Source: a bacterium (GTDB taxonomy: Bacteria; Patescibacteriota; Gracilibacteria; UBA1369; GCA-2718715). From it: a stretch of 46,060 bases of DNA. How positions within the stretch are numbered: the first letter of the stretch is position 1; each line of letters begins with the position of its first letter. Below the pieces are notes generated by a model. The model saw nothing but the letters and a program-made list of their open reading frames with translations. It did not search any database and was not told the origin of the DNA. This document shows positions 1 to 46,060 of this stretch, one piece after another. The stretch covers positions 1-46,060 of the forward strand of contig JAUHYY010000001.1 in NCBI GenBank assembly GCA_030426295.1, given 5' to 3'. The position numbers and the translations under genes are program-made.

Positions 1-1623
1 TTAGATTTACCTGAGAGTATTAACAATGTTTATCAGGCACAGCTTGCTTTTATGGAAGGTAATGTCGCGGAAGCTTTGGTTTTGGTTGAGGGGGCAATTA
101 ATAGTGGTTCTTTGGATAGGGATTTGCAAAATATTGATTTGGGATTGAGCATAAGTGTTGAACAGCAATTTGGTTTTGATTTGCAAAAGTTACCTGAAAG
201 AGCAATTGAGTTGAGGAAACAATGTTATTTCATAGAACTGGATAATTTAGATGCTTTTGTTGAATCTGCGGGGCAAAGATACAGGGCGGGTATATTAACT
301 AATATGAGAGGATTGCGGCATGAATACGATCCTCATGCAGTTGTGGGTCAAATGTTAAATGACATTCGTGTAGGAGTTCAAAGTGGTATGTCTTGGGATG
401 ATGCTTATCAAAGAACTGTTTCTAGATTAGATTATTTTAATCAGCAGGGGGTACAGAATGCGCAAGAGGATGAAGGCTATCAGCCATATGATTTATTGGA
501 AGATTATTCGGAAATATTTAGAGAGTCTGATCCGCGAGTTAGAAGGGAGAAGGTATTAGATTTATCTAGAAGAGCTATGGATACGCATGGACTTTTTGGT
601 GTGGGATATTTTGGTTTAACAGAATCTTTGATTGACAGTGAATTTAGTGATGAGTTTGCTGCTATTTCTCAAGTTCCAGAGTTACAAACGCTTAGAGAAG
701 AAATGCTTGGACGGTTACAAGAGGAAATTGGTGGTTCTATTAGGCGAGATGTCGTTGCTGCTTTGCAACGGTCTTATGGAGAAGAGTGGGCCGCCCTAAG
801 TGTAGAGGAAAGAAATGCAATTATTTCTGAGCGCTTGGATTTAGTTTATGAGAATGTTGCAGACGATATTATGGTTGGTGAAACTATGAGATATGTAGCA
901 AATAATCCCGAAAGATTTTATGAGTTGGGTGGTTTAGTTGAAGTTGCAGATTTATATAATACTGCTGCAGTTCGGTATAATCGAATAATGGTTTTTGAGG
1001 AAATGGTTGAGCCTTTATTGGTTGCAGCAATTGAAACTGCTATTGCTATTCCTTTGGGTGTTGGAATGGGTAACGCAGTAAGAGGTGCTGCTTCTATAGC
1101 AAGAGTTGCGAGAATGGGACGATTAGGTCAGTTTGGTGCATCTGCTGCTGTTCGTTTGTCTCAAGGAGTTACCATTCAAACAGCACGTGGATTGACACGT
1201 GGTGCACTTACTAATGACTGGACTGAGCTCACAAACCTTAGAAATTGGACGTCTGGAGTAGCTGTGGAATCTGTGACTATGGGTTTATTAGGGTATACAT
1301 CTAGATTTGATTTAACGAATGGTCTTGCACTAATGAGTGTTTTAAAAACAGGTGCAGCATATGCGGGTGAAACTACTGCATTAACAATGATAGATAGGGC
1401 TGGGGATAGAATTGCAGGGCGTGAATCAGATACGTTCGCTCAAGATTTTGTTCAAAATGGTTTATTTGTATTTATGGCTAGATCGGTGAGAGGATCTTTA
1501 ACCCTAGGGAGGCGAGCACAGGTTAATAGCAATTCTAGGTTTGCAGAATTGTATAGAGGTTTGAGATCAACTTATGCTGAGGCTGGTGTAAATGTTATTA
1601 ATCCTGATAGAGGTATTATTTAG
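1..1623 (+). CDS. 3' part of a large orphan protein; reading frame is open to the left window edge
   Basis: Frame 1 has no stop from nt 1 (LDLPESINNVYQAQLAF precedes the first ATG at 52); ends TAG 1621-1623. No motif I recognise. The C-terminal third is Gly/Ala/Thr/Arg-rich (AIPLGVGMGNAVRGAASIARVARMGRLGQFGASAAVR). Confidence 0.5.
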   Translation, partial: LDLPESINNVYQAQLAFMEGNVAEALVLVEGAINSGSLDRDLQNIDLGLSISVEQQFGFDLQKLPERAIELRKQCYFIELDNLDAFVESAGQRYRAGILTNMRGLRHEYDPHAVVGQMLNDIRVGVQSGMSWDDAYQRTVSRLDYFNQQGVQNAQEDEGYQPYDLLEDYSEIFRESDPRVRREKVLDLSRRAMDTHGLFGVGYFGLTESLIDSEFSDEFAAISQVPELQTLREEMLGRLQEEIGGSIRRDVVAALQRSYGEEWAALSVEERNAIISERLDLVYENVADDIMVGETMRYVANNPERFYELGGLVEVADLYNTAAVRYNRIMVFEEMVEPLLVAAIETAIAIPLGVGMGNAVRGAASIARVARMGRLGQFGASAAVRLSQGVTIQTARGLTRGALTNDWTELTNLRNWTSGVAVESVTMGLLGYTSRFDLTNGLALMSVLKTGAAYAGETTALTMIDRAGDRIAGRESDTFAQDFVQNGLFVFMARSVRGSLTLGRRAQVNSNSRFAELYRGLRSTYAEAGVNVINPDRGII

Positions 1624-3203
1624 ATTTCTTTAATTTCCTTTGTGGTAAATGTTTTTGTACCTAATATTCCGCCTAAGTAAACTAATCCTCCGATAGGAAT
1701 CAAGATTAGAATGTTGAAGTTTTCGATTAAGTTATAAGTTGGAGCCTTTAAGTAATATACAACTACACCCATTAGGGCTCCAGAAAATAGTACTTTGATG
1801 TTTGTTAGCCACGGAATGCGTATTTCAATTAGTTTTCTGCATGCGACGTAAGTTCCAATTAGAATTATTAGCTCGGAAAGTATTGTGGTTAGGGCTGCTG
1901 CTTCAAATCCGTACTTTGGAATAAAAATTAGATTTGTTGTTACATTAAATATTACACCGATTAAGTTTACGATGAGAAGGTAGCTTTGTTTTTCCATTGC
2001 AACTAGGCTGAATGCGAATAGGGTGTTTAGAAATGCAAAAACCATTGCGACTAGAATTAGTCTTAAGGCGATGTCTGATCCTTTTCTGTATTCGAACGGA
2101 TTCGCTGTGTCGATTGTGAAGTCTTTCTTGATTTCAACGTTTGGGCAAATTGCAGAAGCTTCTTCTGGGCTTTGGTAAACGATTTGTGCGTTGTTAGCAC
2201 AGTGGTAGCCTGTTAAGAATTGTGGGCTAGCGATAGCGAAGGTTAGTGGGAAGGCAAGTAGTGCTCCACCTATTGCGATTGGAACAGCTAGAGTGAAGAG
2301 GAACTTCCAAGACTTGGTGATAAGCATTTGGAACCTTTCTTTGTTTTTGTTAAAGCTTTCTGTGATTGCAGGTAGTGCTGAGTTCATGAAGAAGACAGGT
2401 ATTACCCCGAGGATTTCCATGAATTTTAGACTTACTCCGTAGATACCTACTTGCGTGTAGTTTTGAATTAAACCAAGTAATACTACATCTATTTTGAAGT
2501 AGATTGTGCTTAGTACTAATGAGAGGCCAAGGGGTAAAGATTTGATTACTAGTTCTTTTGTGTATTTCCAATTGAAGTCGACGTAGACTTTTGTGTGTTT
2601 ACTTACAAATAGAATTATTAAGAGTAGGTTGAATATACTTGCGAGGACTCCTGCATAAAGTAAGTAGGTGAATCCTGTCTCAATATTGCCTACTGCAAGT
2701 ACATAGATAGTAAGTGCAATAAATCCAACGTTTAAAATTTTACCTATGGTGAGCGCGATAGTTGCGTATACCATTTTAAGTTTGTATTGAAGAACAGAGC
2801 TTAGGGTTCCTGTTAATAGTGAGAATCCTGTAGTAATTGCAACGAGCCATATTCCTTGAGATACATATGTATGTGCGTATTTTGGAATAAACTGGGCAAT
2901 TATTCCGGCAATTCCAAGCATTGAAATAATAAGTACAGATCGGATTGCGATTATATTAGCTAGAATTTCTGAGATGGATTTTTCTTTTTTTGACATTTCT
3001 CGAACGCCAATTGTGTAGAGTCCGAAATCTGCGGCAATTGCGAAGAATCCGATGTATTCGTAAAGAGTTGTATATTGACCATAAATATCTGCAGGTAAAT
3101 AGTTGGTAATAATTTTGATTGAAATTATTCCAAGTACTGCTGCGAGGAATCTTCCTAGCACCTGCCAAAAAGTGTTCGACAATATTTTTCGAGCAAGGCT
3201 CAT
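1620..3203 (-). CDS. MOP-superfamily oligosaccharide/polysaccharide flippase (Wzx-like polysaccharide biosynthesis protein)
   Basis: 527 aa, polytopic. N-terminus LARKILSNTFWQVLGRFLAAVLGIISIKIITNYLPADIYGQY is typical of Wzx/polysaccharide biosynthesis transporters. Its stop overlaps the convergent gene's stop (TTAG at 1620-1623). Confidence 0.75.
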   Translation of the reverse strand: MSLARKILSNTFWQVLGRFLAAVLGIISIKIITNYLPADIYGQYTTLYEYIGFFAIAADFGLYTIGVREMSKKEKSISEILANIIAIRSVLIISMLGIAGIIAQFIPKYAHTYVSQGIWLVAITTGFSLLTGTLSSVLQYKLKMVYATIALTIGKILNVGFIALTIYVLAVGNIETGFTYLLYAGVLASIFNLLLIILFVSKHTKVYVDFNWKYTKELVIKSLPLGLSLVLSTIYFKIDVVLLGLIQNYTQVGIYGVSLKFMEILGVIPVFFMNSALPAITESFNKNKERFQMLITKSWKFLFTLAVPIAIGGALLAFPLTFAIASPQFLTGYHCANNAQIVYQSPEEASAICPNVEIKKDFTIDTANPFEYRKGSDIALRLILVAMVFAFLNTLFAFSLVAMEKQSYLLIVNLIGVIFNVTTNLIFIPKYGFEAAALTTILSELIILIGTYVACRKLIEIRIPWLTNIKVLFSGALMGVVVYYLKAPTYNLIENFNILILIPIGGLVYLGGILGTKTFTTKEIKEI

Positions 3204-3237
3204 GAATATTTATGATTATAATCCTGAATAGTGTAAG

Positions 3238-3272
3238 TTATTAATTGTTGATTGTTAATTCATTATTAAATG
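3238..3272. repeat. Period-7 tandem repeat (ttattaa ttgttga ttgttaa ttcatta ttaaATG) running into the prfB start
   Basis: Five consecutive heptads read directly from the sequence; same family as the heptad arrays at 6522, 27130, 30742, 33364 and 42257. Confidence 0.6.
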
Positions 3273-4361
3273 CAGGACTATAAACCAAGGCTTGAAGAAA
3301 TCCAGGCGCAGATTGAGAAAGGGTTAAAGGTTATTGATTTACCAAAGTTAAAAGTTCGAAAAGTTGAGCTCGAATCTAAGATGAATGAGCAAGGGTTTTG
3401 GGATAATCCAGATAAAGCCGCTCAAGTCTCGCAAGAAGATGCTCAAGTAGCTGAAGAAATTGAGAAGTGGGAAAATATAAAACGAGATGTAGACGAGTTA
3501 CTTGGGTTGTTGCCATCTATTAAGCCTGAAGAGGATCCAGAAACTGCAGAAGAATTTAAAGAGATGGTTGCGACTCTTGAGAGTCAGTGGGGAGTTTTGA
3601 ATATTGAAACTTTCTTGGGAGGTCGGTTTGATAAGAAGAACGCTGTGGTTACTTTGATATGTGGGACAGGTGGTAAAGATGCTCAAGATTTTACTGATAT
3701 GCTGCTTCGAATGTATTCAAGATATGCTGAAAGTAGAGATTGGAAGGTTGAGGTTTTAGAAGTTTCGGAAGGTGATGAAGTTGGACTTAAGCAGGCGACA
3801 GTTAAGGTGAGTGGTGCATATGTTTACGGATATTTGAAATTTGAGCATGGGGTTCATAGATTGGTGAGACTCTCCCCTTTTAATTCTGGAAATACTCGGG
3901 AGACTTCATTTGCGAAGGTGGATGTTATTCCAGAAGTGCATTTTGAGGATCATATAGAGATTGATGATAAAGATTTGAAGATTGATGTTTACCGTGCATC
4001 AGGTGCTGGTGGTCAGCATGTTAATACTACTGATTCGGCTGTGCGGATTACGCATGTTCCGACTAGTATTGTGGTGCAGTGCCAGAACGAAAGAAGTCAG
4101 CATCAGAATAAAGAAGTTGCTATGCAGATGTTACAGGGGCGATTGCAGACTTTGATGCTTGAAAAACAAGCTGAGACTATTGATGATTTACGTGGGCATA
4201 AATCTGAAGTGAGTTGGGGGAATCAAATTCGTTCTTATGTTTTGCATCCATATAAGATGGTGAAAGACCATCGAACTGATTATGAAGAAAATAATCCTGA
4301 TAAAGTCTTTGATGGCGATATTCATGGATTTGTTGAGAGGGAACTTGAGGTTTTGTCGTAG
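3270..4361 (+). CDS. prfB: Peptide chain release factor 2 (single uninterrupted ORF, no programmed +1 frameshift)
   Basis: SPF tripeptide (RLVRLSPFNSGNTRETSF) and GGQ (YRASGAGGQHVNTTDSAVRITHVPT). 363 aa, collinear with E. coli RF2 from the N-terminus. Confidence 0.95.
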   Translation: MQDYKPRLEEIQAQIEKGLKVIDLPKLKVRKVELESKMNEQGFWDNPDKAAQVSQEDAQVAEEIEKWENIKRDVDELLGLLPSIKPEEDPETAEEFKEMVATLESQWGVLNIETFLGGRFDKKNAVVTLICGTGGKDAQDFTDMLLRMYSRYAESRDWKVEVLEVSEGDEVGLKQATVKVSGAYVYGYLKFEHGVHRLVRLSPFNSGNTRETSFAKVDVIPEVHFEDHIEIDDKDLKIDVYRASGAGGQHVNTTDSAVRITHVPTSIVVQCQNERSQHQNKEVAMQMLQGRLQTLMLEKQAETIDDLRGHKSEVSWGNQIRSYVLHPYKMVKDHRTDYEENNPDKVFDGDIHGFVERELEVLS

Positions 4362-4376
4362 AATTGGGCGGGGTTC

Positions 4377-4400
4377 GCTTCGGCGTCGAAGCTCTTGACG
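4377..4400. repeat. GC-rich palindromic element, copy 1 (gcttcggcgtcgaagctcttgacg)
   Basis: 23/24 nt identical to 34159..34182. Forms a 6-bp stem gcttcg/cgaagc. Lies 16 nt after the prfB stop. Confidence 0.7.
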
Positions 4401-4476
4401 TAGAGTTGGTTTGTGAATTTTTGGTGTGAAATGGCTTAAAGATAAGCTATTATCAATTTGTAATATAAGTTTAGTT

Positions 4477-4935
4477 ATGATTCTCGAAATAATTACAGGT
4501 AAGGATTCTCCGATTTTGCGGACTGTTTGTGATGAAGTAAAAGATTTCGATAAATCTTTGAAGAAGCTAGTCGAAGATATGAAAGAAACTATGCATGATG
4601 CTCGTGGGTTAGGTATTGCTGCGCCGCAAGTAAACATTAATGCTCGAGTATTTATTGTGACTCTTGGTCATGGCACAAAGAATCCAGTTGAGGTGGCTAT
4701 GGTGAACCCAACGATTACAAGTAAATCTAAAGAAACATATGTTGATGAAGAAGGATGCTTAAGTTTGCCAAATACTTATGGTCGAGTTGAGAGACCAAAT
4801 GAGATAAATGTCGAGTATTTTAATATTAAAGGTGAAAAGAAATCCCTAAAGTTGGCTGGTCTTGATGCGAGAGTGGTGCTGCATGAGAATGATCATATTG
4901 ATGGAGTGTTGTTTATAGATAAGCTGGTAGGTTAG
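4477..4935 (+). CDS. def: Peptide deformylase
   Basis: The three deformylase motifs are present: GLGIAAPQV, EGCLSLP and HENDHIDG. Start moved from the track's 4426 to ATG 4477 (MILEIITGKDSPIL), which fits the usual N-terminus. Confidence 0.9.
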   Translation: MILEIITGKDSPILRTVCDEVKDFDKSLKKLVEDMKETMHDARGLGIAAPQVNINARVFIVTLGHGTKNPVEVAMVNPTITSKSKETYVDEEGCLSLPNTYGRVERPNEINVEYFNIKGEKKSLKLAGLDARVVLHENDHIDGVLFIDKLVG

Positions 4936-4963
4936 TTGACAATTATCGTAATGCTGCTATGCT
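4936..4963 (+). promoter_or_regulatory. Sigma-70-type promoter (TTGACA-16-TATGCT) for the ECF sigma gene
   Basis: TTGACA at 4936-4941 begins immediately after the def stop TAG (4933-4935). TATGCT at 4958-4963; ATG at 4986. Confidence 0.5.
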
Positions 4964-4985
4964 TTTTCCTTGTAACTAAATCTAA

Positions 4986-5633
4986 ATGAAAGGTCCAAGA
5001 CTTGAAGGTGATTCTAGAGATGTTCTAACTGGTGAAGAATTTTCTCAGTTAGTTTCTGAAGCGCGCAATACAATGACTGGGGTTGCAATGAAATATATGA
5101 AAAATAGACCAGATGCTGAGGACTTAATTCAGGCAACTCTTGAAAAAGCTTGGAAATCTAGAGATAAGTTCCAAGCGGGAACAAATTTTAGTGCATGGAT
5201 TTTTGTGATAATGCGAAATACTTTTATCAATATTTATAGGAAAAAGAAAAAATCTCTTGAAGTTAATGGTTTCGAAGATGGTGAAATAGAGTGGCGGTAT
5301 GGTAGTGAAGAGCGAGAAACAATTTATCGCGTGGAATCAGTTGAGGGTTTGATGGATACTTTTTCTGATGAAGTTAGAGAGGTCCTAATGGATTTAGAGG
5401 AAGGCTTTAGGAATGTGATAATTCTTTTTATGTTGGAATTTACTTATAAAGAGATTGCAGAGATCTTGGATGTTGCGGTTGGTACTGTTATGTCGCGCTT
5501 ATATAGATCAAGAAGGCATCTAGGCATAGACTTAGATGATTTTGCAAGAGAACAATATGGTATTAACCCTAAGCATTCAGGCGTTGTTAAGGCTATAGCT
5601 GATGTGAACTTAGATAGAGGTGCTGCTGAGTAA
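4986..5633 (+). CDS. ECF-type sigma-70 family RNA polymerase sigma factor
   Basis: Region 2 (DAEDLIQATLEKAWKSRDKFQAGTNFSAWIFVIMRNTFINIYRKKKK) and region 4 HTH (FTYKEIAEILDVAVGTVMSRLYRSRRHL). 3' end overlaps the convergent femAB-like gene by 24 nt. Confidence 0.85.
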   Translation: MKGPRLEGDSRDVLTGEEFSQLVSEARNTMTGVAMKYMKNRPDAEDLIQATLEKAWKSRDKFQAGTNFSAWIFVIMRNTFINIYRKKKKSLEVNGFEDGEIEWRYGSEERETIYRVESVEGLMDTFSDEVREVLMDLEEGFRNVIILFMLEFTYKEIAEILDVAVGTVMSRLYRSRRHLGIDLDDFAREQYGINPKHSGVVKAIADVNLDRGAAE

Positions 5634-6470
5634 TCGTTTCAGTTTTAATCCAAAGTAGTGCAAAGGTTTATGCACTATTACTTTTGATTGTTTCCATTTG
5701 ATGTGTTCGCCGCCGAATTTGGTTTTGAATTGGGTTACTCCTTTGAGTGGGTCTTTTGGTTTTTGTGGATCTGCGATTCCTAGAAAGTCGTAGTACTTAA
5801 ATCCCCTTTTTTTGGCTTCTTTTATTGCGTGCCATTGGAGTAGGTAAGGGGCCATAAGGTTCCTGTGTTTGTTTGATGAAGCTCCGTAGAAGTATGTTGC
5901 TGTGTTGCCGATGTAAGTGTTTAGGATTCCTGCAATTGGTTCGTCGTTTAGGTAGGCCATGAATAGTTTAGCTTTGTTCTTTTTGCCGAGTACGTTCAAG
6001 AATGCTTCGTAATGTTTTTGAGGATTGATGTAGAATCCATCTCGTTTGCCTGTTGCTTCTAAGATTTTATAGAAGTTATTTGATGTTTTTTCTTCTTTGA
6101 TTGTGAGTCCCTTCTTTTCGGCTAGGCGGATGTTGTATCGTCCTTTTTGATGCATGTCTTTTAGAATTTCGTCTTCGGATTTTGAAAGGTCAATTATCAG
6201 TGTGTGTCGAGGAGTGATTTCTCTAAAAAATTTTTTTGGATTCTGCTTTGTAGCTTTGTAGTTTTCGATCAGGGTGAAAATTGCGTTTTCTTGTTTGGCA
6301 ATTTTTTGGAGGTCAGGATTCGTGCTGTTTGTGTGTAGCATGCTCAACTTTTTGTTGAACTGATATTGGTAAACGATTTGGTCGTCAAGTTTGTGGATTT
6401 TTGATGCCTTGCCTGCTTGTAGTTGGGTTTCGGCGAAGTCCTGATCTGTAAATGGATTTGTAAGGTTCAT
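5610..6470 (-). CDS. FemAB-family peptidoglycan interpeptide-bridge aminoacyltransferase (FemX-like)
   Basis: KGRYNIRLAEKKGL and FYGASSNKHRNLMAPYLLQWHAIKEAKKRGFKYYDFLGI are typical of the FemABX family. Confidence 0.75.
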   Translation of the reverse strand: MNLTNPFTDQDFAETQLQAGKASKIHKLDDQIVYQYQFNKKLSMLHTNSTNPDLQKIAKQENAIFTLIENYKATKQNPKKFFREITPRHTLIIDLSKSEDEILKDMHQKGRYNIRLAEKKGLTIKEEKTSNNFYKILEATGKRDGFYINPQKHYEAFLNVLGKKNKAKLFMAYLNDEPIAGILNTYIGNTATYFYGASSNKHRNLMAPYLLQWHAIKEAKKRGFKYYDFLGIADPQKPKDPLKGVTQFKTKFGGEHIKWKQSKVIVHKPLHYFGLKLKRLLSSTSI

Positions 6471-6484
6471 GGCTTAAGAGTAAT

Positions 6485-6517
6485 AAAAAACCGGCCTAAT
6501 TGGTAGGCCGGTTTTTT
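6485..6517 (-). terminator. Rho-independent terminator after ftsZ
   Basis: Stem ccggcct (6491-6497) pairs with aggccgg (6505-6511), loop aattggt. Flanked by an A-run and a T-run, so it could act in both directions. Confidence 0.8.
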
Positions 6518-6521
6518 GTAT

Positions 6522-6549
6522 GGCTAATTGCTAATGGCAAATAGCTTAT
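6522..6549. repeat. Period-7 tandem repeat (ggctaat tgctaat ggcaaat agcttat) spanning the ftsZ stop codon
   Basis: Four heptads read directly from the sequence; lies between the ftsZ stop (6546-6548) and its terminator. Confidence 0.6.
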
Positions 6550-7796
6550 CTGTTCATTTTGTTTCTAATGAATGCAGGAATATCTAGTTCGCTTTCGCTT
6601 TGCTCTAGGCCTTGGTGTTGGCTTTGCTGCATGTTCATTAGAGGTTCTTGTGTTTCTTGAGTTTGAGTAGCTTGTGTTTGAGTTGCTTGTTGTTGAGTGT
6701 TTGTTCCTCCAAGAGCTGCTGAGTGGAATCCAGAATGTTGAAGTCTATTTTGTTTTTTAACATCGTCGAATCCAGTTGCTACTACAGTGATTTTGATTTC
6801 ACCTGTGTAGTTGTCGTTTACTACTGTACCGAAGATAATTGTTGCATCTGGGTCAGCTGCTTCTGTGATTACTCTAGCTGCTTCGTCTACTTCGAACATC
6901 GATAGGTCGTTACCACCTGTAATGTTGAATAGAATTCCTTTAGCACCTTCGATGTCTTGTTCAAGTAGAGGACTGCTTACAGCTGCTTTAGCTGCTTCTA
7001 GTGCTCTGTTTTCACCTGAACCGTAACCGATACCCATAAGGGCTGATCCAGCGTTTTCCATTACGGTTTTAACATCGGCGAAATCCACATTGATCATACC
7101 GTGAACTGTAATTAGGTCAGCGATACCTTGCACACCTTGTCTTAGGATGTCGTCTACTACTGTGAAGGCTTCTGTTAGTGGAGTCTTTTTGTCGATGATA
7201 GATAGAATTCTGTCGTTTGGAATAGTGATAAGTGTATCAACTTTTTCTTTAAGAGTTTGTAACCCTTCATCACATTGAGATTTTCTTCTTGGTCCTTCGA
7301 ATGAGAATGGTTTTGTTACAACACCTACTGTTAAGATTCCAAGTTCTTTAGCGATTTCTGCTACTACTGGTGCAGCACCTGTACCAGTACCACCACCAAG
7401 TCCACATGTAATGAATACCATGTCTGCTCCTTCAAGCATTGATTTGATTTCTTCTGAGCTTTCTTCGGCAGATTGTCTACCCATGTCTGGGTTACTTCCT
7501 GCACCGAGTCCTCTAGTAGTTGCTTTACCAATGTTTACTTTATTTGGAGCTTCTGAATGGTAAAGAGCTTGAGCGTCAGTGTTAACTGCGCTGAATTCAA
7601 CGCCTTTAAGGTTAGCTCGGATCATTCTGTTTACTGCGTTGTTACCACCGCCACCACAACCAATTACTTTGATCTTGGCAACCGGAGTAACGTCTGGAGT
7701 TACCTCCATAGTTTTAGAAGATTTCTTTGGACCTGAAAACAGGTTCTTGAGAGTATCTTCTGAGTTTGTTGTTCTATCGTCAGACATAGTACTCAT
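6546..7796 (-). CDS. ftsZ: Cell division GTPase FtsZ
   Basis: [14 protein letters not shown] and the tubulin signature [13 protein letters not shown]-terminal anchor peptide DIPAFIRNK. Gln/Thr-rich linker [17 protein letters not shown]-terminal extension of about 40 aa. Confidence 0.97.
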
Positions 7797-7858
7797 AGTT
7801 AATTGTTTATATTATTGTTTTCAAAATGGTTGGGTTCGTTGCAGTCGTTACTAAACAA

Positions 7859-9103
7859 TTACGGAAGTAAATTTTTAGCCCATCCCTTTAATGTGCTAGC
7901 GGCTTTAGTGAAATCGATCTTTGAGAAATCGATACCAAGTCCGATGTGCGCATCTTCAAATCTGCTTCCCCAAACTAGAAGTCCGATTGCTGATGAATAT
8001 GATGGATCATCAATTTTTTCAACAACTCCTTCGAAGTTAGTCGGGAATCCGATTTGAACAGGTAGGTTAAGTGTTTCCCGAGCAAGGTCTATCGTTCCAG
8101 GCATTTTTGCTCCGGCACCTGTTAGGATTACTCCTGCAGGCAACATTCCGTCTCTATGAATCTTTGCCAGTTCATCTCTTACAAGTAAGAAGATTTCGTG
8201 GTAACGAGCTTGAATGATTTGTGAAAGTGTCTTTCTAGATACTTGCTGCAGATCAATCTTGCTCAAAAGTGATAAGTCGATCATTTCTCTTTCTTGAACT
8301 TCCTCTGGTAGGCAAGTCCCGTATTCGATCTTGATCTTTTCTGCTGTGTCTATTGAAGTTTTTAGTCCAATTGCAACGTCGTTAGTAACATTTTCTCCGC
8401 CAACTGGGATCACTGCTGAATGTAGGATAGTTCCTTCTTCGTATACTGCCATTGATGTAGACCCTGAACCGATATCAACTACGACTACACCAAGTTCTTT
8501 TTGTCTCTTTGATAAAACAGATTCTCCAGGTGCTAGTGAGTTTGGAATAATATCGTTAATGTCTACGCCAGCTTGAAGTACTGATTTTTCAATATTCTTA
8601 ATTGCTGGAACAAGTCCTGTAACAATATGAGCTTCTACTTCCAGTCTGATACCGCTCATTCCTACTGGGTATTTGATTCATTTTTGTTCGTCTACCGTAA
8701 ATGATTTAGGAATAATTCTTAAGATTCTTCTATTTGATGGAATTGAAACTGCTTGTGCAGCTTCTAGCACTCTGTCGATGTCTTCTTCCATAATCTCGCT
8801 GTTTGGGTTTGCAATTGCGATTACCCCTTTTGAGTTTGATGACTCAACATGGTGACCATTAATACCAAGGAATACATGGTGGATTGGTTCGCCTGCCATT
8901 CGTTCAGCGTCTTCAAGTGCAGATGCTATTGAGTTGATTGTTTCTTCTACATCAATAACCATGCTTTTTCTAATTCCAGTTGATGGAGCAATACCTACAC
9001 CAATAATGTTTGGTACTCCAGTTTTTTCATCAACTAAGCCAACGATTACTCGAATTTTTGAGCTACCGATATCTAAGCTTGCTATGATTTTATTTCTCGC
9101 CAT
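7859..9103 (-). CDS. ftsA: Cell division protein FtsA, interrupted by one in-frame TGA (8678-8680)
   Basis: Track ORFs 8678..9103 (SLDIGSSKIRVIVG phosphate-1 motif) and 7859..8659 (VVVDIGSGSTSMAVY, ILTGAGAKMPG) are in the same frame. 141+1+6+266 = 414 codons, a normal FtsA length. The junction reads TVDEQK*IKYPVGMSGIRLEV. Confidence 0.85.
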
Positions 9104-9412
9104 TTTGTTAGTCGTTAGTTATTTGGAAATTAGTAGTCGCCAAAATTCTGCGCTTGTCTAAAGTGGAATCAATGTACAATTTACAGAGTGCTTTTACAAA
9201 CAGTTTTTAGCCGGTTTAGAGTAGGTAGGTATTTACGTAAACATTTTTTGTTCGACTATTCAGGTGGCTACCAAGCGGTATAGTTCTGCTCTAGTGTAAG
9301 CGATATGAGCAGTAATTTGAATTTGCAATAATTTCAAAAGCAGGTGTAGCTATATATTTCCGTGAACCAATTTTGTGTACCCTAGAGTGCAGCCGTGCAA
9401 ATTTTGTGATCG

Positions 9413-10321
9413 CTAAAAGAGGGCTTGTTGTTGGTTGAGGTGCTTGACAGTTTCGAGTTTACTTTCTAAGTTCTCTAGTTTATTTATGAGTGATTTCATT
9501 TCGAGTTGAGTAAAAAATTCTCGGGCAGTTTTAAAACTTATGTTTTGAGTTTTGAAACTTTCTATCTTTGTTTCGATTTCAATATCGTCTTCTAGTGTTG
9601 CAAGTCGTCGACATAAAAATGCCATTTCTTTTCCTTCGATTAGTTTTGTTTTTAGTGCACCTTTTATGTTTTCGATGTTTTCATATATATCTTCGAGGTG
9701 TCCGTACTCTTGTATGAGTTTTGATGCAGTTTTTTCTCCTATTCCGCGGATTCCCGGTAGGTTGTCTGATGAATCACCGTGAAGTCCTTTGTAATCTGGT
9801 ATGAATTCAGGAGTGAATCCGTATTTTTCTACTACTTCGTCTATTCCCATTAGTTTGTTTGGGTTTCTTCCGTGTCCAGGTTTTAGAACTTTGATGTCGT
9901 TAACAAGTTGAAGCAGGTCGAAGTCGTTAGAGTAAACGATTACTTCTGTATTTGGCGTTTCGTTCTCTCGGGCAATTGTTGCTATTAAGTCGTCAGCTTC
10001 TACGCCTGGTTTTTCTACTAGGTTGAATCCGGCTTCAGTTAGGATTTGTTTGATTGGGCCTATTTGAGAATAGAGCTCGTCTGGTGCTTTTTCTCGGTTA
10101 GCTTTGTAGTCTTCGTATTCTTCTTTACGTCTTGTTACTTCTTGTCTGTCGAAGCATACAGCCATATAGTCCGGCTTTTCTGCTATTAGTAGGTTTAATA
10201 ATATAGTGTAAAACCCGAAAACAGCATTAATTTGTTGCCCTTTGGATGTTTTCAGTGGAGGTATAGCATAAAAGCCTCGAAAGACAAGTGCAGTGCCGTC
10301 TATAAGCAGTAATTTGGACAT
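9413..10321 (-). CDS. Stand-alone 5'-3' exonuclease (Pol I N-terminal/FEN-like domain)
   Basis: LLLIDGTALVFRGFYA, GVEADDLIATIA, SSDNLPGIRGIGEKTASKLI (HhH2). At 302 aa there is no polymerase domain. Confidence 0.85.
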   Translation of the reverse strand: MSKLLLIDGTALVFRGFYAIPPLKTSKGQQINAVFGFYTILLNLLIAEKPDYMAVCFDRQEVTRRKEEYEDYKANREKAPDELYSQIGPIKQILTEAGFNLVEKPGVEADDLIATIARENETPNTEVIVYSNDFDLLQLVNDIKVLKPGHGRNPNKLMGIDEVVEKYGFTPEFIPDYKGLHGDSSDNLPGIRGIGEKTASKLIQEYGHLEDIYENIENIKGALKTKLIEGKEMAFLCRRLATLEDDIEIETKIESFKTQNISFKTAREFFTQLEMKSLINKLENLESKLETVKHLNQQQALF

Positions 10322-12560
10322 TGGAAACTATTTTAGAGCTTTAATTTGTGCTATAATAGCAGGATATATTTATTTTAAAAACGTGGGATTAGGAGAAGTT
10401 TTTGAAACAGTTGGTGATTTTGATCAGTCGGTTGAAGATCCGCAGGTTCTTGAAGAATTAAGTTTTGAAGATAGGTGTGCTGAAGTTTTTGGCCCTGATG
10501 CTTTTGAGTCAAATCGAGAAAATCATGAAGCAGAACAAGTTGCTCAAACTTTGGATCAGCTCGAGCCAGATATACTTGCTTTTGCAGAGACAGTTCAGAG
10601 CGTTGCCCCTGCTGGCCGTACAGATTATGTGTTGGAGTTTTACGATGGTTTTCAAGATAAGGAAGCTTTTTTTACTGTCCTAATTAATACGAATAGCGAT
10701 GTGATTATTGAAGCCTTTATTCCTGCGATTTTTGATAGAGATATATTTTTAAGACTTTTATATAATGACAATCTTAAGAGTGAACATATTGATGGCATAC
10801 TAGATTTGATCGAGTCGGAGAACCCATATCTCTTAAGTGAGAATGACTATTTTGCTGATTCTTCTGTTTTTTATGATTTAAGAATGTTGATGTCTAGGCC
10901 TTCATTCAATAGGTCTCATGCACAGCGTATTGTTGAAATGGCTGTAGAATATGATATGAAAGATTTAGTAATTGCATTTTTAGAGTTTGCTCAAAGGGAT
11001 ATATTTGACGATTCAAATGTAGATTTTATGAATATGATTCTGGACCATTTTCATGATGATGAGGTTCGTTTCAGGGTTGTTAGCCTTGCTGCTAATTTTA
11101 GCTTTGCAAGATTTATGGATTTTATTAGGAACCAGGATGCAAGTGATGATTTTGTATTTTATTATTTGGAGAATATAGAATATCAGGGAGGTTTTAGTTA
11201 TGAGTCAGCAGTTGTTAGAAACTATTTTGAAGATAATATTAGTGCTTTATTTGATTATAATATGTCAAGATCGTATGAATTAGCATCTTTACTTATAATG
11301 AAAATTCCTTCTTCTGTTATTGCTGAATTTATATACTGTACACGTTCAATTGAGAAAGATGAAAACATGATACGCTTACTATTTAATAATCGATCAGGAA
11401 CGCCATATGTTGTTGAAGATTTTGTAGAAACTCTTAGTTTTGAAGATGTTTTAGATATTTTAGGTGATGATGATTATACTAGTTCTCAACGTTTAAGGTT
11501 GGTTTTGAATTTAGCTGATGACTTAAAGGAAAGGTTGTTAAATGAATTTCCATTTATGCACGAGAATGTTGCTGGGTGGCAGTCTGGTTTAAATAGTGTT
11601 TTATATGGTGTTGAAGATGCTGACCCTGTTTTCACCTTTATTATTAGAAATTTATCCGCGAATTTTCTTTCACAATTTTCTCTTCCTCAAGGGAATATCT
11701 CTGACTGGCAGAGAATTCTTGGTAGGTATTTTGTTATGAATGAAGTTGCACATGTGGATCCTGAGGCGGTGGAATCTGCTATTGATGATATCAGTGAGTA
11801 TAGAGAAAGGTTTGGGAATATAAGTATATATAGTGGTCGAAATGTGGTTGAGTTTAATTCGTCTGAAGTATGGGTTGGAGATATTAGTAGATTTAATTTA
11901 CCTGAATTACAGGATGCAATTGCTGAGCAGGGGCCTGCCTCATATTTTCATTATGAATTTGAAGCTGATTTAAATACTTATGAAGACCTTTCTGTGCTTG
12001 CTGATGATGGAACATTAATTGAGGGAAGAGTATCTAGAGGGCCCGATGAAAATGTGACTTTTATTAGGAATCATATTCTTGATGCCCCTCCACCATTAAC
12101 TTGTACGTTTAACGGTCATGGTCATCCAACTGCTGTCAGCCTTGAAAATGCAATGTTCAATGTAGCAGATATTGTTAGGATTTTAGCTGAAAGGTATGAG
12201 CGTTATGGTGATGTTGTTTCTGAAGATATTTATATTTTACCTATGTGCTTTGGTAATAATATTGTGAATAATGTTATTACTGAATTAAATAATTTAAACT
12301 TGCCGGCTCCTGTTTTTTTAACATATGCGGAATATAATCAAATTTCATTTGATGAACCACATCTTGCTCTGCGATATGGTAATGTGTTTACTCGAGAGCT
12401 TGTTCAGAAGGAGAATGCAACAATAGGTGATTTTATGGATTTAGATTTTGATAGGAATTTTAATTTATCTAATCCTACTGTAATTGTTCCAAAGCAAGAT
12501 GGCGGCACGATTCAAATCTCGCAAAATGAAATTGAGTTGCCTGACCAAAGGGCGGTATAG
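10293..12560 (+). CDS. Orphan 755-aa acidic protein: helical N-terminal two-thirds, C-terminal region with a caspase-like His/Cys signature
   Basis: Long ORF with no family I can name. LTCTFNGHGHP (His codon 12117-12119) and DIYILPMCFGNN (Cys codon 12246-12248) lie 43 residues apart. True start uncertain; the first 29 nt overlap the divergent exonuclease gene. Confidence 0.55.
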   Translation: MPSISSNLDIGNYFRALICAIIAGYIYFKNVGLGEVFETVGDFDQSVEDPQVLEELSFEDRCAEVFGPDAFESNRENHEAEQVAQTLDQLEPDILAFAETVQSVAPAGRTDYVLEFYDGFQDKEAFFTVLINTNSDVIIEAFIPAIFDRDIFLRLLYNDNLKSEHIDGILDLIESENPYLLSENDYFADSSVFYDLRMLMSRPSFNRSHAQRIVEMAVEYDMKDLVIAFLEFAQRDIFDDSNVDFMNMILDHFHDDEVRFRVVSLAANFSFARFMDFIRNQDASDDFVFYYLENIEYQGGFSYESAVVRNYFEDNISALFDYNMSRSYELASLLIMKIPSSVIAEFIYCTRSIEKDENMIRLLFNNRSGTPYVVEDFVETLSFEDVLDILGDDDYTSSQRLRLVLNLADDLKERLLNEFPFMHENVAGWQSGLNSVLYGVEDADPVFTFIIRNLSANFLSQFSLPQGNISDWQRILGRYFVMNEVAHVDPEAVESAIDDISEYRERFGNISIYSGRNVVEFNSSEVWVGDISRFNLPELQDAIAEQGPASYFHYEFEADLNTYEDLSVLADDGTLIEGRVSRGPDENVTFIRNHILDAPPPLTCTFNGHGHPTAVSLENAMFNVADIVRILAERYERYGDVVSEDIYILPMCFGNNIVNNVITELNNLNLPAPVFLTYAEYNQISFDEPHLALRYGNVFTRELVQKENATIGDFMDLDFDRNFNLSNPTVIVPKQDGGTIQISQNEIELPDQRAV

Positions 12561-12645
12561 ACTTAACTGTCAGCATATCGTCTGTTTGTGGCAAGCTGTA
12601 CAGTGTATTAATCTTTGGTTGGGAGTTTTAATTTGGTCTTAAATC

Positions 12646-12654
12646 TGTTATAAT
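12646..12654 (+). promoter_or_regulatory. Extended -10 element (TGtTATAAT)
   Basis: tgttataat at 12646-12654, 32 nt upstream of ATG 12686. Confidence 0.4.
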
Positions 12655-12685
12655 ACTTAGATAAATAAATAACAAAAAGAACCAA

Positions 12686-13105
12686 ATGAGCCCAGTTAAA
12701 AAGTCTCAAAATCCTAGAATTATGTTGGTTGGGAGTTTTCCGGATATGTTTTTGGAGGGAATTTCTGAGCTTGGGTTTGATTTCTTCTTATACAAAAGTA
12801 GTAAGGCTGAGAAAACTAAAGAAGCTGACATTGTAGTCGTTGGTCTTGATCGTTTGGATCAAGCTGTAGATTTTGTTTGTAAGTCAAAAGCTGTGCCTGT
12901 TGTTAAGAAAGGTACTAGAAGTTTTGTTAATTTTGATCCACTTGCTGAAGAAGGAAATGCATTCCTGTATGAAGGTGGTTCTCAATGGCATATGCTACAA
13001 GCTCTAATTCGAGCTGTAGAGACTTATAAGTTCGAATACGATTGGAAGGTCGTATGTGACCAAGTGAATGAGCTAGTGCTCGAAAATGTGCCTACTCCAG
13101 TTTAG
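12686..13105 (+). CDS. Hypothetical 139-aa protein, faint resemblance to the C-terminal lobe of GT-B glycosyltransferases
   Basis: EEGNAFLYEGGSQWHMLQALIRAVETYK resembles the glycogen-synthase-type C-terminal helix region. This is resemblance from memory only. Confidence 0.35.
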   Translation: MSPVKKSQNPRIMLVGSFPDMFLEGISELGFDFFLYKSSKAEKTKEADIVVVGLDRLDQAVDFVCKSKAVPVVKKGTRSFVNFDPLAEEGNAFLYEGGSQWHMLQALIRAVETYKFEYDWKVVCDQVNELVLENVPTPV

Positions 13106-13503
13106 TCTAGAGTTCTAATCCCTGAGCCGTTACTCGATTGAAGATCCTGACTTATGTTTTGGATTATTTTTATGATTTCTTCGAATCTAATGTATTCGAT
13201 TGTGTTTAGTCCGATAACTTGACCTACAGCGTTTACAATAATGATTGCAAAGATTGTTACGATAAGACCTATGATTGCGTAACGGATTGTACTAACTGCT
13301 TGTTTGATTTTGTCTTCTTGTCCTCCAGATAAAATAAATGAAATCCCACCTATGAAGATGAAGATTACTGATAAAAGTCCAGCGGCAATAATTGCATAAG
13401 CAAGACCTCTGTTAATTAGTTCTGTAATATCAAGGCTCTCTGCTGTATCGAGTAGGGAACCTTCAGTGATCTGTGCGAAATATAAGAATTTGTTTATAAG
13501 CAT
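13102..13503 (-). CDS. Small two-TM membrane protein, TrbC/VirB2 (T4SS pilin)-like
   Basis: AYAIIAAGLLSVIFIFIGGISFILSGGQEDKIKQAVSTIRYAIIGLIVTIFAIIIVNAV matches the TM, GG..d.k, TM layout of pilin-like proteins common in reduced genomes. Confidence 0.5.
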   Translation of the reverse strand: MLINKFLYFAQITEGSLLDTAESLDITELINRGLAYAIIAAGLLSVIFIFIGGISFILSGGQEDKIKQAVSTIRYAIIGLIVTIFAIIIVNAVGQVIGLNTIEYIRFEEIIKIIQNISQDLQSSNGSGIRTLD

Positions 13504-13518
13504 TTGTTTTTATCTAAA

Positions 13519-13550
13519 GAAAAAACTCACCAACTTGCATTGGTGAGTTT
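13519..13550 (-). terminator. Rho-independent terminator after the KH-domain gene
   Basis: Stem ctcaccaa (13526-13533) pairs with ttggtgag (13540-13547), loop cttgca. The A-run at 13520-13525 is a T-run on the minus strand. Confidence 0.75.
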
Positions 13551-13580
13551 ATCAAAGTTTCTATTTTTGATGAAGAGATT

Positions 13581-13886
13581 TTATAATCCTAGTTCATCAT
13601 CGATACCAGCGTCTGGAAGGTTAACTTCTTCTCCGCTTGGTTCAAGAATTTTAAGATTTACTCTTTCTTCATTCTTAGATCCGATAAGTCTTAGTAGAAC
13701 TCTCATAGCTTTAGCGGTTTGACCATTTCTACCAATGATCTTACCCATGTCGTCTTTAGCAACTTTAAGAGTAATTAGTACTCCTAGGTCATCGATTGTT
13801 CTGTCGATAACTACTTCATCTGGGCTGTCTACGATATTCTTAACTACGAACTGTAAAAAATCTACGTCTTTGTGTGTGTTGTCCAT
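13581..13886 (-). CDS. KH-domain RNA-binding protein (YlqC/UPF0109 family)
   Basis: VLITLKVAKDDMGKIIGRNGQTAKAMRVLL contains the GxxG KH motif. Conserved position directly downstream of rpsP. Confidence 0.85.
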   Translation of the reverse strand: MDNTHKDVDFLQFVVKNIVDSPDEVVIDRTIDDLGVLITLKVAKDDMGKIIGRNGQTAKAMRVLLRLIGSKNEERVNLKILEPSGEEVNLPDAGIDDELGL

Positions 13887-13937
13887 CTTGAATTAAAGGT
13901 TAACGAATTAAAAACACAAATTAAATTTGCTTTATTA

Positions 13938-14540
13938 TTATTCTGATTTTTCTTCAGATTCTTCTGAAGTTTCTTTGGCTGGAGCTTCCTCAGCAGCTGG
14001 TTCTTCAGCTGGAGCTTCCTCAGCAGCTGGTTCTTCAGCTGGAGCTTCCTCAGCAGCTGGTTCTTCAGCTGGAGCTTCCTCAGCAGCTGGTTCTTCAGCT
14101 GGAGCTTCTTCAGCAGCTGGTTCTTCAGCTGGAGCTTCTTCAGCAGCTGGTTCTTCAGCAGCTGGTTCTTCAGCAGCTGGTTCTTCAGCTGGAGCTTCCT
14201 CAGCAGCTGGTTCTTCAGCTGGAGCTTCTGGAGCCTCTTCTTCTTCTGGAGCGTTTTTCTTTCTTCTTTTCTTGTCTCGGTTTCCGATATATTTGTCCAT
14301 ATCAGACATTCCTAGACCTTTAAGAAGAGAAGCAACTGTGTCAGTTGGTTGAGCTCCTTTAGATATCCATTCTTTAATTTTATCTTGATCAACTTCAAGA
14401 ACTTTAGGGTTTTGAGTTGGAAGATAGTGACCTACTAGGTCGATATATTTCTTTTTTACTGCTTGAGATTTCTCAGCAACAACAATTCTGTATGCAGGCA
14501 GGTTTTTTCTACCGATACGTTGGAGTCTTATTCTTAACAA
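13938..14540 (-). CDS. rpsP: 30S ribosomal protein S16 with a C-terminal acidic Pro/Ala/Glu repeat extension of about 110 aa; TTG start
   Basis: [24 protein letters not shown]...[13 protein letters not shown] is canonical S16. It is followed by ([10 protein letters not shown])n. Start codon TTG at 14538-14540. Confidence 0.9.
13975..14235. repeat. Tandem 30-nt coding repeat (ggagcttcctcagcagctggttcttcagct, about 8 units) inside the rpsP 3' half
   Basis: Near-perfect units are visible from 13981 to 14220, with one 15-nt half-unit variant around 14155-14185. Confidence 0.95.
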
Positions 14541-14573
14541 GTTTTTCTGGGTTAAACCTATAAAAAAGCGTGA

Positions 14574-14882
14574 TTAGTCTAGCGCCTTTTCTTTTAAAGT
14601 CAAGCTGAGTTTCTTTACGCTTTCTTTACCCAGTTTTTGGTTTATCAACTTGATAAATTTGGCCTTATTATAAAATAGCTCTTGAGAGGCTACGGATCCC
14701 TTTGTGTAAACAAAAACCGTGTTTTCTTTGAAAGATCTGATTTTTACGATTTTGACTAGTCGTGGAAATTCCGCTGCCAGTATGTCTCTAGCTATAGAGC
14801 AAACATGAGCTCCTTCCATCTGTTTTTGAAGTCCTAGGTGGTTGATCGTCTTTTGTACTTGGCTTTGAAAAGTTTCGAACAA
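14574..14882 (-). CDS. DUF721/DciA-like protein
   Basis: IRSFKENTVFVYTKGSVASQELFYNKAKFIKLINQKLGKESVKKLSL follows the DUF721 pattern. The track start is TTG at 14880-14882; the true start is uncertain. Confidence 0.5.
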   Translation of the reverse strand: MFETFQSQVQKTINHLGLQKQMEGAHVCSIARDILAAEFPRLVKIVKIRSFKENTVFVYTKGSVASQELFYNKAKFIKLINQKLGKESVKKLSLTLKEKALD

Positions 14883-14890
14883 GGGGAAGT

Positions 14891-14929
14891 AATTATAATA
14901 CGTAATACATAATTATAATTACGTATTAT
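14891..14929. repeat. AT-rich inverted repeat (ataatacgtaat ... attacgtattat) overlapping the GT4 stop codon
   Basis: 12-bp arms at 14895-14906 and 14918-14929. The 18-mer attataattacgtattat (14912-14929) recurs exactly at 27171-27188. Confidence 0.6.
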
Positions 14930-16011
14930 GCATTATTATACAACTCAAGAGTTTCTTTTGCCATTTTTTCGAATGAGAAGTCTTTAAGTCTTTGCTGGCC
15001 GTTTTCGATTAGTTGGCTTCTGTATTCTTCGTCAGTAAGTATTTTGTTTACTTTTAATGCTATGTCTTGAGGGTCTATAGGCGAAAAAGTCGTAACTCCG
15101 TTTGATCCGATTTCTGGTAGGCATGCTTTGTTTGAGCAAGCAACTGGTGTTTTTGTTGAGAAGGCTTCTAAGATAGGGAGTCCGAAGCCTTCGTATAGAG
15201 ATGGATAAATATAACAGTCGGCGTTTTCGTAAATTTTTGCTAAGTCAGATTCGCTTACTAGTCCTGTTGTTATTACTTCGTTTTCTAGCCCGAGCTCTTG
15301 GATCTTGTTTCTTGTTTCTGGGTAATGAGGATCTTCTTTACCTGTGATTACTAGTTTCCCTTGATAACTATAATCGGACTTTAAGATGTTGAATGCGCGA
15401 ACTAAGTTTATTAAGTTTTTATGGCTTCGCCAGTTACCTGTATATAGAAGGTATTTTTCTGGTAGTTTGATAGATGAGCTGTGATTGGTTTTGAAGCTTT
15501 CGGCTAATCCAAGGTAGATGTTTTGAGTTTTCTTTTTAGTAAATCTATAGAGTTCGTGTAAATCGTTTTCTGTGTTTTTCGAAACTGTAATGATTTTTTT
15601 TGCTTTTAGAATTGAGGCTTTGAATATGATTTTGTATGCGAGTCTTTTGATTAAGCTTGTGTATTTTTTCCCTGGGTAGTAGTGAAGTGTTAAGTCGTGA
15701 ATTGTCACTATCTGTTTTCTTAGTGTTAAGAGTGGGGTATTAAAATGTGTGAAATGGATTAGGTCTGGCTTAGTTTGCTTTATTGCTAGTGGGAAAATAG
15801 TTTGTTCTTTAAGGGAATATATTGGTGCGTTTACCAAATATTTTTTGAAGTTCGGGGTAGGACATTTGAAGTTTTCGAACTCAGGGTTTTTAAAATATAG
15901 AATGTATTCATTCTTAGTATCTATTTTTGCTAGGTTTTTAATTAATTCGTCTACGTATCTTCCGATTCCGAATTCAGTAGAGTAGAGGCGACAGTCGATT
16001 CCGATTCTCAT
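14926..16011 (-). CDS. Family 4 glycosyltransferase (GT-B, Glycos_transf_1)
   Basis: YPSLYEGFGLPILEAFSTKTPVACSN is the EX7E-region signature. Start moved to ATG 16009-16011 (MRIGIDCRLY). Confidence 0.85.
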   Translation of the reverse strand: MRIGIDCRLYSTEFGIGRYVDELIKNLAKIDTKNEYILYFKNPEFENFKCPTPNFKKYLVNAPIYSLKEQTIFPLAIKQTKPDLIHFTHFNTPLLTLRKQIVTIHDLTLHYYPGKKYTSLIKRLAYKIIFKASILKAKKIITVSKNTENDLHELYRFTKKKTQNIYLGLAESFKTNHSSSIKLPEKYLLYTGNWRSHKNLINLVRAFNILKSDYSYQGKLVITGKEDPHYPETRNKIQELGLENEVITTGLVSESDLAKIYENADCYIYPSLYEGFGLPILEAFSTKTPVACSNKACLPEIGSNGVTTFSPIDPQDIALKVNKILTDEEYRSQLIENGQQRLKDFSFEKMAKETLELYNNA

Positions 16012-16139
16012 ATAAAGGTATTTAATAGGATTGGAGTATATAATAGTGATATTGTAAAACAAAAGTGATTCTTGAAGGTTTGACATTTTGGGAAAAAGTC
16101 TTAAGATTCCTAGCTGAATATTTTTTAACCATATTTATT

Positions 16140-16436
16140 ATGGGAACTTTAGAATCTCCAGATGTACTTGGAGTGATAGAAGAAGGTTCAGGTATTGAGG
16201 TTTCGAAAGACCGAGAGTCTGGGCCAATAGCATTAATCACTACTTCTTTAAGGAGAATTTTAAGTGTAGGTGTTAACGGTATTACTTCAAGTGGTGATAA
16301 TTTTCCTACTGTACCTTTGAGAAACGGTTACGGTGAGATCTCTCAAACTTATGATATGAGGGGGCTTGAAATTGATGATAGAGGTAAAATTGTTGACCGA
16401 AGAACTGGTAAAAGTGCTGCTGATGGTTGGATGTAA
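16140..16436 (+). CDS. Hypothetical small protein
   Basis: ORF only; start taken at MGTLESPD because the longer 16065 start would overlap the divergent GT4 gene region. Confidence 0.3.
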   Translation: MGTLESPDVLGVIEEGSGIEVSKDRESGPIALITTSLRRILSVGVNGITSSGDNFPTVPLRNGYGEISQTYDMRGLEIDDRGKIVDRRTGKSAADGWM

Positions 16437-16442
16437 TTTCAT

Positions 16443-16470
16443 TTGACTTTTTTAAGAGCTTGGCTAAAAT
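16443..16470 (+). promoter_or_regulatory. Promoter for tRNA-Asp (TTGACT-16-TAAAAT)
   Basis: TTGACT at 16443-16448 and TAAAAT at 16465-16470; the mature tRNA 5' end is at 16489. Confidence 0.55.
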
Positions 16471-16488
16471 GCAAAAGCTCTTTCAAAT

Positions 16489-16565
16489 GGGGTCGTAGTT
16501 CAGTTGGTTAGAACGCCTGCCTGTCACGCAGGAGGTCGCGAGTTCGAGTCTCGTCGATCCCGCCA
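16489..16565 (+). tRNA. tRNA-Asp (anticodon GUC), CCA encoded
   Basis: Acceptor stem ggggtcg/cgatccc, anticodon arm cctgc-ctGTCac-gcagg, T arm gcgagttcgagtctcgt, discriminator G followed by CCA. Confidence 0.95.
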
Positions 16566-16581
16566 TTACAAAGCACAATAT

Positions 16582-16608
16582 AATACACATGAAGATGTGT
16601 ATTTTTTG
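16582..16608 (+). terminator. Rho-independent terminator after tRNA-Asp
   Basis: Stem aatacacat pairs with atgtgtatt, loop gaag, followed by tttttt. Confidence 0.8.
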
Positions 16609-16641
16609 TTTGTGCTTGAACATATTTTGACACGGTGTTAC

Positions 16642-16660
16642 TATCCCCTTACAGGGGATA
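16642..16660. promoter_or_regulatory. Putative CsoR operator (TATCCCCT-tac-AGGGGATA)
   Basis: Perfect 8-bp inverted repeat with C4/G4 tracts, 17 nt upstream of the csoR ATG. This is the G/C-tract palindrome style known for CsoR-family operators. Confidence 0.65.
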
Positions 16661-16676
16661 TATTTAATTTGTAGTT

Positions 16677-16949
16677 ATGGACAAACGTAAGAAGAAAACG
16701 GCTAAAGAGAGGGCTATTCATAGAGTCCGAATAATTAAGGGGCATTTGAATAAGATAGAAAAAATGCTTCAAGATGATGTTTACTGTGTTGATTTAATCC
16801 ATCAATCAAGAGCAGTTCAGAGTGCATTAAAAAAAATGGATATGCTTCTGATTGAGAATCATTTGAAGCATTGTCACTTGAATCATATTAAGTCGGGTGA
16901 AACTGACAAAGCGATAACTGAATTATTAACTCTTTTTAATTATAAATAA
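16677..16949 (+). CDS. csoR: CsoR-family copper-sensing transcriptional repressor
   Basis: RIIKGHLNKIEKMLQDDVYCVDLIHQSRAVQSALKKM...HLKHC shows the Cys-His-Cys ligand pattern. TAATG overlap with the next gene. Confidence 0.85.
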   Translation: MDKRKKKTAKERAIHRVRIIKGHLNKIEKMLQDDVYCVDLIHQSRAVQSALKKMDMLLIENHLKHCHLNHIKSGETDKAITELLTLFNYK

Positions 16950-18295
16950 TGTCAAAAGATAAACTTAAAAAATTAGAATTATATATTGAAGGAATGCATT
17001 GTCCCGCTTGTGAGATATTGATTGAGAAGGAACTCCTTAAGATAGATGGGGTCGAATATGTTGATGTTTCTATGGGAACTCGTAATGCAATTTTATATAT
17101 GCAGTCGAGTACTACAATAAATTTTAAGAAAATATCTAATAAGCTTAAAAAGTTAGATTACAAATTGTTGAGAGATAGAGCTGACCAAGATACAAAACCT
17201 CAAATTTTTAAGAGTTTGAGTGTAGCTGTGTTATTGTTGGTGGTTTTTATAGTTTTTGAAAAGTTCCAGCTGGCTAAGTTTGTAAATTTTGATAGTAATT
17301 TATCATTTGTTTCAGCGTTTGTTCTTGGATTAGTTGCTAGTGTTTCAAGTTGCGCAGCATTAATTGGAGGTGTTTTACTTTCGCTTTCAAAGCATTGGCA
17401 TAGTAATGTAGTGAGCAAGCATGTTGGTTTTCATATCTCTAGGATTATCGCTTTTTTTATTTTAGGTGGTCTGCTTGGTTCTGTTGGATCATTATTTAAA
17501 TTTGATGGTTTATTTTTTGCATCAATATTGGTGATTTTAGTTTCTCTTTTAATGCTTTTGATTGCCTTGCAAATGCTGGATTTCGAGTTTGCACAAAAGT
17601 TGAGATTAGGAATACCAAAATCTTGGGGTGCAAAAATTGCTGAGAAAAGTGAGTCAGGAAGTTCTGCCTATCTTGTAGGTGCTTTAACATTTTTCTTGCC
17701 TTGTGGATTTACACTTATCGCCCAAGGTGCTGCTCTTGCTTCAGGTTCGTTTGGTGAGGGTGCAGGGATAATGCTCGCTTTTGCTTATGGTACGTTGCCT
17801 GCTTTGGTAGTTCTTAGCTTGACTAGCGTTCAGTTTAGAAAGAAGCCGCATTTTAGTGTGTTGTTTAATCAGGTTGTAGGTTTTATTTTAGTTTTCTTTG
17901 CTTTGTATAACATTAATAGTCAGATGAACGTATTAGGCTTACCAAGCTTATCTGATATAAACCTTTCAAAAGAAGTTTCTCAAGATATTGATTTTAGTAG
18001 TTCATATGATCAATCAACCGAATATCAAATTATTAAGTTAGTTTCAGAAGGTTTTGATTATTTTCTAGTAGGTGAGAATACATTTCAGGCTGGTGTTCCT
18101 ACGAAGTTAGTGGTTGATAATAAGGGAGTTTATGGATGTGCAGCAGCGTTATCAGTCTTTGGTCTAACAGATAATTTTACAATTCTTGAGCCTGGCGAAA
18201 ATGTTATAGATTTAGGGGCTCCTAAATCTGGTAATTATAAAATTACTTGTTCTATGGGAATGGTTCAGCCGGTGACAGTTAAATTTAAATCTTAA
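16949..18295 (+). CDS. Fusion protein: N-terminal HMA (CopZ-like) domain, DsbD_2/TauE-like polytopic membrane domain, C-terminal cupredoxin-like domain
   Basis: GMHCPACE (HMA); membrane Cys motifs VSSCAALIGG and FFLPCGFTL; C-terminal GVYGCAAAL...YKITCSMGMVQP resembles Cupredoxin_1-type domains. Confidence 0.7.
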   Translation: MSKDKLKKLELYIEGMHCPACEILIEKELLKIDGVEYVDVSMGTRNAILYMQSSTTINFKKISNKLKKLDYKLLRDRADQDTKPQIFKSLSVAVLLLVVFIVFEKFQLAKFVNFDSNLSFVSAFVLGLVASVSSCAALIGGVLLSLSKHWHSNVVSKHVGFHISRIIAFFILGGLLGSVGSLFKFDGLFFASILVILVSLLMLLIALQMLDFEFAQKLRLGIPKSWGAKIAEKSESGSSAYLVGALTFFLPCGFTLIAQGAALASGSFGEGAGIMLAFAYGTLPALVVLSLTSVQFRKKPHFSVLFNQVVGFILVFFALYNINSQMNVLGLPSLSDINLSKEVSQDIDFSSSYDQSTEYQIIKLVSEGFDYFLVGENTFQAGVPTKLVVDNKGVYGCAAALSVFGLTDNFTILEPGENVIDLGAPKSGNYKITCSMGMVQPVTVKFKS

Positions 18296-18305
18296 TTAAA
18301 ATTGT

Positions 18306-20585
18306 ATGAAGAAAGAAAGTTATTCTATTGTTGGGATGCACTGTGCATCATGTAAGCGTTTAATTGAAATGCAGCTTAATGATAGTGATGGAGTTGATAA
18401 GGCTACTGTTAATTATTCAACTGAGACGCTTTACATTGAATACGATGATACAAAACTTGATTTTGATAAGTTAGCTTCAATTGTTTCGGGTGCGGGTAAT
18501 TATAAATTGGTGAAGGATGATGCTGAAAAGCAAGATGAAAAAAACAAAGAGTATATGGTTTTGAAAAAAAGGTTAGTTGTAACAGGAGTTGCATTAGTAC
18601 CATTTGCTTTAATGATGGTTGCTATGATTTTAGATCTATTGGGCGTTATCAAAATGATGCATGCACCTTTAGGACTCTTTAATTTTAATGGTGTAGATAT
18701 AAATATTTTTTATTTAGTTCAGTTTGTTTTTGCGTCTGTTATTTTATTCTACGGTGGCCGTGGATTTTATGTAGGAGCAATTAATGCTTTGAAATCAAAG
18801 AGTTCTAACATGGACACTTTAGTTGCCCTAGGTACAACTACAGCTTGGGTTTTTTCTTCTGTGGTTACTTTTTTCCCGAGTTTCTTTTCCGACGTTCAAC
18901 AAGATGTATTTTTTGAAGCGGCAGCATTTATCGTTTTCTTTATTTTACTAGGTAGGTTCTTTGAAGCTCGTGCAAAGTCACAGGCTAATGATGCAATCAA
19001 GAAGTTGTTTGAATTACAGGCTAAAGAGGCAATAGTTTTGGTGGATGGGAAAGAAGTAAAGAAAAATATTGATGAAATAAAAGTTGGTGATGTAGTGGTA
19101 GTTAGACCAGGTGAGAAAATTGTTTTGGATGGCGTTATAGTAGAAGGTAAAGGTGCTATCGATGAGTCTGCTGTAACGGGTGAATCTATTCCTGTTGAGA
19201 AAGCCGAAGGTGATGAAGTTATTGGTGCAACAGTTAACAAAACAGGTTCGTTTAAGTTTGAGGTGCGTAAGGTGCAAGAAGAGACTCTTCTGTCACAGAT
19301 AATTAAGTTGGTTGAAGAGGCACAAGGAACTCATGCACCTATACAAAAGTTAGCTGATAAGATTTCTGGAATTTTTGTTCCGGTTGTAATATTGGTTGCA
19401 GTTATTAGTTTTGTATTTTGGTATTTCTTTGCAGAGTCAATAGGTATTAACTTGCCTGGAAATACTCTCTCGACAGCGTTATATATTGCTACGGCTGTAT
19501 TAATAATTGCTTGTCCGTGTGCACTTGGCTTAGCTACTCCTACTGCAGTAATGGTGGGTACAGGAGTTGCTGCAAAAAAAGGAATCCTTATTAAAGATGC
19601 TGAGTCGCTTGAGAATGCTCATAAGATTCAAGCTATAGTTTTTGATAAAACAGGTACTTTAACAGAAGGGCGTCCTGTGGTTGATAAAATTATTTCTGAA
19701 GCTGGAAAACAAAAAGAATATTTGAGAATTGCTGCTGCATTAGAACATCTTTCTGAGCATCCTCTTTCTGAGGCAATAAACCAGAAGGCTATTGATGAAG
19801 GGCTTGATTATTCTGATCTAAAAGTTGATGATTTTGCTTTAGAGGAAGGTATGGGAGTGAAAGGTAAAGTTGATGGTAAAGAAATTTGTATTGGTAATGA
19901 TAAGTTGATGGATAACTTTAAAGTTAAAAGAGATGATTCATTGAGTGACCAAGTATCGGAGTTCCATTCTCAAGGTAAAACAGTAATTTCAATGGCAATT
20001 GATGGTGTTCAAGTAGCAATTTTTGCACTATTTGATAAGCCAAAAGTTGAAGCAAAAAAAGCTGTTAATGCTCTTGATAAGAAAGGTATCAAAGTAATTA
20101 TGCTTACTGGTGACCATAAAGAAACTGCTCAATATGTTGCAGATGAGCTAGGTATTGATAGGGTTATTGCTCAGGTTTTACCAACAGAGAAAGCGATGCA
20201 CATTAAAGAGATAAAGAATGAGGGGCTTTATGTTGCGATGGTAGGTGATGGAATTAATGATGCTCCTGCTTTAGCGGAATCGGATATCGGTATTGCTATG
20301 GGGACTGGTACTGATGTTGCGAAGGAAACCGGAGATATTGTTTTAGTGCATGGAACGGTAGACAAAGTTGTTGAAGCAATCGAGATATCAAATAGTACTC
20401 TTAAAGTTGTTAAGCAAAATCTTGGTTGGGCTTTTGGCTATAATATTTTTGCTATACCAGTTGCTGCTGGAGTGATTTATCCATTCTTTGCAATTTTACT
20501 TTCACCAATAATAGCGAGTGCTGCTATGGCTTTTAGTTCTGTTTCTGTTGTTCTTAATAGCTTGAGACTTAAGCGTTTAAAGTAA
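18306..20585 (+). CDS. copA: Copper-translocating P1B-type ATPase
   Basis: [14 protein letters not shown] ([11 protein letters not shown]), [19 protein letters not shown]. Confidence 0.95.
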
Positions 20586-20592
20586 ACATTTC

Positions 20593-21987
20593 TTAGTGAA
20601 CCGGTACTTTGTCTAAGTCTATTTTGTTTAGTTCTCTGTTGATCCAGAAGTATCCTACAATTGCTGCGATTATGTTTCCGAGAACTAGGGCTATCCAAAC
20701 TGAGATGATTGGGTAGTTAAGAACTGTTGTGAATAAGTAGCTTAGAGGGATTGTGATGAATCCAATTCTTAGTAAGAAGATCCAGAATCCTGGCCATGAT
20801 TTACCGATTGATTGGAATGAAGTTGCTTCGATCATAAGGGCTGCTAAGAATCCGTAGCTTAGTGCGACTGTGTACATGTAGGTTGATGCGTAGCTGATAA
20901 CTTGAGGGTCTTCAGTGAAAACTTTGATTAGTGGATTTGCGAAAAGTGCTGCTACGAGGCCGAGTCCGGCTGCGCCGAGGAATCCATATTTAAGTGCTTT
21001 TCTGAATGAGGCTTTTGCTCTTTCTAAGTTTTTTGCTCCTAGGTTTTGACCTATCATTGCCATTGCTGCGAATCCGAATCCACCTGCTGGAAGATATGCA
21101 AAGAATTCGATTCTGAATCCAAGGCTGAATGCGATTGCTCCAGCTTCTTGGAATGAATTAGATACGATTTTAGTTACTAGTGCTAATCCAATTGGGAAAA
21201 TAACTTGAGTGAGTGATGCTGGGAATCCGATATCTAAAACTTTTTTAACTGATTGCCATTTGAAGGTTAGGTTTTTGAAATGGAATCGGACTTTTCTGTG
21301 ATCGCTTGAAAGAGATCTTAGGGCAATAACAATGAATACGAATTGTGAGATTAGTGTTGCTACTGCTGCCCCTGAGATGTTTAGTGCTGGAATTGGTCCC
21401 CATCCAAAAATAAGAAGAGGGTCGAGAATTAGGTTTATACCTGTTGAAATTGCGAAGAGTTTAGTAAGTGTGCTTGTGTCACCTTGCGAGTTGAAGGCGA
21501 ACATTATTGTCATTAGGGTGAACATTAAGATTGATCCGCCGGCTGTGATTGTGTAGTAGTCCATTGCCGGCTTGAAAATGTCGCCGGTTGCACCTGATGC
21601 GATAAGGAACGGTTCTTTAAATGTAAGTGCGACAATTGTGAAGAAGGCTGCAAGTATTGCACTTAGTACGAATGATTGACCGAGTACTCTTTCTGCTTCT
21701 GGTTTGTTTTCTGCTCCGATATGCATTGCCATGATTACTCCTGATCCTACGATTAACCCGAATCCAAGTGAGATCATTACAAATAATGTGATTTGAGAAA
21801 TGCTTACAGCTGCGATCGCTTCTGCTGAAAGTTTGCTTACCCAATAGGCGTCAACGAAGTTGTAGAGTGTGTAAAAGAACATTGATAACATCATTGGCCA
21901 TGCAACTGACCAGAGTTCTTTACCGATGTTTCCGTGACTTAAATCGTGGGTTTTATTTTCCATTTTGTTTTGGGTTAACTGGAGCAT
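20593..21987 (-). CDS. MATE-family efflux transporter
   Basis: 464 aa, 12-TM layout. LWSVAWPMMLSMFFYTLYNFVDAYWVSKLSAEAIAAVS is a typical MATE N-terminus. Confidence 0.85.
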   Translation of the reverse strand: MLQLTQNKMENKTHDLSHGNIGKELWSVAWPMMLSMFFYTLYNFVDAYWVSKLSAEAIAAVSISQITLFVMISLGFGLIVGSGVIMAMHIGAENKPEAERVLGQSFVLSAILAAFFTIVALTFKEPFLIASGATGDIFKPAMDYYTITAGGSILMFTLMTIMFAFNSQGDTSTLTKLFAISTGINLILDPLLIFGWGPIPALNISGAAVATLISQFVFIVIALRSLSSDHRKVRFHFKNLTFKWQSVKKVLDIGFPASLTQVIFPIGLALVTKIVSNSFQEAGAIAFSLGFRIEFFAYLPAGGFGFAAMAMIGQNLGAKNLERAKASFRKALKYGFLGAAGLGLVAALFANPLIKVFTEDPQVISYASTYMYTVALSYGFLAALMIEATSFQSIGKSWPGFWIFLLRIGFITIPLSYLFTTVLNYPIISVWIALVLGNIIAAIVGYFWINRELNKIDLDKVPVH

Positions 21988-22049
21988 TTTATGGGTTTTC
22001 TAAGAAAAAGCTAGGAGTTTTGAATGTTCAAAATATTAAAAGCGATGGT

Positions 22050-22835
22050 TTATTTGTATGGTTTTGCTGAATCCCATGCTATTTCGAATACGACTTGCCT
22101 GATGAATACAGCGATGTCTTTGTTTTCGATTATTGTGACGGTTCTTTTACCTTCTGTGTATGAAAGAAATCCTACTTTGTTGTTCCACGAGAAAAAACCA
22201 GCGGCCCAATGATATTTTTCGGGGAGGACTTTGATTGTGATTTTGTATTCTTTTGTTTTTTTGTTTAGCCGATCACCGTATTTGCATTTCGGGAATATAA
22301 GTCTTGTTGTTATTCCTTTTTTGGCACGTCGCTTTACGTAATCTTCTAAATAGTCAGGGTGAACAGCGTCAGCGAGTTGTTGTACGTAAGAGAAGAGCAG
22401 TACTTCGCCCTGCGCTTCAAGTGTTTCTTCAAGCATTTTTTTGAGGCCTGAAACTCCTTCATAAAATTTAACTGTTGGGCGAGCGGTGTCTTGGGATTTT
22501 ATTTTTGAAAGTAATTCAGCGATGTATCCAATGTTGGTCTCCATCTGCTTGAGTTCGTTGAGTTTTGTTTGGATAATTTGTTTTAGTGCTTTAGGGTCTT
22601 CTGCCAGTATTAGTCTACGTTTACCTTTGCGGGTTTCTGTTAAGAGTCCTTTCTTTATAAGTTGTTCTGCTGCGCTATGAACTGTCACTCTATTCATATT
22701 TAAGGATTTTGATATTTCTTGAATAGAGGATGGGCCTAACTGGAGTGATTTGATATAGATTTCGATTTCTCTGTCTGAGCAGTCAAAGCGTTTTAAATGA
22801 GACTTAACTCGGAATATTTCTTGCTCGTTTAGCAT
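22050..22835 (-). CDS. TrmB-family transcriptional regulator
   Basis: N-terminal wHTH REIEIYIKSLQLGPSSIQEISKSLNMNRVTVHSAAEQLIKKGLL, then a coiled-coil and a C-terminal effector-type domain. Confidence 0.75.
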   Translation of the reverse strand: MLNEQEIFRVKSHLKRFDCSDREIEIYIKSLQLGPSSIQEISKSLNMNRVTVHSAAEQLIKKGLLTETRKGKRRLILAEDPKALKQIIQTKLNELKQMETNIGYIAELLSKIKSQDTARPTVKFYEGVSGLKKMLEETLEAQGEVLLFSYVQQLADAVHPDYLEDYVKRRAKKGITTRLIFPKCKYGDRLNKKTKEYKITIKVLPEKYHWAAGFFSWNNKVGFLSYTEGKRTVTIIENKDIAVFIRQVVFEIAWDSAKPYK

Positions 22836-22837
22836 AA

Positions 22838-22856
22838 TGTAGAATAGATTTCTACA
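22838..22856. promoter_or_regulatory. Inverted repeat TGTAGAA-tagat-TTCTACA next to the trmB-like start codon
   Basis: Perfect 7-bp arms, 3 nt upstream of the minus-strand ATG at 22833-22835. Either an operator or a 5'-UTR hairpin. Confidence 0.45.
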
Positions 22857-22940
22857 AATATTATATCACGTATAAGTGGCTTTAACAAGCCTGTGGTGGT
22901 TTAATGAGGCCTGCTATAGATATGATTTGTAATGGAGGTA

Positions 22941-22969
22941 TTGACATTTAGGCGAAGTTATCTTATAGT
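22941..22969 (+). promoter_or_regulatory. Sigma-70-type promoter (TTGACA-17-TATAGT) for the Cys-rich protein operon
   Basis: TTGACA at 22941-22946 and TATAGT at 22964-22969. It lies inside the track ORF's N-terminal extension, which argues for the ATG 22992 start. Confidence 0.6.
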
Positions 22970-22991
22970 TAGATATTATTTAATAAAACCA

Positions 22992-23981
22992 ATGAATAAT
23001 TTTATAGAAAAATTTCAGACCTTATTGATTGATAAGCCTCGGTATAATGTGAAACACGTTAATGCTGAGAACTGTGATTATGCAGATACTGCGGTTAATA
23101 GTAAAAATTGCTATTATTCGTTTTGCGCTTTTTACTGTGAAGATGTTTATTATGCTCGTTACTCAAGAAAATGTAGCAATTGTAGTGGAATAACTTTTTG
23201 TGTTGGTTGTGAGTGGTGTGTTGAATGTATTGATTGTAGTAATTGTTATAAGTGTGATTACTCGCAATATTGTCAGAATTGTTCAGAATGTCAGTTTTGT
23301 CTTGATTGCTTTGGATGTAAGAATTGTTTTGGGTGTGTGGGCTTGTATCAAAAACAGTACTGCATGTTTAACGAGCAACTTACAAAAGAAGAATTTGAGA
23401 ATCGTTTGAAACAATTAGATTTATCTAATCCAGTGCATAAGGAGGCAGTTTATACACGGCTAGAAAGTTTGAAGGGGAAGGTTCCGGTTCTTGGGGTACA
23501 TAAATTTCAGACGGAGGATTGTGTGGGTGATAGCTTGACTGAGTGTAAAGGTTCTTATCAATGTTATGACGCTTTTGTACTTGAGTATTGTAATTACAAT
23601 ATTGAATGTAATGGGAATACGAATAGTACAGATTTGACGGTTTGTTTTGAGGTCGAGTGGTGTTACTCGTGTGTTCAGGCTCCGATTAATCATAATTGTA
23701 ATTTCTTGATGCATACTGACCAGTGTAGCGATAGTGAGTTTTGCGCTTATTCTAAGAATTTAAAGAATTGTTTTGGATGTGTTTATTTGGCGAATAAGGA
23801 GTACCACATTTTGAATGAGCCATATTCTCCGGAGGAATATGAGAAGAAAGTTGCTGAGATTAAGCAGGAATTAATGAGTCAGCGATTACATAATATGAGT
23901 TTGTATCTGGTTTCAGATTATGAACAGAAGCGTTTTCAAAGTGAGGACGATAGTGTTATTCAATCTATTTTAAAAATTTAA
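22992..23981 (+). CDS. Cysteine-rich repeat protein with internal duplication and many CxxC units
   Basis: CVGCEWCVECIDCSNCYKCDYSQYCQNCSECQFCLDCFGCKNCFGCVGLYQKQYCMFNEQLTKEEFE. The second half ends with the parallel LKNCFGCVYLANKEYHILNEPYSPEEYE. No signal peptide or TM segment. Confidence 0.7.
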   Translation: MNNFIEKFQTLLIDKPRYNVKHVNAENCDYADTAVNSKNCYYSFCAFYCEDVYYARYSRKCSNCSGITFCVGCEWCVECIDCSNCYKCDYSQYCQNCSECQFCLDCFGCKNCFGCVGLYQKQYCMFNEQLTKEEFENRLKQLDLSNPVHKEAVYTRLESLKGKVPVLGVHKFQTEDCVGDSLTECKGSYQCYDAFVLEYCNYNIECNGNTNSTDLTVCFEVEWCYSCVQAPINHNCNFLMHTDQCSDSEFCAYSKNLKNCFGCVYLANKEYHILNEPYSPEEYEKKVAEIKQELMSQRLHNMSLYLVSDYEQKRFQSEDDSVIQSILKI

Positions 23982-23990
23982 TTTTATATC

Positions 23991-24260
23991 ATGAATACTC
24001 AAACAGTTTTAAAATGTATGGATTGTTCGAAAGACTTTTTAGTTATCGATCAAGAAGCAAAGTTTTATGCAGATAAGGGACTGCCAAATCCTGATCAGTG
24101 TCCGGCTTGTCGGCATAAAATTCGTATGGCTCTTAGAAATGAAAGGGCTCTGTATAAGCGAACTTGTGATTGCTGTAATGAATCGATGTTGGCGACTTAT
24201 CCAGAGGATGCTCCTTATAAAGTTTATTGTCAGAAGTGTTTCTGGGAGAATGTTGGATAG
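23991..24260 (+). CDS. Small double zinc-ribbon protein
   Basis: Four Cys pairs: CMDC, CPAC, CDCC and CQKC. DQEAKFYADKGLPNPDQCPACRHKIRMALRNERALYKR resembles the 'probable zinc-ribbon' family (from memory). Confidence 0.65.
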   Translation: MNTQTVLKCMDCSKDFLVIDQEAKFYADKGLPNPDQCPACRHKIRMALRNERALYKRTCDCCNESMLATYPEDAPYKVYCQKCFWENVG

Positions 24261-24305
24261 TGATTTTGACAAGTGTTATACTTCGATCACTTTAAAAATG
24301 TTTTT

Positions 24306-25985
24306 ATGGAATTTTTGCTTTTATTCGCCTTTCTTGCTGGGATAGTAACGATTTTGTCTCCGTGTATTTTGCCTTTGCTTCCTATTATTTTGTCGAGCTC
24401 GGTTACGGGTTCTAAGAAGTATCCGTGGGGCGTGGTTACTGGATTTATTTTGAGCTTCACATTTTTTACTTTGTTTTTGACTGCGGTGGTTGATGCAACT
24501 GGGTTGTCTGCGAATTTCGTAAGAACTCTTGCGATTGTAGTTGTATTTGGATTTGGTTTGGTGTTGGTTGTTCCGAAGTTACAAGTTTTGTTTGAGATTT
24601 TTGCGTCGAAGTTGGCAACTAAAGGTCAAAAAATTCAGAGTAAGTCTGATCATGCTGGGTTTAAGAGTGGATGTTTTGTCGGTCTTTCTTTAGGACTTGT
24701 TTGGACTCCGTGTGTTGGTCCAATTTTGGCTTCAGTGATTTCTTTGGCGTTGGTTGGTGCTGCTAACTCGCAGGCCGTATTTATTACTTTGGCTTATGCA
24801 ATTGGTACGGCGATTCCCATGCTTGCGATTTTATATGGTGGTCGAACTTTGGTTCAGAAAGTACCAGCGCTAACACGGAATTTAGGTCGGATTCAGAAAG
24901 TGTTTGGAGTTTTGATGATTTTGACTGCTATTGCTTTGTTTTTTAATTTTGATCGGCAGTTTCAGTCATATATTTTGGAGAAGTTCCCAAATTACGGTGC
25001 CGGTTTAACTCAGTTTGAAGAAAATGAAAAAGTTCAAAAGCAATTGGATGTACTTCGTGGGACTGATTCGTTTTCGACTGGAGATTTAGATGAAGTTAAG
25101 CCTGCACCTGAGCTGATTCAAGGTGGTGAGTGGTTTAATAGTGATCCACTTACCTTAGAAGAGCTTGAGGGTAAGGTTGTGCTTGTAGATTTTTGGACAT
25201 ATAGCTGTATAAATTGTATTCGAACATTACCTTATTTGAGAGCTTGGCATGAGAAATATAGTGATGACGGACTAGTGATAATTGGTGTACATGCTCCCGA
25301 GTTTGAGTTTGAGAAAAATCCTAATAATTTGAGAAAAGCTATAGAAGATTTTGAGCTTGAGTATCCGATTATGCAGGATAATAATTTTGAAACTTGGAGA
25401 GCTTATGAAAATCATTGGTGGCCTTCTAAATTCCTAGTTGATCATGAAGGTCAGCTGGTTTATAACCATCACGGTGAAGGCAAGTACGAAGAGACTGAAC
25501 AGTTGATTCAGAAGTTATTGAGTGAAGCAGGTTATGAGCCAACGGATTCTGTTTTTGATGCTTCATATTCGACTACAAGAGGGAGAACGCCAGAGACTTA
25601 TTTGGGTTATAGAAGAACTAAGAGGTTTGCATCTGGTGAAATCAAAAAAGATGAGATGAGCGTGTATGGGTATCCGGAATCTTTAGAGGAAAATGAGTAT
25701 GCGTATAGTGGTGGATGGACTTTCTTTGAAAAGCACTCCTTAGCTGAAAAGGGAAGTAAGTTGAAGATAAATTTCAGTGCTCAAAATGTGTATTTGGTTA
25801 TGAGTCCAGCGTTAGATGAGCAGGTTCGAGTTGCGGTTTATGTTGATGGAGAACAAGTAAAAACTGTGACTGTAGATGCTGATGAACTTTATACTTTGGC
25901 TGAATTAGATCAAGGTGGTACTCACGAGCTTGAGCTTGAGTTTTTGGATGGAAATACTAAGGTTTACGCTTTTACGTTCGGGTGA
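24306..25985 (+). CDS. DipZ-like protein: CcdA/DsbD transmembrane electron-transfer domain, thioredoxin-like domain, C-terminal beta-sandwich domain
   Basis: LSPCILPLLP and WTPCVGPIL (CcdA Cys pair); FWTYSCINCIRTLP (redoxin CxxC); C-terminal domain ending YAFTFG. Start moved to ATG 24306. Ends in TGA. Confidence 0.8.
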   Translation: MEFLLLFAFLAGIVTILSPCILPLLPIILSSSVTGSKKYPWGVVTGFILSFTFFTLFLTAVVDATGLSANFVRTLAIVVVFGFGLVLVVPKLQVLFEIFASKLATKGQKIQSKSDHAGFKSGCFVGLSLGLVWTPCVGPILASVISLALVGAANSQAVFITLAYAIGTAIPMLAILYGGRTLVQKVPALTRNLGRIQKVFGVLMILTAIALFFNFDRQFQSYILEKFPNYGAGLTQFEENEKVQKQLDVLRGTDSFSTGDLDEVKPAPELIQGGEWFNSDPLTLEELEGKVVLVDFWTYSCINCIRTLPYLRAWHEKYSDDGLVIIGVHAPEFEFEKNPNNLRKAIEDFELEYPIMQDNNFETWRAYENHWWPSKFLVDHEGQLVYNHHGEGKYEETEQLIQKLLSEAGYEPTDSVFDASYSTTRGRTPETYLGYRRTKRFASGEIKKDEMSVYGYPESLEENEYAYSGGWTFFEKHSLAEKGSKLKINFSAQNVYLVMSPALDEQVRVAVYVDGEQVKTVTVDADELYTLAELDQGGTHELELEFLDGNTKVYAFTFG

Positions 25986-25986
25986 T

Positions 25987-26014
25987 TTGACATTTTGTGC
26001 TACTCTTATATAAT
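25987..26014 (+). promoter_or_regulatory. Consensus sigma-70 promoter (TTGACA-16-TATAAT)
   Basis: TTGACA at 25987-25992, 1 nt after the TGA stop; TATAAT at 26009-26014; ATG at 26036. Confidence 0.65.
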
Positions 26015-26035
26015 TGTTTCTTGTAACTTTTATAC

Positions 26036-26458
26036 ATGACAAGAACCGTACGTATCCCTTTAGATGCAGATCATGATTTAGCTAGGGCAATAGCTGAAGA
26101 TACTGCAGAAAATCCGCAATATGATTCTTTTTTGGATTACTTAAATAATTCTGGGACTAATTTTCTTTATGCAAATTTTGATTCTGCTAGGTATATGCAG
26201 ATACCGGACGGAGATTTGCCTATCGTAGCTGACTTAGTTAGCTACGATTGTTCACTGCGTTTGATTGATTCTGCTAGGGTTAAAGGAGGGCCTGATTTAG
26301 TTTATAGATATGTTGGTGATTATAGAGGTGAAAAATATGAGGTTATTAAAATTGGTATGCGTAATGGGGATCCGAAGGTTCCTGCCAGAATATTGTTTAG
26401 AAAAGTTGATAAGGTGCAAGGTGTTGTTGCAAGTACCAGGTCAAAACTTGTAAGGTAG
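26036..26458 (+). CDS. Hypothetical 140-aa protein (orphan)
   Basis: ORF preceded by a consensus promoter; no recognisable motif. Confidence 0.45.
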   Translation: MTRTVRIPLDADHDLARAIAEDTAENPQYDSFLDYLNNSGTNFLYANFDSARYMQIPDGDLPIVADLVSYDCSLRLIDSARVKGGPDLVYRYVGDYRGEKYEVIKIGMRNGDPKVPARILFRKVDKVQGVVASTRSKLVR

Positions 26459-26477
26459 AGAAAATTAATTTTAAAAA

Positions 26478-27143
26478 ATGAATCAAGACGAACAAAAAAA
26501 GATAGCTGGTTATAAAGCAGCAGAATTTGTTGAGAATGGAATGATTGTGGGGCTCGGTACGGGGTCTACTGCTAAGCATGCTGTTGATGCTTTGGGTGAG
26601 AGACTTACAGAAAATTTTAATATAACTGGGGTGCCAACAAGTGATAGAACTGCCGATCAAGCTAATGGTTATGGAATCCAGCTACTCGATGAACCTAATG
26701 TTGAGAATATTGATGTAACGATTGATGGTGCTGATCAGATTGATCCCAAGACTGGGCTTTGTATTAAGGGAGGCGGTGGTGCTCATTATCTTGAAAAGAA
26801 AGTTGCCAAGAAAACTGCTAAGCAGATTATTATTGCTGACGATTCAAAGCTTGTAGATAATTTTGGTGGGTATGATGTTCCTTTAGAAATTGATGAGTCG
26901 AAGCGAGCTGGAGTTCGGCTGTATTTTGAAGATGCTTCTATGCAATTTGAATATCGTGAAGAAAAAAGTGACAGTGGTAATTTGATTGGTGATGTTGTTT
27001 TCGATGGGAGTAAAACTTTAGAGGAATTTGAAGCAGAACTGATGCAAATTGATGGAGTTATTGATACTGGCGTGTTTAATGGTCTTGTTGATATGCTGAT
27101 AGTTGGAAAAGAGGATGGAAGTGTGGAGGTTATTAGTTATTAG
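26478..27143 (+). CDS. rpiA: Ribose-5-phosphate isomerase A
   Basis: VGLGTGSTAKHAVDAL, IDGADQIDP, CIKGGGGAHYLEKKVA. Confidence 0.9.
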   Translation: MNQDEQKKIAGYKAAEFVENGMIVGLGTGSTAKHAVDALGERLTENFNITGVPTSDRTADQANGYGIQLLDEPNVENIDVTIDGADQIDPKTGLCIKGGGGAHYLEKKVAKKTAKQIIIADDSKLVDNFGGYDVPLEIDESKRAGVRLYFEDASMQFEYREEKSDSGNLIGDVVFDGSKTLEEFEAELMQIDGVIDTGVFNGLVDMLIVGKEDGSVEVISY

Positions 27144-27171
27144 TTATTGGTCATTGGTCATTGGTTATGTA
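27130..27171. repeat. Period-7 tandem repeat (ttattag ttattag ttattgg tcattgg tcattgg ttatgta) spanning the rpiA stop
   Basis: Six heptads read directly from the sequence; the rpiA TAG (27141-27143) lies inside unit 2. Confidence 0.7.
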
Positions 27172-27197
27172 TTATAATTACGTATTATAATATTTCG

Positions 27198-28619
27198 ATG
27201 ATGATCAAAGCGGAGAAGAATTTTACAATGATAATATTTGGGGCTTCAGGTTCACTGGCCAAGTTGAAGATTTTCCCATCTTTATATGAACTTATTTCTG
27301 AAGGGCGTATGCCTGAAGAATTTAAAATTGTTGGTTACTCAAGAACTGAAAAAACTGATGAGGAGTTTAGAGCTGAGTTTGCTGAATCTGTTAAGCATGA
27401 AGTTGAGAATGTAGATGATAAAGTTTTAGATGAATTGGTTTCGAATGTTTTTTATCATACTGGTCAATACGATAATCATGACGATTATGTGGGGCTTTGC
27501 GAAAGATTAAAAGAAATTGAAGAGACTGAAGATAGGGTTCGCGTTGGGTATTTTTCTGTTCCGCCTTCTGTTTTTGATGACATTATTAAAGGTGTTGGTG
27601 AAACTTTGAACAAAGAAGATGTCGAGTTGAGGCTTATTTTTGAAAAACCATTTGGCGAAAATTATGTGACGTCAAAAGAGTTGAAACGAAAGATCTTTGA
27701 TCAGTTTGAGAGAAACCAGGTGTTCTTGCTTGATCATTATTTAGGTAAAGAGGCTGTGTTTAATTTGCTTTCGCTTAGGTATGCGAATTCGATTTTTAGT
27801 TATTTGATTCAAGGTAAGAATATTGCGAACATTCAGATTACAGCAATGGAGTCCGTTGATATTGAAGGGCGTGCTGGTTATTTTGATAATGTGGGGATTT
27901 TGAAAGATATGGTGCAGTCGCATTTGTTCCAGATTCTTGCGTTTTTGACTATGTATATTCCGAGATCTTTTGAGTCAAAGTTGGTGCATCAGTCGAAAGT
28001 GCATTTGCTTGAGAATATGTATTTTGAAGGTTCTCCTGAAGATATTGTTAGAGGTCAGTATGAAGGGTATAGAGGTCATGATGGAGTTAGTGAAGATTCG
28101 AATACTGAAACTTTTGTTGCTCTTAAGATGGGTATTGATTCTACGAACTGGCATGGGGTTCCGATTTATTTGAGAACAGGTAAAAGCTTGAAGCAAAAGT
28201 GGACTTCGGTTGTGATTGAGTTTGCTCCACATCAGTATCAGAAAAAGCTTGGGGAAGGGCGTACTAATAAGTTGGTGATGATCCTTCAGCCTGATGAGTC
28301 TGTGAGTTTTCATCTTTTGACTAAGCAAGGTGGTCGTGAACTCCAGTTTGATGAAGAGGTAACAAGTAAGCCAATTTATTGTAAGGGGGATTGTACTAGT
28401 GAGCATACCCGATTGCTGCTTGAGTGTATTGCTGGTGATCACATGTTGTTTTTAGACTTCCCTGAGATTTATGAGGCGTGGAAAATAATTGATCCGATTG
28501 GTGAGATGTTTGAGAATGATAAGGTTCCGCTAGATATGTATGAAGTTGGTGGAGTTGGTCCAAAATCTGCTGATGAGCTTATCGAGAGAGATGGATTTAA
28601 GTGGCATAATTTCTTCTAG
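27198..28619 (+). CDS. zwf: Glucose-6-phosphate 1-dehydrogenase
   Basis: IFGASGSLAKLKIFPSLY (NADP site), EKPFG, DHYLGKE, RGQYEGY. Start moved to ATG 27198. Confidence 0.9.
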   Translation: MMIKAEKNFTMIIFGASGSLAKLKIFPSLYELISEGRMPEEFKIVGYSRTEKTDEEFRAEFAESVKHEVENVDDKVLDELVSNVFYHTGQYDNHDDYVGLCERLKEIEETEDRVRVGYFSVPPSVFDDIIKGVGETLNKEDVELRLIFEKPFGENYVTSKELKRKIFDQFERNQVFLLDHYLGKEAVFNLLSLRYANSIFSYLIQGKNIANIQITAMESVDIEGRAGYFDNVGILKDMVQSHLFQILAFLTMYIPRSFESKLVHQSKVHLLENMYFEGSPEDIVRGQYEGYRGHDGVSEDSNTETFVALKMGIDSTNWHGVPIYLRTGKSLKQKWTSVVIEFAPHQYQKKLGEGRTNKLVMILQPDESVSFHLLTKQGGRELQFDEEVTSKPIYCKGDCTSEHTRLLLECIAGDHMLFLDFPEIYEAWKIIDPIGEMFENDKVPLDMYEVGGVGPKSADELIERDGFKWHNFF

Positions 28620-28621
28620 AT

Positions 28622-29206
28622 ATGATTATTCATAAGTATAAAACTAAGGAGGACTGGATGGATGCGATTTTAGAGTCGTTGGATTTACATATGGGTGATA
28701 CGGTTGGCCTTGCAGGAGGTGGTACCCCTCGACCTATTTATGAGAGTCTTGATTATGAGACAGTGAATTTTATATCTATAGATGAGCGTGCTGATGGGAG
28801 CAATTTAAACATGATTAGTGAGGCAATGCCTGATGCAATGGTTACTGGCTTTGATGCTAGCTTGCCTATTGATGATGCTTTGAATGAAATGACTGTGGTA
28901 CTTGAGGGAGAGATTGCACAGAAAGGTTATATTTTTGATTTACTTATTCTTGGGATGGGACCAGATGGGCATGTGGCATCGATTTTCCCTGATTCTGAAG
29001 TTCCTGAAGATGAGTTAGTTTGTCATACCACTACAGATGTATTTGATGTACATGATCGTATGACTTTGACTTATAAAGCATTGGAAAGTTCTAAGCGAGT
29101 CATATTGTTGATTAGTGGTGAAGTGAAGCTTGAGTTGCTTGAGGACTTGAAGGGTGATTTACCTATAGATCGGTTTGTTGAGGGGCTCGAAGTTTTTGCT
29201 TATTGA
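28622..29206 (+). CDS. pgl: 6-phosphogluconolactonase (short form)
   Basis: GLAGGGTPRPIYESL, DERADGS, LILGMGPDGHVASIFP. Ends in TGA, with TAA two codons later. Confidence 0.8.
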   Translation: MIIHKYKTKEDWMDAILESLDLHMGDTVGLAGGGTPRPIYESLDYETVNFISIDERADGSNLNMISEAMPDAMVTGFDASLPIDDALNEMTVVLEGEIAQKGYIFDLLILGMGPDGHVASIFPDSEVPEDELVCHTTTDVFDVHDRMTLTYKALESSKRVILLISGEVKLELLEDLKGDLPIDRFVEGLEVFAY

Positions 29207-29272
29207 TTTAAGTAATATTTTAGGTTGGGTTGAAGTATCTTCGTTAGTTTTGTTTAAAACTAATTATTTTGG

Positions 29273-29515
29273 ATGTCTGATTTTATTTTTACTCTTCATG
29301 CGAAGTTGAGGATGAAGGAACGAAATATATCTTTGAGTGAAGTTAAGAGAGTTGTTAAGAATCCAATGAAATTGGCGATAAAGGATGAAGGATATATGGC
29401 TATTGGCTTAAGAAATAACGGGCACGCTATATTGGTGTATTATGTTTCTGAAAGTGATAATATAAAAGTAATTACAGTTATTACGACTTCAAAAGTATCT
29501 AAATATTTAAGCTAA
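29273..29515 (+). CDS. DUF4258-family protein (putative toxin component)
   Basis: FTLHAKLRMKERNISLSEVKRVV is the characteristic DUF4258 N-terminus. TAATG overlap with the next ORF. Confidence 0.65.
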   Translation: MSDFIFTLHAKLRMKERNISLSEVKRVVKNPMKLAIKDEGYMAIGLRNNGHAILVYYVSESDNIKVITVITTSKVSKYLS

Positions 29516-29721
29516 TGTATAAAATTGAGTATGATGAAAATTCCAGGGTTTTAAAGCTTCGGCTTAAGGAAGTTGCTAGTGTTGATAGTGAAGTTAAAGG
29601 TAATGTTGTTATGGATTTTGATAGTGAAGGAGAACTTGTAAACATAGATGTTATGGATGTTAATCTTGAGGATTTAGCAAACTCTGTTGTTGATGGTGAA
29701 ATAAAAGTAAACAAAGCGTAA
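29515..29721 (+). CDS. DUF2283-family protein (putative antitoxin partner)
   Basis: YDENSRVLKLRL...VVMDFDSEGELVNIDVMD matches the DUF2283 pattern. Translationally coupled to the DUF4258 gene. Confidence 0.65.
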   Translation: MYKIEYDENSRVLKLRLKEVASVDSEVKGNVVMDFDSEGELVNIDVMDVNLEDLANSVVDGEIKVNKA

Positions 29722-29780
29722 ATTTTTGCTTATTAGAGCTGTTTTTGGTATAATATTTAGATGTACTAAATATATATTTT

Positions 29781-30062
29781 ATGCGTGGACCCAACAGAGT
29801 TTCTTATTTTATAAGTAAGCATGACGAAGTTAGTGCTGATATGATCTACTTAGCTGAGTCATTGGGGTATGACCCATCTTTATTTGATGCACTTTTTGAT
29901 GAATTTAAAAAATTAAATATTCTTGATGTGCAGGTGGCACTTTTAAATGAGGTTGTAGCTAGTGGTAGTGGGACAGATTTCAAGAAATGGCTTACAAATT
30001 GGGAAGACACGTTAGGTCATACTGATAGTCCAGCTGGTACAGTTCCATTTAGTTTACAATAA
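29781..30062 (+). CDS. Hypothetical 93-aa protein
   Basis: ORF only. Confidence 0.35.
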   Translation: MRGPNRVSYFISKHDEVSADMIYLAESLGYDPSLFDALFDEFKKLNILDVQVALLNEVVASGSGTDFKKWLTNWEDTLGHTDSPAGTVPFSLQ

Positions 30063-30086
30063 TTAAATAGTTAATAATTTGTTTCA

Positions 30087-30740
30087 ATGAACGAAGAAAT
30101 ACAAAATGAGCTTAATGAGAAAGATTTTAGGGTAGTAGTTTTTGGTTCTGCGAGAACTAAGGCTGGTGATCCTGAATATGAGCAAGTTTATAAACTTGGA
30201 TATGCTATTGGTGAAATGGGTGCGGATGTTGTGACTGGAGGTGGTCCTGGAATGATGGAAGCTGCCAATAAAGGTCATATGGATGGTAAAGAAGGGAATG
30301 GTCATGAAGATGCACATTCTATTGGGATTGGAATTAAGCTTCCTTTTGAAGAAGGTTTTAATAAACATTTAGATATAAAAGAGAACCACAATCGATTTTC
30401 TACAAGGCTTGATTCGTTTATGGAGCTTTCTAATGTAGTTGTGATTACTCCTGGAGGAATTGGTACTTTGCTCGAGTTTGCTTACACCCTTCAACTGATT
30501 CAAGTTGGGCATATTTGTAAGATACCTATTATATTGATGGGCGATATGTGGGAAGGTCTGGTTGAGTGGATAAAGTCAGATATTATTGGATGCAGCTATG
30601 CTGATGAAGATGATTTAGATGTGATTGAGATTGCTAATAATTGGGAAGAAGCCGCTGAAATGATTAAGAAAACTCAAGAGTGTTTTGAGAATGGTGAATA
30701 CGATTCATGTTTGAATTGGGATGTTTATAGGAACAGGTAG
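30087..30740 (+). CDS. LOG-family (TIGR00730) nucleotide phosphoribohydrolase-like protein
   Basis: VVVFGSARTK, VVTGGGPGMMEAANKG, PGGIGTLLEF (PGGxGTxxE motif). Confidence 0.85.
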   Translation: MNEEIQNELNEKDFRVVVFGSARTKAGDPEYEQVYKLGYAIGEMGADVVTGGGPGMMEAANKGHMDGKEGNGHEDAHSIGIGIKLPFEEGFNKHLDIKENHNRFSTRLDSFMELSNVVVITPGGIGTLLEFAYTLQLIQVGHICKIPIILMGDMWEGLVEWIKSDIIGCSYADEDDLDVIEIANNWEEAAEMIKKTQECFENGEYDSCLNWDVYRNR

Positions 30741-30741
30741 A

Positions 30742-30790
30742 GGATGGTTAATGGCTGATGTTTAATAGCGAATAGTGAATGGCTGATTTT
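30742..30790. repeat. Period-7 tandem repeat (ggatggt taatggc tgatgtt taatagc gaatagt gaatggc tgatttt)
   Basis: Seven heptads starting right after the LOG gene stop (30738-30740). Confidence 0.6.
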
Positions 30791-30877
30791 TATTGAGTAT
30801 TTTGTGTCATTTATAATTTAAGTTTGGTCTTTTTGGAGGTTTGGGTTATTTTTGATTTTGTAATTTAAGCTTATTTT

Positions 30878-33367
30878 GTGAAATTAGTAATAGTCGAATC
30901 CCCTGCGAAAGCGAAAACGATAAATAAATATCTTGGAAAAGATTATGTCGTTGAGTCGAGTATTGGGCATATTAGAGATCTTCCACAAAGTGCAGCTGAT
31001 ATTCCTGATAAGGTTAAAGATCAGAAATGGACTCGGCTTGGAGTAAATGTTGAAGAAGGTTTTGAACCGCTTTATGTTGTTCCGACTGATAAGAAGAAAC
31101 AGATTAAAAAATTGAAAGATTTGCTTAAAAAGGCTGATGAACTTTATCTCGCAACGGATGAGGATAGAGAAGGAGAAGCGATTAGTTGGCATTTATTAGA
31201 AGTGCTTAAGCCAAAGGTTCCTGTTAAGAGATTGGCTTTTCATGAAATTACAAAAGACGCAATTGTGAAGGCTATAGATAATCCAAGGGAAGTTGATATG
31301 GATCTTGTGAATGCTCAAGAAACTAGAAGAGTTTTAGATAGACTTTATGGTTATGAGGTGTCACCTATCTTATGGAGAAAGATTGCGCCGAAGCTTTCGG
31401 CTGGTCGTGTGCAAAGTGTTGCATTAAGAATTATTGTTGAGAGAGAAAGAGCGAGAATGCGATTTGTTGCTGCTGAATATTGTAGTGTTGTTGCTACTTT
31501 TGTAACTGATGAGGGGGAAGAGTTTGAGGCGACTTTGAAGATGGTAGGTGATCAAAAGTTGGCGATTGGTAAGGATTTTGATCCTGATACTGGTGAGATT
31601 ACAAATAAAGAAGTGCTGCGACTTTTGAAGAAGGATTGTGAAGATTTGATTAAGAAATTTGAGAAGTCTGACTGGACTATTGAGTCTGTTGAAAAGAAAC
31701 CAGTTAAGTCTTCGCCTTATGCTCCGTTTATTACGAGTACTTTGCAGCAAGAAGCCAATAGAAAACTTGGTATGTCTTCTCGAGATACAATGAGTGCTGC
31801 GCAAAAGCTTTATGAAAATGGTTACATTACATATATGAGAACGGATTCGATTTCGTTGTCTACTCAAGCGATTGAAGCTGCGCGATCTATTATTAAGAAA
31901 GAGTATGGGGAAGAGTATCTTCCAAAGGAGGCGAGAGTGTTCAAGTCAAAAGTAAAGAATGCGCAAGAAGCGCATGAAGCCATTAGACCTGCGGGGAATA
32001 GTTTCCAGACTCCTGATGAAGTTGCTGGGAATGTTACTCCTGAGCAAGCTAAGCTATATGATTTGATCTATAAGAGAACGATTGCTTCTCAGATGGAGGA
32101 TGCGCGAATGCAAATGACAGTAATTAAGATTGTAGATGGAAACGCAATGTTCCAGGCTAATGGGCGAGTGATTGAGTTCCCTGGATATTTGAAAGCTTAT
32201 AAAGAGGATCTTGATAAACAGACTTCTGGTGAAGATAATATTTTGCCTGATGTAAGTGAAGGAGATAAAGTTGATATGAAAGATGGTCAAATTGGTGAGC
32301 ACATGACTAAGCCACCTGCTCGTTATACTGAAGCATCGCTTGTTAAAGAGCTTGAAGCTCGTGGTGTAGGTAGACCGAGTACGTATGCATCTATTATTGA
32401 TACTATTCAGAGAAGAAAATATGTTTATAAAAAAGGTAAGGCCCTTGTTCCGACTTTTGTGGCTTTTGCCGTGATTAGTTTGATGGAAAAACATTTCAGC
32501 CACTTAGTTGATATGGAATTTACGGCTGAGCTTGAAGAAGATCTTGATGCGATTTCACGTGGTGAAGAAGATCGGCTTAAGTATTTGAAGTGTTTCTATT
32601 TTGGAGACAAAAAGCATACTGGGTTGGTTGATTTAATTAAGGCTGATATTGATGCACGAGAAGTTTGTACTATTCCTGTTCCAAGAATAAAGATGGATGT
32701 ACGAGTTGGAAGATATGGTCCATTTGTTGAGAAGGGAGAAGAGACTGCGTCTTTACCTGCTGATGTTGCACCAGATGAGCTTACAGAAGAAATGGTTGTC
32801 GAGCTCTTGAAGAGTTCAGCTAAAAAAGATGAGCCGCTTGGAGTTGATTCTGAGAGTGGTAAGCCGGTGTTTGTTAAGGTAGGTAGGTTTGGTCCTTATG
32901 TTCAGCTTGGTGAAGCTGGTGGTGAAGAAAAACCAAAGATGAAAGGGCTTCCACCTGGAGTTCAGGTTGAAGATGTTGATTTTGAGAAAGCTGTAGCAAT
33001 TGTTTCATTCCCTAAAGTGATTGGTAAGTTCAATGATGAAGATATTGTTGCTGATATTGGGCGGTATGGTCCTTATGTTAAGGCTGGTTCTGAAACTCGA
33101 AGTCTTGGTGAATTAGATATTTTGAAGCTTACTGAAGATGATGCAGTTAAACTTCTTAAAGAAGAGAAAAAAGGACGAGGTCGAAGAGCTGCAAAACCAC
33201 CTTTGAAAACTTTCAAAGAAGATGAAACTATCACAGTTAAGACAGGTCGGTATGGTCCTTATGTTAATCAAGGTAAGGTAAATGTGTCTGTGCCAAAAGA
33301 CATCAAACCTGAGGATCTTACTTATGAAGATGCTAAAAAGATGATTGAGGAGAAGAAGGGGAGTTAA
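30878..33367 (+). CDS. topA: DNA topoisomerase I with a Zn-free repeat-type C-terminal domain; GTG start
   Basis: VKLVIVESPAKAKTINKYLG (Toprim), YITYMRTDS (active-site Tyr). Four C-terminal G(R)YGP(Y/F)V repeats without Cys4 zinc ribbons. Confidence 0.95.
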   Translation: MKLVIVESPAKAKTINKYLGKDYVVESSIGHIRDLPQSAADIPDKVKDQKWTRLGVNVEEGFEPLYVVPTDKKKQIKKLKDLLKKADELYLATDEDREGEAISWHLLEVLKPKVPVKRLAFHEITKDAIVKAIDNPREVDMDLVNAQETRRVLDRLYGYEVSPILWRKIAPKLSAGRVQSVALRIIVERERARMRFVAAEYCSVVATFVTDEGEEFEATLKMVGDQKLAIGKDFDPDTGEITNKEVLRLLKKDCEDLIKKFEKSDWTIESVEKKPVKSSPYAPFITSTLQQEANRKLGMSSRDTMSAAQKLYENGYITYMRTDSISLSTQAIEAARSIIKKEYGEEYLPKEARVFKSKVKNAQEAHEAIRPAGNSFQTPDEVAGNVTPEQAKLYDLIYKRTIASQMEDARMQMTVIKIVDGNAMFQANGRVIEFPGYLKAYKEDLDKQTSGEDNILPDVSEGDKVDMKDGQIGEHMTKPPARYTEASLVKELEARGVGRPSTYASIIDTIQRRKYVYKKGKALVPTFVAFAVISLMEKHFSHLVDMEFTAELEEDLDAISRGEEDRLKYLKCFYFGDKKHTGLVDLIKADIDAREVCTIPVPRIKMDVRVGRYGPFVEKGEETASLPADVAPDELTEEMVVELLKSSAKKDEPLGVDSESGKPVFVKVGRFGPYVQLGEAGGEEKPKMKGLPPGVQVEDVDFEKAVAIVSFPKVIGKFNDEDIVADIGRYGPYVKAGSETRSLGELDILKLTEDDAVKLLKEEKKGRGRRAAKPPLKTFKEDETITVKTGRYGPYVNQGKVNVSVPKDIKPEDLTYEDAKKMIEEKKGS

Positions 33368-33398
33368 TAGATAATGGATAATAGCTGATAGCTGGTGA
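33364..33398. repeat. Period-7 tandem repeat (ttaatag ataatgg ataatag ctgatag ctggtga) spanning the topA stop and the next gene's start
   Basis: Five heptads; topA TAA at 33365-33367; next ORF's GTG at 33395. Confidence 0.65.
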
Positions 33399-34180
33399 AT
33401 TTTATGTTCGAACTACAGTTAGTCATATCGTTTTTAGTTGGTGGTCTGCTTATTTCTTTGCAGAGTTTGATTGCTGAGAGGGTTCCATCTAAATGGAAGG
33501 GTGTTGTTTTGACTGTTCCGACTACAATGGCGATTGGGTTCTTTTTTACTGGTTTGGTTAAGAGTCCGGCTGATATTAGCGAGATTGCGATTGCTGTGCC
33601 GGCTACCTTGGCAGTGACTTATGTTTTTATTGCTTCGATGGCTTTGCTTGCTAAGTATGGTTTGGTAGTTAGTTTGTTGGTTTCGAATTTGATTTGGTTT
33701 TTAGGGGCTTACATTCTTATAGTTGCTGGTGATTTGAGTCTTGAGTTGTCGCTTGGAATTTTCTTGGTTTTGATTACGGGGAGTTATTTAGTTATTGATA
33801 ATGAAGATAAGCCTTTGAAGAGTTTTCCTATGATTTTTAGTAATGTGGCAGTTAGGGCTTTGTTTGCTGGCGTTATTGTTGTTGGAGTTGTTTATCTATC
33901 GAAGACTTTAGGGAATATTTGGGGAGCTTTAATGGCTGTGTTCCCTGCTTCTATGACTTCTACTTTATTGATCTATTTTAAAACTCAAGGAAGCGAAGTG
34001 ATTCCTTTTGTTAGTAGGTCTATGTTTTTTCCAGGGAGTATTGGCTTTGTGCTTTATGCTTTAGTTGCTGGTTGGAGTTTCCCGATAGTTGGGATTTGGT
34101 GGGGGACTTTGGTTTCTTATTTATCTGTGTTTGTGTTTTTTGGAGTTTGGAAATTTGAGCTTCGGCGCCGAAGCTCTTGA
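33395..34180 (+). CDS. Polytopic membrane protein of unknown function
   Basis: About 8 hydrophobic segments. Start is GTG 33395 or ATG 33404. The last 8 codons (ELRRRSS*) and the TGA stop are supplied by the GC-rich palindromic element. Confidence 0.55.
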   Translation: MNFMFELQLVISFLVGGLLISLQSLIAERVPSKWKGVVLTVPTTMAIGFFFTGLVKSPADISEIAIAVPATLAVTYVFIASMALLAKYGLVVSLLVSNLIWFLGAYILIVAGDLSLELSLGIFLVLITGSYLVIDNEDKPLKSFPMIFSNVAVRALFAGVIVVGVVYLSKTLGNIWGALMAVFPASMTSTLLIYFKTQGSEVIPFVSRSMFFPGSIGFVLYALVAGWSFPIVGIWWGTLVSYLSVFVFFGVWKFELRRRSS

Positions 34181-34182
34181 CG
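34157..34182. repeat. GC-rich palindromic element, copy 2 (gagcttcggcgccgaagctc + ttgacg)
   Basis: Perfect 20-nt palindrome at 34157-34176. The core at 34159-34182 matches 4377-4400 at 23/24 positions. Confidence 0.7.
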
Positions 34183-34200
34183 CGAGGATTGATTATGAAA

Positions 34201-34220
34201 ATCCGTCGTGCACGACGGAT
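34201..34220 (-). terminator. Perfect 20-nt palindrome (atccgtcgtgcacgacggat), probable terminator of the small minus-strand ORF
   Basis: Lies 4 nt downstream of the small ORF's stop and is followed by TTT on the minus strand. Confidence 0.5.
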
Positions 34221-34224
34221 TGAG

Positions 34225-34362
34225 TTATGAGTTTTTCCCAAATAAAGTCCAGAGTCCGAGAGTTCCGGCTAGGATTCCGACTACGATGTTGGCGTATTCA
34301 CTGATTGGCCAGATGAGTAATATAGCGCTTGCGATTAGTGTGAAAGAGGTCCAGTATTTCAT
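34225..34362 (-). CDS. Unannotated 45-aa two-TM small membrane protein
   Basis: My own translation of the minus strand: MKYWTSFTLIASAILLIWPISEYANIVVGILAGTLGLWTLFGKNS*. It is below the track's size cutoff and is followed by a hairpin. Confidence 0.45.
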   Translation of the reverse strand: MKYWTSFTLIASAILLIWPISEYANIVVGILAGTLGLWTLFGKNS

Positions 34363-34390
34363 AAATAAAGTTAGGTGTGACTTTATTATA

Positions 34391-34399
34391 TGCTAAAAT
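34391..34399 (+). promoter_or_regulatory. Extended -10 (TGcTAAAAT) placed to give a leaderless murJ mRNA
   Basis: TAAAAT at 34394-34399. The A of ATG 34406 is the 7th nt after the -10 element. Confidence 0.4.
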
Positions 34400-34405
34400 C
34401 CGTGC

Positions 34406-35962
34406 ATGAAAAAAAGAATCTTTTCAAAGTTATTTAGGCCGATTTCGAGTGGAACTGCTTCGGTGATAATTGCGTTTGCGACTGTGCTTAGTTACACCGC
34501 TGGGTTGCTTCGAGATATTTTGATGTCGAATTATTTTGGGGCTAGTCAGCTTACTGATGCATATAACGCTGCGTTTTTGGTTCCTGATATGGTTTACACA
34601 TTAACTACTGCAGGGGCTTTGTCGGGTATTTTTTTGCCTGTGTTTAGGAATCGAGAAAAGAAGAACAAGGATGATGCTGCTGAGCTTGCTGGATCGTTTT
34701 TTATATTAGGTCAGCTTTTGGTTTTGGTTGTTGCTGTGGTTGCATTTATTGCAATGCCTTGGATTGTTGAAGGATTTATTGCGAAGGCTAGTAATGATCA
34801 GACTCAATTGATAATAAATATGTCGCGAATATTGTTGGTATCTCCGATTGTAATGAGTATTAGTAATACTCTTGGAACTGTTTTGATTACGTTCAAACAC
34901 TACTTGGCTTATGCCCTTTCAGCTGCGTTTTATAATGTAGGTATTATCGCTGGTATTTATTTCTTTAATGGCGAGTTTGGAATTTATTCGGCAGTAATTG
35001 GTGTTTTGATTGGGCTTGGGTTCCATTTGGTAATTCGTGTATTTGATTTTGCTTTCTTAGATTTCAGTTTCAAGTTTAGGTTTTGGAATCCTGGTATTAA
35101 AAAGGTTGCGAGTCTTGCTATGCCGAAGACGCTGGGGCTGCTGGTGTGGCAGGTGAGTTTGTGGGCATATAATAATATTGGGCTTACAGTTTTGAGTGCT
35201 GGTAGTATTTCTGCGTTTTATTATGCACGGAACATTCAGAGTTTTGCAGTTTCGTTGTTTGGGATTTCTGTTGCGACGGCGGTGTTCCCTTTTATTGTAG
35301 ACTTTAAAGAGGATGGCAAGATTCCAGAGCTTATTCAAAAGATTGAGAGTACTTTATTGCAGATATTTTTCTTTGCTGTTCCGGCTGCAGTTGGAATGGG
35401 TTTACTCAGTAATGAGATTATTACCGTTCTTTTGAAACGTGGAGAATTTGATGAGAGGGATGTTGTCTTGACGGCAGGGGTTCTGTTCTTTTTTGCGTTT
35501 TCTATCCCATTTGAGAGCGCTATGCATCTTCTGTCACGTGTTTACTATGCGTTTCATAATACAATTATTCCGGTGAGCATAAATATGGTTTTCTTATTTA
35601 TTAATTTGACTATGAGTTTTACGTTGGCGGTGAAGTATGGAGTTAATATTTTTGCGATTTCATTTGTAACTGCAAGTTTGGTGCAGGTTTTCTTGTTGTT
35701 TGCTTTCATTGGTAATTTCGTGGATTTGCATTTTAGATTTTTGATTAATCGGACTTTGAGAATTGTATTTGGGAGCGCTGTTATGGGGACCGTAGTTTAT
35801 TTGATTAGAGATTTTAGTGGCTTTGGTGTTTGGTTTACAACAGGTTTGAGCGTTATGGTTGGTGTGATAGTATACTTTATCGTTATGCATTTTTTGGATA
35901 TGCTTAGGTACGCTGGATTGAAACGAATTGGAATAAGTTTTAAGTCTTTGTTTAGAAAATAA
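34406..35962 (+). CDS. murJ: Lipid II flippase MurJ
   Basis: GLLRDILMSNYFGASQLTDAYNAAFLVPDMVYTL is the hallmark MurJ/MviN N-terminus. 518 aa, polytopic. Confidence 0.9.
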   Translation: MKKRIFSKLFRPISSGTASVIIAFATVLSYTAGLLRDILMSNYFGASQLTDAYNAAFLVPDMVYTLTTAGALSGIFLPVFRNREKKNKDDAAELAGSFFILGQLLVLVVAVVAFIAMPWIVEGFIAKASNDQTQLIINMSRILLVSPIVMSISNTLGTVLITFKHYLAYALSAAFYNVGIIAGIYFFNGEFGIYSAVIGVLIGLGFHLVIRVFDFAFLDFSFKFRFWNPGIKKVASLAMPKTLGLLVWQVSLWAYNNIGLTVLSAGSISAFYYARNIQSFAVSLFGISVATAVFPFIVDFKEDGKIPELIQKIESTLLQIFFFAVPAAVGMGLLSNEIITVLLKRGEFDERDVVLTAGVLFFFAFSIPFESAMHLLSRVYYAFHNTIIPVSINMVFLFINLTMSFTLAVKYGVNIFAISFVTASLVQVFLLFAFIGNFVDLHFRFLINRTLRIVFGSAVMGTVVYLIRDFSGFGVWFTTGLSVMVGVIVYFIVMHFLDMLRYAGLKRIGISFKSLFRK

Positions 35963-35963
35963 T

Positions 35964-36506
35964 ATGTGGATAGGTAGATTTATTGGGTTACTAGTAGTTG
36001 TGTTTTTTGTTGTTGCTGTTGTTTTAAATATTGCTTCTTTGTCTGGAGCTGATGAATTTGTAGAAAGTTTTGGAGATGAAGAAAAAGAAGAAGTGCTCGA
36101 AACTGTGAAGCAGCCACCTGCGTATTTTGCCTCTGAAAACCAAGTTGCTGTTACTGCTGCTGGGGATTTTCCAACGGATTATTTTATTGAGGATTATGAT
36201 GGCGGGTTTTCTAAAGTAATAACTGCTCCATCTGTTGAAGCTATTAAGTATCAGGTTTCGCAGGGGAATATCGTTATTGGTTATTTGGATACATCTATTT
36301 TGAATAATCCTTATTATGATTCTGACTTTAAAGTATTTGTTTCAGTAATCGGTTACTCAGATACGCATTTTGTTACGAGTGAGTCTGGTATAAGAAATGG
36401 CAATGGGTTTGTATATTTGATTTCGGATTTTATGAAAGCTTTGCAGGCGAGTGGTGACCAGGTTGTAGCTGTTAGGTATCCTCTTGATCCTGCGGTTGAA
36501 GAATAA
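35964..36506 (+). CDS. Membrane-anchored hypothetical protein (N-terminal TM, extracytoplasmic domain, no Cys)
   Basis: IGLLVVVFFVVAVVLNIASL TM segment. Starts 1 nt after the murJ stop. Confidence 0.5.
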   Translation: MWIGRFIGLLVVVFFVVAVVLNIASLSGADEFVESFGDEEKEEVLETVKQPPAYFASENQVAVTAAGDFPTDYFIEDYDGGFSKVITAPSVEAIKYQVSQGNIVIGYLDTSILNNPYYDSDFKVFVSVIGYSDTHFVTSESGIRNGNGFVYLISDFMKALQASGDQVVAVRYPLDPAVEE

Positions 36507-36507
36507 T

Positions 36508-36535
36508 TTGACATATTCGTCTCGACCATTATTAT
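36508..36535 (+). promoter_or_regulatory. Sigma-70-type promoter (TTGACA-16-TATTAT)
   Basis: TTGACA at 36508-36513, 1 nt after the TAA stop; TATTAT at 36530-36535; ATG at 36561. Confidence 0.55.
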
Positions 36536-36560
36536 GTTGGCCTTAATTTAAATAGAAAAA

Positions 36561-37334
36561 ATGAATAATGGTCCTAGTTCAGCTCCTTCTAACGATCTAC
36601 CAGATCTTTCTGCTATTAATCTTAGTTTAGCAGCAGGTGTTCCAAGAACTTTAGAAGAGCTTATAGATTTATACGCTGAAAAATTAGCTAAAAGGTTAAA
36701 GGCGTCATTTGAAAGTATGCAATCAGGCTTTACAGCTCATAATGATGATATTGGTTATTTACCGATTAGACTGCATCCAGATTTTGGTTTGGTTGAAGAC
36801 GATGATGAGCAGACTATGGAGGCTTTTTTGGTGGATGTTGTTAGAAGAATTGATGATGCCAATAGTATTTCTGCCGCTTACTATGTTGATAAAGATGAAG
36901 CGCATAGAAATTTAGTGCTTAGATTTGAATTAGATGGTAATTATTATTATTTATGTAATATTAATCCAAAGGGAGATAAAAACGATTTATTTTTAGCTAC
37001 TTCTGCTAAGGAAAGGAAGGATTCAGAAGATGTTATTGATTCTTTAGATTATGAATCTGATACAGGCACTGAAGTTGCGCAATTAAGAAATGCTAAAAGA
37101 AAAATTGATGAAAGAGATGCTACTATATTAAAATGGAAAATGATTTCTGCAGGTGTAGGTTTAGCTTTAATTGCTGCTCTTGGTCATGACTTATTTGAAG
37201 GGCGAGGTTCATCATCTCTAGAAGAAGGTGAAGGATCTGGTGAAGTTGCAGATGATGTGGTTCCTGTTGAAGCTTCTGCAGATGATTTTGATCCAACAGT
37301 TATAGTTGGTCAAGATGGTAATGTTATTAATTAG
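36561..37334 (+). CDS. Acidic orphan protein with a single TM segment near the C-terminus
   Basis: MISAGVGLALIAALGHDLF TM, followed by the acidic tail EEGEGSGEVADDVVPVEASADDFD. Confidence 0.5.
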   Translation: MNNGPSSAPSNDLPDLSAINLSLAAGVPRTLEELIDLYAEKLAKRLKASFESMQSGFTAHNDDIGYLPIRLHPDFGLVEDDDEQTMEAFLVDVVRRIDDANSISAAYYVDKDEAHRNLVLRFELDGNYYYLCNINPKGDKNDLFLATSAKERKDSEDVIDSLDYESDTGTEVAQLRNAKRKIDERDATILKWKMISAGVGLALIAALGHDLFEGRGSSSLEEGEGSGEVADDVVPVEASADDFDPTVIVGQDGNVIN

Positions 37335-37339
37335 TAGTT

Positions 37340-38104
37340 ATGGCTAGGAGATCTATAGATCAAAGAAATAGACATTTTACTCCTCCAAAAAGAAAAGGCC
37401 TTAGAAAAGGTGTTGGCATTGCTGTAGTTGCAATTGTTGGTGTTCTTGGTTATGCAGTTGTTGACCAGGTAAATAGAATTCTTGATGAAGTCGAGTGTGG
37501 AAATGTTGAAGATCCAAGTCTCCTTGATAAGTTCGGATGTTTAATTGATAGGCAGATTGCGGAAGATAATGGTTTGCCTATTGTTGAGCCTGCTTCTGAC
37601 GAAGATATAGCTGGTAATCTTGAACCTGCTGCAGATTCTATTCCTGACGAAGAGGATGTTGCGCAAGATCTTGATTTTGTTTTGCCTCCTGAAGAAGATT
37701 TAGGTGGAGATGATGGTGTTCGAGTTCTAGATAGAGAGTATCAAGGTAGAAGAACTATGAGGCAATTAGGGCGGGAAGCAGAAGAATTACCGCAAAGACA
37801 AGAAGATGGTTCATTGCTGATTCAACGAGAAACTGGTCGTGGAATTGGAGGCGTGCCTGAAAGGCAAGGTCTTATTGCAAGAATTCGAAATAATAGAGTA
37901 GTAAGACAACAACGCCGATCACTAGAAGATTCCCCAGATGGTTTGGGTGGGTTAGTTGGTGAAGATCTTGAAGGATCTGGTGTTAGAAGTGTAGAAAGAG
38001 ATGAACCTAATTTAGGTAACATGACTCCTGAACAAAGAGAGGCTTATGATCTTATCATTGAGACTCGTGCGAGATTGGCTGTTGAAGAAGCGGCTAATCA
38101 ATAG
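37340..38104 (+). CDS. Orphan protein with an N-terminal TM anchor and an acidic/Arg-rich disordered region
   Basis: GVGIAVVAIVGVLGYAVV TM after a basic N-terminus. 3' end overlaps convergent pheA by 11 nt. Confidence 0.5.
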   Translation: MARRSIDQRNRHFTPPKRKGLRKGVGIAVVAIVGVLGYAVVDQVNRILDEVECGNVEDPSLLDKFGCLIDRQIAEDNGLPIVEPASDEDIAGNLEPAADSIPDEEDVAQDLDFVLPPEEDLGGDDGVRVLDREYQGRRTMRQLGREAEELPQRQEDGSLLIQRETGRGIGGVPERQGLIARIRNNRVVRQQRRSLEDSPDGLGGLVGEDLEGSGVRSVERDEPNLGNMTPEQREAYDLIIETRARLAVEEAANQ

Positions 38105-38894
38105 CTTTGCCGCCAAGGACTTTGATGTCGCAGATTTTCAAATCTTTTTCTAGGTAGGTGAATGTTTTTCGGACTTTGGCTTGTTTTGGGTCTCCTTCAA
38201 AATCGATGTAGAAAATGTAGTTATCTAGTTGTTCTTTTTGGGGTCTTGATTCGAGTTTTGTAAGGTTGATTTTGTTTTCTTGGAAAGGGTAGAGCATCTT
38301 TAAAAGTAGGCCTGGCTGATCTTGATTTGTAGGAGTTAAAGCGATTGATGTGATTTGGTAGTTTGCGCTGAATTGTTTTCCGATCACTGCAAATTTTGTG
38401 ATGTTACCTTGAAAGTCTTCGATATTTTCGTCGAGGATAGTGAGGTTGTATTTTTCTGCGGCGAACTTGCTTGATATGGCAGCGTACTGGCTGTACTCAG
38501 AGGCTTGGAGTGCGGCTTGGGCAGTTGATTTAGCACTTTGTGTTAGCTTTTTTTTGTAGTTTTTTTGTAGGTATTTTTTGCATTGTGCGAGTGCTTGTGG
38601 ATGAGAAGTTATGATCTCGAAATTTTTCGATTGAGCACAAAGGCAATGGTGAATTGGTAGATTAATGATGTCGATTATTTTTGCGTCTGTTTCATAAAGA
38701 AGGTCGAGTGTTTCGCGTACTGATCCTTCGATCATATTTTCGAGGGGGATTATTCCGTATGCGTTTCTCTTTTTGTTTACCATTGTGAAAACTTCAGAGA
38801 TTGAGTCTAAATATTTTATAGTGCTGTCTGAAAAGTATTCGAGGGCAATTTGGCTTGAATAAGTACCTTCCGGCCCAAGTGTGAATATGGCCAT
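38094..38894 (-). CDS. pheA: Prephenate dehydratase with C-terminal ACT domain
   Basis: LGPEGTYSSQIA, IPLENMIEGSV, SHPQALAQC, TKLESRP. Confidence 0.88.
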   Translation of the reverse strand: MAIFTLGPEGTYSSQIALEYFSDSTIKYLDSISEVFTMVNKKRNAYGIIPLENMIEGSVRETLDLLYETDAKIIDIINLPIHHCLCAQSKNFEIITSHPQALAQCKKYLQKNYKKKLTQSAKSTAQAALQASEYSQYAAISSKFAAEKYNLTILDENIEDFQGNITKFAVIGKQFSANYQITSIALTPTNQDQPGLLLKMLYPFQENKINLTKLESRPQKEQLDNYIFYIDFEGDPKQAKVRKTFTYLEKDLKICDIKVLGGKAID

Positions 38895-39199
38895 TATTTT
38901 AATTTTTTAGTGAAATATGATTCTTGCATGTCTTTTGACGATTCCACTACTAGATCGAATAGATCGTCTATGAATTCGGTATCATTCTTTTTTGCTTTGA
39001 AGATTTTCCTCCATTTTTTCCTCATTAGGACTTCTCTTTCTTCGTCTTCTACAGGGAAGTCGTAAATTACTTTTAGCTTTGCTAATTTTTGGATTATTAA
39101 AAATCTTTTTCTAAAAAGCTTAAGAATTTTTTTGTCTATAATGTCGAGTTTTTTTCTTATTCTAGTCAGTTCTGTGGGTATGCTTAAGTCTCTAGGCAT
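38894..39199 (-). CDS. Chorismate mutase (AroQ class)
   Basis: LTRIRKKLDIIDKKILKLFRKRFLIIQKLAKLK...EDEEREVL follows the AroQ helix pattern. TAATG overlap with pheA. Confidence 0.7.
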   Translation of the reverse strand: MPRDLSIPTELTRIRKKLDIIDKKILKLFRKRFLIIQKLAKLKVIYDFPVEDEEREVLMRKKWRKIFKAKKNDTEFIDDLFDLVVESSKDMQESYFTKKLK

Positions 39200-39253
39200 T
39201 TGTTTCTATTAGTTTTCTTTTATGTTACATTCTTTCCGATTTAAATTAAAGAC

Positions 39254-40033
39254 ATGCCAAAAAAATGCTGCGTTATAGGTCATCCTGTAGAGCATTCGTT
39301 GTCTCCGGCTATGCATAATGCTGCATATCGTGAGCTTGGTTTGGATTTTAAGTATGATGCTGTTGATGTTGCTCCAGCAGGGCTTGCTGATTTCATGAGG
39401 TTATTAAGAGCTGGTGAGTATTTGGGTGTGAGTGTCACTGTTCCGCATAAGCAGTCGGTTTTGGATTTTGCGAATGTTGTTAGCCCCCATGTGAAAGCGA
39501 TTGGAGCTGCAAATACTTTGTTTTGCGATGATGGGAAAATCGTAGCTGAGAATACTGATTGGTTTGGTGTGCATTGTGCGCTTGATGAAGTTATGGATTT
39601 GAAAGAAAAAAGGATCTTGGTTTACGGCGCAGGTGGTGCAGCAAGAGCTTGTTTGTATGCTCTGCGTAATGCTAAGGCAGAGCTGTTTATTACGAATAGA
39701 ACTATTTCTAAAGGGATGGCTTTGGCCAATGAGTTTGGGGCTCAATTTTGTGAAGTTTCTGAAATCCCTCAGGTTGATGTACTTGTGAATGCTACATCAG
39801 TTGGAATTGGTGGTGATGATAGGTTGCTTGTATGCCCAGATTGGCTCAAGTGTACCGAATATGTTTTTGATATGGTTTATACCGGAACAGTTCTTGAACA
39901 AGTTGCTAAAGATAACGGATGTAAAATTATCTCTGGTAAAAAGATGCTTCTTTATCAAGGAGCAAAGCAGTTTGAGTTGTTTACTCATCAAAGAGCGCCG
40001 CTTGAGGTTATGGCGCAGTCTGTTGGGTTATGA
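39254..40033 (+). CDS. aroE: Shikimate 5-dehydrogenase
   Basis: VIGHPVEHSLSPAMHNAAY, VTVPHKQSV, GAANTL, NTDWFG, GAGGAARA. Ends TGA TAA (tandem stops). Confidence 0.9.
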   Translation: MPKKCCVIGHPVEHSLSPAMHNAAYRELGLDFKYDAVDVAPAGLADFMRLLRAGEYLGVSVTVPHKQSVLDFANVVSPHVKAIGAANTLFCDDGKIVAENTDWFGVHCALDEVMDLKEKRILVYGAGGAARACLYALRNAKAELFITNRTISKGMALANEFGAQFCEVSEIPQVDVLVNATSVGIGGDDRLLVCPDWLKCTEYVFDMVYTGTVLEQVAKDNGCKIISGKKMLLYQGAKQFELFTHQRAPLEVMAQSVGL

Positions 40034-40064
40034 TAATTTAAGTCTGTTATTAATATAGAATTTT

Positions 40065-40607
40065 ATGAGGATTTATACACGTACAGGTGATGAAGGAATG
40101 AGCTCTCTTTTTGATGGGGGAAGATATAAAAAATCACATTTAAGATTTGAAGTTTATGGCGAACTAGATTTGCTTAATGTAATGGTTGGTGATGCAAGAT
40201 CTTACTTAGAAGGTAAGCCAACAGAGCCGTTTTTAGAAGAGATTCAGAGACTAATTTTTTCTTTAAGTTCAGTTTTAGCAACTGAGGATTCTGCAAAATT
40301 GCCAGATCGTATAAAAGAGATTGATTGGGCAGAGTATACTAGAAGACTTGAGTGTAATATGGATGCTTATGACGAAAAAATGCCTGAGTTAAAGTCATTT
40401 ATTTTGCCAGGTGGAGTTCGTGGAGCAACAATTTTACATTATTGCAGAGTGCAAACTCGGAAGTGTGAAAGGTTATTGGTTAAGCTGAGCGAAGAGGTAG
40501 AGATTGATGCTGAAATTTTGAAGTTTATAAATAGGCTGTCAGATTTCTTTTTTATGGCAGCAAGATTTGCGAATTTCGTTAATGGTAAGGAAGAGTTGGG
40601 GTGGTAG
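40065..40607 (+). CDS. PduO-type ATP:cob(I)alamin adenosyltransferase family protein
   Basis: MRIYTRTGDEGMSSLFDG...YGELDLLN...FILPGG are characteristic of the PduO/MMAB family. Confidence 0.85.
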   Translation: MRIYTRTGDEGMSSLFDGGRYKKSHLRFEVYGELDLLNVMVGDARSYLEGKPTEPFLEEIQRLIFSLSSVLATEDSAKLPDRIKEIDWAEYTRRLECNMDAYDEKMPELKSFILPGGVRGATILHYCRVQTRKCERLLVKLSEEVEIDAEILKFINRLSDFFFMAARFANFVNGKEELGW

Positions 40608-40662
40608 TTGACATGTTGAGTGAGTTTGGTAGGTTTTAGTACAAAAAATTTAAGTTTTTGTT

Positions 40663-41025
40663 ATGGGAGTAGCCTGTAGAGTAGAAGATTTTCACGATAT
40701 TTTAACTATTTGTGGTACTGATTTAGATCCAAGGTTGTTTCCTGAAAGAGAAGTTATTGGAACTTTGACTTTAGGCAGAGTTTATACAGGGTCATCGATA
40801 AGACAGATTGTAGGATTTTTATATGAAGGGGTTGATAATCCTGCTCGAATTCCAGGTGAAGATAGAGTTCCAGTAGGTGGTGGGTTTGAGACTTTTTATA
40901 TGAGGGAAGATGGTGTAGATCAGCGAGTATCTACAGTTAGACGTTTCTTTGCTCCAGAGGTTGATGAAAAAAGTCCTGAGTTCATTCAAGCCTTAAATAC
41001 ATTCCTAGAGAGTCTAAATTCTTAA
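40663..41025 (+). CDS. Hypothetical 120-aa protein (orphan)
   Basis: ORF only. TTGACA at 40608-40613 begins right after the upstream TAG, but the -10 element is poor (TAGGTT). Confidence 0.4.
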   Translation: MGVACRVEDFHDILTICGTDLDPRLFPEREVIGTLTLGRVYTGSSIRQIVGFLYEGVDNPARIPGEDRVPVGGGFETFYMREDGVDQRVSTVRRFFAPEVDEKSPEFIQALNTFLESLNS

Positions 41026-41390
41026 CAACACTCCCCGTAGATGGTTGTTGAGATTTTGTTTATTTTGACTTGGTTTTTGTTTTCGATGCAGGTTACGCAG
41101 AGTTTAAAGTCGGGTTCTGTTACGTGGGTGATTTTTCCACATTTTGTGCAGACTAGGTGATGGTGTGGCCCGATGTATGGTTCGTAGTAGGTTTTTCCGT
41201 TATCTAGTTGGGTTTTTTGGATTTGTTTGTCTTCTTCTAAGAGTTGTAGGTTTCTGTAGATAGTTGCGATTCCAATAGAAGGCGATTGCTTTTTGGCAGC
41301 TGCAAAAATGTCGTCAGTTGTTAGATGTTTTTCTGCATCTTTGATGACTTTTAAAATTGTTTCTCGTTGTTTGCTGAAATTTCTATTCAT
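41022..41390 (-). CDS. Fur-family metalloregulator (Fur/PerR/Zur type)
   Basis: RETILKVIKDAEKHLTTDDIF...IGIATIYRNLQLLEE (wHTH), HHHLVCTKCGK (metal site). Divergent from the suf operon. Confidence 0.85.
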   Translation of the reverse strand: MNRNFSKQRETILKVIKDAEKHLTTDDIFAAAKKQSPSIGIATIYRNLQLLEEDKQIQKTQLDNGKTYYEPYIGPHHHLVCTKCGKITHVTEPDFKLCVTCIENKNQVKINKISTTIYGECC

Positions 41391-41453
41391 AGCTACTTAA
41401 TAGATAGGTCTTAGTATAGGTTTTGTTTTAAATAAAGGCAATATCTGTTAAAT

Positions 41454-41468
41454 TAATATTGATTATCA
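41454..41468. promoter_or_regulatory. Putative Fur-type box (TAATATTgATTATCA) overlapping the suf promoter -35
   Basis: 7-1-7 inverted repeat resembling TGATAATnATTATCA (right arm 7/7, left arm 5/7). TTGATT-16-TATACT promoter candidate at 41459-41486. Confidence 0.5.
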
Positions 41469-41512
41469 GTTTCGAAAATGTATACTCTTAGTCCTTATAA
41501 ATTTATTTGAAT

Positions 41513-42274
41513 ATGATTAAAACTCTAGAAATTACAAATCTTCATGCGAGTGTTGATGGTGAACCTATTTTGAAAGGTGTGAATCTAAAAGTTAGTGCTG
41601 GTGAAATCCATTGTATTATGGGGCCGAATGGTTCTGGTAAATCGACTTTGGTTAATACTATTATGGGTCACCCGGCTTACGAAGTAACTGAAGGAGAAAT
41701 CCTTTTAAATGGGGAGAATGTATTAGAAATGGAACCATTTGAAAGAGCTCAGGCTGGGATCTTCTTAGCTTTTCAGTATCCGAAAGAGATTGCTGGAGTT
41801 TCAATGCTAAACTTTTTGACTGCAGCTTATAATGCGCATTTGCTTGCTAAAGATCCTGAGGCTAAGCCAATGAAAGCGTTTAGATTCAAGAGAGAGATTA
41901 AAGCTCAAATGGAAGAACTAAAGATTGATCCTGCGTTTTTAGATCGATTTTTGAATCAAGGTTTTTCTGGAGGTGAGAAGAAAAAAGCTGAAATCCTACA
42001 ATTAAAGTTACTTCAGCCAACGTTTGCTTTGCTTGATGAGACTGATTCTGGTCTTGATGTTGATGCCTTAAAGATTGTTGCTGAAGGTATAAATTCTATG
42101 AAAGGTGATGATTTCGGAGTTTTATTGGTAACTCATTACCAAAGAATTTTAGATTACGTTGAACCGCATTTTGTACATGTGATGATTGATGGGAAAATTG
42201 TAAAAAGTGCGAGTGGTGATTATGCAAAAGAACTAGAATCTACAGGGTACGAACAGTTAATAGTTAATGGCTAA
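41513..42274 (+). CDS. sufC: Fe-S cluster assembly ATPase SufC
   Basis: Walker A GPNGSGKST, signature FSGGEKKK, Walker B ALLDETDSGLD. Start taken at ATG 41513 rather than TTG 41507. Confidence 0.95.
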   Translation: MIKTLEITNLHASVDGEPILKGVNLKVSAGEIHCIMGPNGSGKSTLVNTIMGHPAYEVTEGEILLNGENVLEMEPFERAQAGIFLAFQYPKEIAGVSMLNFLTAAYNAHLLAKDPEAKPMKAFRFKREIKAQMEELKIDPAFLDRFLNQGFSGGEKKKAEILQLKLLQPTFALLDETDSGLDVDALKIVAEGINSMKGDDFGVLLVTHYQRILDYVEPHFVHVMIDGKIVKSASGDYAKELESTGYEQLIVNG

Positions 42275-42284
42275 TAGCTAATAT
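42257..42284. repeat. Period-7 tandem repeat (ttaatag ttaatgg ctaatag ctaatat) spanning the sufC stop and ending 1 nt before the sufB ATG
   Basis: Four heptads; sufC TAA at 42272-42274; sufB ATG at 42286. Confidence 0.65.
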
Positions 42285-42285
42285 T

Positions 42286-43701
42286 ATGAGTGAAGTAAAA
42301 GACAATCCGATATTCGCTGGGCTTGATAGATCTACTTTTGAGCATAGAAATGATGCTAGCTACCAAGCTAAATTTGCACGAGGTCTTAATGAAGAAGTTG
42401 TAAGAAAGATTTCTGCTGAGAAGGGGGAACCAGAATGGATGCTTGAGTTTAGGCTAAAATCACTAAAGACTTTCTTTGAGATGGATATGCCTAAATGGGG
42501 TCCTGATCTTTCTGCACTGAATTTAGAAGATATTACCTATTATGCTAAAGCTGATGCTGAGGCAAATGCACGAAGTTGGGATGATGTTCCACAAGATATT
42601 AAAGATACTTTTGAGAAGCTTGGGATTCCTGAAGCTGAAAGAAAAGTTTTAGCTGGAGTTGGAGCACAATATGAATCTGAAGTTGTTTATCATTCTTTGA
42701 AAGAAGAGTGGGAAAAACAAGGAGTGATCTTTGTGGATTGTGATGTTGCACTTAAAGAACACGAAGAATTGTTTAAGGAATATTTCATGAAGTGTGTTCC
42801 TTACAATGACCATAAGTTTGCTGCACTGCATGGTGCTGTATGGAGTGGTGGAACTTTCCTATATGTTCCTAAAGGAGTGAAACTTGATAAGCCTCTACAA
42901 GCTTACTTTAGAATGAATGCTCCTGGCCAAGGTCAGTTTGAACATACTTTGATTATTGTAGAAGACGAAGCTCAAGCTCATTATATTGAGGGATGTAGTG
43001 CTCCTAAATATGGATCAAATGCGTTACATGCTGGGTGTGTAGAAGTATATGTTGGTAAAGGTGCAAGAATGAGATATTCATCTGTAGAAAACTGGAGTCA
43101 AGATACATATAACCTAAATACAAAGAGAGCCATTGTTGATAATGATGGTGTGATGGAATGGATTGGTGGAAACCTTGGGTCTGGAGTGACTATGCTTTAC
43201 CCATGTTCTATTTTGAAAGGAGCTGGTGCTCATGCAGATCATCTTGGGATAGCATTTGCTAATACTGGTCAGATTCAAGATACTGGGGCGAAGGTTATAC
43301 ATGCTGCTCCGCATACCTCTTGTAACGTAGTAATGAAGTCGCTATCGAAAGGTGGTGGAACATCTGTTTATAGAGGATTGCTTCAGGTTATGCCTCATGC
43401 ACATGATGTGACTGCTCAAATTGAATGTGACGCTTTGATATTAGATGATTATTCTCGATCAGACACAATTCCAGACATGAAGATCATGAATAATGATGTG
43501 ACTATTGCTCATGAGGCTACGGCTGGAAAGCTTAACGAAGAGGATATCTTCTATTTGACTAGTCGAGGTATTGAAGAAGAAGAAGCTAAAGCAATGATTG
43601 TAAATGGGTTTATTGAGCCGATTGTTAAAGAGCTTCCTCTTGAATATGCAGTTGAGCTAAATAGATTAATAGAACTTGAAATGGAAGGTTCAGTTGGATA
43701 A
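42286..43701 (+). CDS. sufB: Fe-S cluster assembly scaffold SufB
   Basis: 471 aa; FEHTLIIVEDEAQAHYIEGCSAP...VENWS...HEATAGKL are typical SufB blocks. Confidence 0.95.
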   Translation: MSEVKDNPIFAGLDRSTFEHRNDASYQAKFARGLNEEVVRKISAEKGEPEWMLEFRLKSLKTFFEMDMPKWGPDLSALNLEDITYYAKADAEANARSWDDVPQDIKDTFEKLGIPEAERKVLAGVGAQYESEVVYHSLKEEWEKQGVIFVDCDVALKEHEELFKEYFMKCVPYNDHKFAALHGAVWSGGTFLYVPKGVKLDKPLQAYFRMNAPGQGQFEHTLIIVEDEAQAHYIEGCSAPKYGSNALHAGCVEVYVGKGARMRYSSVENWSQDTYNLNTKRAIVDNDGVMEWIGGNLGSGVTMLYPCSILKGAGAHADHLGIAFANTGQIQDTGAKVIHAAPHTSCNVVMKSLSKGGGTSVYRGLLQVMPHAHDVTAQIECDALILDDYSRSDTIPDMKIMNNDVTIAHEATAGKLNEEDIFYLTSRGIEEEEAKAMIVNGFIEPIVKELPLEYAVELNRLIELEMEGSVG

Positions 43702-43709
43702 TTAAAACT

Positions 43710-44795
43710 ATGGAAAATAAAATTTTAACAGATAGTGTGATTGAAAAAATGTCGCGGGAAGCGAAGGGAATCCTTTCGTCATCAAATCCGCCAAAGTTTA
43801 GAAGGTTTGCAGAGAGTTTCTTCGAGCCAAGTTGGATTGATGGGCTCCCTAATTTTACTGAAACTTTTGATGAACAAATCCAAGGAGTAAATATTTGTGA
43901 TATTCATACAGCTAAGACTAAGTATCCAGATGCTCTTGATAAATGTTTTGGTCAGATTGTTCCTTTGAATTTTGATAAGGCTTCTGTTTTACATTATGCC
44001 CACATTACTTCTGGAATTTTAGTTTATGTTCCTGATAATGCAGTGATTGAAGAGCCCGTAATGCTTGCTCAAATGTATGCTCCGCATATGCTTATTTATG
44101 TAGGTAAGAATGCAGAAGTAACATTTGTTGATGATAACAGTGAAGTTCTTTCTGCTATTGAAATTGAAGTTATGGAAAACGCCAAAGTGAATTTTGTTTG
44201 TGCAGATTTTGTTAATGATGTGAATATTGCTACTAGAAGAGCAATTGTTGAAAGACAAGCGGTAATTAATTGGTATATTGCTTCATTTAATTCGATTGGA
44301 TCATATACAACAGTACAATCTCACGTTGTAGGTGAAGGTGGAGAAAGTAATATCAATTGGGTGTTTTATGGTAAAGGTTATGAGAAGTTTGATATTTTTG
44401 CTGGTAATATTTTTGATGCACCAAACTGTAAAGGTGAAATATTAGTTAAAGGTGTTGTATCTGAAAACTCGAAGGCATCTGTTGTTGGTGAAATTGATAT
44501 TACTCTAAAAGGCGGAGGAACAGATTCATATTTGAAAGAAGACTTATTAATGCTTGATAAAACAGCTAAGGTTGATGCGATTCCTTCTCTTGAGATTAAG
44601 ACTAATGATGTTAAGGCTGGGCATGGTGTTGCAGTCGAAAAGTTAACTGATGATAAATTATTCTATTTAATGGCTCGTGGGATTTCTCGAGATGAAGCGA
44701 AAAAGCTTATGCTCGAAGGTTTCTTAAAATCTTTGTATGCAGATTTCCCAAGTGAGAGTTTGGTTGATAATATATCTAAGCAATTAAGCTTATAA
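43710..44795 (+). CDS. sufD: Fe-S cluster assembly protein SufD
   Basis: 361 aa SufB/D-fold paralogue directly after sufB. C-terminal KAGHGVAVEKLTDDKLFYLMARGISRDEAKKLM. Confidence 0.85.
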   Translation: MENKILTDSVIEKMSREAKGILSSSNPPKFRRFAESFFEPSWIDGLPNFTETFDEQIQGVNICDIHTAKTKYPDALDKCFGQIVPLNFDKASVLHYAHITSGILVYVPDNAVIEEPVMLAQMYAPHMLIYVGKNAEVTFVDDNSEVLSAIEIEVMENAKVNFVCADFVNDVNIATRRAIVERQAVINWYIASFNSIGSYTTVQSHVVGEGGESNINWVFYGKGYEKFDIFAGNIFDAPNCKGEILVKGVVSENSKASVVGEIDITLKGGGTDSYLKEDLLMLDKTAKVDAIPSLEIKTNDVKAGHGVAVEKLTDDKLFYLMARGISRDEAKKLMLEGFLKSLYADFPSESLVDNISKQLSL

Positions 44796-44796
44796 C

Positions 44797-45975
44797 ATGA
44801 GTTATAAAAAGGATTTTCCGATATTTGAAAAGCATCCTGATTTGGTTTATTTAGATACTGGTGCAAGTGCTCAAAAGCCTAAGGTTGTGATTGATGCTGT
44901 GAGTGATTTTTATGCTTCAGATTACGCTAATATCCATCGTGGACTGTATGAGTTGAGTGAGAAGTCTACAGCTCTCTATGGTCAATCTCGTGAAGCTGTG
45001 GGTAGGTTTATTGGCGCTAGTAGTGACAAAATTATTTTTACTCGTGGAGCTACTGAGTCTATTAATTTGCTTCGGTATGTAATGGCAGGTGAGTTTGAAG
45101 AAGGTGATACGATTTTGGTTACTGTTATGGAGCATCATAGTAATTTTGTTCCTTGGTTTGATTTGGCAAAAGAGAAAGGGTTGAATCTTAAGGTTGTTGA
45201 ACTTCATGATGGAAGTTTAGGAGGGGATGATATTGTTGATGCGATGGATGAATCGGTAAAACTTGTATGTTCTGTGCATGTGTCGAATTCAACAGGGATT
45301 GAGATTGATGTTGAGAAAGTTTGTAGTATAGCTCATGAATTTGGGGCTAAGGTATTGGTTGATGCTTCGCAAAGTGTTGTACATAAGAAAGTTGATGTTG
45401 AGAGTATTGGTTGTGACTTTTTAGTTTTCTCAGGTCATAAGCTTTATGGTCCAACGGGGATTGGAGTTTTGTATGCTCAAGATATGAATGGTTTACCTCC
45501 GTTTCATTTTGGGGGTGATATGATTAAGTTTGTTGAAAAAGATAATGTTGAGTATTTAGATGGTCCTCAAAGATATGAAGCTGGAACACCGAATATAGCT
45601 GGTGCAGTAGGGCTAAAGGCTGCAATTGAGTATTTAGAAGGGATTGGTATGGAAGAAGTTGAAAGGCGTGATGGTGAGCTTATTGAGTATGCAGAATCAC
45701 AGCTTCAAGAGCTTGGGTTTGTTGATTTGGTTGGTAAAGGACTTCGAAAGTCTGCAGTTAGTTTTGTGGTTCAGGGTGTGCATCCGCATGATGTCGCTCA
45801 GATTTTGTCTGACAATAATATTGCTGTTCGTGCTGGGCATCATTGTACTCAGCCTTTAAATAAGGCGTTGGGTCATACTGCGACAGTAAGATTCAGTTTT
45901 GGAATTTATAATGAAAAGGCAGATATTGATAAGGCTGTTGAAGTGTTAAAAGAAGTTAAAAAGTTATTTTCATAA
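44797..45975 (+). CDS. sufS: Cysteine desulfurase SufS (class V aminotransferase)
   Basis: FSGHKLYGPTGIGVLY (PLP Lys) and RAGHHCTQP (catalytic Cys). Confidence 0.92.
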   Translation: MSYKKDFPIFEKHPDLVYLDTGASAQKPKVVIDAVSDFYASDYANIHRGLYELSEKSTALYGQSREAVGRFIGASSDKIIFTRGATESINLLRYVMAGEFEEGDTILVTVMEHHSNFVPWFDLAKEKGLNLKVVELHDGSLGGDDIVDAMDESVKLVCSVHVSNSTGIEIDVEKVCSIAHEFGAKVLVDASQSVVHKKVDVESIGCDFLVFSGHKLYGPTGIGVLYAQDMNGLPPFHFGGDMIKFVEKDNVEYLDGPQRYEAGTPNIAGAVGLKAAIEYLEGIGMEEVERRDGELIEYAESQLQELGFVDLVGKGLRKSAVSFVVQGVHPHDVAQILSDNNIAVRAGHHCTQPLNKALGHTATVRFSFGIYNEKADIDKAVEVLKEVKKLFS

Positions 45976-46060
45976 ATGAGTAATATTTACATGCAAAACA
46001 TATTGGATCACTACCATGACCCTGAAAACTATGGGGCGATGAGTGATGCTACGCATCAGC
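45976..46060 (+). CDS. sufU: SufU/IscU-like Fe-S scaffold or sulfur acceptor, 5' fragment (runs off the window)
   Basis: MSNIYMQNILDHYHDPENYGAM matches the SufU/NifU N-terminal motif (ILDHY.nP.N.G). ATG directly follows the sufS TAA. Confidence 0.7.
   Translation, partial: MSNIYMQNILDHYHDPENYGAMSDATHQ

Follow-up and report, generated by a model that had tools for sequence, protein, structure and literature searches.

An in-frame TGA in ftsA of a Peregrinibacteria/Peribacteria genome is very probably a one-off GGA-to-TGA substitution

Introduction

In bacteria that use genetic code 25, UGA stands at glycine positions in many genes, a tRNA-Gly(UCA) is present and release factor 2 (RF2) is absent. 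In-frame UGA codons are also met under the standard code. Of the stop codons in bacteria, UGA is the leakiest, and in many bacteria prfB, the RF2 gene, carries an in-frame UGA and a +1 programmed frameshift through which its expression is autoregulated. The bacteria with code 25 are Absconditabacteria (SR1) and Gracilibacteria (BD1-5). Peregrinibacteria, Absconditabacteria and Gracilibacteria form one well-supported clade (PMC8080830), and a 2026 review confines UGA-to-Gly recoding to the Gracilibacteria/JAEDAM01 lineage (PMC13293708).

Here we describe a single in-frame UGA in ftsA, found in a 46,060-nucleotide stretch of DNA that was analysed as a whole (the window). The locus resembles code 25 in that the UGA lies where homologues have glycine and in that its lineage falls within the same broad CPR clade, but it differs in that the window has only this one UGA, an intact RF2 and genes that end in UGA, and in that other datasets of the same strain have GGA at the site. 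With selenocysteine genes (UGA plus a SECIS element) and genes subject to programmed readthrough it shares an in-frame UGA followed by conserved coding sequence; unlike them, ftsA has no SECIS, no Rfam match and no downstream RNA structure beyond that of shuffled sequences, and no relative has UGA or a Cys codon at that position. The autoregulatory UGA of prfB is likewise in frame and early in an essential gene, but works through a +1 frameshift, whereas both ftsA open reading frames (ORFs) lie in one frame with no frameshift between them. The locus fits in full among the ordinary nonsense substitutions and consensus errors of metagenome-assembled genomes, as a private single-base change that breaks a conserved ORF and comes with no other change in sequence. 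Were UGA decoded as glycine here, the locus would represent an intermediate stage of code-25 reassignment in a sister lineage of Gracilibacteria, and thus long-sought evidence on how a code changes.

Results

The interrupted ftsA reading frame

The minus-strand sequence around the stop reads 5' ACG GTA GAC GAA CAA AAA TGA ATC AAA TAC CCA GTA GGA ATG AGC GGT ATC AGA, in agreement with the initial annotation of this DNA except for one garbled token there ('GVA-frame'). The features of the locus, in window coordinates, are as follows.

6546..7796, minus strand: ftsZ, directly downstream of ftsA; its exact protein sequence led to the independent assembly L082
7859..9103, minus strand: ftsA, 414 codons when codon 142 is counted as sense
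7859..8659, minus strand: C-terminal ftsA ORF, 266 aa
8660..8677, minus strand: 18-nt spacer encoding IKYPVG, ordinary ftsA coding sequence that matches the intact allele in assemblies L082, L084 and L085
8678..8680, minus strand: in-frame TGA at ftsA codon 142; the T at window position 8680 (minus-strand base) is the sole difference from the intact GGA allele
8678..9103, minus strand: N-terminal ftsA ORF, 141 aa

The two ORFs had been described as lying in the same frame and together giving 414 codons, and a recount gave the same result (141 + 1 + 6 + 266 = 414). The joined product is FtsA: it scored 390.6 bits against TIGR01174 (cutoff 175.85), covering profile positions 2-369 of 371, and matched solved FtsA chains with E = 1e-74. 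Pfam domains were found at residues 83-162 (SHS2_FTSA) and 207-374 (FtsA). The stop cuts the first of these, the SHS2/1C domain, so that the N-terminal fragment holds only profile positions 1-58 of 79. An in-frame ATG (Met149) follows 18 nt past the TGA.

The initial annotation had placed the UGA opposite a glycine of E. coli-type FtsA. That placement was right: in a HMMER alignment to solved gammaproteobacterial FtsA chains, the stop falls opposite the G of 'DYQEGIKNPVG'. Staphylococcus FtsA has Glu in the same column, so glycine at this position is not universal among all FtsA proteins.

Among GTDB species representatives, the joined FtsA matched 80 loci at 70-76% identity, the closest at about 76%. 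Almost all carry the label Candidatus Peregrinibacteria or Peribacteria; some are filed as 'Gracilibacteria' or 'Patescibacteria group'. Nearer relatives in the protein database have 98%, 90%, 87% and lower identities, and all are full length (414-416 aa). The window is from a Peregrinibacteria/Peribacteria genome, and the earlier view that it came from a reduced-genome lineage related to the code-25 groups is borne out by the clade that Peregrinibacteria share with them (PMC8080830).

UGA is a stop codon in this genome

Stop codon usage was counted over 44 ORFs of the window: 25 end in TAA, 14 in TAG and 5 in TGA, the last number including the N-terminal ftsA fragment. The initial annotation had counted four genes other than ftsA with a terminal TGA, an intact RF2 gene, and no TGA interrupting the other long ORFs; all three statements hold. 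In two of the four TGA-terminated genes the match to a Pfam profile runs to or nearly to its C-terminal end, and in the remaining two another stop follows 2-3 codons on. The genes that bear most directly on termination at UGA are listed here.

3270..4361, plus strand: prfB (RF2), uninterrupted ORF; TIGR00020 461 bits (cutoff 370), SPF at residue 202 and GGQ at residue 247
24273..25985: DsbD-thioredoxin fusion gene, 570 aa, ending in TGA (25983..25985); Thioredoxin_10 profile matched to position 142 of 142 at the last residue
39254..40033: shikimate dehydrogenase gene, ending in TGA TAA; SDH_C matched to position 30 of 31

With both its SPF and GGQ motifs intact, RF2 makes UGA-specific termination available. 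The prfB gene itself has neither an in-frame UGA nor a +1 programmed frameshift.

When ORFs were joined across TGA codons in all six frames of the 46-kb window, only ftsA gave a conserved long ORF; the other joins were trivial extensions of gene ends or antisense frames. Among the 981 codons of the window ORFs that are either GGN or an in-frame TGA, 980 are GGN and the ftsA codon is the only TGA. Searches of the window with ARAGORN and Rfam found no tRNA with anticodon UCA, the only tRNA being Asp-GTC. UGA is a stop in this organism, which uses the standard code.

These counts bear on the headline reading of the locus, an incipient or ambiguous reassignment of UGA to glycine in a sister lineage of Gracilibacteria and Absconditabacteria within Peregrinibacteria. 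The initial annotation had raised both code 25 itself and an early stage of its adoption. The lineage does lie within the larger clade that holds the code-25 groups (PMC8080830), and the UGA does occupy a glycine position. Against this stand the single occurrence in 46 kb (1 of 981 glycine-position codons), the termination of four window genes by UGA, two of them at C-terminal ends of Pfam profiles, the intact RF2, the lack of a tRNA-UCA in the window, and a literature that limits recoding to Gracilibacteria/JAEDAM01 (PMC13293708). Together with the ftsA genes of relatives and of the same strain, described below, these findings leave the proposal unsupported, and we regard reassignment as effectively refuted.

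Codon 142 in related ftsA genes

Related ftsA loci, 84 in number, were compared by local tblastn. Codon 142 encodes glycine in every one (GGA in 32, GGC in 32, GGT in 11 and GGG in 9), and all 84 ftsA genes are free of in-frame stops over their whole length. GGA is also the codon in L081, the next closest relative (98% amino acid identity). In 18 of the 84 loci TGA is the natural terminator of ftsA, which again speaks against its decoding as glycine. The motif GIKYPVG, within residues 142-148, is present in nearly all relatives. UGA serves as a stop in this clade, where the glycine at codon 142 is never written UGA.

The same strain has GGA in other assemblies

Assemblies of the same strain were retrieved by exact-sequence look-up of neighbouring window proteins. 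Three of them, each from a different dataset, span the stop.

L082, Logan, run ERR3420974 (contig found in 2 samples), 2291 nt, window 8719..6429: 1 difference, G for T at 8680, giving GGA
L085, Logan, run SRR12363484, 4134 nt, window 11210..7077: 1 difference, G for T at 8680, giving GGA
L084, JGI metagenome 3300036198, 9690 nt, window 13872..4184: 3 differences, at 8680 (giving GGA), at 5568 and an indel at 6511

All three have GGA at codon 142 and are 99.96-99.98% identical to the window. The differences at 5568 and 6511 occur in L084 alone among the compared contigs, and L082 has the window sequence at 6511. Gene callers reported an unbroken 414-aa FtsA on both L084 and L085. Exact look-up of the 141-aa and 266-aa fragment products returned no record from any assembly of the collection; the window proteins of 755 aa, 829 aa and 259 aa likewise returned none.

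Near-identical independent contigs (L082-L090) span 34,714 of the 46,060 window bases, and about 11 kb are without such cross-coverage. At least two independent datasets span 15,168 bases, and within these position 8680 is the only site at which all covering datasets, at least two in number, disagree with the window. The T at 8680 is private to the window record. GGA in sibling genomes had been named beforehand as a finding that would count against recoding, and GGA is what these three siblings have, as assemblies rather than reads. The initial annotation had further argued that conservation of the 18-nt spacer speaks against an old pseudogene. This is correct but trivial, since nothing else sets the window apart from the intact allele.

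The contigs L082-L090 place the same strain in five public datasets (ERR3420974, SRR12363484, SRR24442557, SRR33375180 and JGI 3300036198), with nucleotide identities to the window of 99.1-100%, and of at least 99.95% outside one variable gene. A study of metagenomes from biofloc aquaculture (PMC10582022) cites one of these datasets, SRR24442557, a hint as to the habitat of the strain.

Readthrough and reinitiation

A UGA that is truly present might be tolerated if near-cognate decoding in the context CAA AAA UGA A yielded enough full-length FtsA, whether by programmed or by leaky readthrough. The A-rich flanks of the UGA, which had suggested this idea, are in its favour, as is the general leakiness of UGA. 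The same context is, however, ancestral coding sequence and identical in the GGA allele, so nothing has evolved there to promote readthrough. The 111 nt around and downstream of the UGA have a minimum free energy of -14.7 kcal/mol (z = +0.57), and 139 of 200 shuffled sequences fold at least as well. An Rfam search of the window for a SECIS or other recoding element matched only the tRNA. RF2 is intact, and a stop at codon 142 is found in 0 of the 84 relatives. Lacking structure above that of shuffled sequences, an Rfam element or a relative with the stop, the readthrough proposal is not supported, and we consider it very improbable.

The in-frame ATG 18 nt after the stop had also raised the prospect of a functional split FtsA, in which the 141-aa fragment and a 266-aa fragment reinitiated at this AUG would form an active protein. 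In the 22 nt that precede each of 34 ATG gene starts of the window, we found no Shine-Dalgarno-like motif (GGAG, GAGG, AGGA or AAGG; 0 of 34) within 20 nt of the start, and the leaders of these starts are A/T-rich, which suggests Shine-Dalgarno-independent initiation in this organism. Because the motif is missing from every one of these starts, it is useless as a criterion for the internal ftsA ATG, and a missing motif there would by itself be no bar to initiation. The structure of the protein and the comparative data, on the other hand, weigh against a split: the cut falls inside the SHS2/1C domain, residues 142-148, including the GIKYPVG motif, are absent from both fragments, the gene is split in 0 of the 84 relatives, and the same strain has it unsplit elsewhere. 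The proposal thus found no support, and a functional split has hardly any probability in our assessment.

Origin of the TGA

Taken together, these data argue that the TGA is very probably a one-off GGA-to-TGA substitution in this record, with no recoding mechanism behind it. This was the first of the explanations offered by the initial annotation (a single substitution, or a sequencing or assembly error), and the GGA in three assemblies supports it. The underlying event would be a G-to-T substitution (C-to-A on the plus strand, at window position 8680) that turned a GGA glycine codon into a TGA stop in this record only, in an organism that reads UGA as a stop under the standard code through its intact RF2. 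Its ftsA normally encodes an uninterrupted 414-aa protein with an invariant glycine at codon 142. The ftsA stop is no biological feature of the lineage.

The glycine context carries little weight for recoding. Of all single-base substitutions in the coding sequence of the window, 4.75% create a stop, and about 21% of the random substitutions that create a TGA start from GGA. A UGA opposite glycine is therefore uninformative and an ordinary coincidence, a point that also counts against code 25.

Two origins of the T can be weighed. It is probably an error of sequencing, consensus or assembly, or else a minor variant caught by the consensus, and this would be the most likely case. An error is favoured over a real allele because one would hardly expect a strongly conserved divisome gene to acquire a nonsense codon at consensus frequency as the sole private difference of an otherwise identical strain, and because errors escape the filter of selection. 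The disagreement of three assemblies with the window at 8680 is consistent with an error without proving one. Some evidence sits awkwardly with a one-off substitution: that the sole private difference should be a nonsense change in a conserved gene is somewhat unlucky under either model (4.75%), and the window has no other private difference where at least two samples overlap, so a random consensus error was not expected a priori.

The next most likely origin, possible but clearly less so, is a nonsense allele private to the strain and truly present in the sampled cell or population, a sporadic loss-of-function mutation that would be very recent and either deleterious or transient. UGA would then be read as stop and FtsA function lost, the product being the 141-aa fragment, perhaps with some C-terminal fragment. 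Apart from this base the window matches the other assemblies, as expected for a very recent mutation, and other differences confined to single contigs show that there is real micro-variation in the population. Yet all 84 relatives have an FtsA at least 70% identical and without an in-frame stop, a sign of strong purifying selection; the stop falls within the SHS2/1C domain (residues 83-162); the allele is absent from every other assembly; and selection makes it unlikely that a nonsense change would rise to consensus frequency as the one private difference. That the TGA allele is both real and dominant, in cells that still divide through near-cognate readthrough of UGA or because loss of FtsA is tolerated, is improbable. 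If true, it would amount to a natural knockout of a conserved divisome gene, or to its rescue by leaky decoding, in a lineage adjoining the UGA=Gly clade.

For a one-off substitution, the practical consequence is one of caution. Near code-25 bacteria, a lone UGA opposite glycine is what about one in five new UGA nonsense changes will produce by chance, and such sites call for a check against independent assemblies or reads before recoding is invoked. In annotation, this ftsA is best given as a gene that is probably intact but contains one suspect base, or as a pseudogene flagged pending reads.

Other features of the window and sister contigs

The strand asymmetry of the window is very strong. 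Over 1..46060, the plus strand has 23.7% G against 13.7% C and 35% T against 27.6% A. GC skew at third codon positions is +0.58 in plus-strand genes and +0.53 in minus-strand genes, and being alike in both gene orientations, it is independent of the direction of transcription. The skew presumably reflects replication, with the whole window on one replichore and the plus strand as the leading strand.

The divergent ORFs at 9413..10321 (minus strand) and 10293..12560 (plus strand) share 29 nt at their starts as listed. The second encodes a large unannotated protein, which the JGI gene call gives as 748 aa compared with 755 aa here, so its true start probably lies downstream of the GTG at 10293. 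The 755-aa protein has no Pfam match on record.

Several differences distinguish the sister contigs from the window. The segment 24843..25913, about 1.07 kb of the gene for the 570-aa DsbD_TM-AhpC/TSA-Thioredoxin_10 fusion, is missing from JGI contig L086 at its positions 16972..16977; a 200-aa DsbD_TM-only gene with the same C-terminal end as the fusion is called there instead. The two versions look like the alleles of an in-frame indel that is polymorphic among populations of this strain. The same contig (JGI 3300036198, Ga0401691_0124) folds back near position 6140, its first ~6.1 kb being an inverted copy of the next segment with mirrored gene order, and its junctions are rearranged relative to the window; it is probably an assembly chimera. 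In the roughly 4 kb upstream of the MatE efflux gene (20593..21987), contig L087 (SRR33375180) departs from the window only once, but it has about 45 substitutions in or right beside that gene, a pattern that looks like localized recombination or allele replacement.

Follow-up and report, generated by a model that had tools for sequence, protein, structure and literature searches.

Heptanucleotide arrays at gene boundaries of a Peregrinibacteria genome are simple-sequence repeats of a known kind

Short tandem arrays of AT-rich, seven-nucleotide units lie at gene boundaries across a Peregrinibacteria genome. They are a real, genome-wide and lineage-specific family of heptanucleotide simple repeats of an already known kind, not a new stop or insulator device. 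The arrays occur in excess, have a specific period, are restricted to intergenic DNA and share a family of units; units have been duplicated locally and gained or lost between strains, and the distribution of the arrays is patchy and lineage-specific. We consider them to be, most likely, heptanucleotide long simple-sequence repeats (LSSRs), microsatellite-like tracts that are made and remodelled at the DNA level by whole-unit slippage or unequal exchange.

The window, by which we mean the whole stretch of 46,060 nucleotides analysed, is contig C6 of a genome bin of 0.89 Mb (89 contigs, 37% G+C, 69% complete) from the Peregrinibacteria of the candidate phyla radiation (CPR). The closest relatives of its FtsZ, at no more than 74% identity, occur in MAGs labelled Candidatus Peregrinibacteria, Peribacteria or Gracilibacteria. 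A simple ORF call yields 879 ORFs, a coding share of 94% and a median spacer of 53 nt. GC skew in the window is strongly positive, reaching +0.39. Pfam confirmed the genes named in an earlier reading of the same DNA made from its letters alone (hereafter the sequence-only reading), namely RpiA, G6PD, SufC, SufB, TopA, a LOG-type protein, FtsZ and a class-I release factor. That reading was also right that Shine-Dalgarno (SD) sequences are absent, there being no such signal in the genome.

Results

Arrays in the window

The sequence-only reading had described six period-7 loci in the window. Three of them are solid on their own, while the other three convince solely as members of the unit family described below. 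Tandem-repeat detection (TRF), a lag-7 self-match scan and a scan for the family place the arrays as follows.

27124..27176, plus strand: main heptamer array, TTATTAG twice, TTATTGG, TCATTGG twice, TTATGTA
42251..42285, plus strand: sufC-sufB array, TTAATAG, TTAATGG, CTAATAG, CTAATAT (TRF 42258-42283, 3.7 copies; lag-7 scan)
33362..33397, plus strand: topA-side array, TTAATAG, ATAATGG, ATAATAG, CTGATAG, CTGGTGA (TRF 33365-33384, 2.9 copies; lag-7 scan)
30743..30787, plus strand: LOG-topA array, degenerate, period 7/14 (TRF period 14, 67% matches, score 48; family scan 30748-30768)
6522..6549, plus strand: ftsZ-side array, weak, 3-4 units, CTAATTG, CTAATGG, CAAATAG (family scan 6524-6544; absent from TRF)
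3238..3272, plus strand: release-factor array, 3 units, TTAATTG, TTGATTG, TTAATTC (TRF 3241-3260, 2.9 copies; family scan)
9105..9125, plus strand: extra family member, missing from the sequence-only reading, TTGTTAG, TCGTTAG, TTATTTG (family scan)

The arrays overlap or adjoin stop and start codons, as had been claimed. In the main array (TRF 27128-27168, period 7, 5.9 copies, 88% matches, score 54; recovered also by the lag-7 scan), the first units encode the C-terminal residues of RpiA (VISY*) and the rpiA stop (27141-27143) lies inside; two GTATTATAAT -10-like boxes and the G6PD gene follow downstream. Between sufC and sufB, the last five sufC codons, the stop (42272-42274) and the whole 11-nt spacer up to the sufB ATG (42286) are array-derived. 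The topA-side array reaches from the topA stop (33365-33367) to the start of the next ORF (33395) and contains an exact TAATRGN x3 match, and the LOG-topA array begins 2 nt past the stop of the LOG-family gene in a spacer of 137 nt.

The remaining arrays lie beside minus-strand genes. The minus-strand ftsZ stop (6546-6548) and an intrinsic terminator at 6517-6485 bracket the ftsZ-side array, which passes the family-scan threshold (a fit at 17 or more of the 18 constrained positions) and has its G-type strand antisense to ftsZ. This minus-strand terminator, like others after arrays on contigs C85 and C88, contradicts the earlier assertion that the genome lacks terminators. The release-factor array occupies the divergent spacer between a minus-strand ORF (1620-3203) and the release-factor gene (ATG 3270; Pfam PCRF, RF-1). 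The extra member, antisense to the minus-strand ORF 8678-9103, adjoins the start of that gene.

A genome-wide excess at period 7

The enrichment over shuffled sequence that the sequence-only reading had made its touchstone is present across the genome, and the signal is intergenic. Intergenic DNA plus 15 nt was scanned for self-matches at periods 4-15, taking windows with at least 16/21 matches. Lag 7 gave 45 arrays, compared with 1.15 in shuffles (maximum 4); the same scan gave 14 at period 14, seven at period 6 and one to three at each remaining period. Under a stricter threshold of 18/21, period 7 retained 14 intergenic matches and one coding match, and no period that is not a multiple of three, other than 7 and 14, had any. 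TRF rows scoring at least 40 told the same story genome-wide, with 17 at period 7 and 18 at period 14 next to 1, 3, 4 and 7 at periods 8, 10, 11 and 13. The period-7 signal is thus specific, strong and restricted to non-coding DNA, and other non-3n periods are at chance barring the 14-nt harmonic. Enrichment of arrays at contig ends was not significant in the bin (6/47 versus 8% expected).

A shared family of units

A common unit runs through most of these arrays. The consensus NT[AG][AT]T[AGT]G is fitted exactly by 26 of 38 intergenic arrays but by only 10% of random intergenic heptamers, and it comes close to the [T/C]T[A/G]AT[A/G]G of the sequence-only reading. Pairs of arrays fall within one mismatch of each other, in any rotation and on either strand, in 32% of cases, compared with 4.7% when random intergenic heptamers are paired and 9% when units are permuted with their composition preserved. 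Exact fit and pairwise distance were used instead of a loose family fit (at least 80%), which is uninformative because 64% of random heptamers pass it. Shuffles served as the control for the family pattern, since its reversal is not independent, TAAT being palindromic in reading order. Typical units are CTAATAG, CTAATGG, ATAATAG, TTATTAG, TTATTGG and TTAATTG. Variation within arrays falls mostly at positions 1, 3 and 6, a distribution biased by the choice of register.

Predicted RNA folding of the arrays is weaker than that of control spacers (-0.067 versus -0.094 kcal per nt), and for this reason we reject a hairpin or terminator role. No Rfam family matched at the arrays.

Similar units at about 40 loci, patchily distributed among genomes, could also mark a dispersed mobile or horizontally spread element, that is, a MITE-like module or a set of transposon footprints carrying the heptamer block; horizontal spread has been proposed by MacGregor for TAACTGA repeats (PMC4679880). 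Around the arrays, however, flanks are not conserved, terminal inverted repeats and target duplications are lacking, and an inverted partner within 200 nt exists for a single one of the 46. Their units intergrade, with adjacent ones most similar, which denotes local duplication, and exact TAATRGN arrays are nearly confined to the source genome. We regard mobility as extremely improbable.

Orientation follows GC skew

The strand that carries the G-containing unit follows GC skew and not transcription. Where local |GC skew| exceeds 0.12, it is the G-rich strand in 21 of 24 arrays (21:3). Measured against adjacent genes, the G-type strand is sense or antisense in a ratio of 22:15 at stops and 15:9 at starts, and on contig C6 every array is G-type on the plus strand, even beside minus-strand genes (6524, 9105). 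Spacer types are equally occupied: the share with an array is 4.0% where the flanking genes are co-directional, 5.4% where they converge and 5.7% where they diverge (p=0.6).

These observations bear on a reading in which the arrays are phased T[A/G]G-N4 sites for an oligomeric protein, binding RNA, single strands or DNA, that controls translation or transcription at junctions without Shine-Dalgarno sequences. HutP and TRAP of Bacillus bind NAG triplets at fixed spacing, and the spacing of HutP sites is UAG-N4. The arrays resemble such sites in offering T[AG]G every 7 nt, with a 4-nt spacer, in RNA that is unstructured; their sequence family exceeds what composition gives, and variation within arrays is concentrated at a few positions, with the register bias already noted. 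Many adjoin SD-less start codons, as proposed for TAACTGA repeats (PMC4679880), and TAG-containing units recur in other lineages (TAGTTCN, TAGTTTW, TAGGATK, TAGTCGG).

The likeness to HutP and TRAP sites does not extend further. The arrays take both orientations with respect to transcription and track GC skew instead, convergent spacers are as populated as divergent ones, and sites lie outside leaders and at tens of loci, where the Bacillus systems serve one operon. Profiles for HutP, TRAP and cold-shock domains (CSD) found nothing in the 69%-complete bin, PF09021 and PF02081 having no match at E<=1. Units differ between lineages, with at least six unrelated ones, all of period 7, in the relative G061; unit number varies; and a NAG is expected by chance in a 7-mer on one strand or the other. 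A binding array therefore seems to us unlikely.

Frame closure as a by-product

The frame arithmetic of the sequence-only reading is correct: of the 26 arrays beside a stop, 22 leave none of the three sense-direction frames open, compared with 56% expected for a random intergenic heptamer in tandem. On at least one strand, three frames are closed in 89% of arrays and in 32% of length-matched intergenic controls. The arrays might accordingly be kept as stop-bearing heptamers, three or more in a row, that end translation in every frame between genes. Closure is, however, automatic for any stop-containing 7-mer in tandem, three repeats being sufficient, and a given strand of a random intergenic heptamer carries a stop in 56% of cases. 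Stops are already plentiful in AT-rich spacers. Arrays per spacer are as common in divergent promoter regions, where no ribosome arrives, and 15 of 37 stop-adjacent arrays are antisense, some of these lacking a sense-strand stop (e.g., C41:11520). In G061, the unit families CGAATGT and TGCAACT are stop-free on both strands. The existence of stop-free families in a relative indicates that closing all three frames is a by-product and not the purpose. With divergent spacers equally occupied and arrays antisense to genes, an all-frame stop or insulator as the reason for the arrays is highly improbable, and we set this claim aside.

A related reading, which we rate as quite unlikely, would have the arrays maintained as tandemised stop-start words (UAAUAG, UAAUGG, TAACC) forming, in every short spacer, an unstructured AU-rich landing or re-initiation pad with a start-proximal TTAAY-type word, such that unit number would tune the coupling of neighboring cistrons, for example thyA and folA. 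The array provides the TAA word at -13 to -11 of the start in 4 of 20 cases, and 45% of all genes have that word, with the proviso that start calls inside arrays are unreliable (TAATGG contains ATG).

Units are duplicated locally and change in number

Neighboring units within an array are more alike than distant ones. Adjacent units differ by a mean of 1.66 mismatches and non-adjacent units by 2.40 (p<0.0005; none of 2000 unit-order permutations reached the observed value). Some arrays form ladders of blocks, as in the window at 27130 (TTATTAG twice, TTATTGG, TCATTGG twice) and on contig C49 (three ATAATAG and one TTAATAG, then TTAATGG and CTGATGG), matching what is expected of local unit duplication.

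Unit number differs between close strains. The sole long perfect tract, (CCAATAA)x10, lies in the thyA-folA spacer on contig C38, where the folA start codon falls within its final unit. The JGI assembly L179 has 11 units at the same array in a 4.3 kb region otherwise identical bar one substitution, although the difference of 10 versus 11 rests on short-read assemblies and may be an assembly effect; a Logan contig (L180) begins within the array. In a 96%-identical relative (L184), the LOG-topA array occupies the same place but is 14 nt, or two units, shorter and heavily substituted; its divergence far exceeds that of its flanks, and over the distal ~70 nt of the spacer the two genomes are identical. 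Conservation at orthologous junctions, which had been put forward as a check on the arrays, could be compared strictly at this one junction, through L184, since RpiA identity to the nearest genomes is at most 44%.

In assemblies that are 100% identical overall, the degenerate arrays at rpiA, sufC/sufB and metK are unchanged (the main array in L177 and L178, the sufC-sufB array in L181 and L182), so instability is demonstrated for only one perfect array and one diverged pair. Slippage-prone spacer DNA had been among the roles first suggested for the arrays, and the similarity of adjacent units, the 10 versus 11 units and the 14-nt difference bear it out.

Together, orientation along GC skew, equal use of spacer types, unit duplication and copy-number change point to a process at the level of DNA and not to an RNA function tied to one strand.

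A patchy trait with lineage-specific units

The trait is scattered patchily over the order's 205 genomes, with units that change from lineage to lineage. Exact TAATRGN x3 arrays number 12 in the source genome and were found in only 2 of 60 relatives. The broader T[AG]G-N4 x5 pattern has matches in 39 of 205 genomes, concentrated in family f4 (up to 197), then in f18 and in genomes G022, G157, G168 and G174; the nine other genomes of the source family have 0-1 matches each, against tens to about 200 in scattered families of the order, every one with a unit of its own. Period-7 matches number 1 in 400 kb of the complete genome G003, of the same family, and 3 and 2 in samples of G004 and G010.

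A repeat-rich relative is G061 (the same genome as G030), from another family of the order, where 134 kb hold 75 period-7 arrays, with 7 at period 8 and 0-1 at periods 4, 5, 10, 11 and 13. Its unit families, at least six and unrelated, are TAGTTCG, CGAATGT, AGAAATC, TGCAACT, GATACTT and TAGTACC. Across lineages, the conserved property is the period, not stop content.

Loss of mismatch repair as the cause was considered and rejected. MutS is present in 175 of 205 genomes, nearly all repeat-rich ones included, the MutS-less family f15 is mostly repeat-free, and there is no association.

Comparison with known heptamer repeats

The sequence-only reading knew of no described element with this form. 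Such elements have been published: heptameric LSSRs, the STRR repeats of cyanobacteria, the GGGAATC repeats of Xanthomonas and the TAACTGA repeats of Beggiatoaceae (PMC4679880, PMC4692102). As relayed in these two papers, Mrazek, Guo and Shah (2007) found that in most prokaryotic genomes no other long simple repeats are as abundant as the heptanucleotide ones. The arrays described here show what characterizes LSSRs: an excess of tandem 7-nt units, over-representation of period 7 among non-3n periods and in non-coding, intergenic DNA, units gained or lost between assemblies, and a sporadic, lineage-specific distribution; slippage has been proposed for both. They differ in being short (3-11 units), AT-rich and mostly degenerate, and their host is a CPR bacterium with a small genome (about 1 Mb), whereas LSSRs, in the accounts given by those papers, were first highlighted in the large genomes of Burkholderia, Xanthomonas and Nostoc.

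One individual counterpart is TAACTGA, which occurs in marine Beggiatoaceae, some Cyanobacteria and Bacteroidetes, upstream of starts without a ribosome-binding site (MacGregor 2015, PMC4679880). It too is an AT-rich, stop-containing heptamer in 2-6 copies, fills spacers without a canonical ribosome-binding site, has no predicted RNA structure and may extend into the 3' end of the preceding ORF for no more than about two units. Unlike the arrays here, whose orientation follows GC skew and which populate convergent spacers equally, the Beggiatoaceae repeats are overwhelmingly forward and just upstream of starts. The TAACTGA word itself occurs in the source genome as 205 singletons and never in tandem.

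STRR repeats of Calothrix and Nostoc, GGGGAYT of Nostoc and GGGAATC of Xanthomonas likewise place a few related heptamers at many intergenic sites, operons included, and vary extensively in length and sequence between close relatives at the same junctions, as documented for GGGAATC between close Xanthomonas strains (PMC4692102). Those units are G-rich and G-quadruplex-capable, while the arrays here are AT-rich and incapable of it. Searched in tandem, the STRR units (CCCCART, TT[G/T]GTCA, CAACAGT) and GGG units were not found here, except for a chance TTGGTCA x2 in the rpiA array. With these units missing in tandem and a host that belongs to Peregrinibacteria and not to the heterocystous cyanobacteria, the arrays are not STRRs. 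Full-text literature searches for reports of these repeats in Peregrinibacteria came back empty.

Phase-variation contingency loci consist of long perfect tracts that lie in the promoter, the 5' region or the ORF of a surface or variable gene, such as the 7-bp repeats upstream of the H. influenzae hmw genes (PMC4679880). We rejected this class as well, the arrays being mostly degenerate and beside housekeeping genes, with the only long perfect tract between thyA and folA.

Discussion

We propose that 7-nt units are gained and lost by replication slippage or unequal exchange, and that arrays would persist only where a non-3n, stop-rich unit is tolerated, in short spacers and a gene's final few codons, while selection would remove them from coding DNA. 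In a 94%-coding genome, tolerance limited to such places would make arrays appear to sit on gene boundaries. The NTAWTDG unit was most probably seeded from the commonest gene-end words, namely the stops TAA and TAG, the favored TAA-T context and the stop-start junction TAATG, and its strand follows the local skew of G over C. Three-frame closure is the arithmetic result of repeating a stop-containing 7-mer. We infer that the arrays lack a dedicated function; at most, they may have a passive role as an unstructured AU-rich spacer.

Several observations sit uneasily with slippage. The likeness of units between loci (32% versus 9% permuted) is unexplained by purely independent slippage without the assumption of seeding. 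Stop-containing units are somewhat over-represented beside stops (22 of 26 versus 56% expected). The sharp preference for 7 over 6 or 8 has no explaining mechanism. The only published idea for that preference, as passed on by PMC4679880 and PMC4692102, is that of Mrazek (2007), by which the ~7 nt interacting with the polymerase, its footprint, would favour slippage.

The arrays have practical consequences for annotation. ATG and stop codons occur within them; they give proteins array-encoded C-terminal tails (RpiA, SufC) and can mislead start calls (G6PD, DHFR). They also break short-read assemblies.

Heptamer repeat families, noted since 1990, have been shown to be more common in bacteria than any other long simple repeats. 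What retains interest in the present family is the unexplained choice of 7 nt, together with the unit that the arrays share and their sharply patchy spread over the phylogeny. Peregrinibacteria, with small genomes (about 1 Mb) and close families that are either repeat-free or saturated, are favorable for a comparative search for the determinant.

Signals at gene starts and ends

Upstream of 665 ATG starts in this genome there is no Shine-Dalgarno signal, and GGAGG is essentially missing. In its place, starts genome-wide are preceded by a motif at fixed positions, T(-13)T(-12)A(-11)A(-10)[C/T](-9)..T(-7). The motif is stronger where the upstream gap is at least 40 nt and is therefore not the stop codon of a neighbouring gene. 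Two readings of this TTAA[C/T]..T motif are possible: a -10-like box belonging to leaderless transcripts, or a signal for non-SD initiation.

Intrinsic terminators, in which a T-run follows a GC-rich hairpin, are clear at several places, for example 3' of ftsZ, which contradicts the description of the genome in the sequence-only reading as lacking them.

Intrinsic terminators
Window 6485-6517, minus strand
Also on C85 and C88, two other contigs of the same bin

At the rpiA-G6PD junction, the rpiA array adjoins a second repeat.

Window 27165-27191: 13-nt direct repeat TTACGTATTATAA, 2.1 copies

The TTACGTATTATAA repeat supplies two GTATTATAAT boxes, lying approximately 20-45 nt 5' of the likely G6PD start, which we place at the ATG at 27199 or 27229 rather than at the array-internal TTG at 27147. 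Genome-wide, TATTATAAT occurs in 25 copies, several of them directly 3' of heptamer arrays, and probably represents a promoter element of the extended -10 type. Elsewhere in the window, a minus-strand open reading frame contains a 30-nt tandem repeat (13971-14228; 8.6 copies, 94% matches).

Arrays and assembly structure

Long heptamer arrays in G061, a repeat-rich relative from another family of the same order, fall at N-gaps and contig ends, so arrays break short-read assemblies.

Arrays coinciding with gaps or contig ends
L169, 5090-5190
L174, 2350-2450
G061, ends of contigs C16, C18 and C19

A JGI contig from the same population as the bin (L177) matches window 22000-28000 at 99.8-100% identity, yet is rearranged, with an inverted block and, near rpiA, an inverted segment of 91 nt. 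Either structural variation or mis-assembly would account for the rearrangement.

Arrays overlapping gene starts and ends

Between thyA and folA, outside the window, lies a perfect (CCAATAA)n array whose end contains the folA start codon.

Perfect (CCAATAA)n array
C38 (same bin), 151-230
L179 (JGI assembly), 2958-3040
L180 (Logan contig), 1-31

Unit number differs between assemblies (10 versus 11), as does the array end at folA, which reads CCAATG in L179 and L180 versus CCAATT in the bin. With CCAATT, DHFR would begin at ATT or at a downstream ATG that truncates it.

At the opposite end of genes, array units encode the final residues of two proteins.

Window 26478-27143: RpiA gene, ending VISY*
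Window 41507-42274: SufC gene, ending LIVNG*

Because these C-terminal residues are array-encoded, the arrays shifted or made stop codons and thereby added short C-terminal tails.
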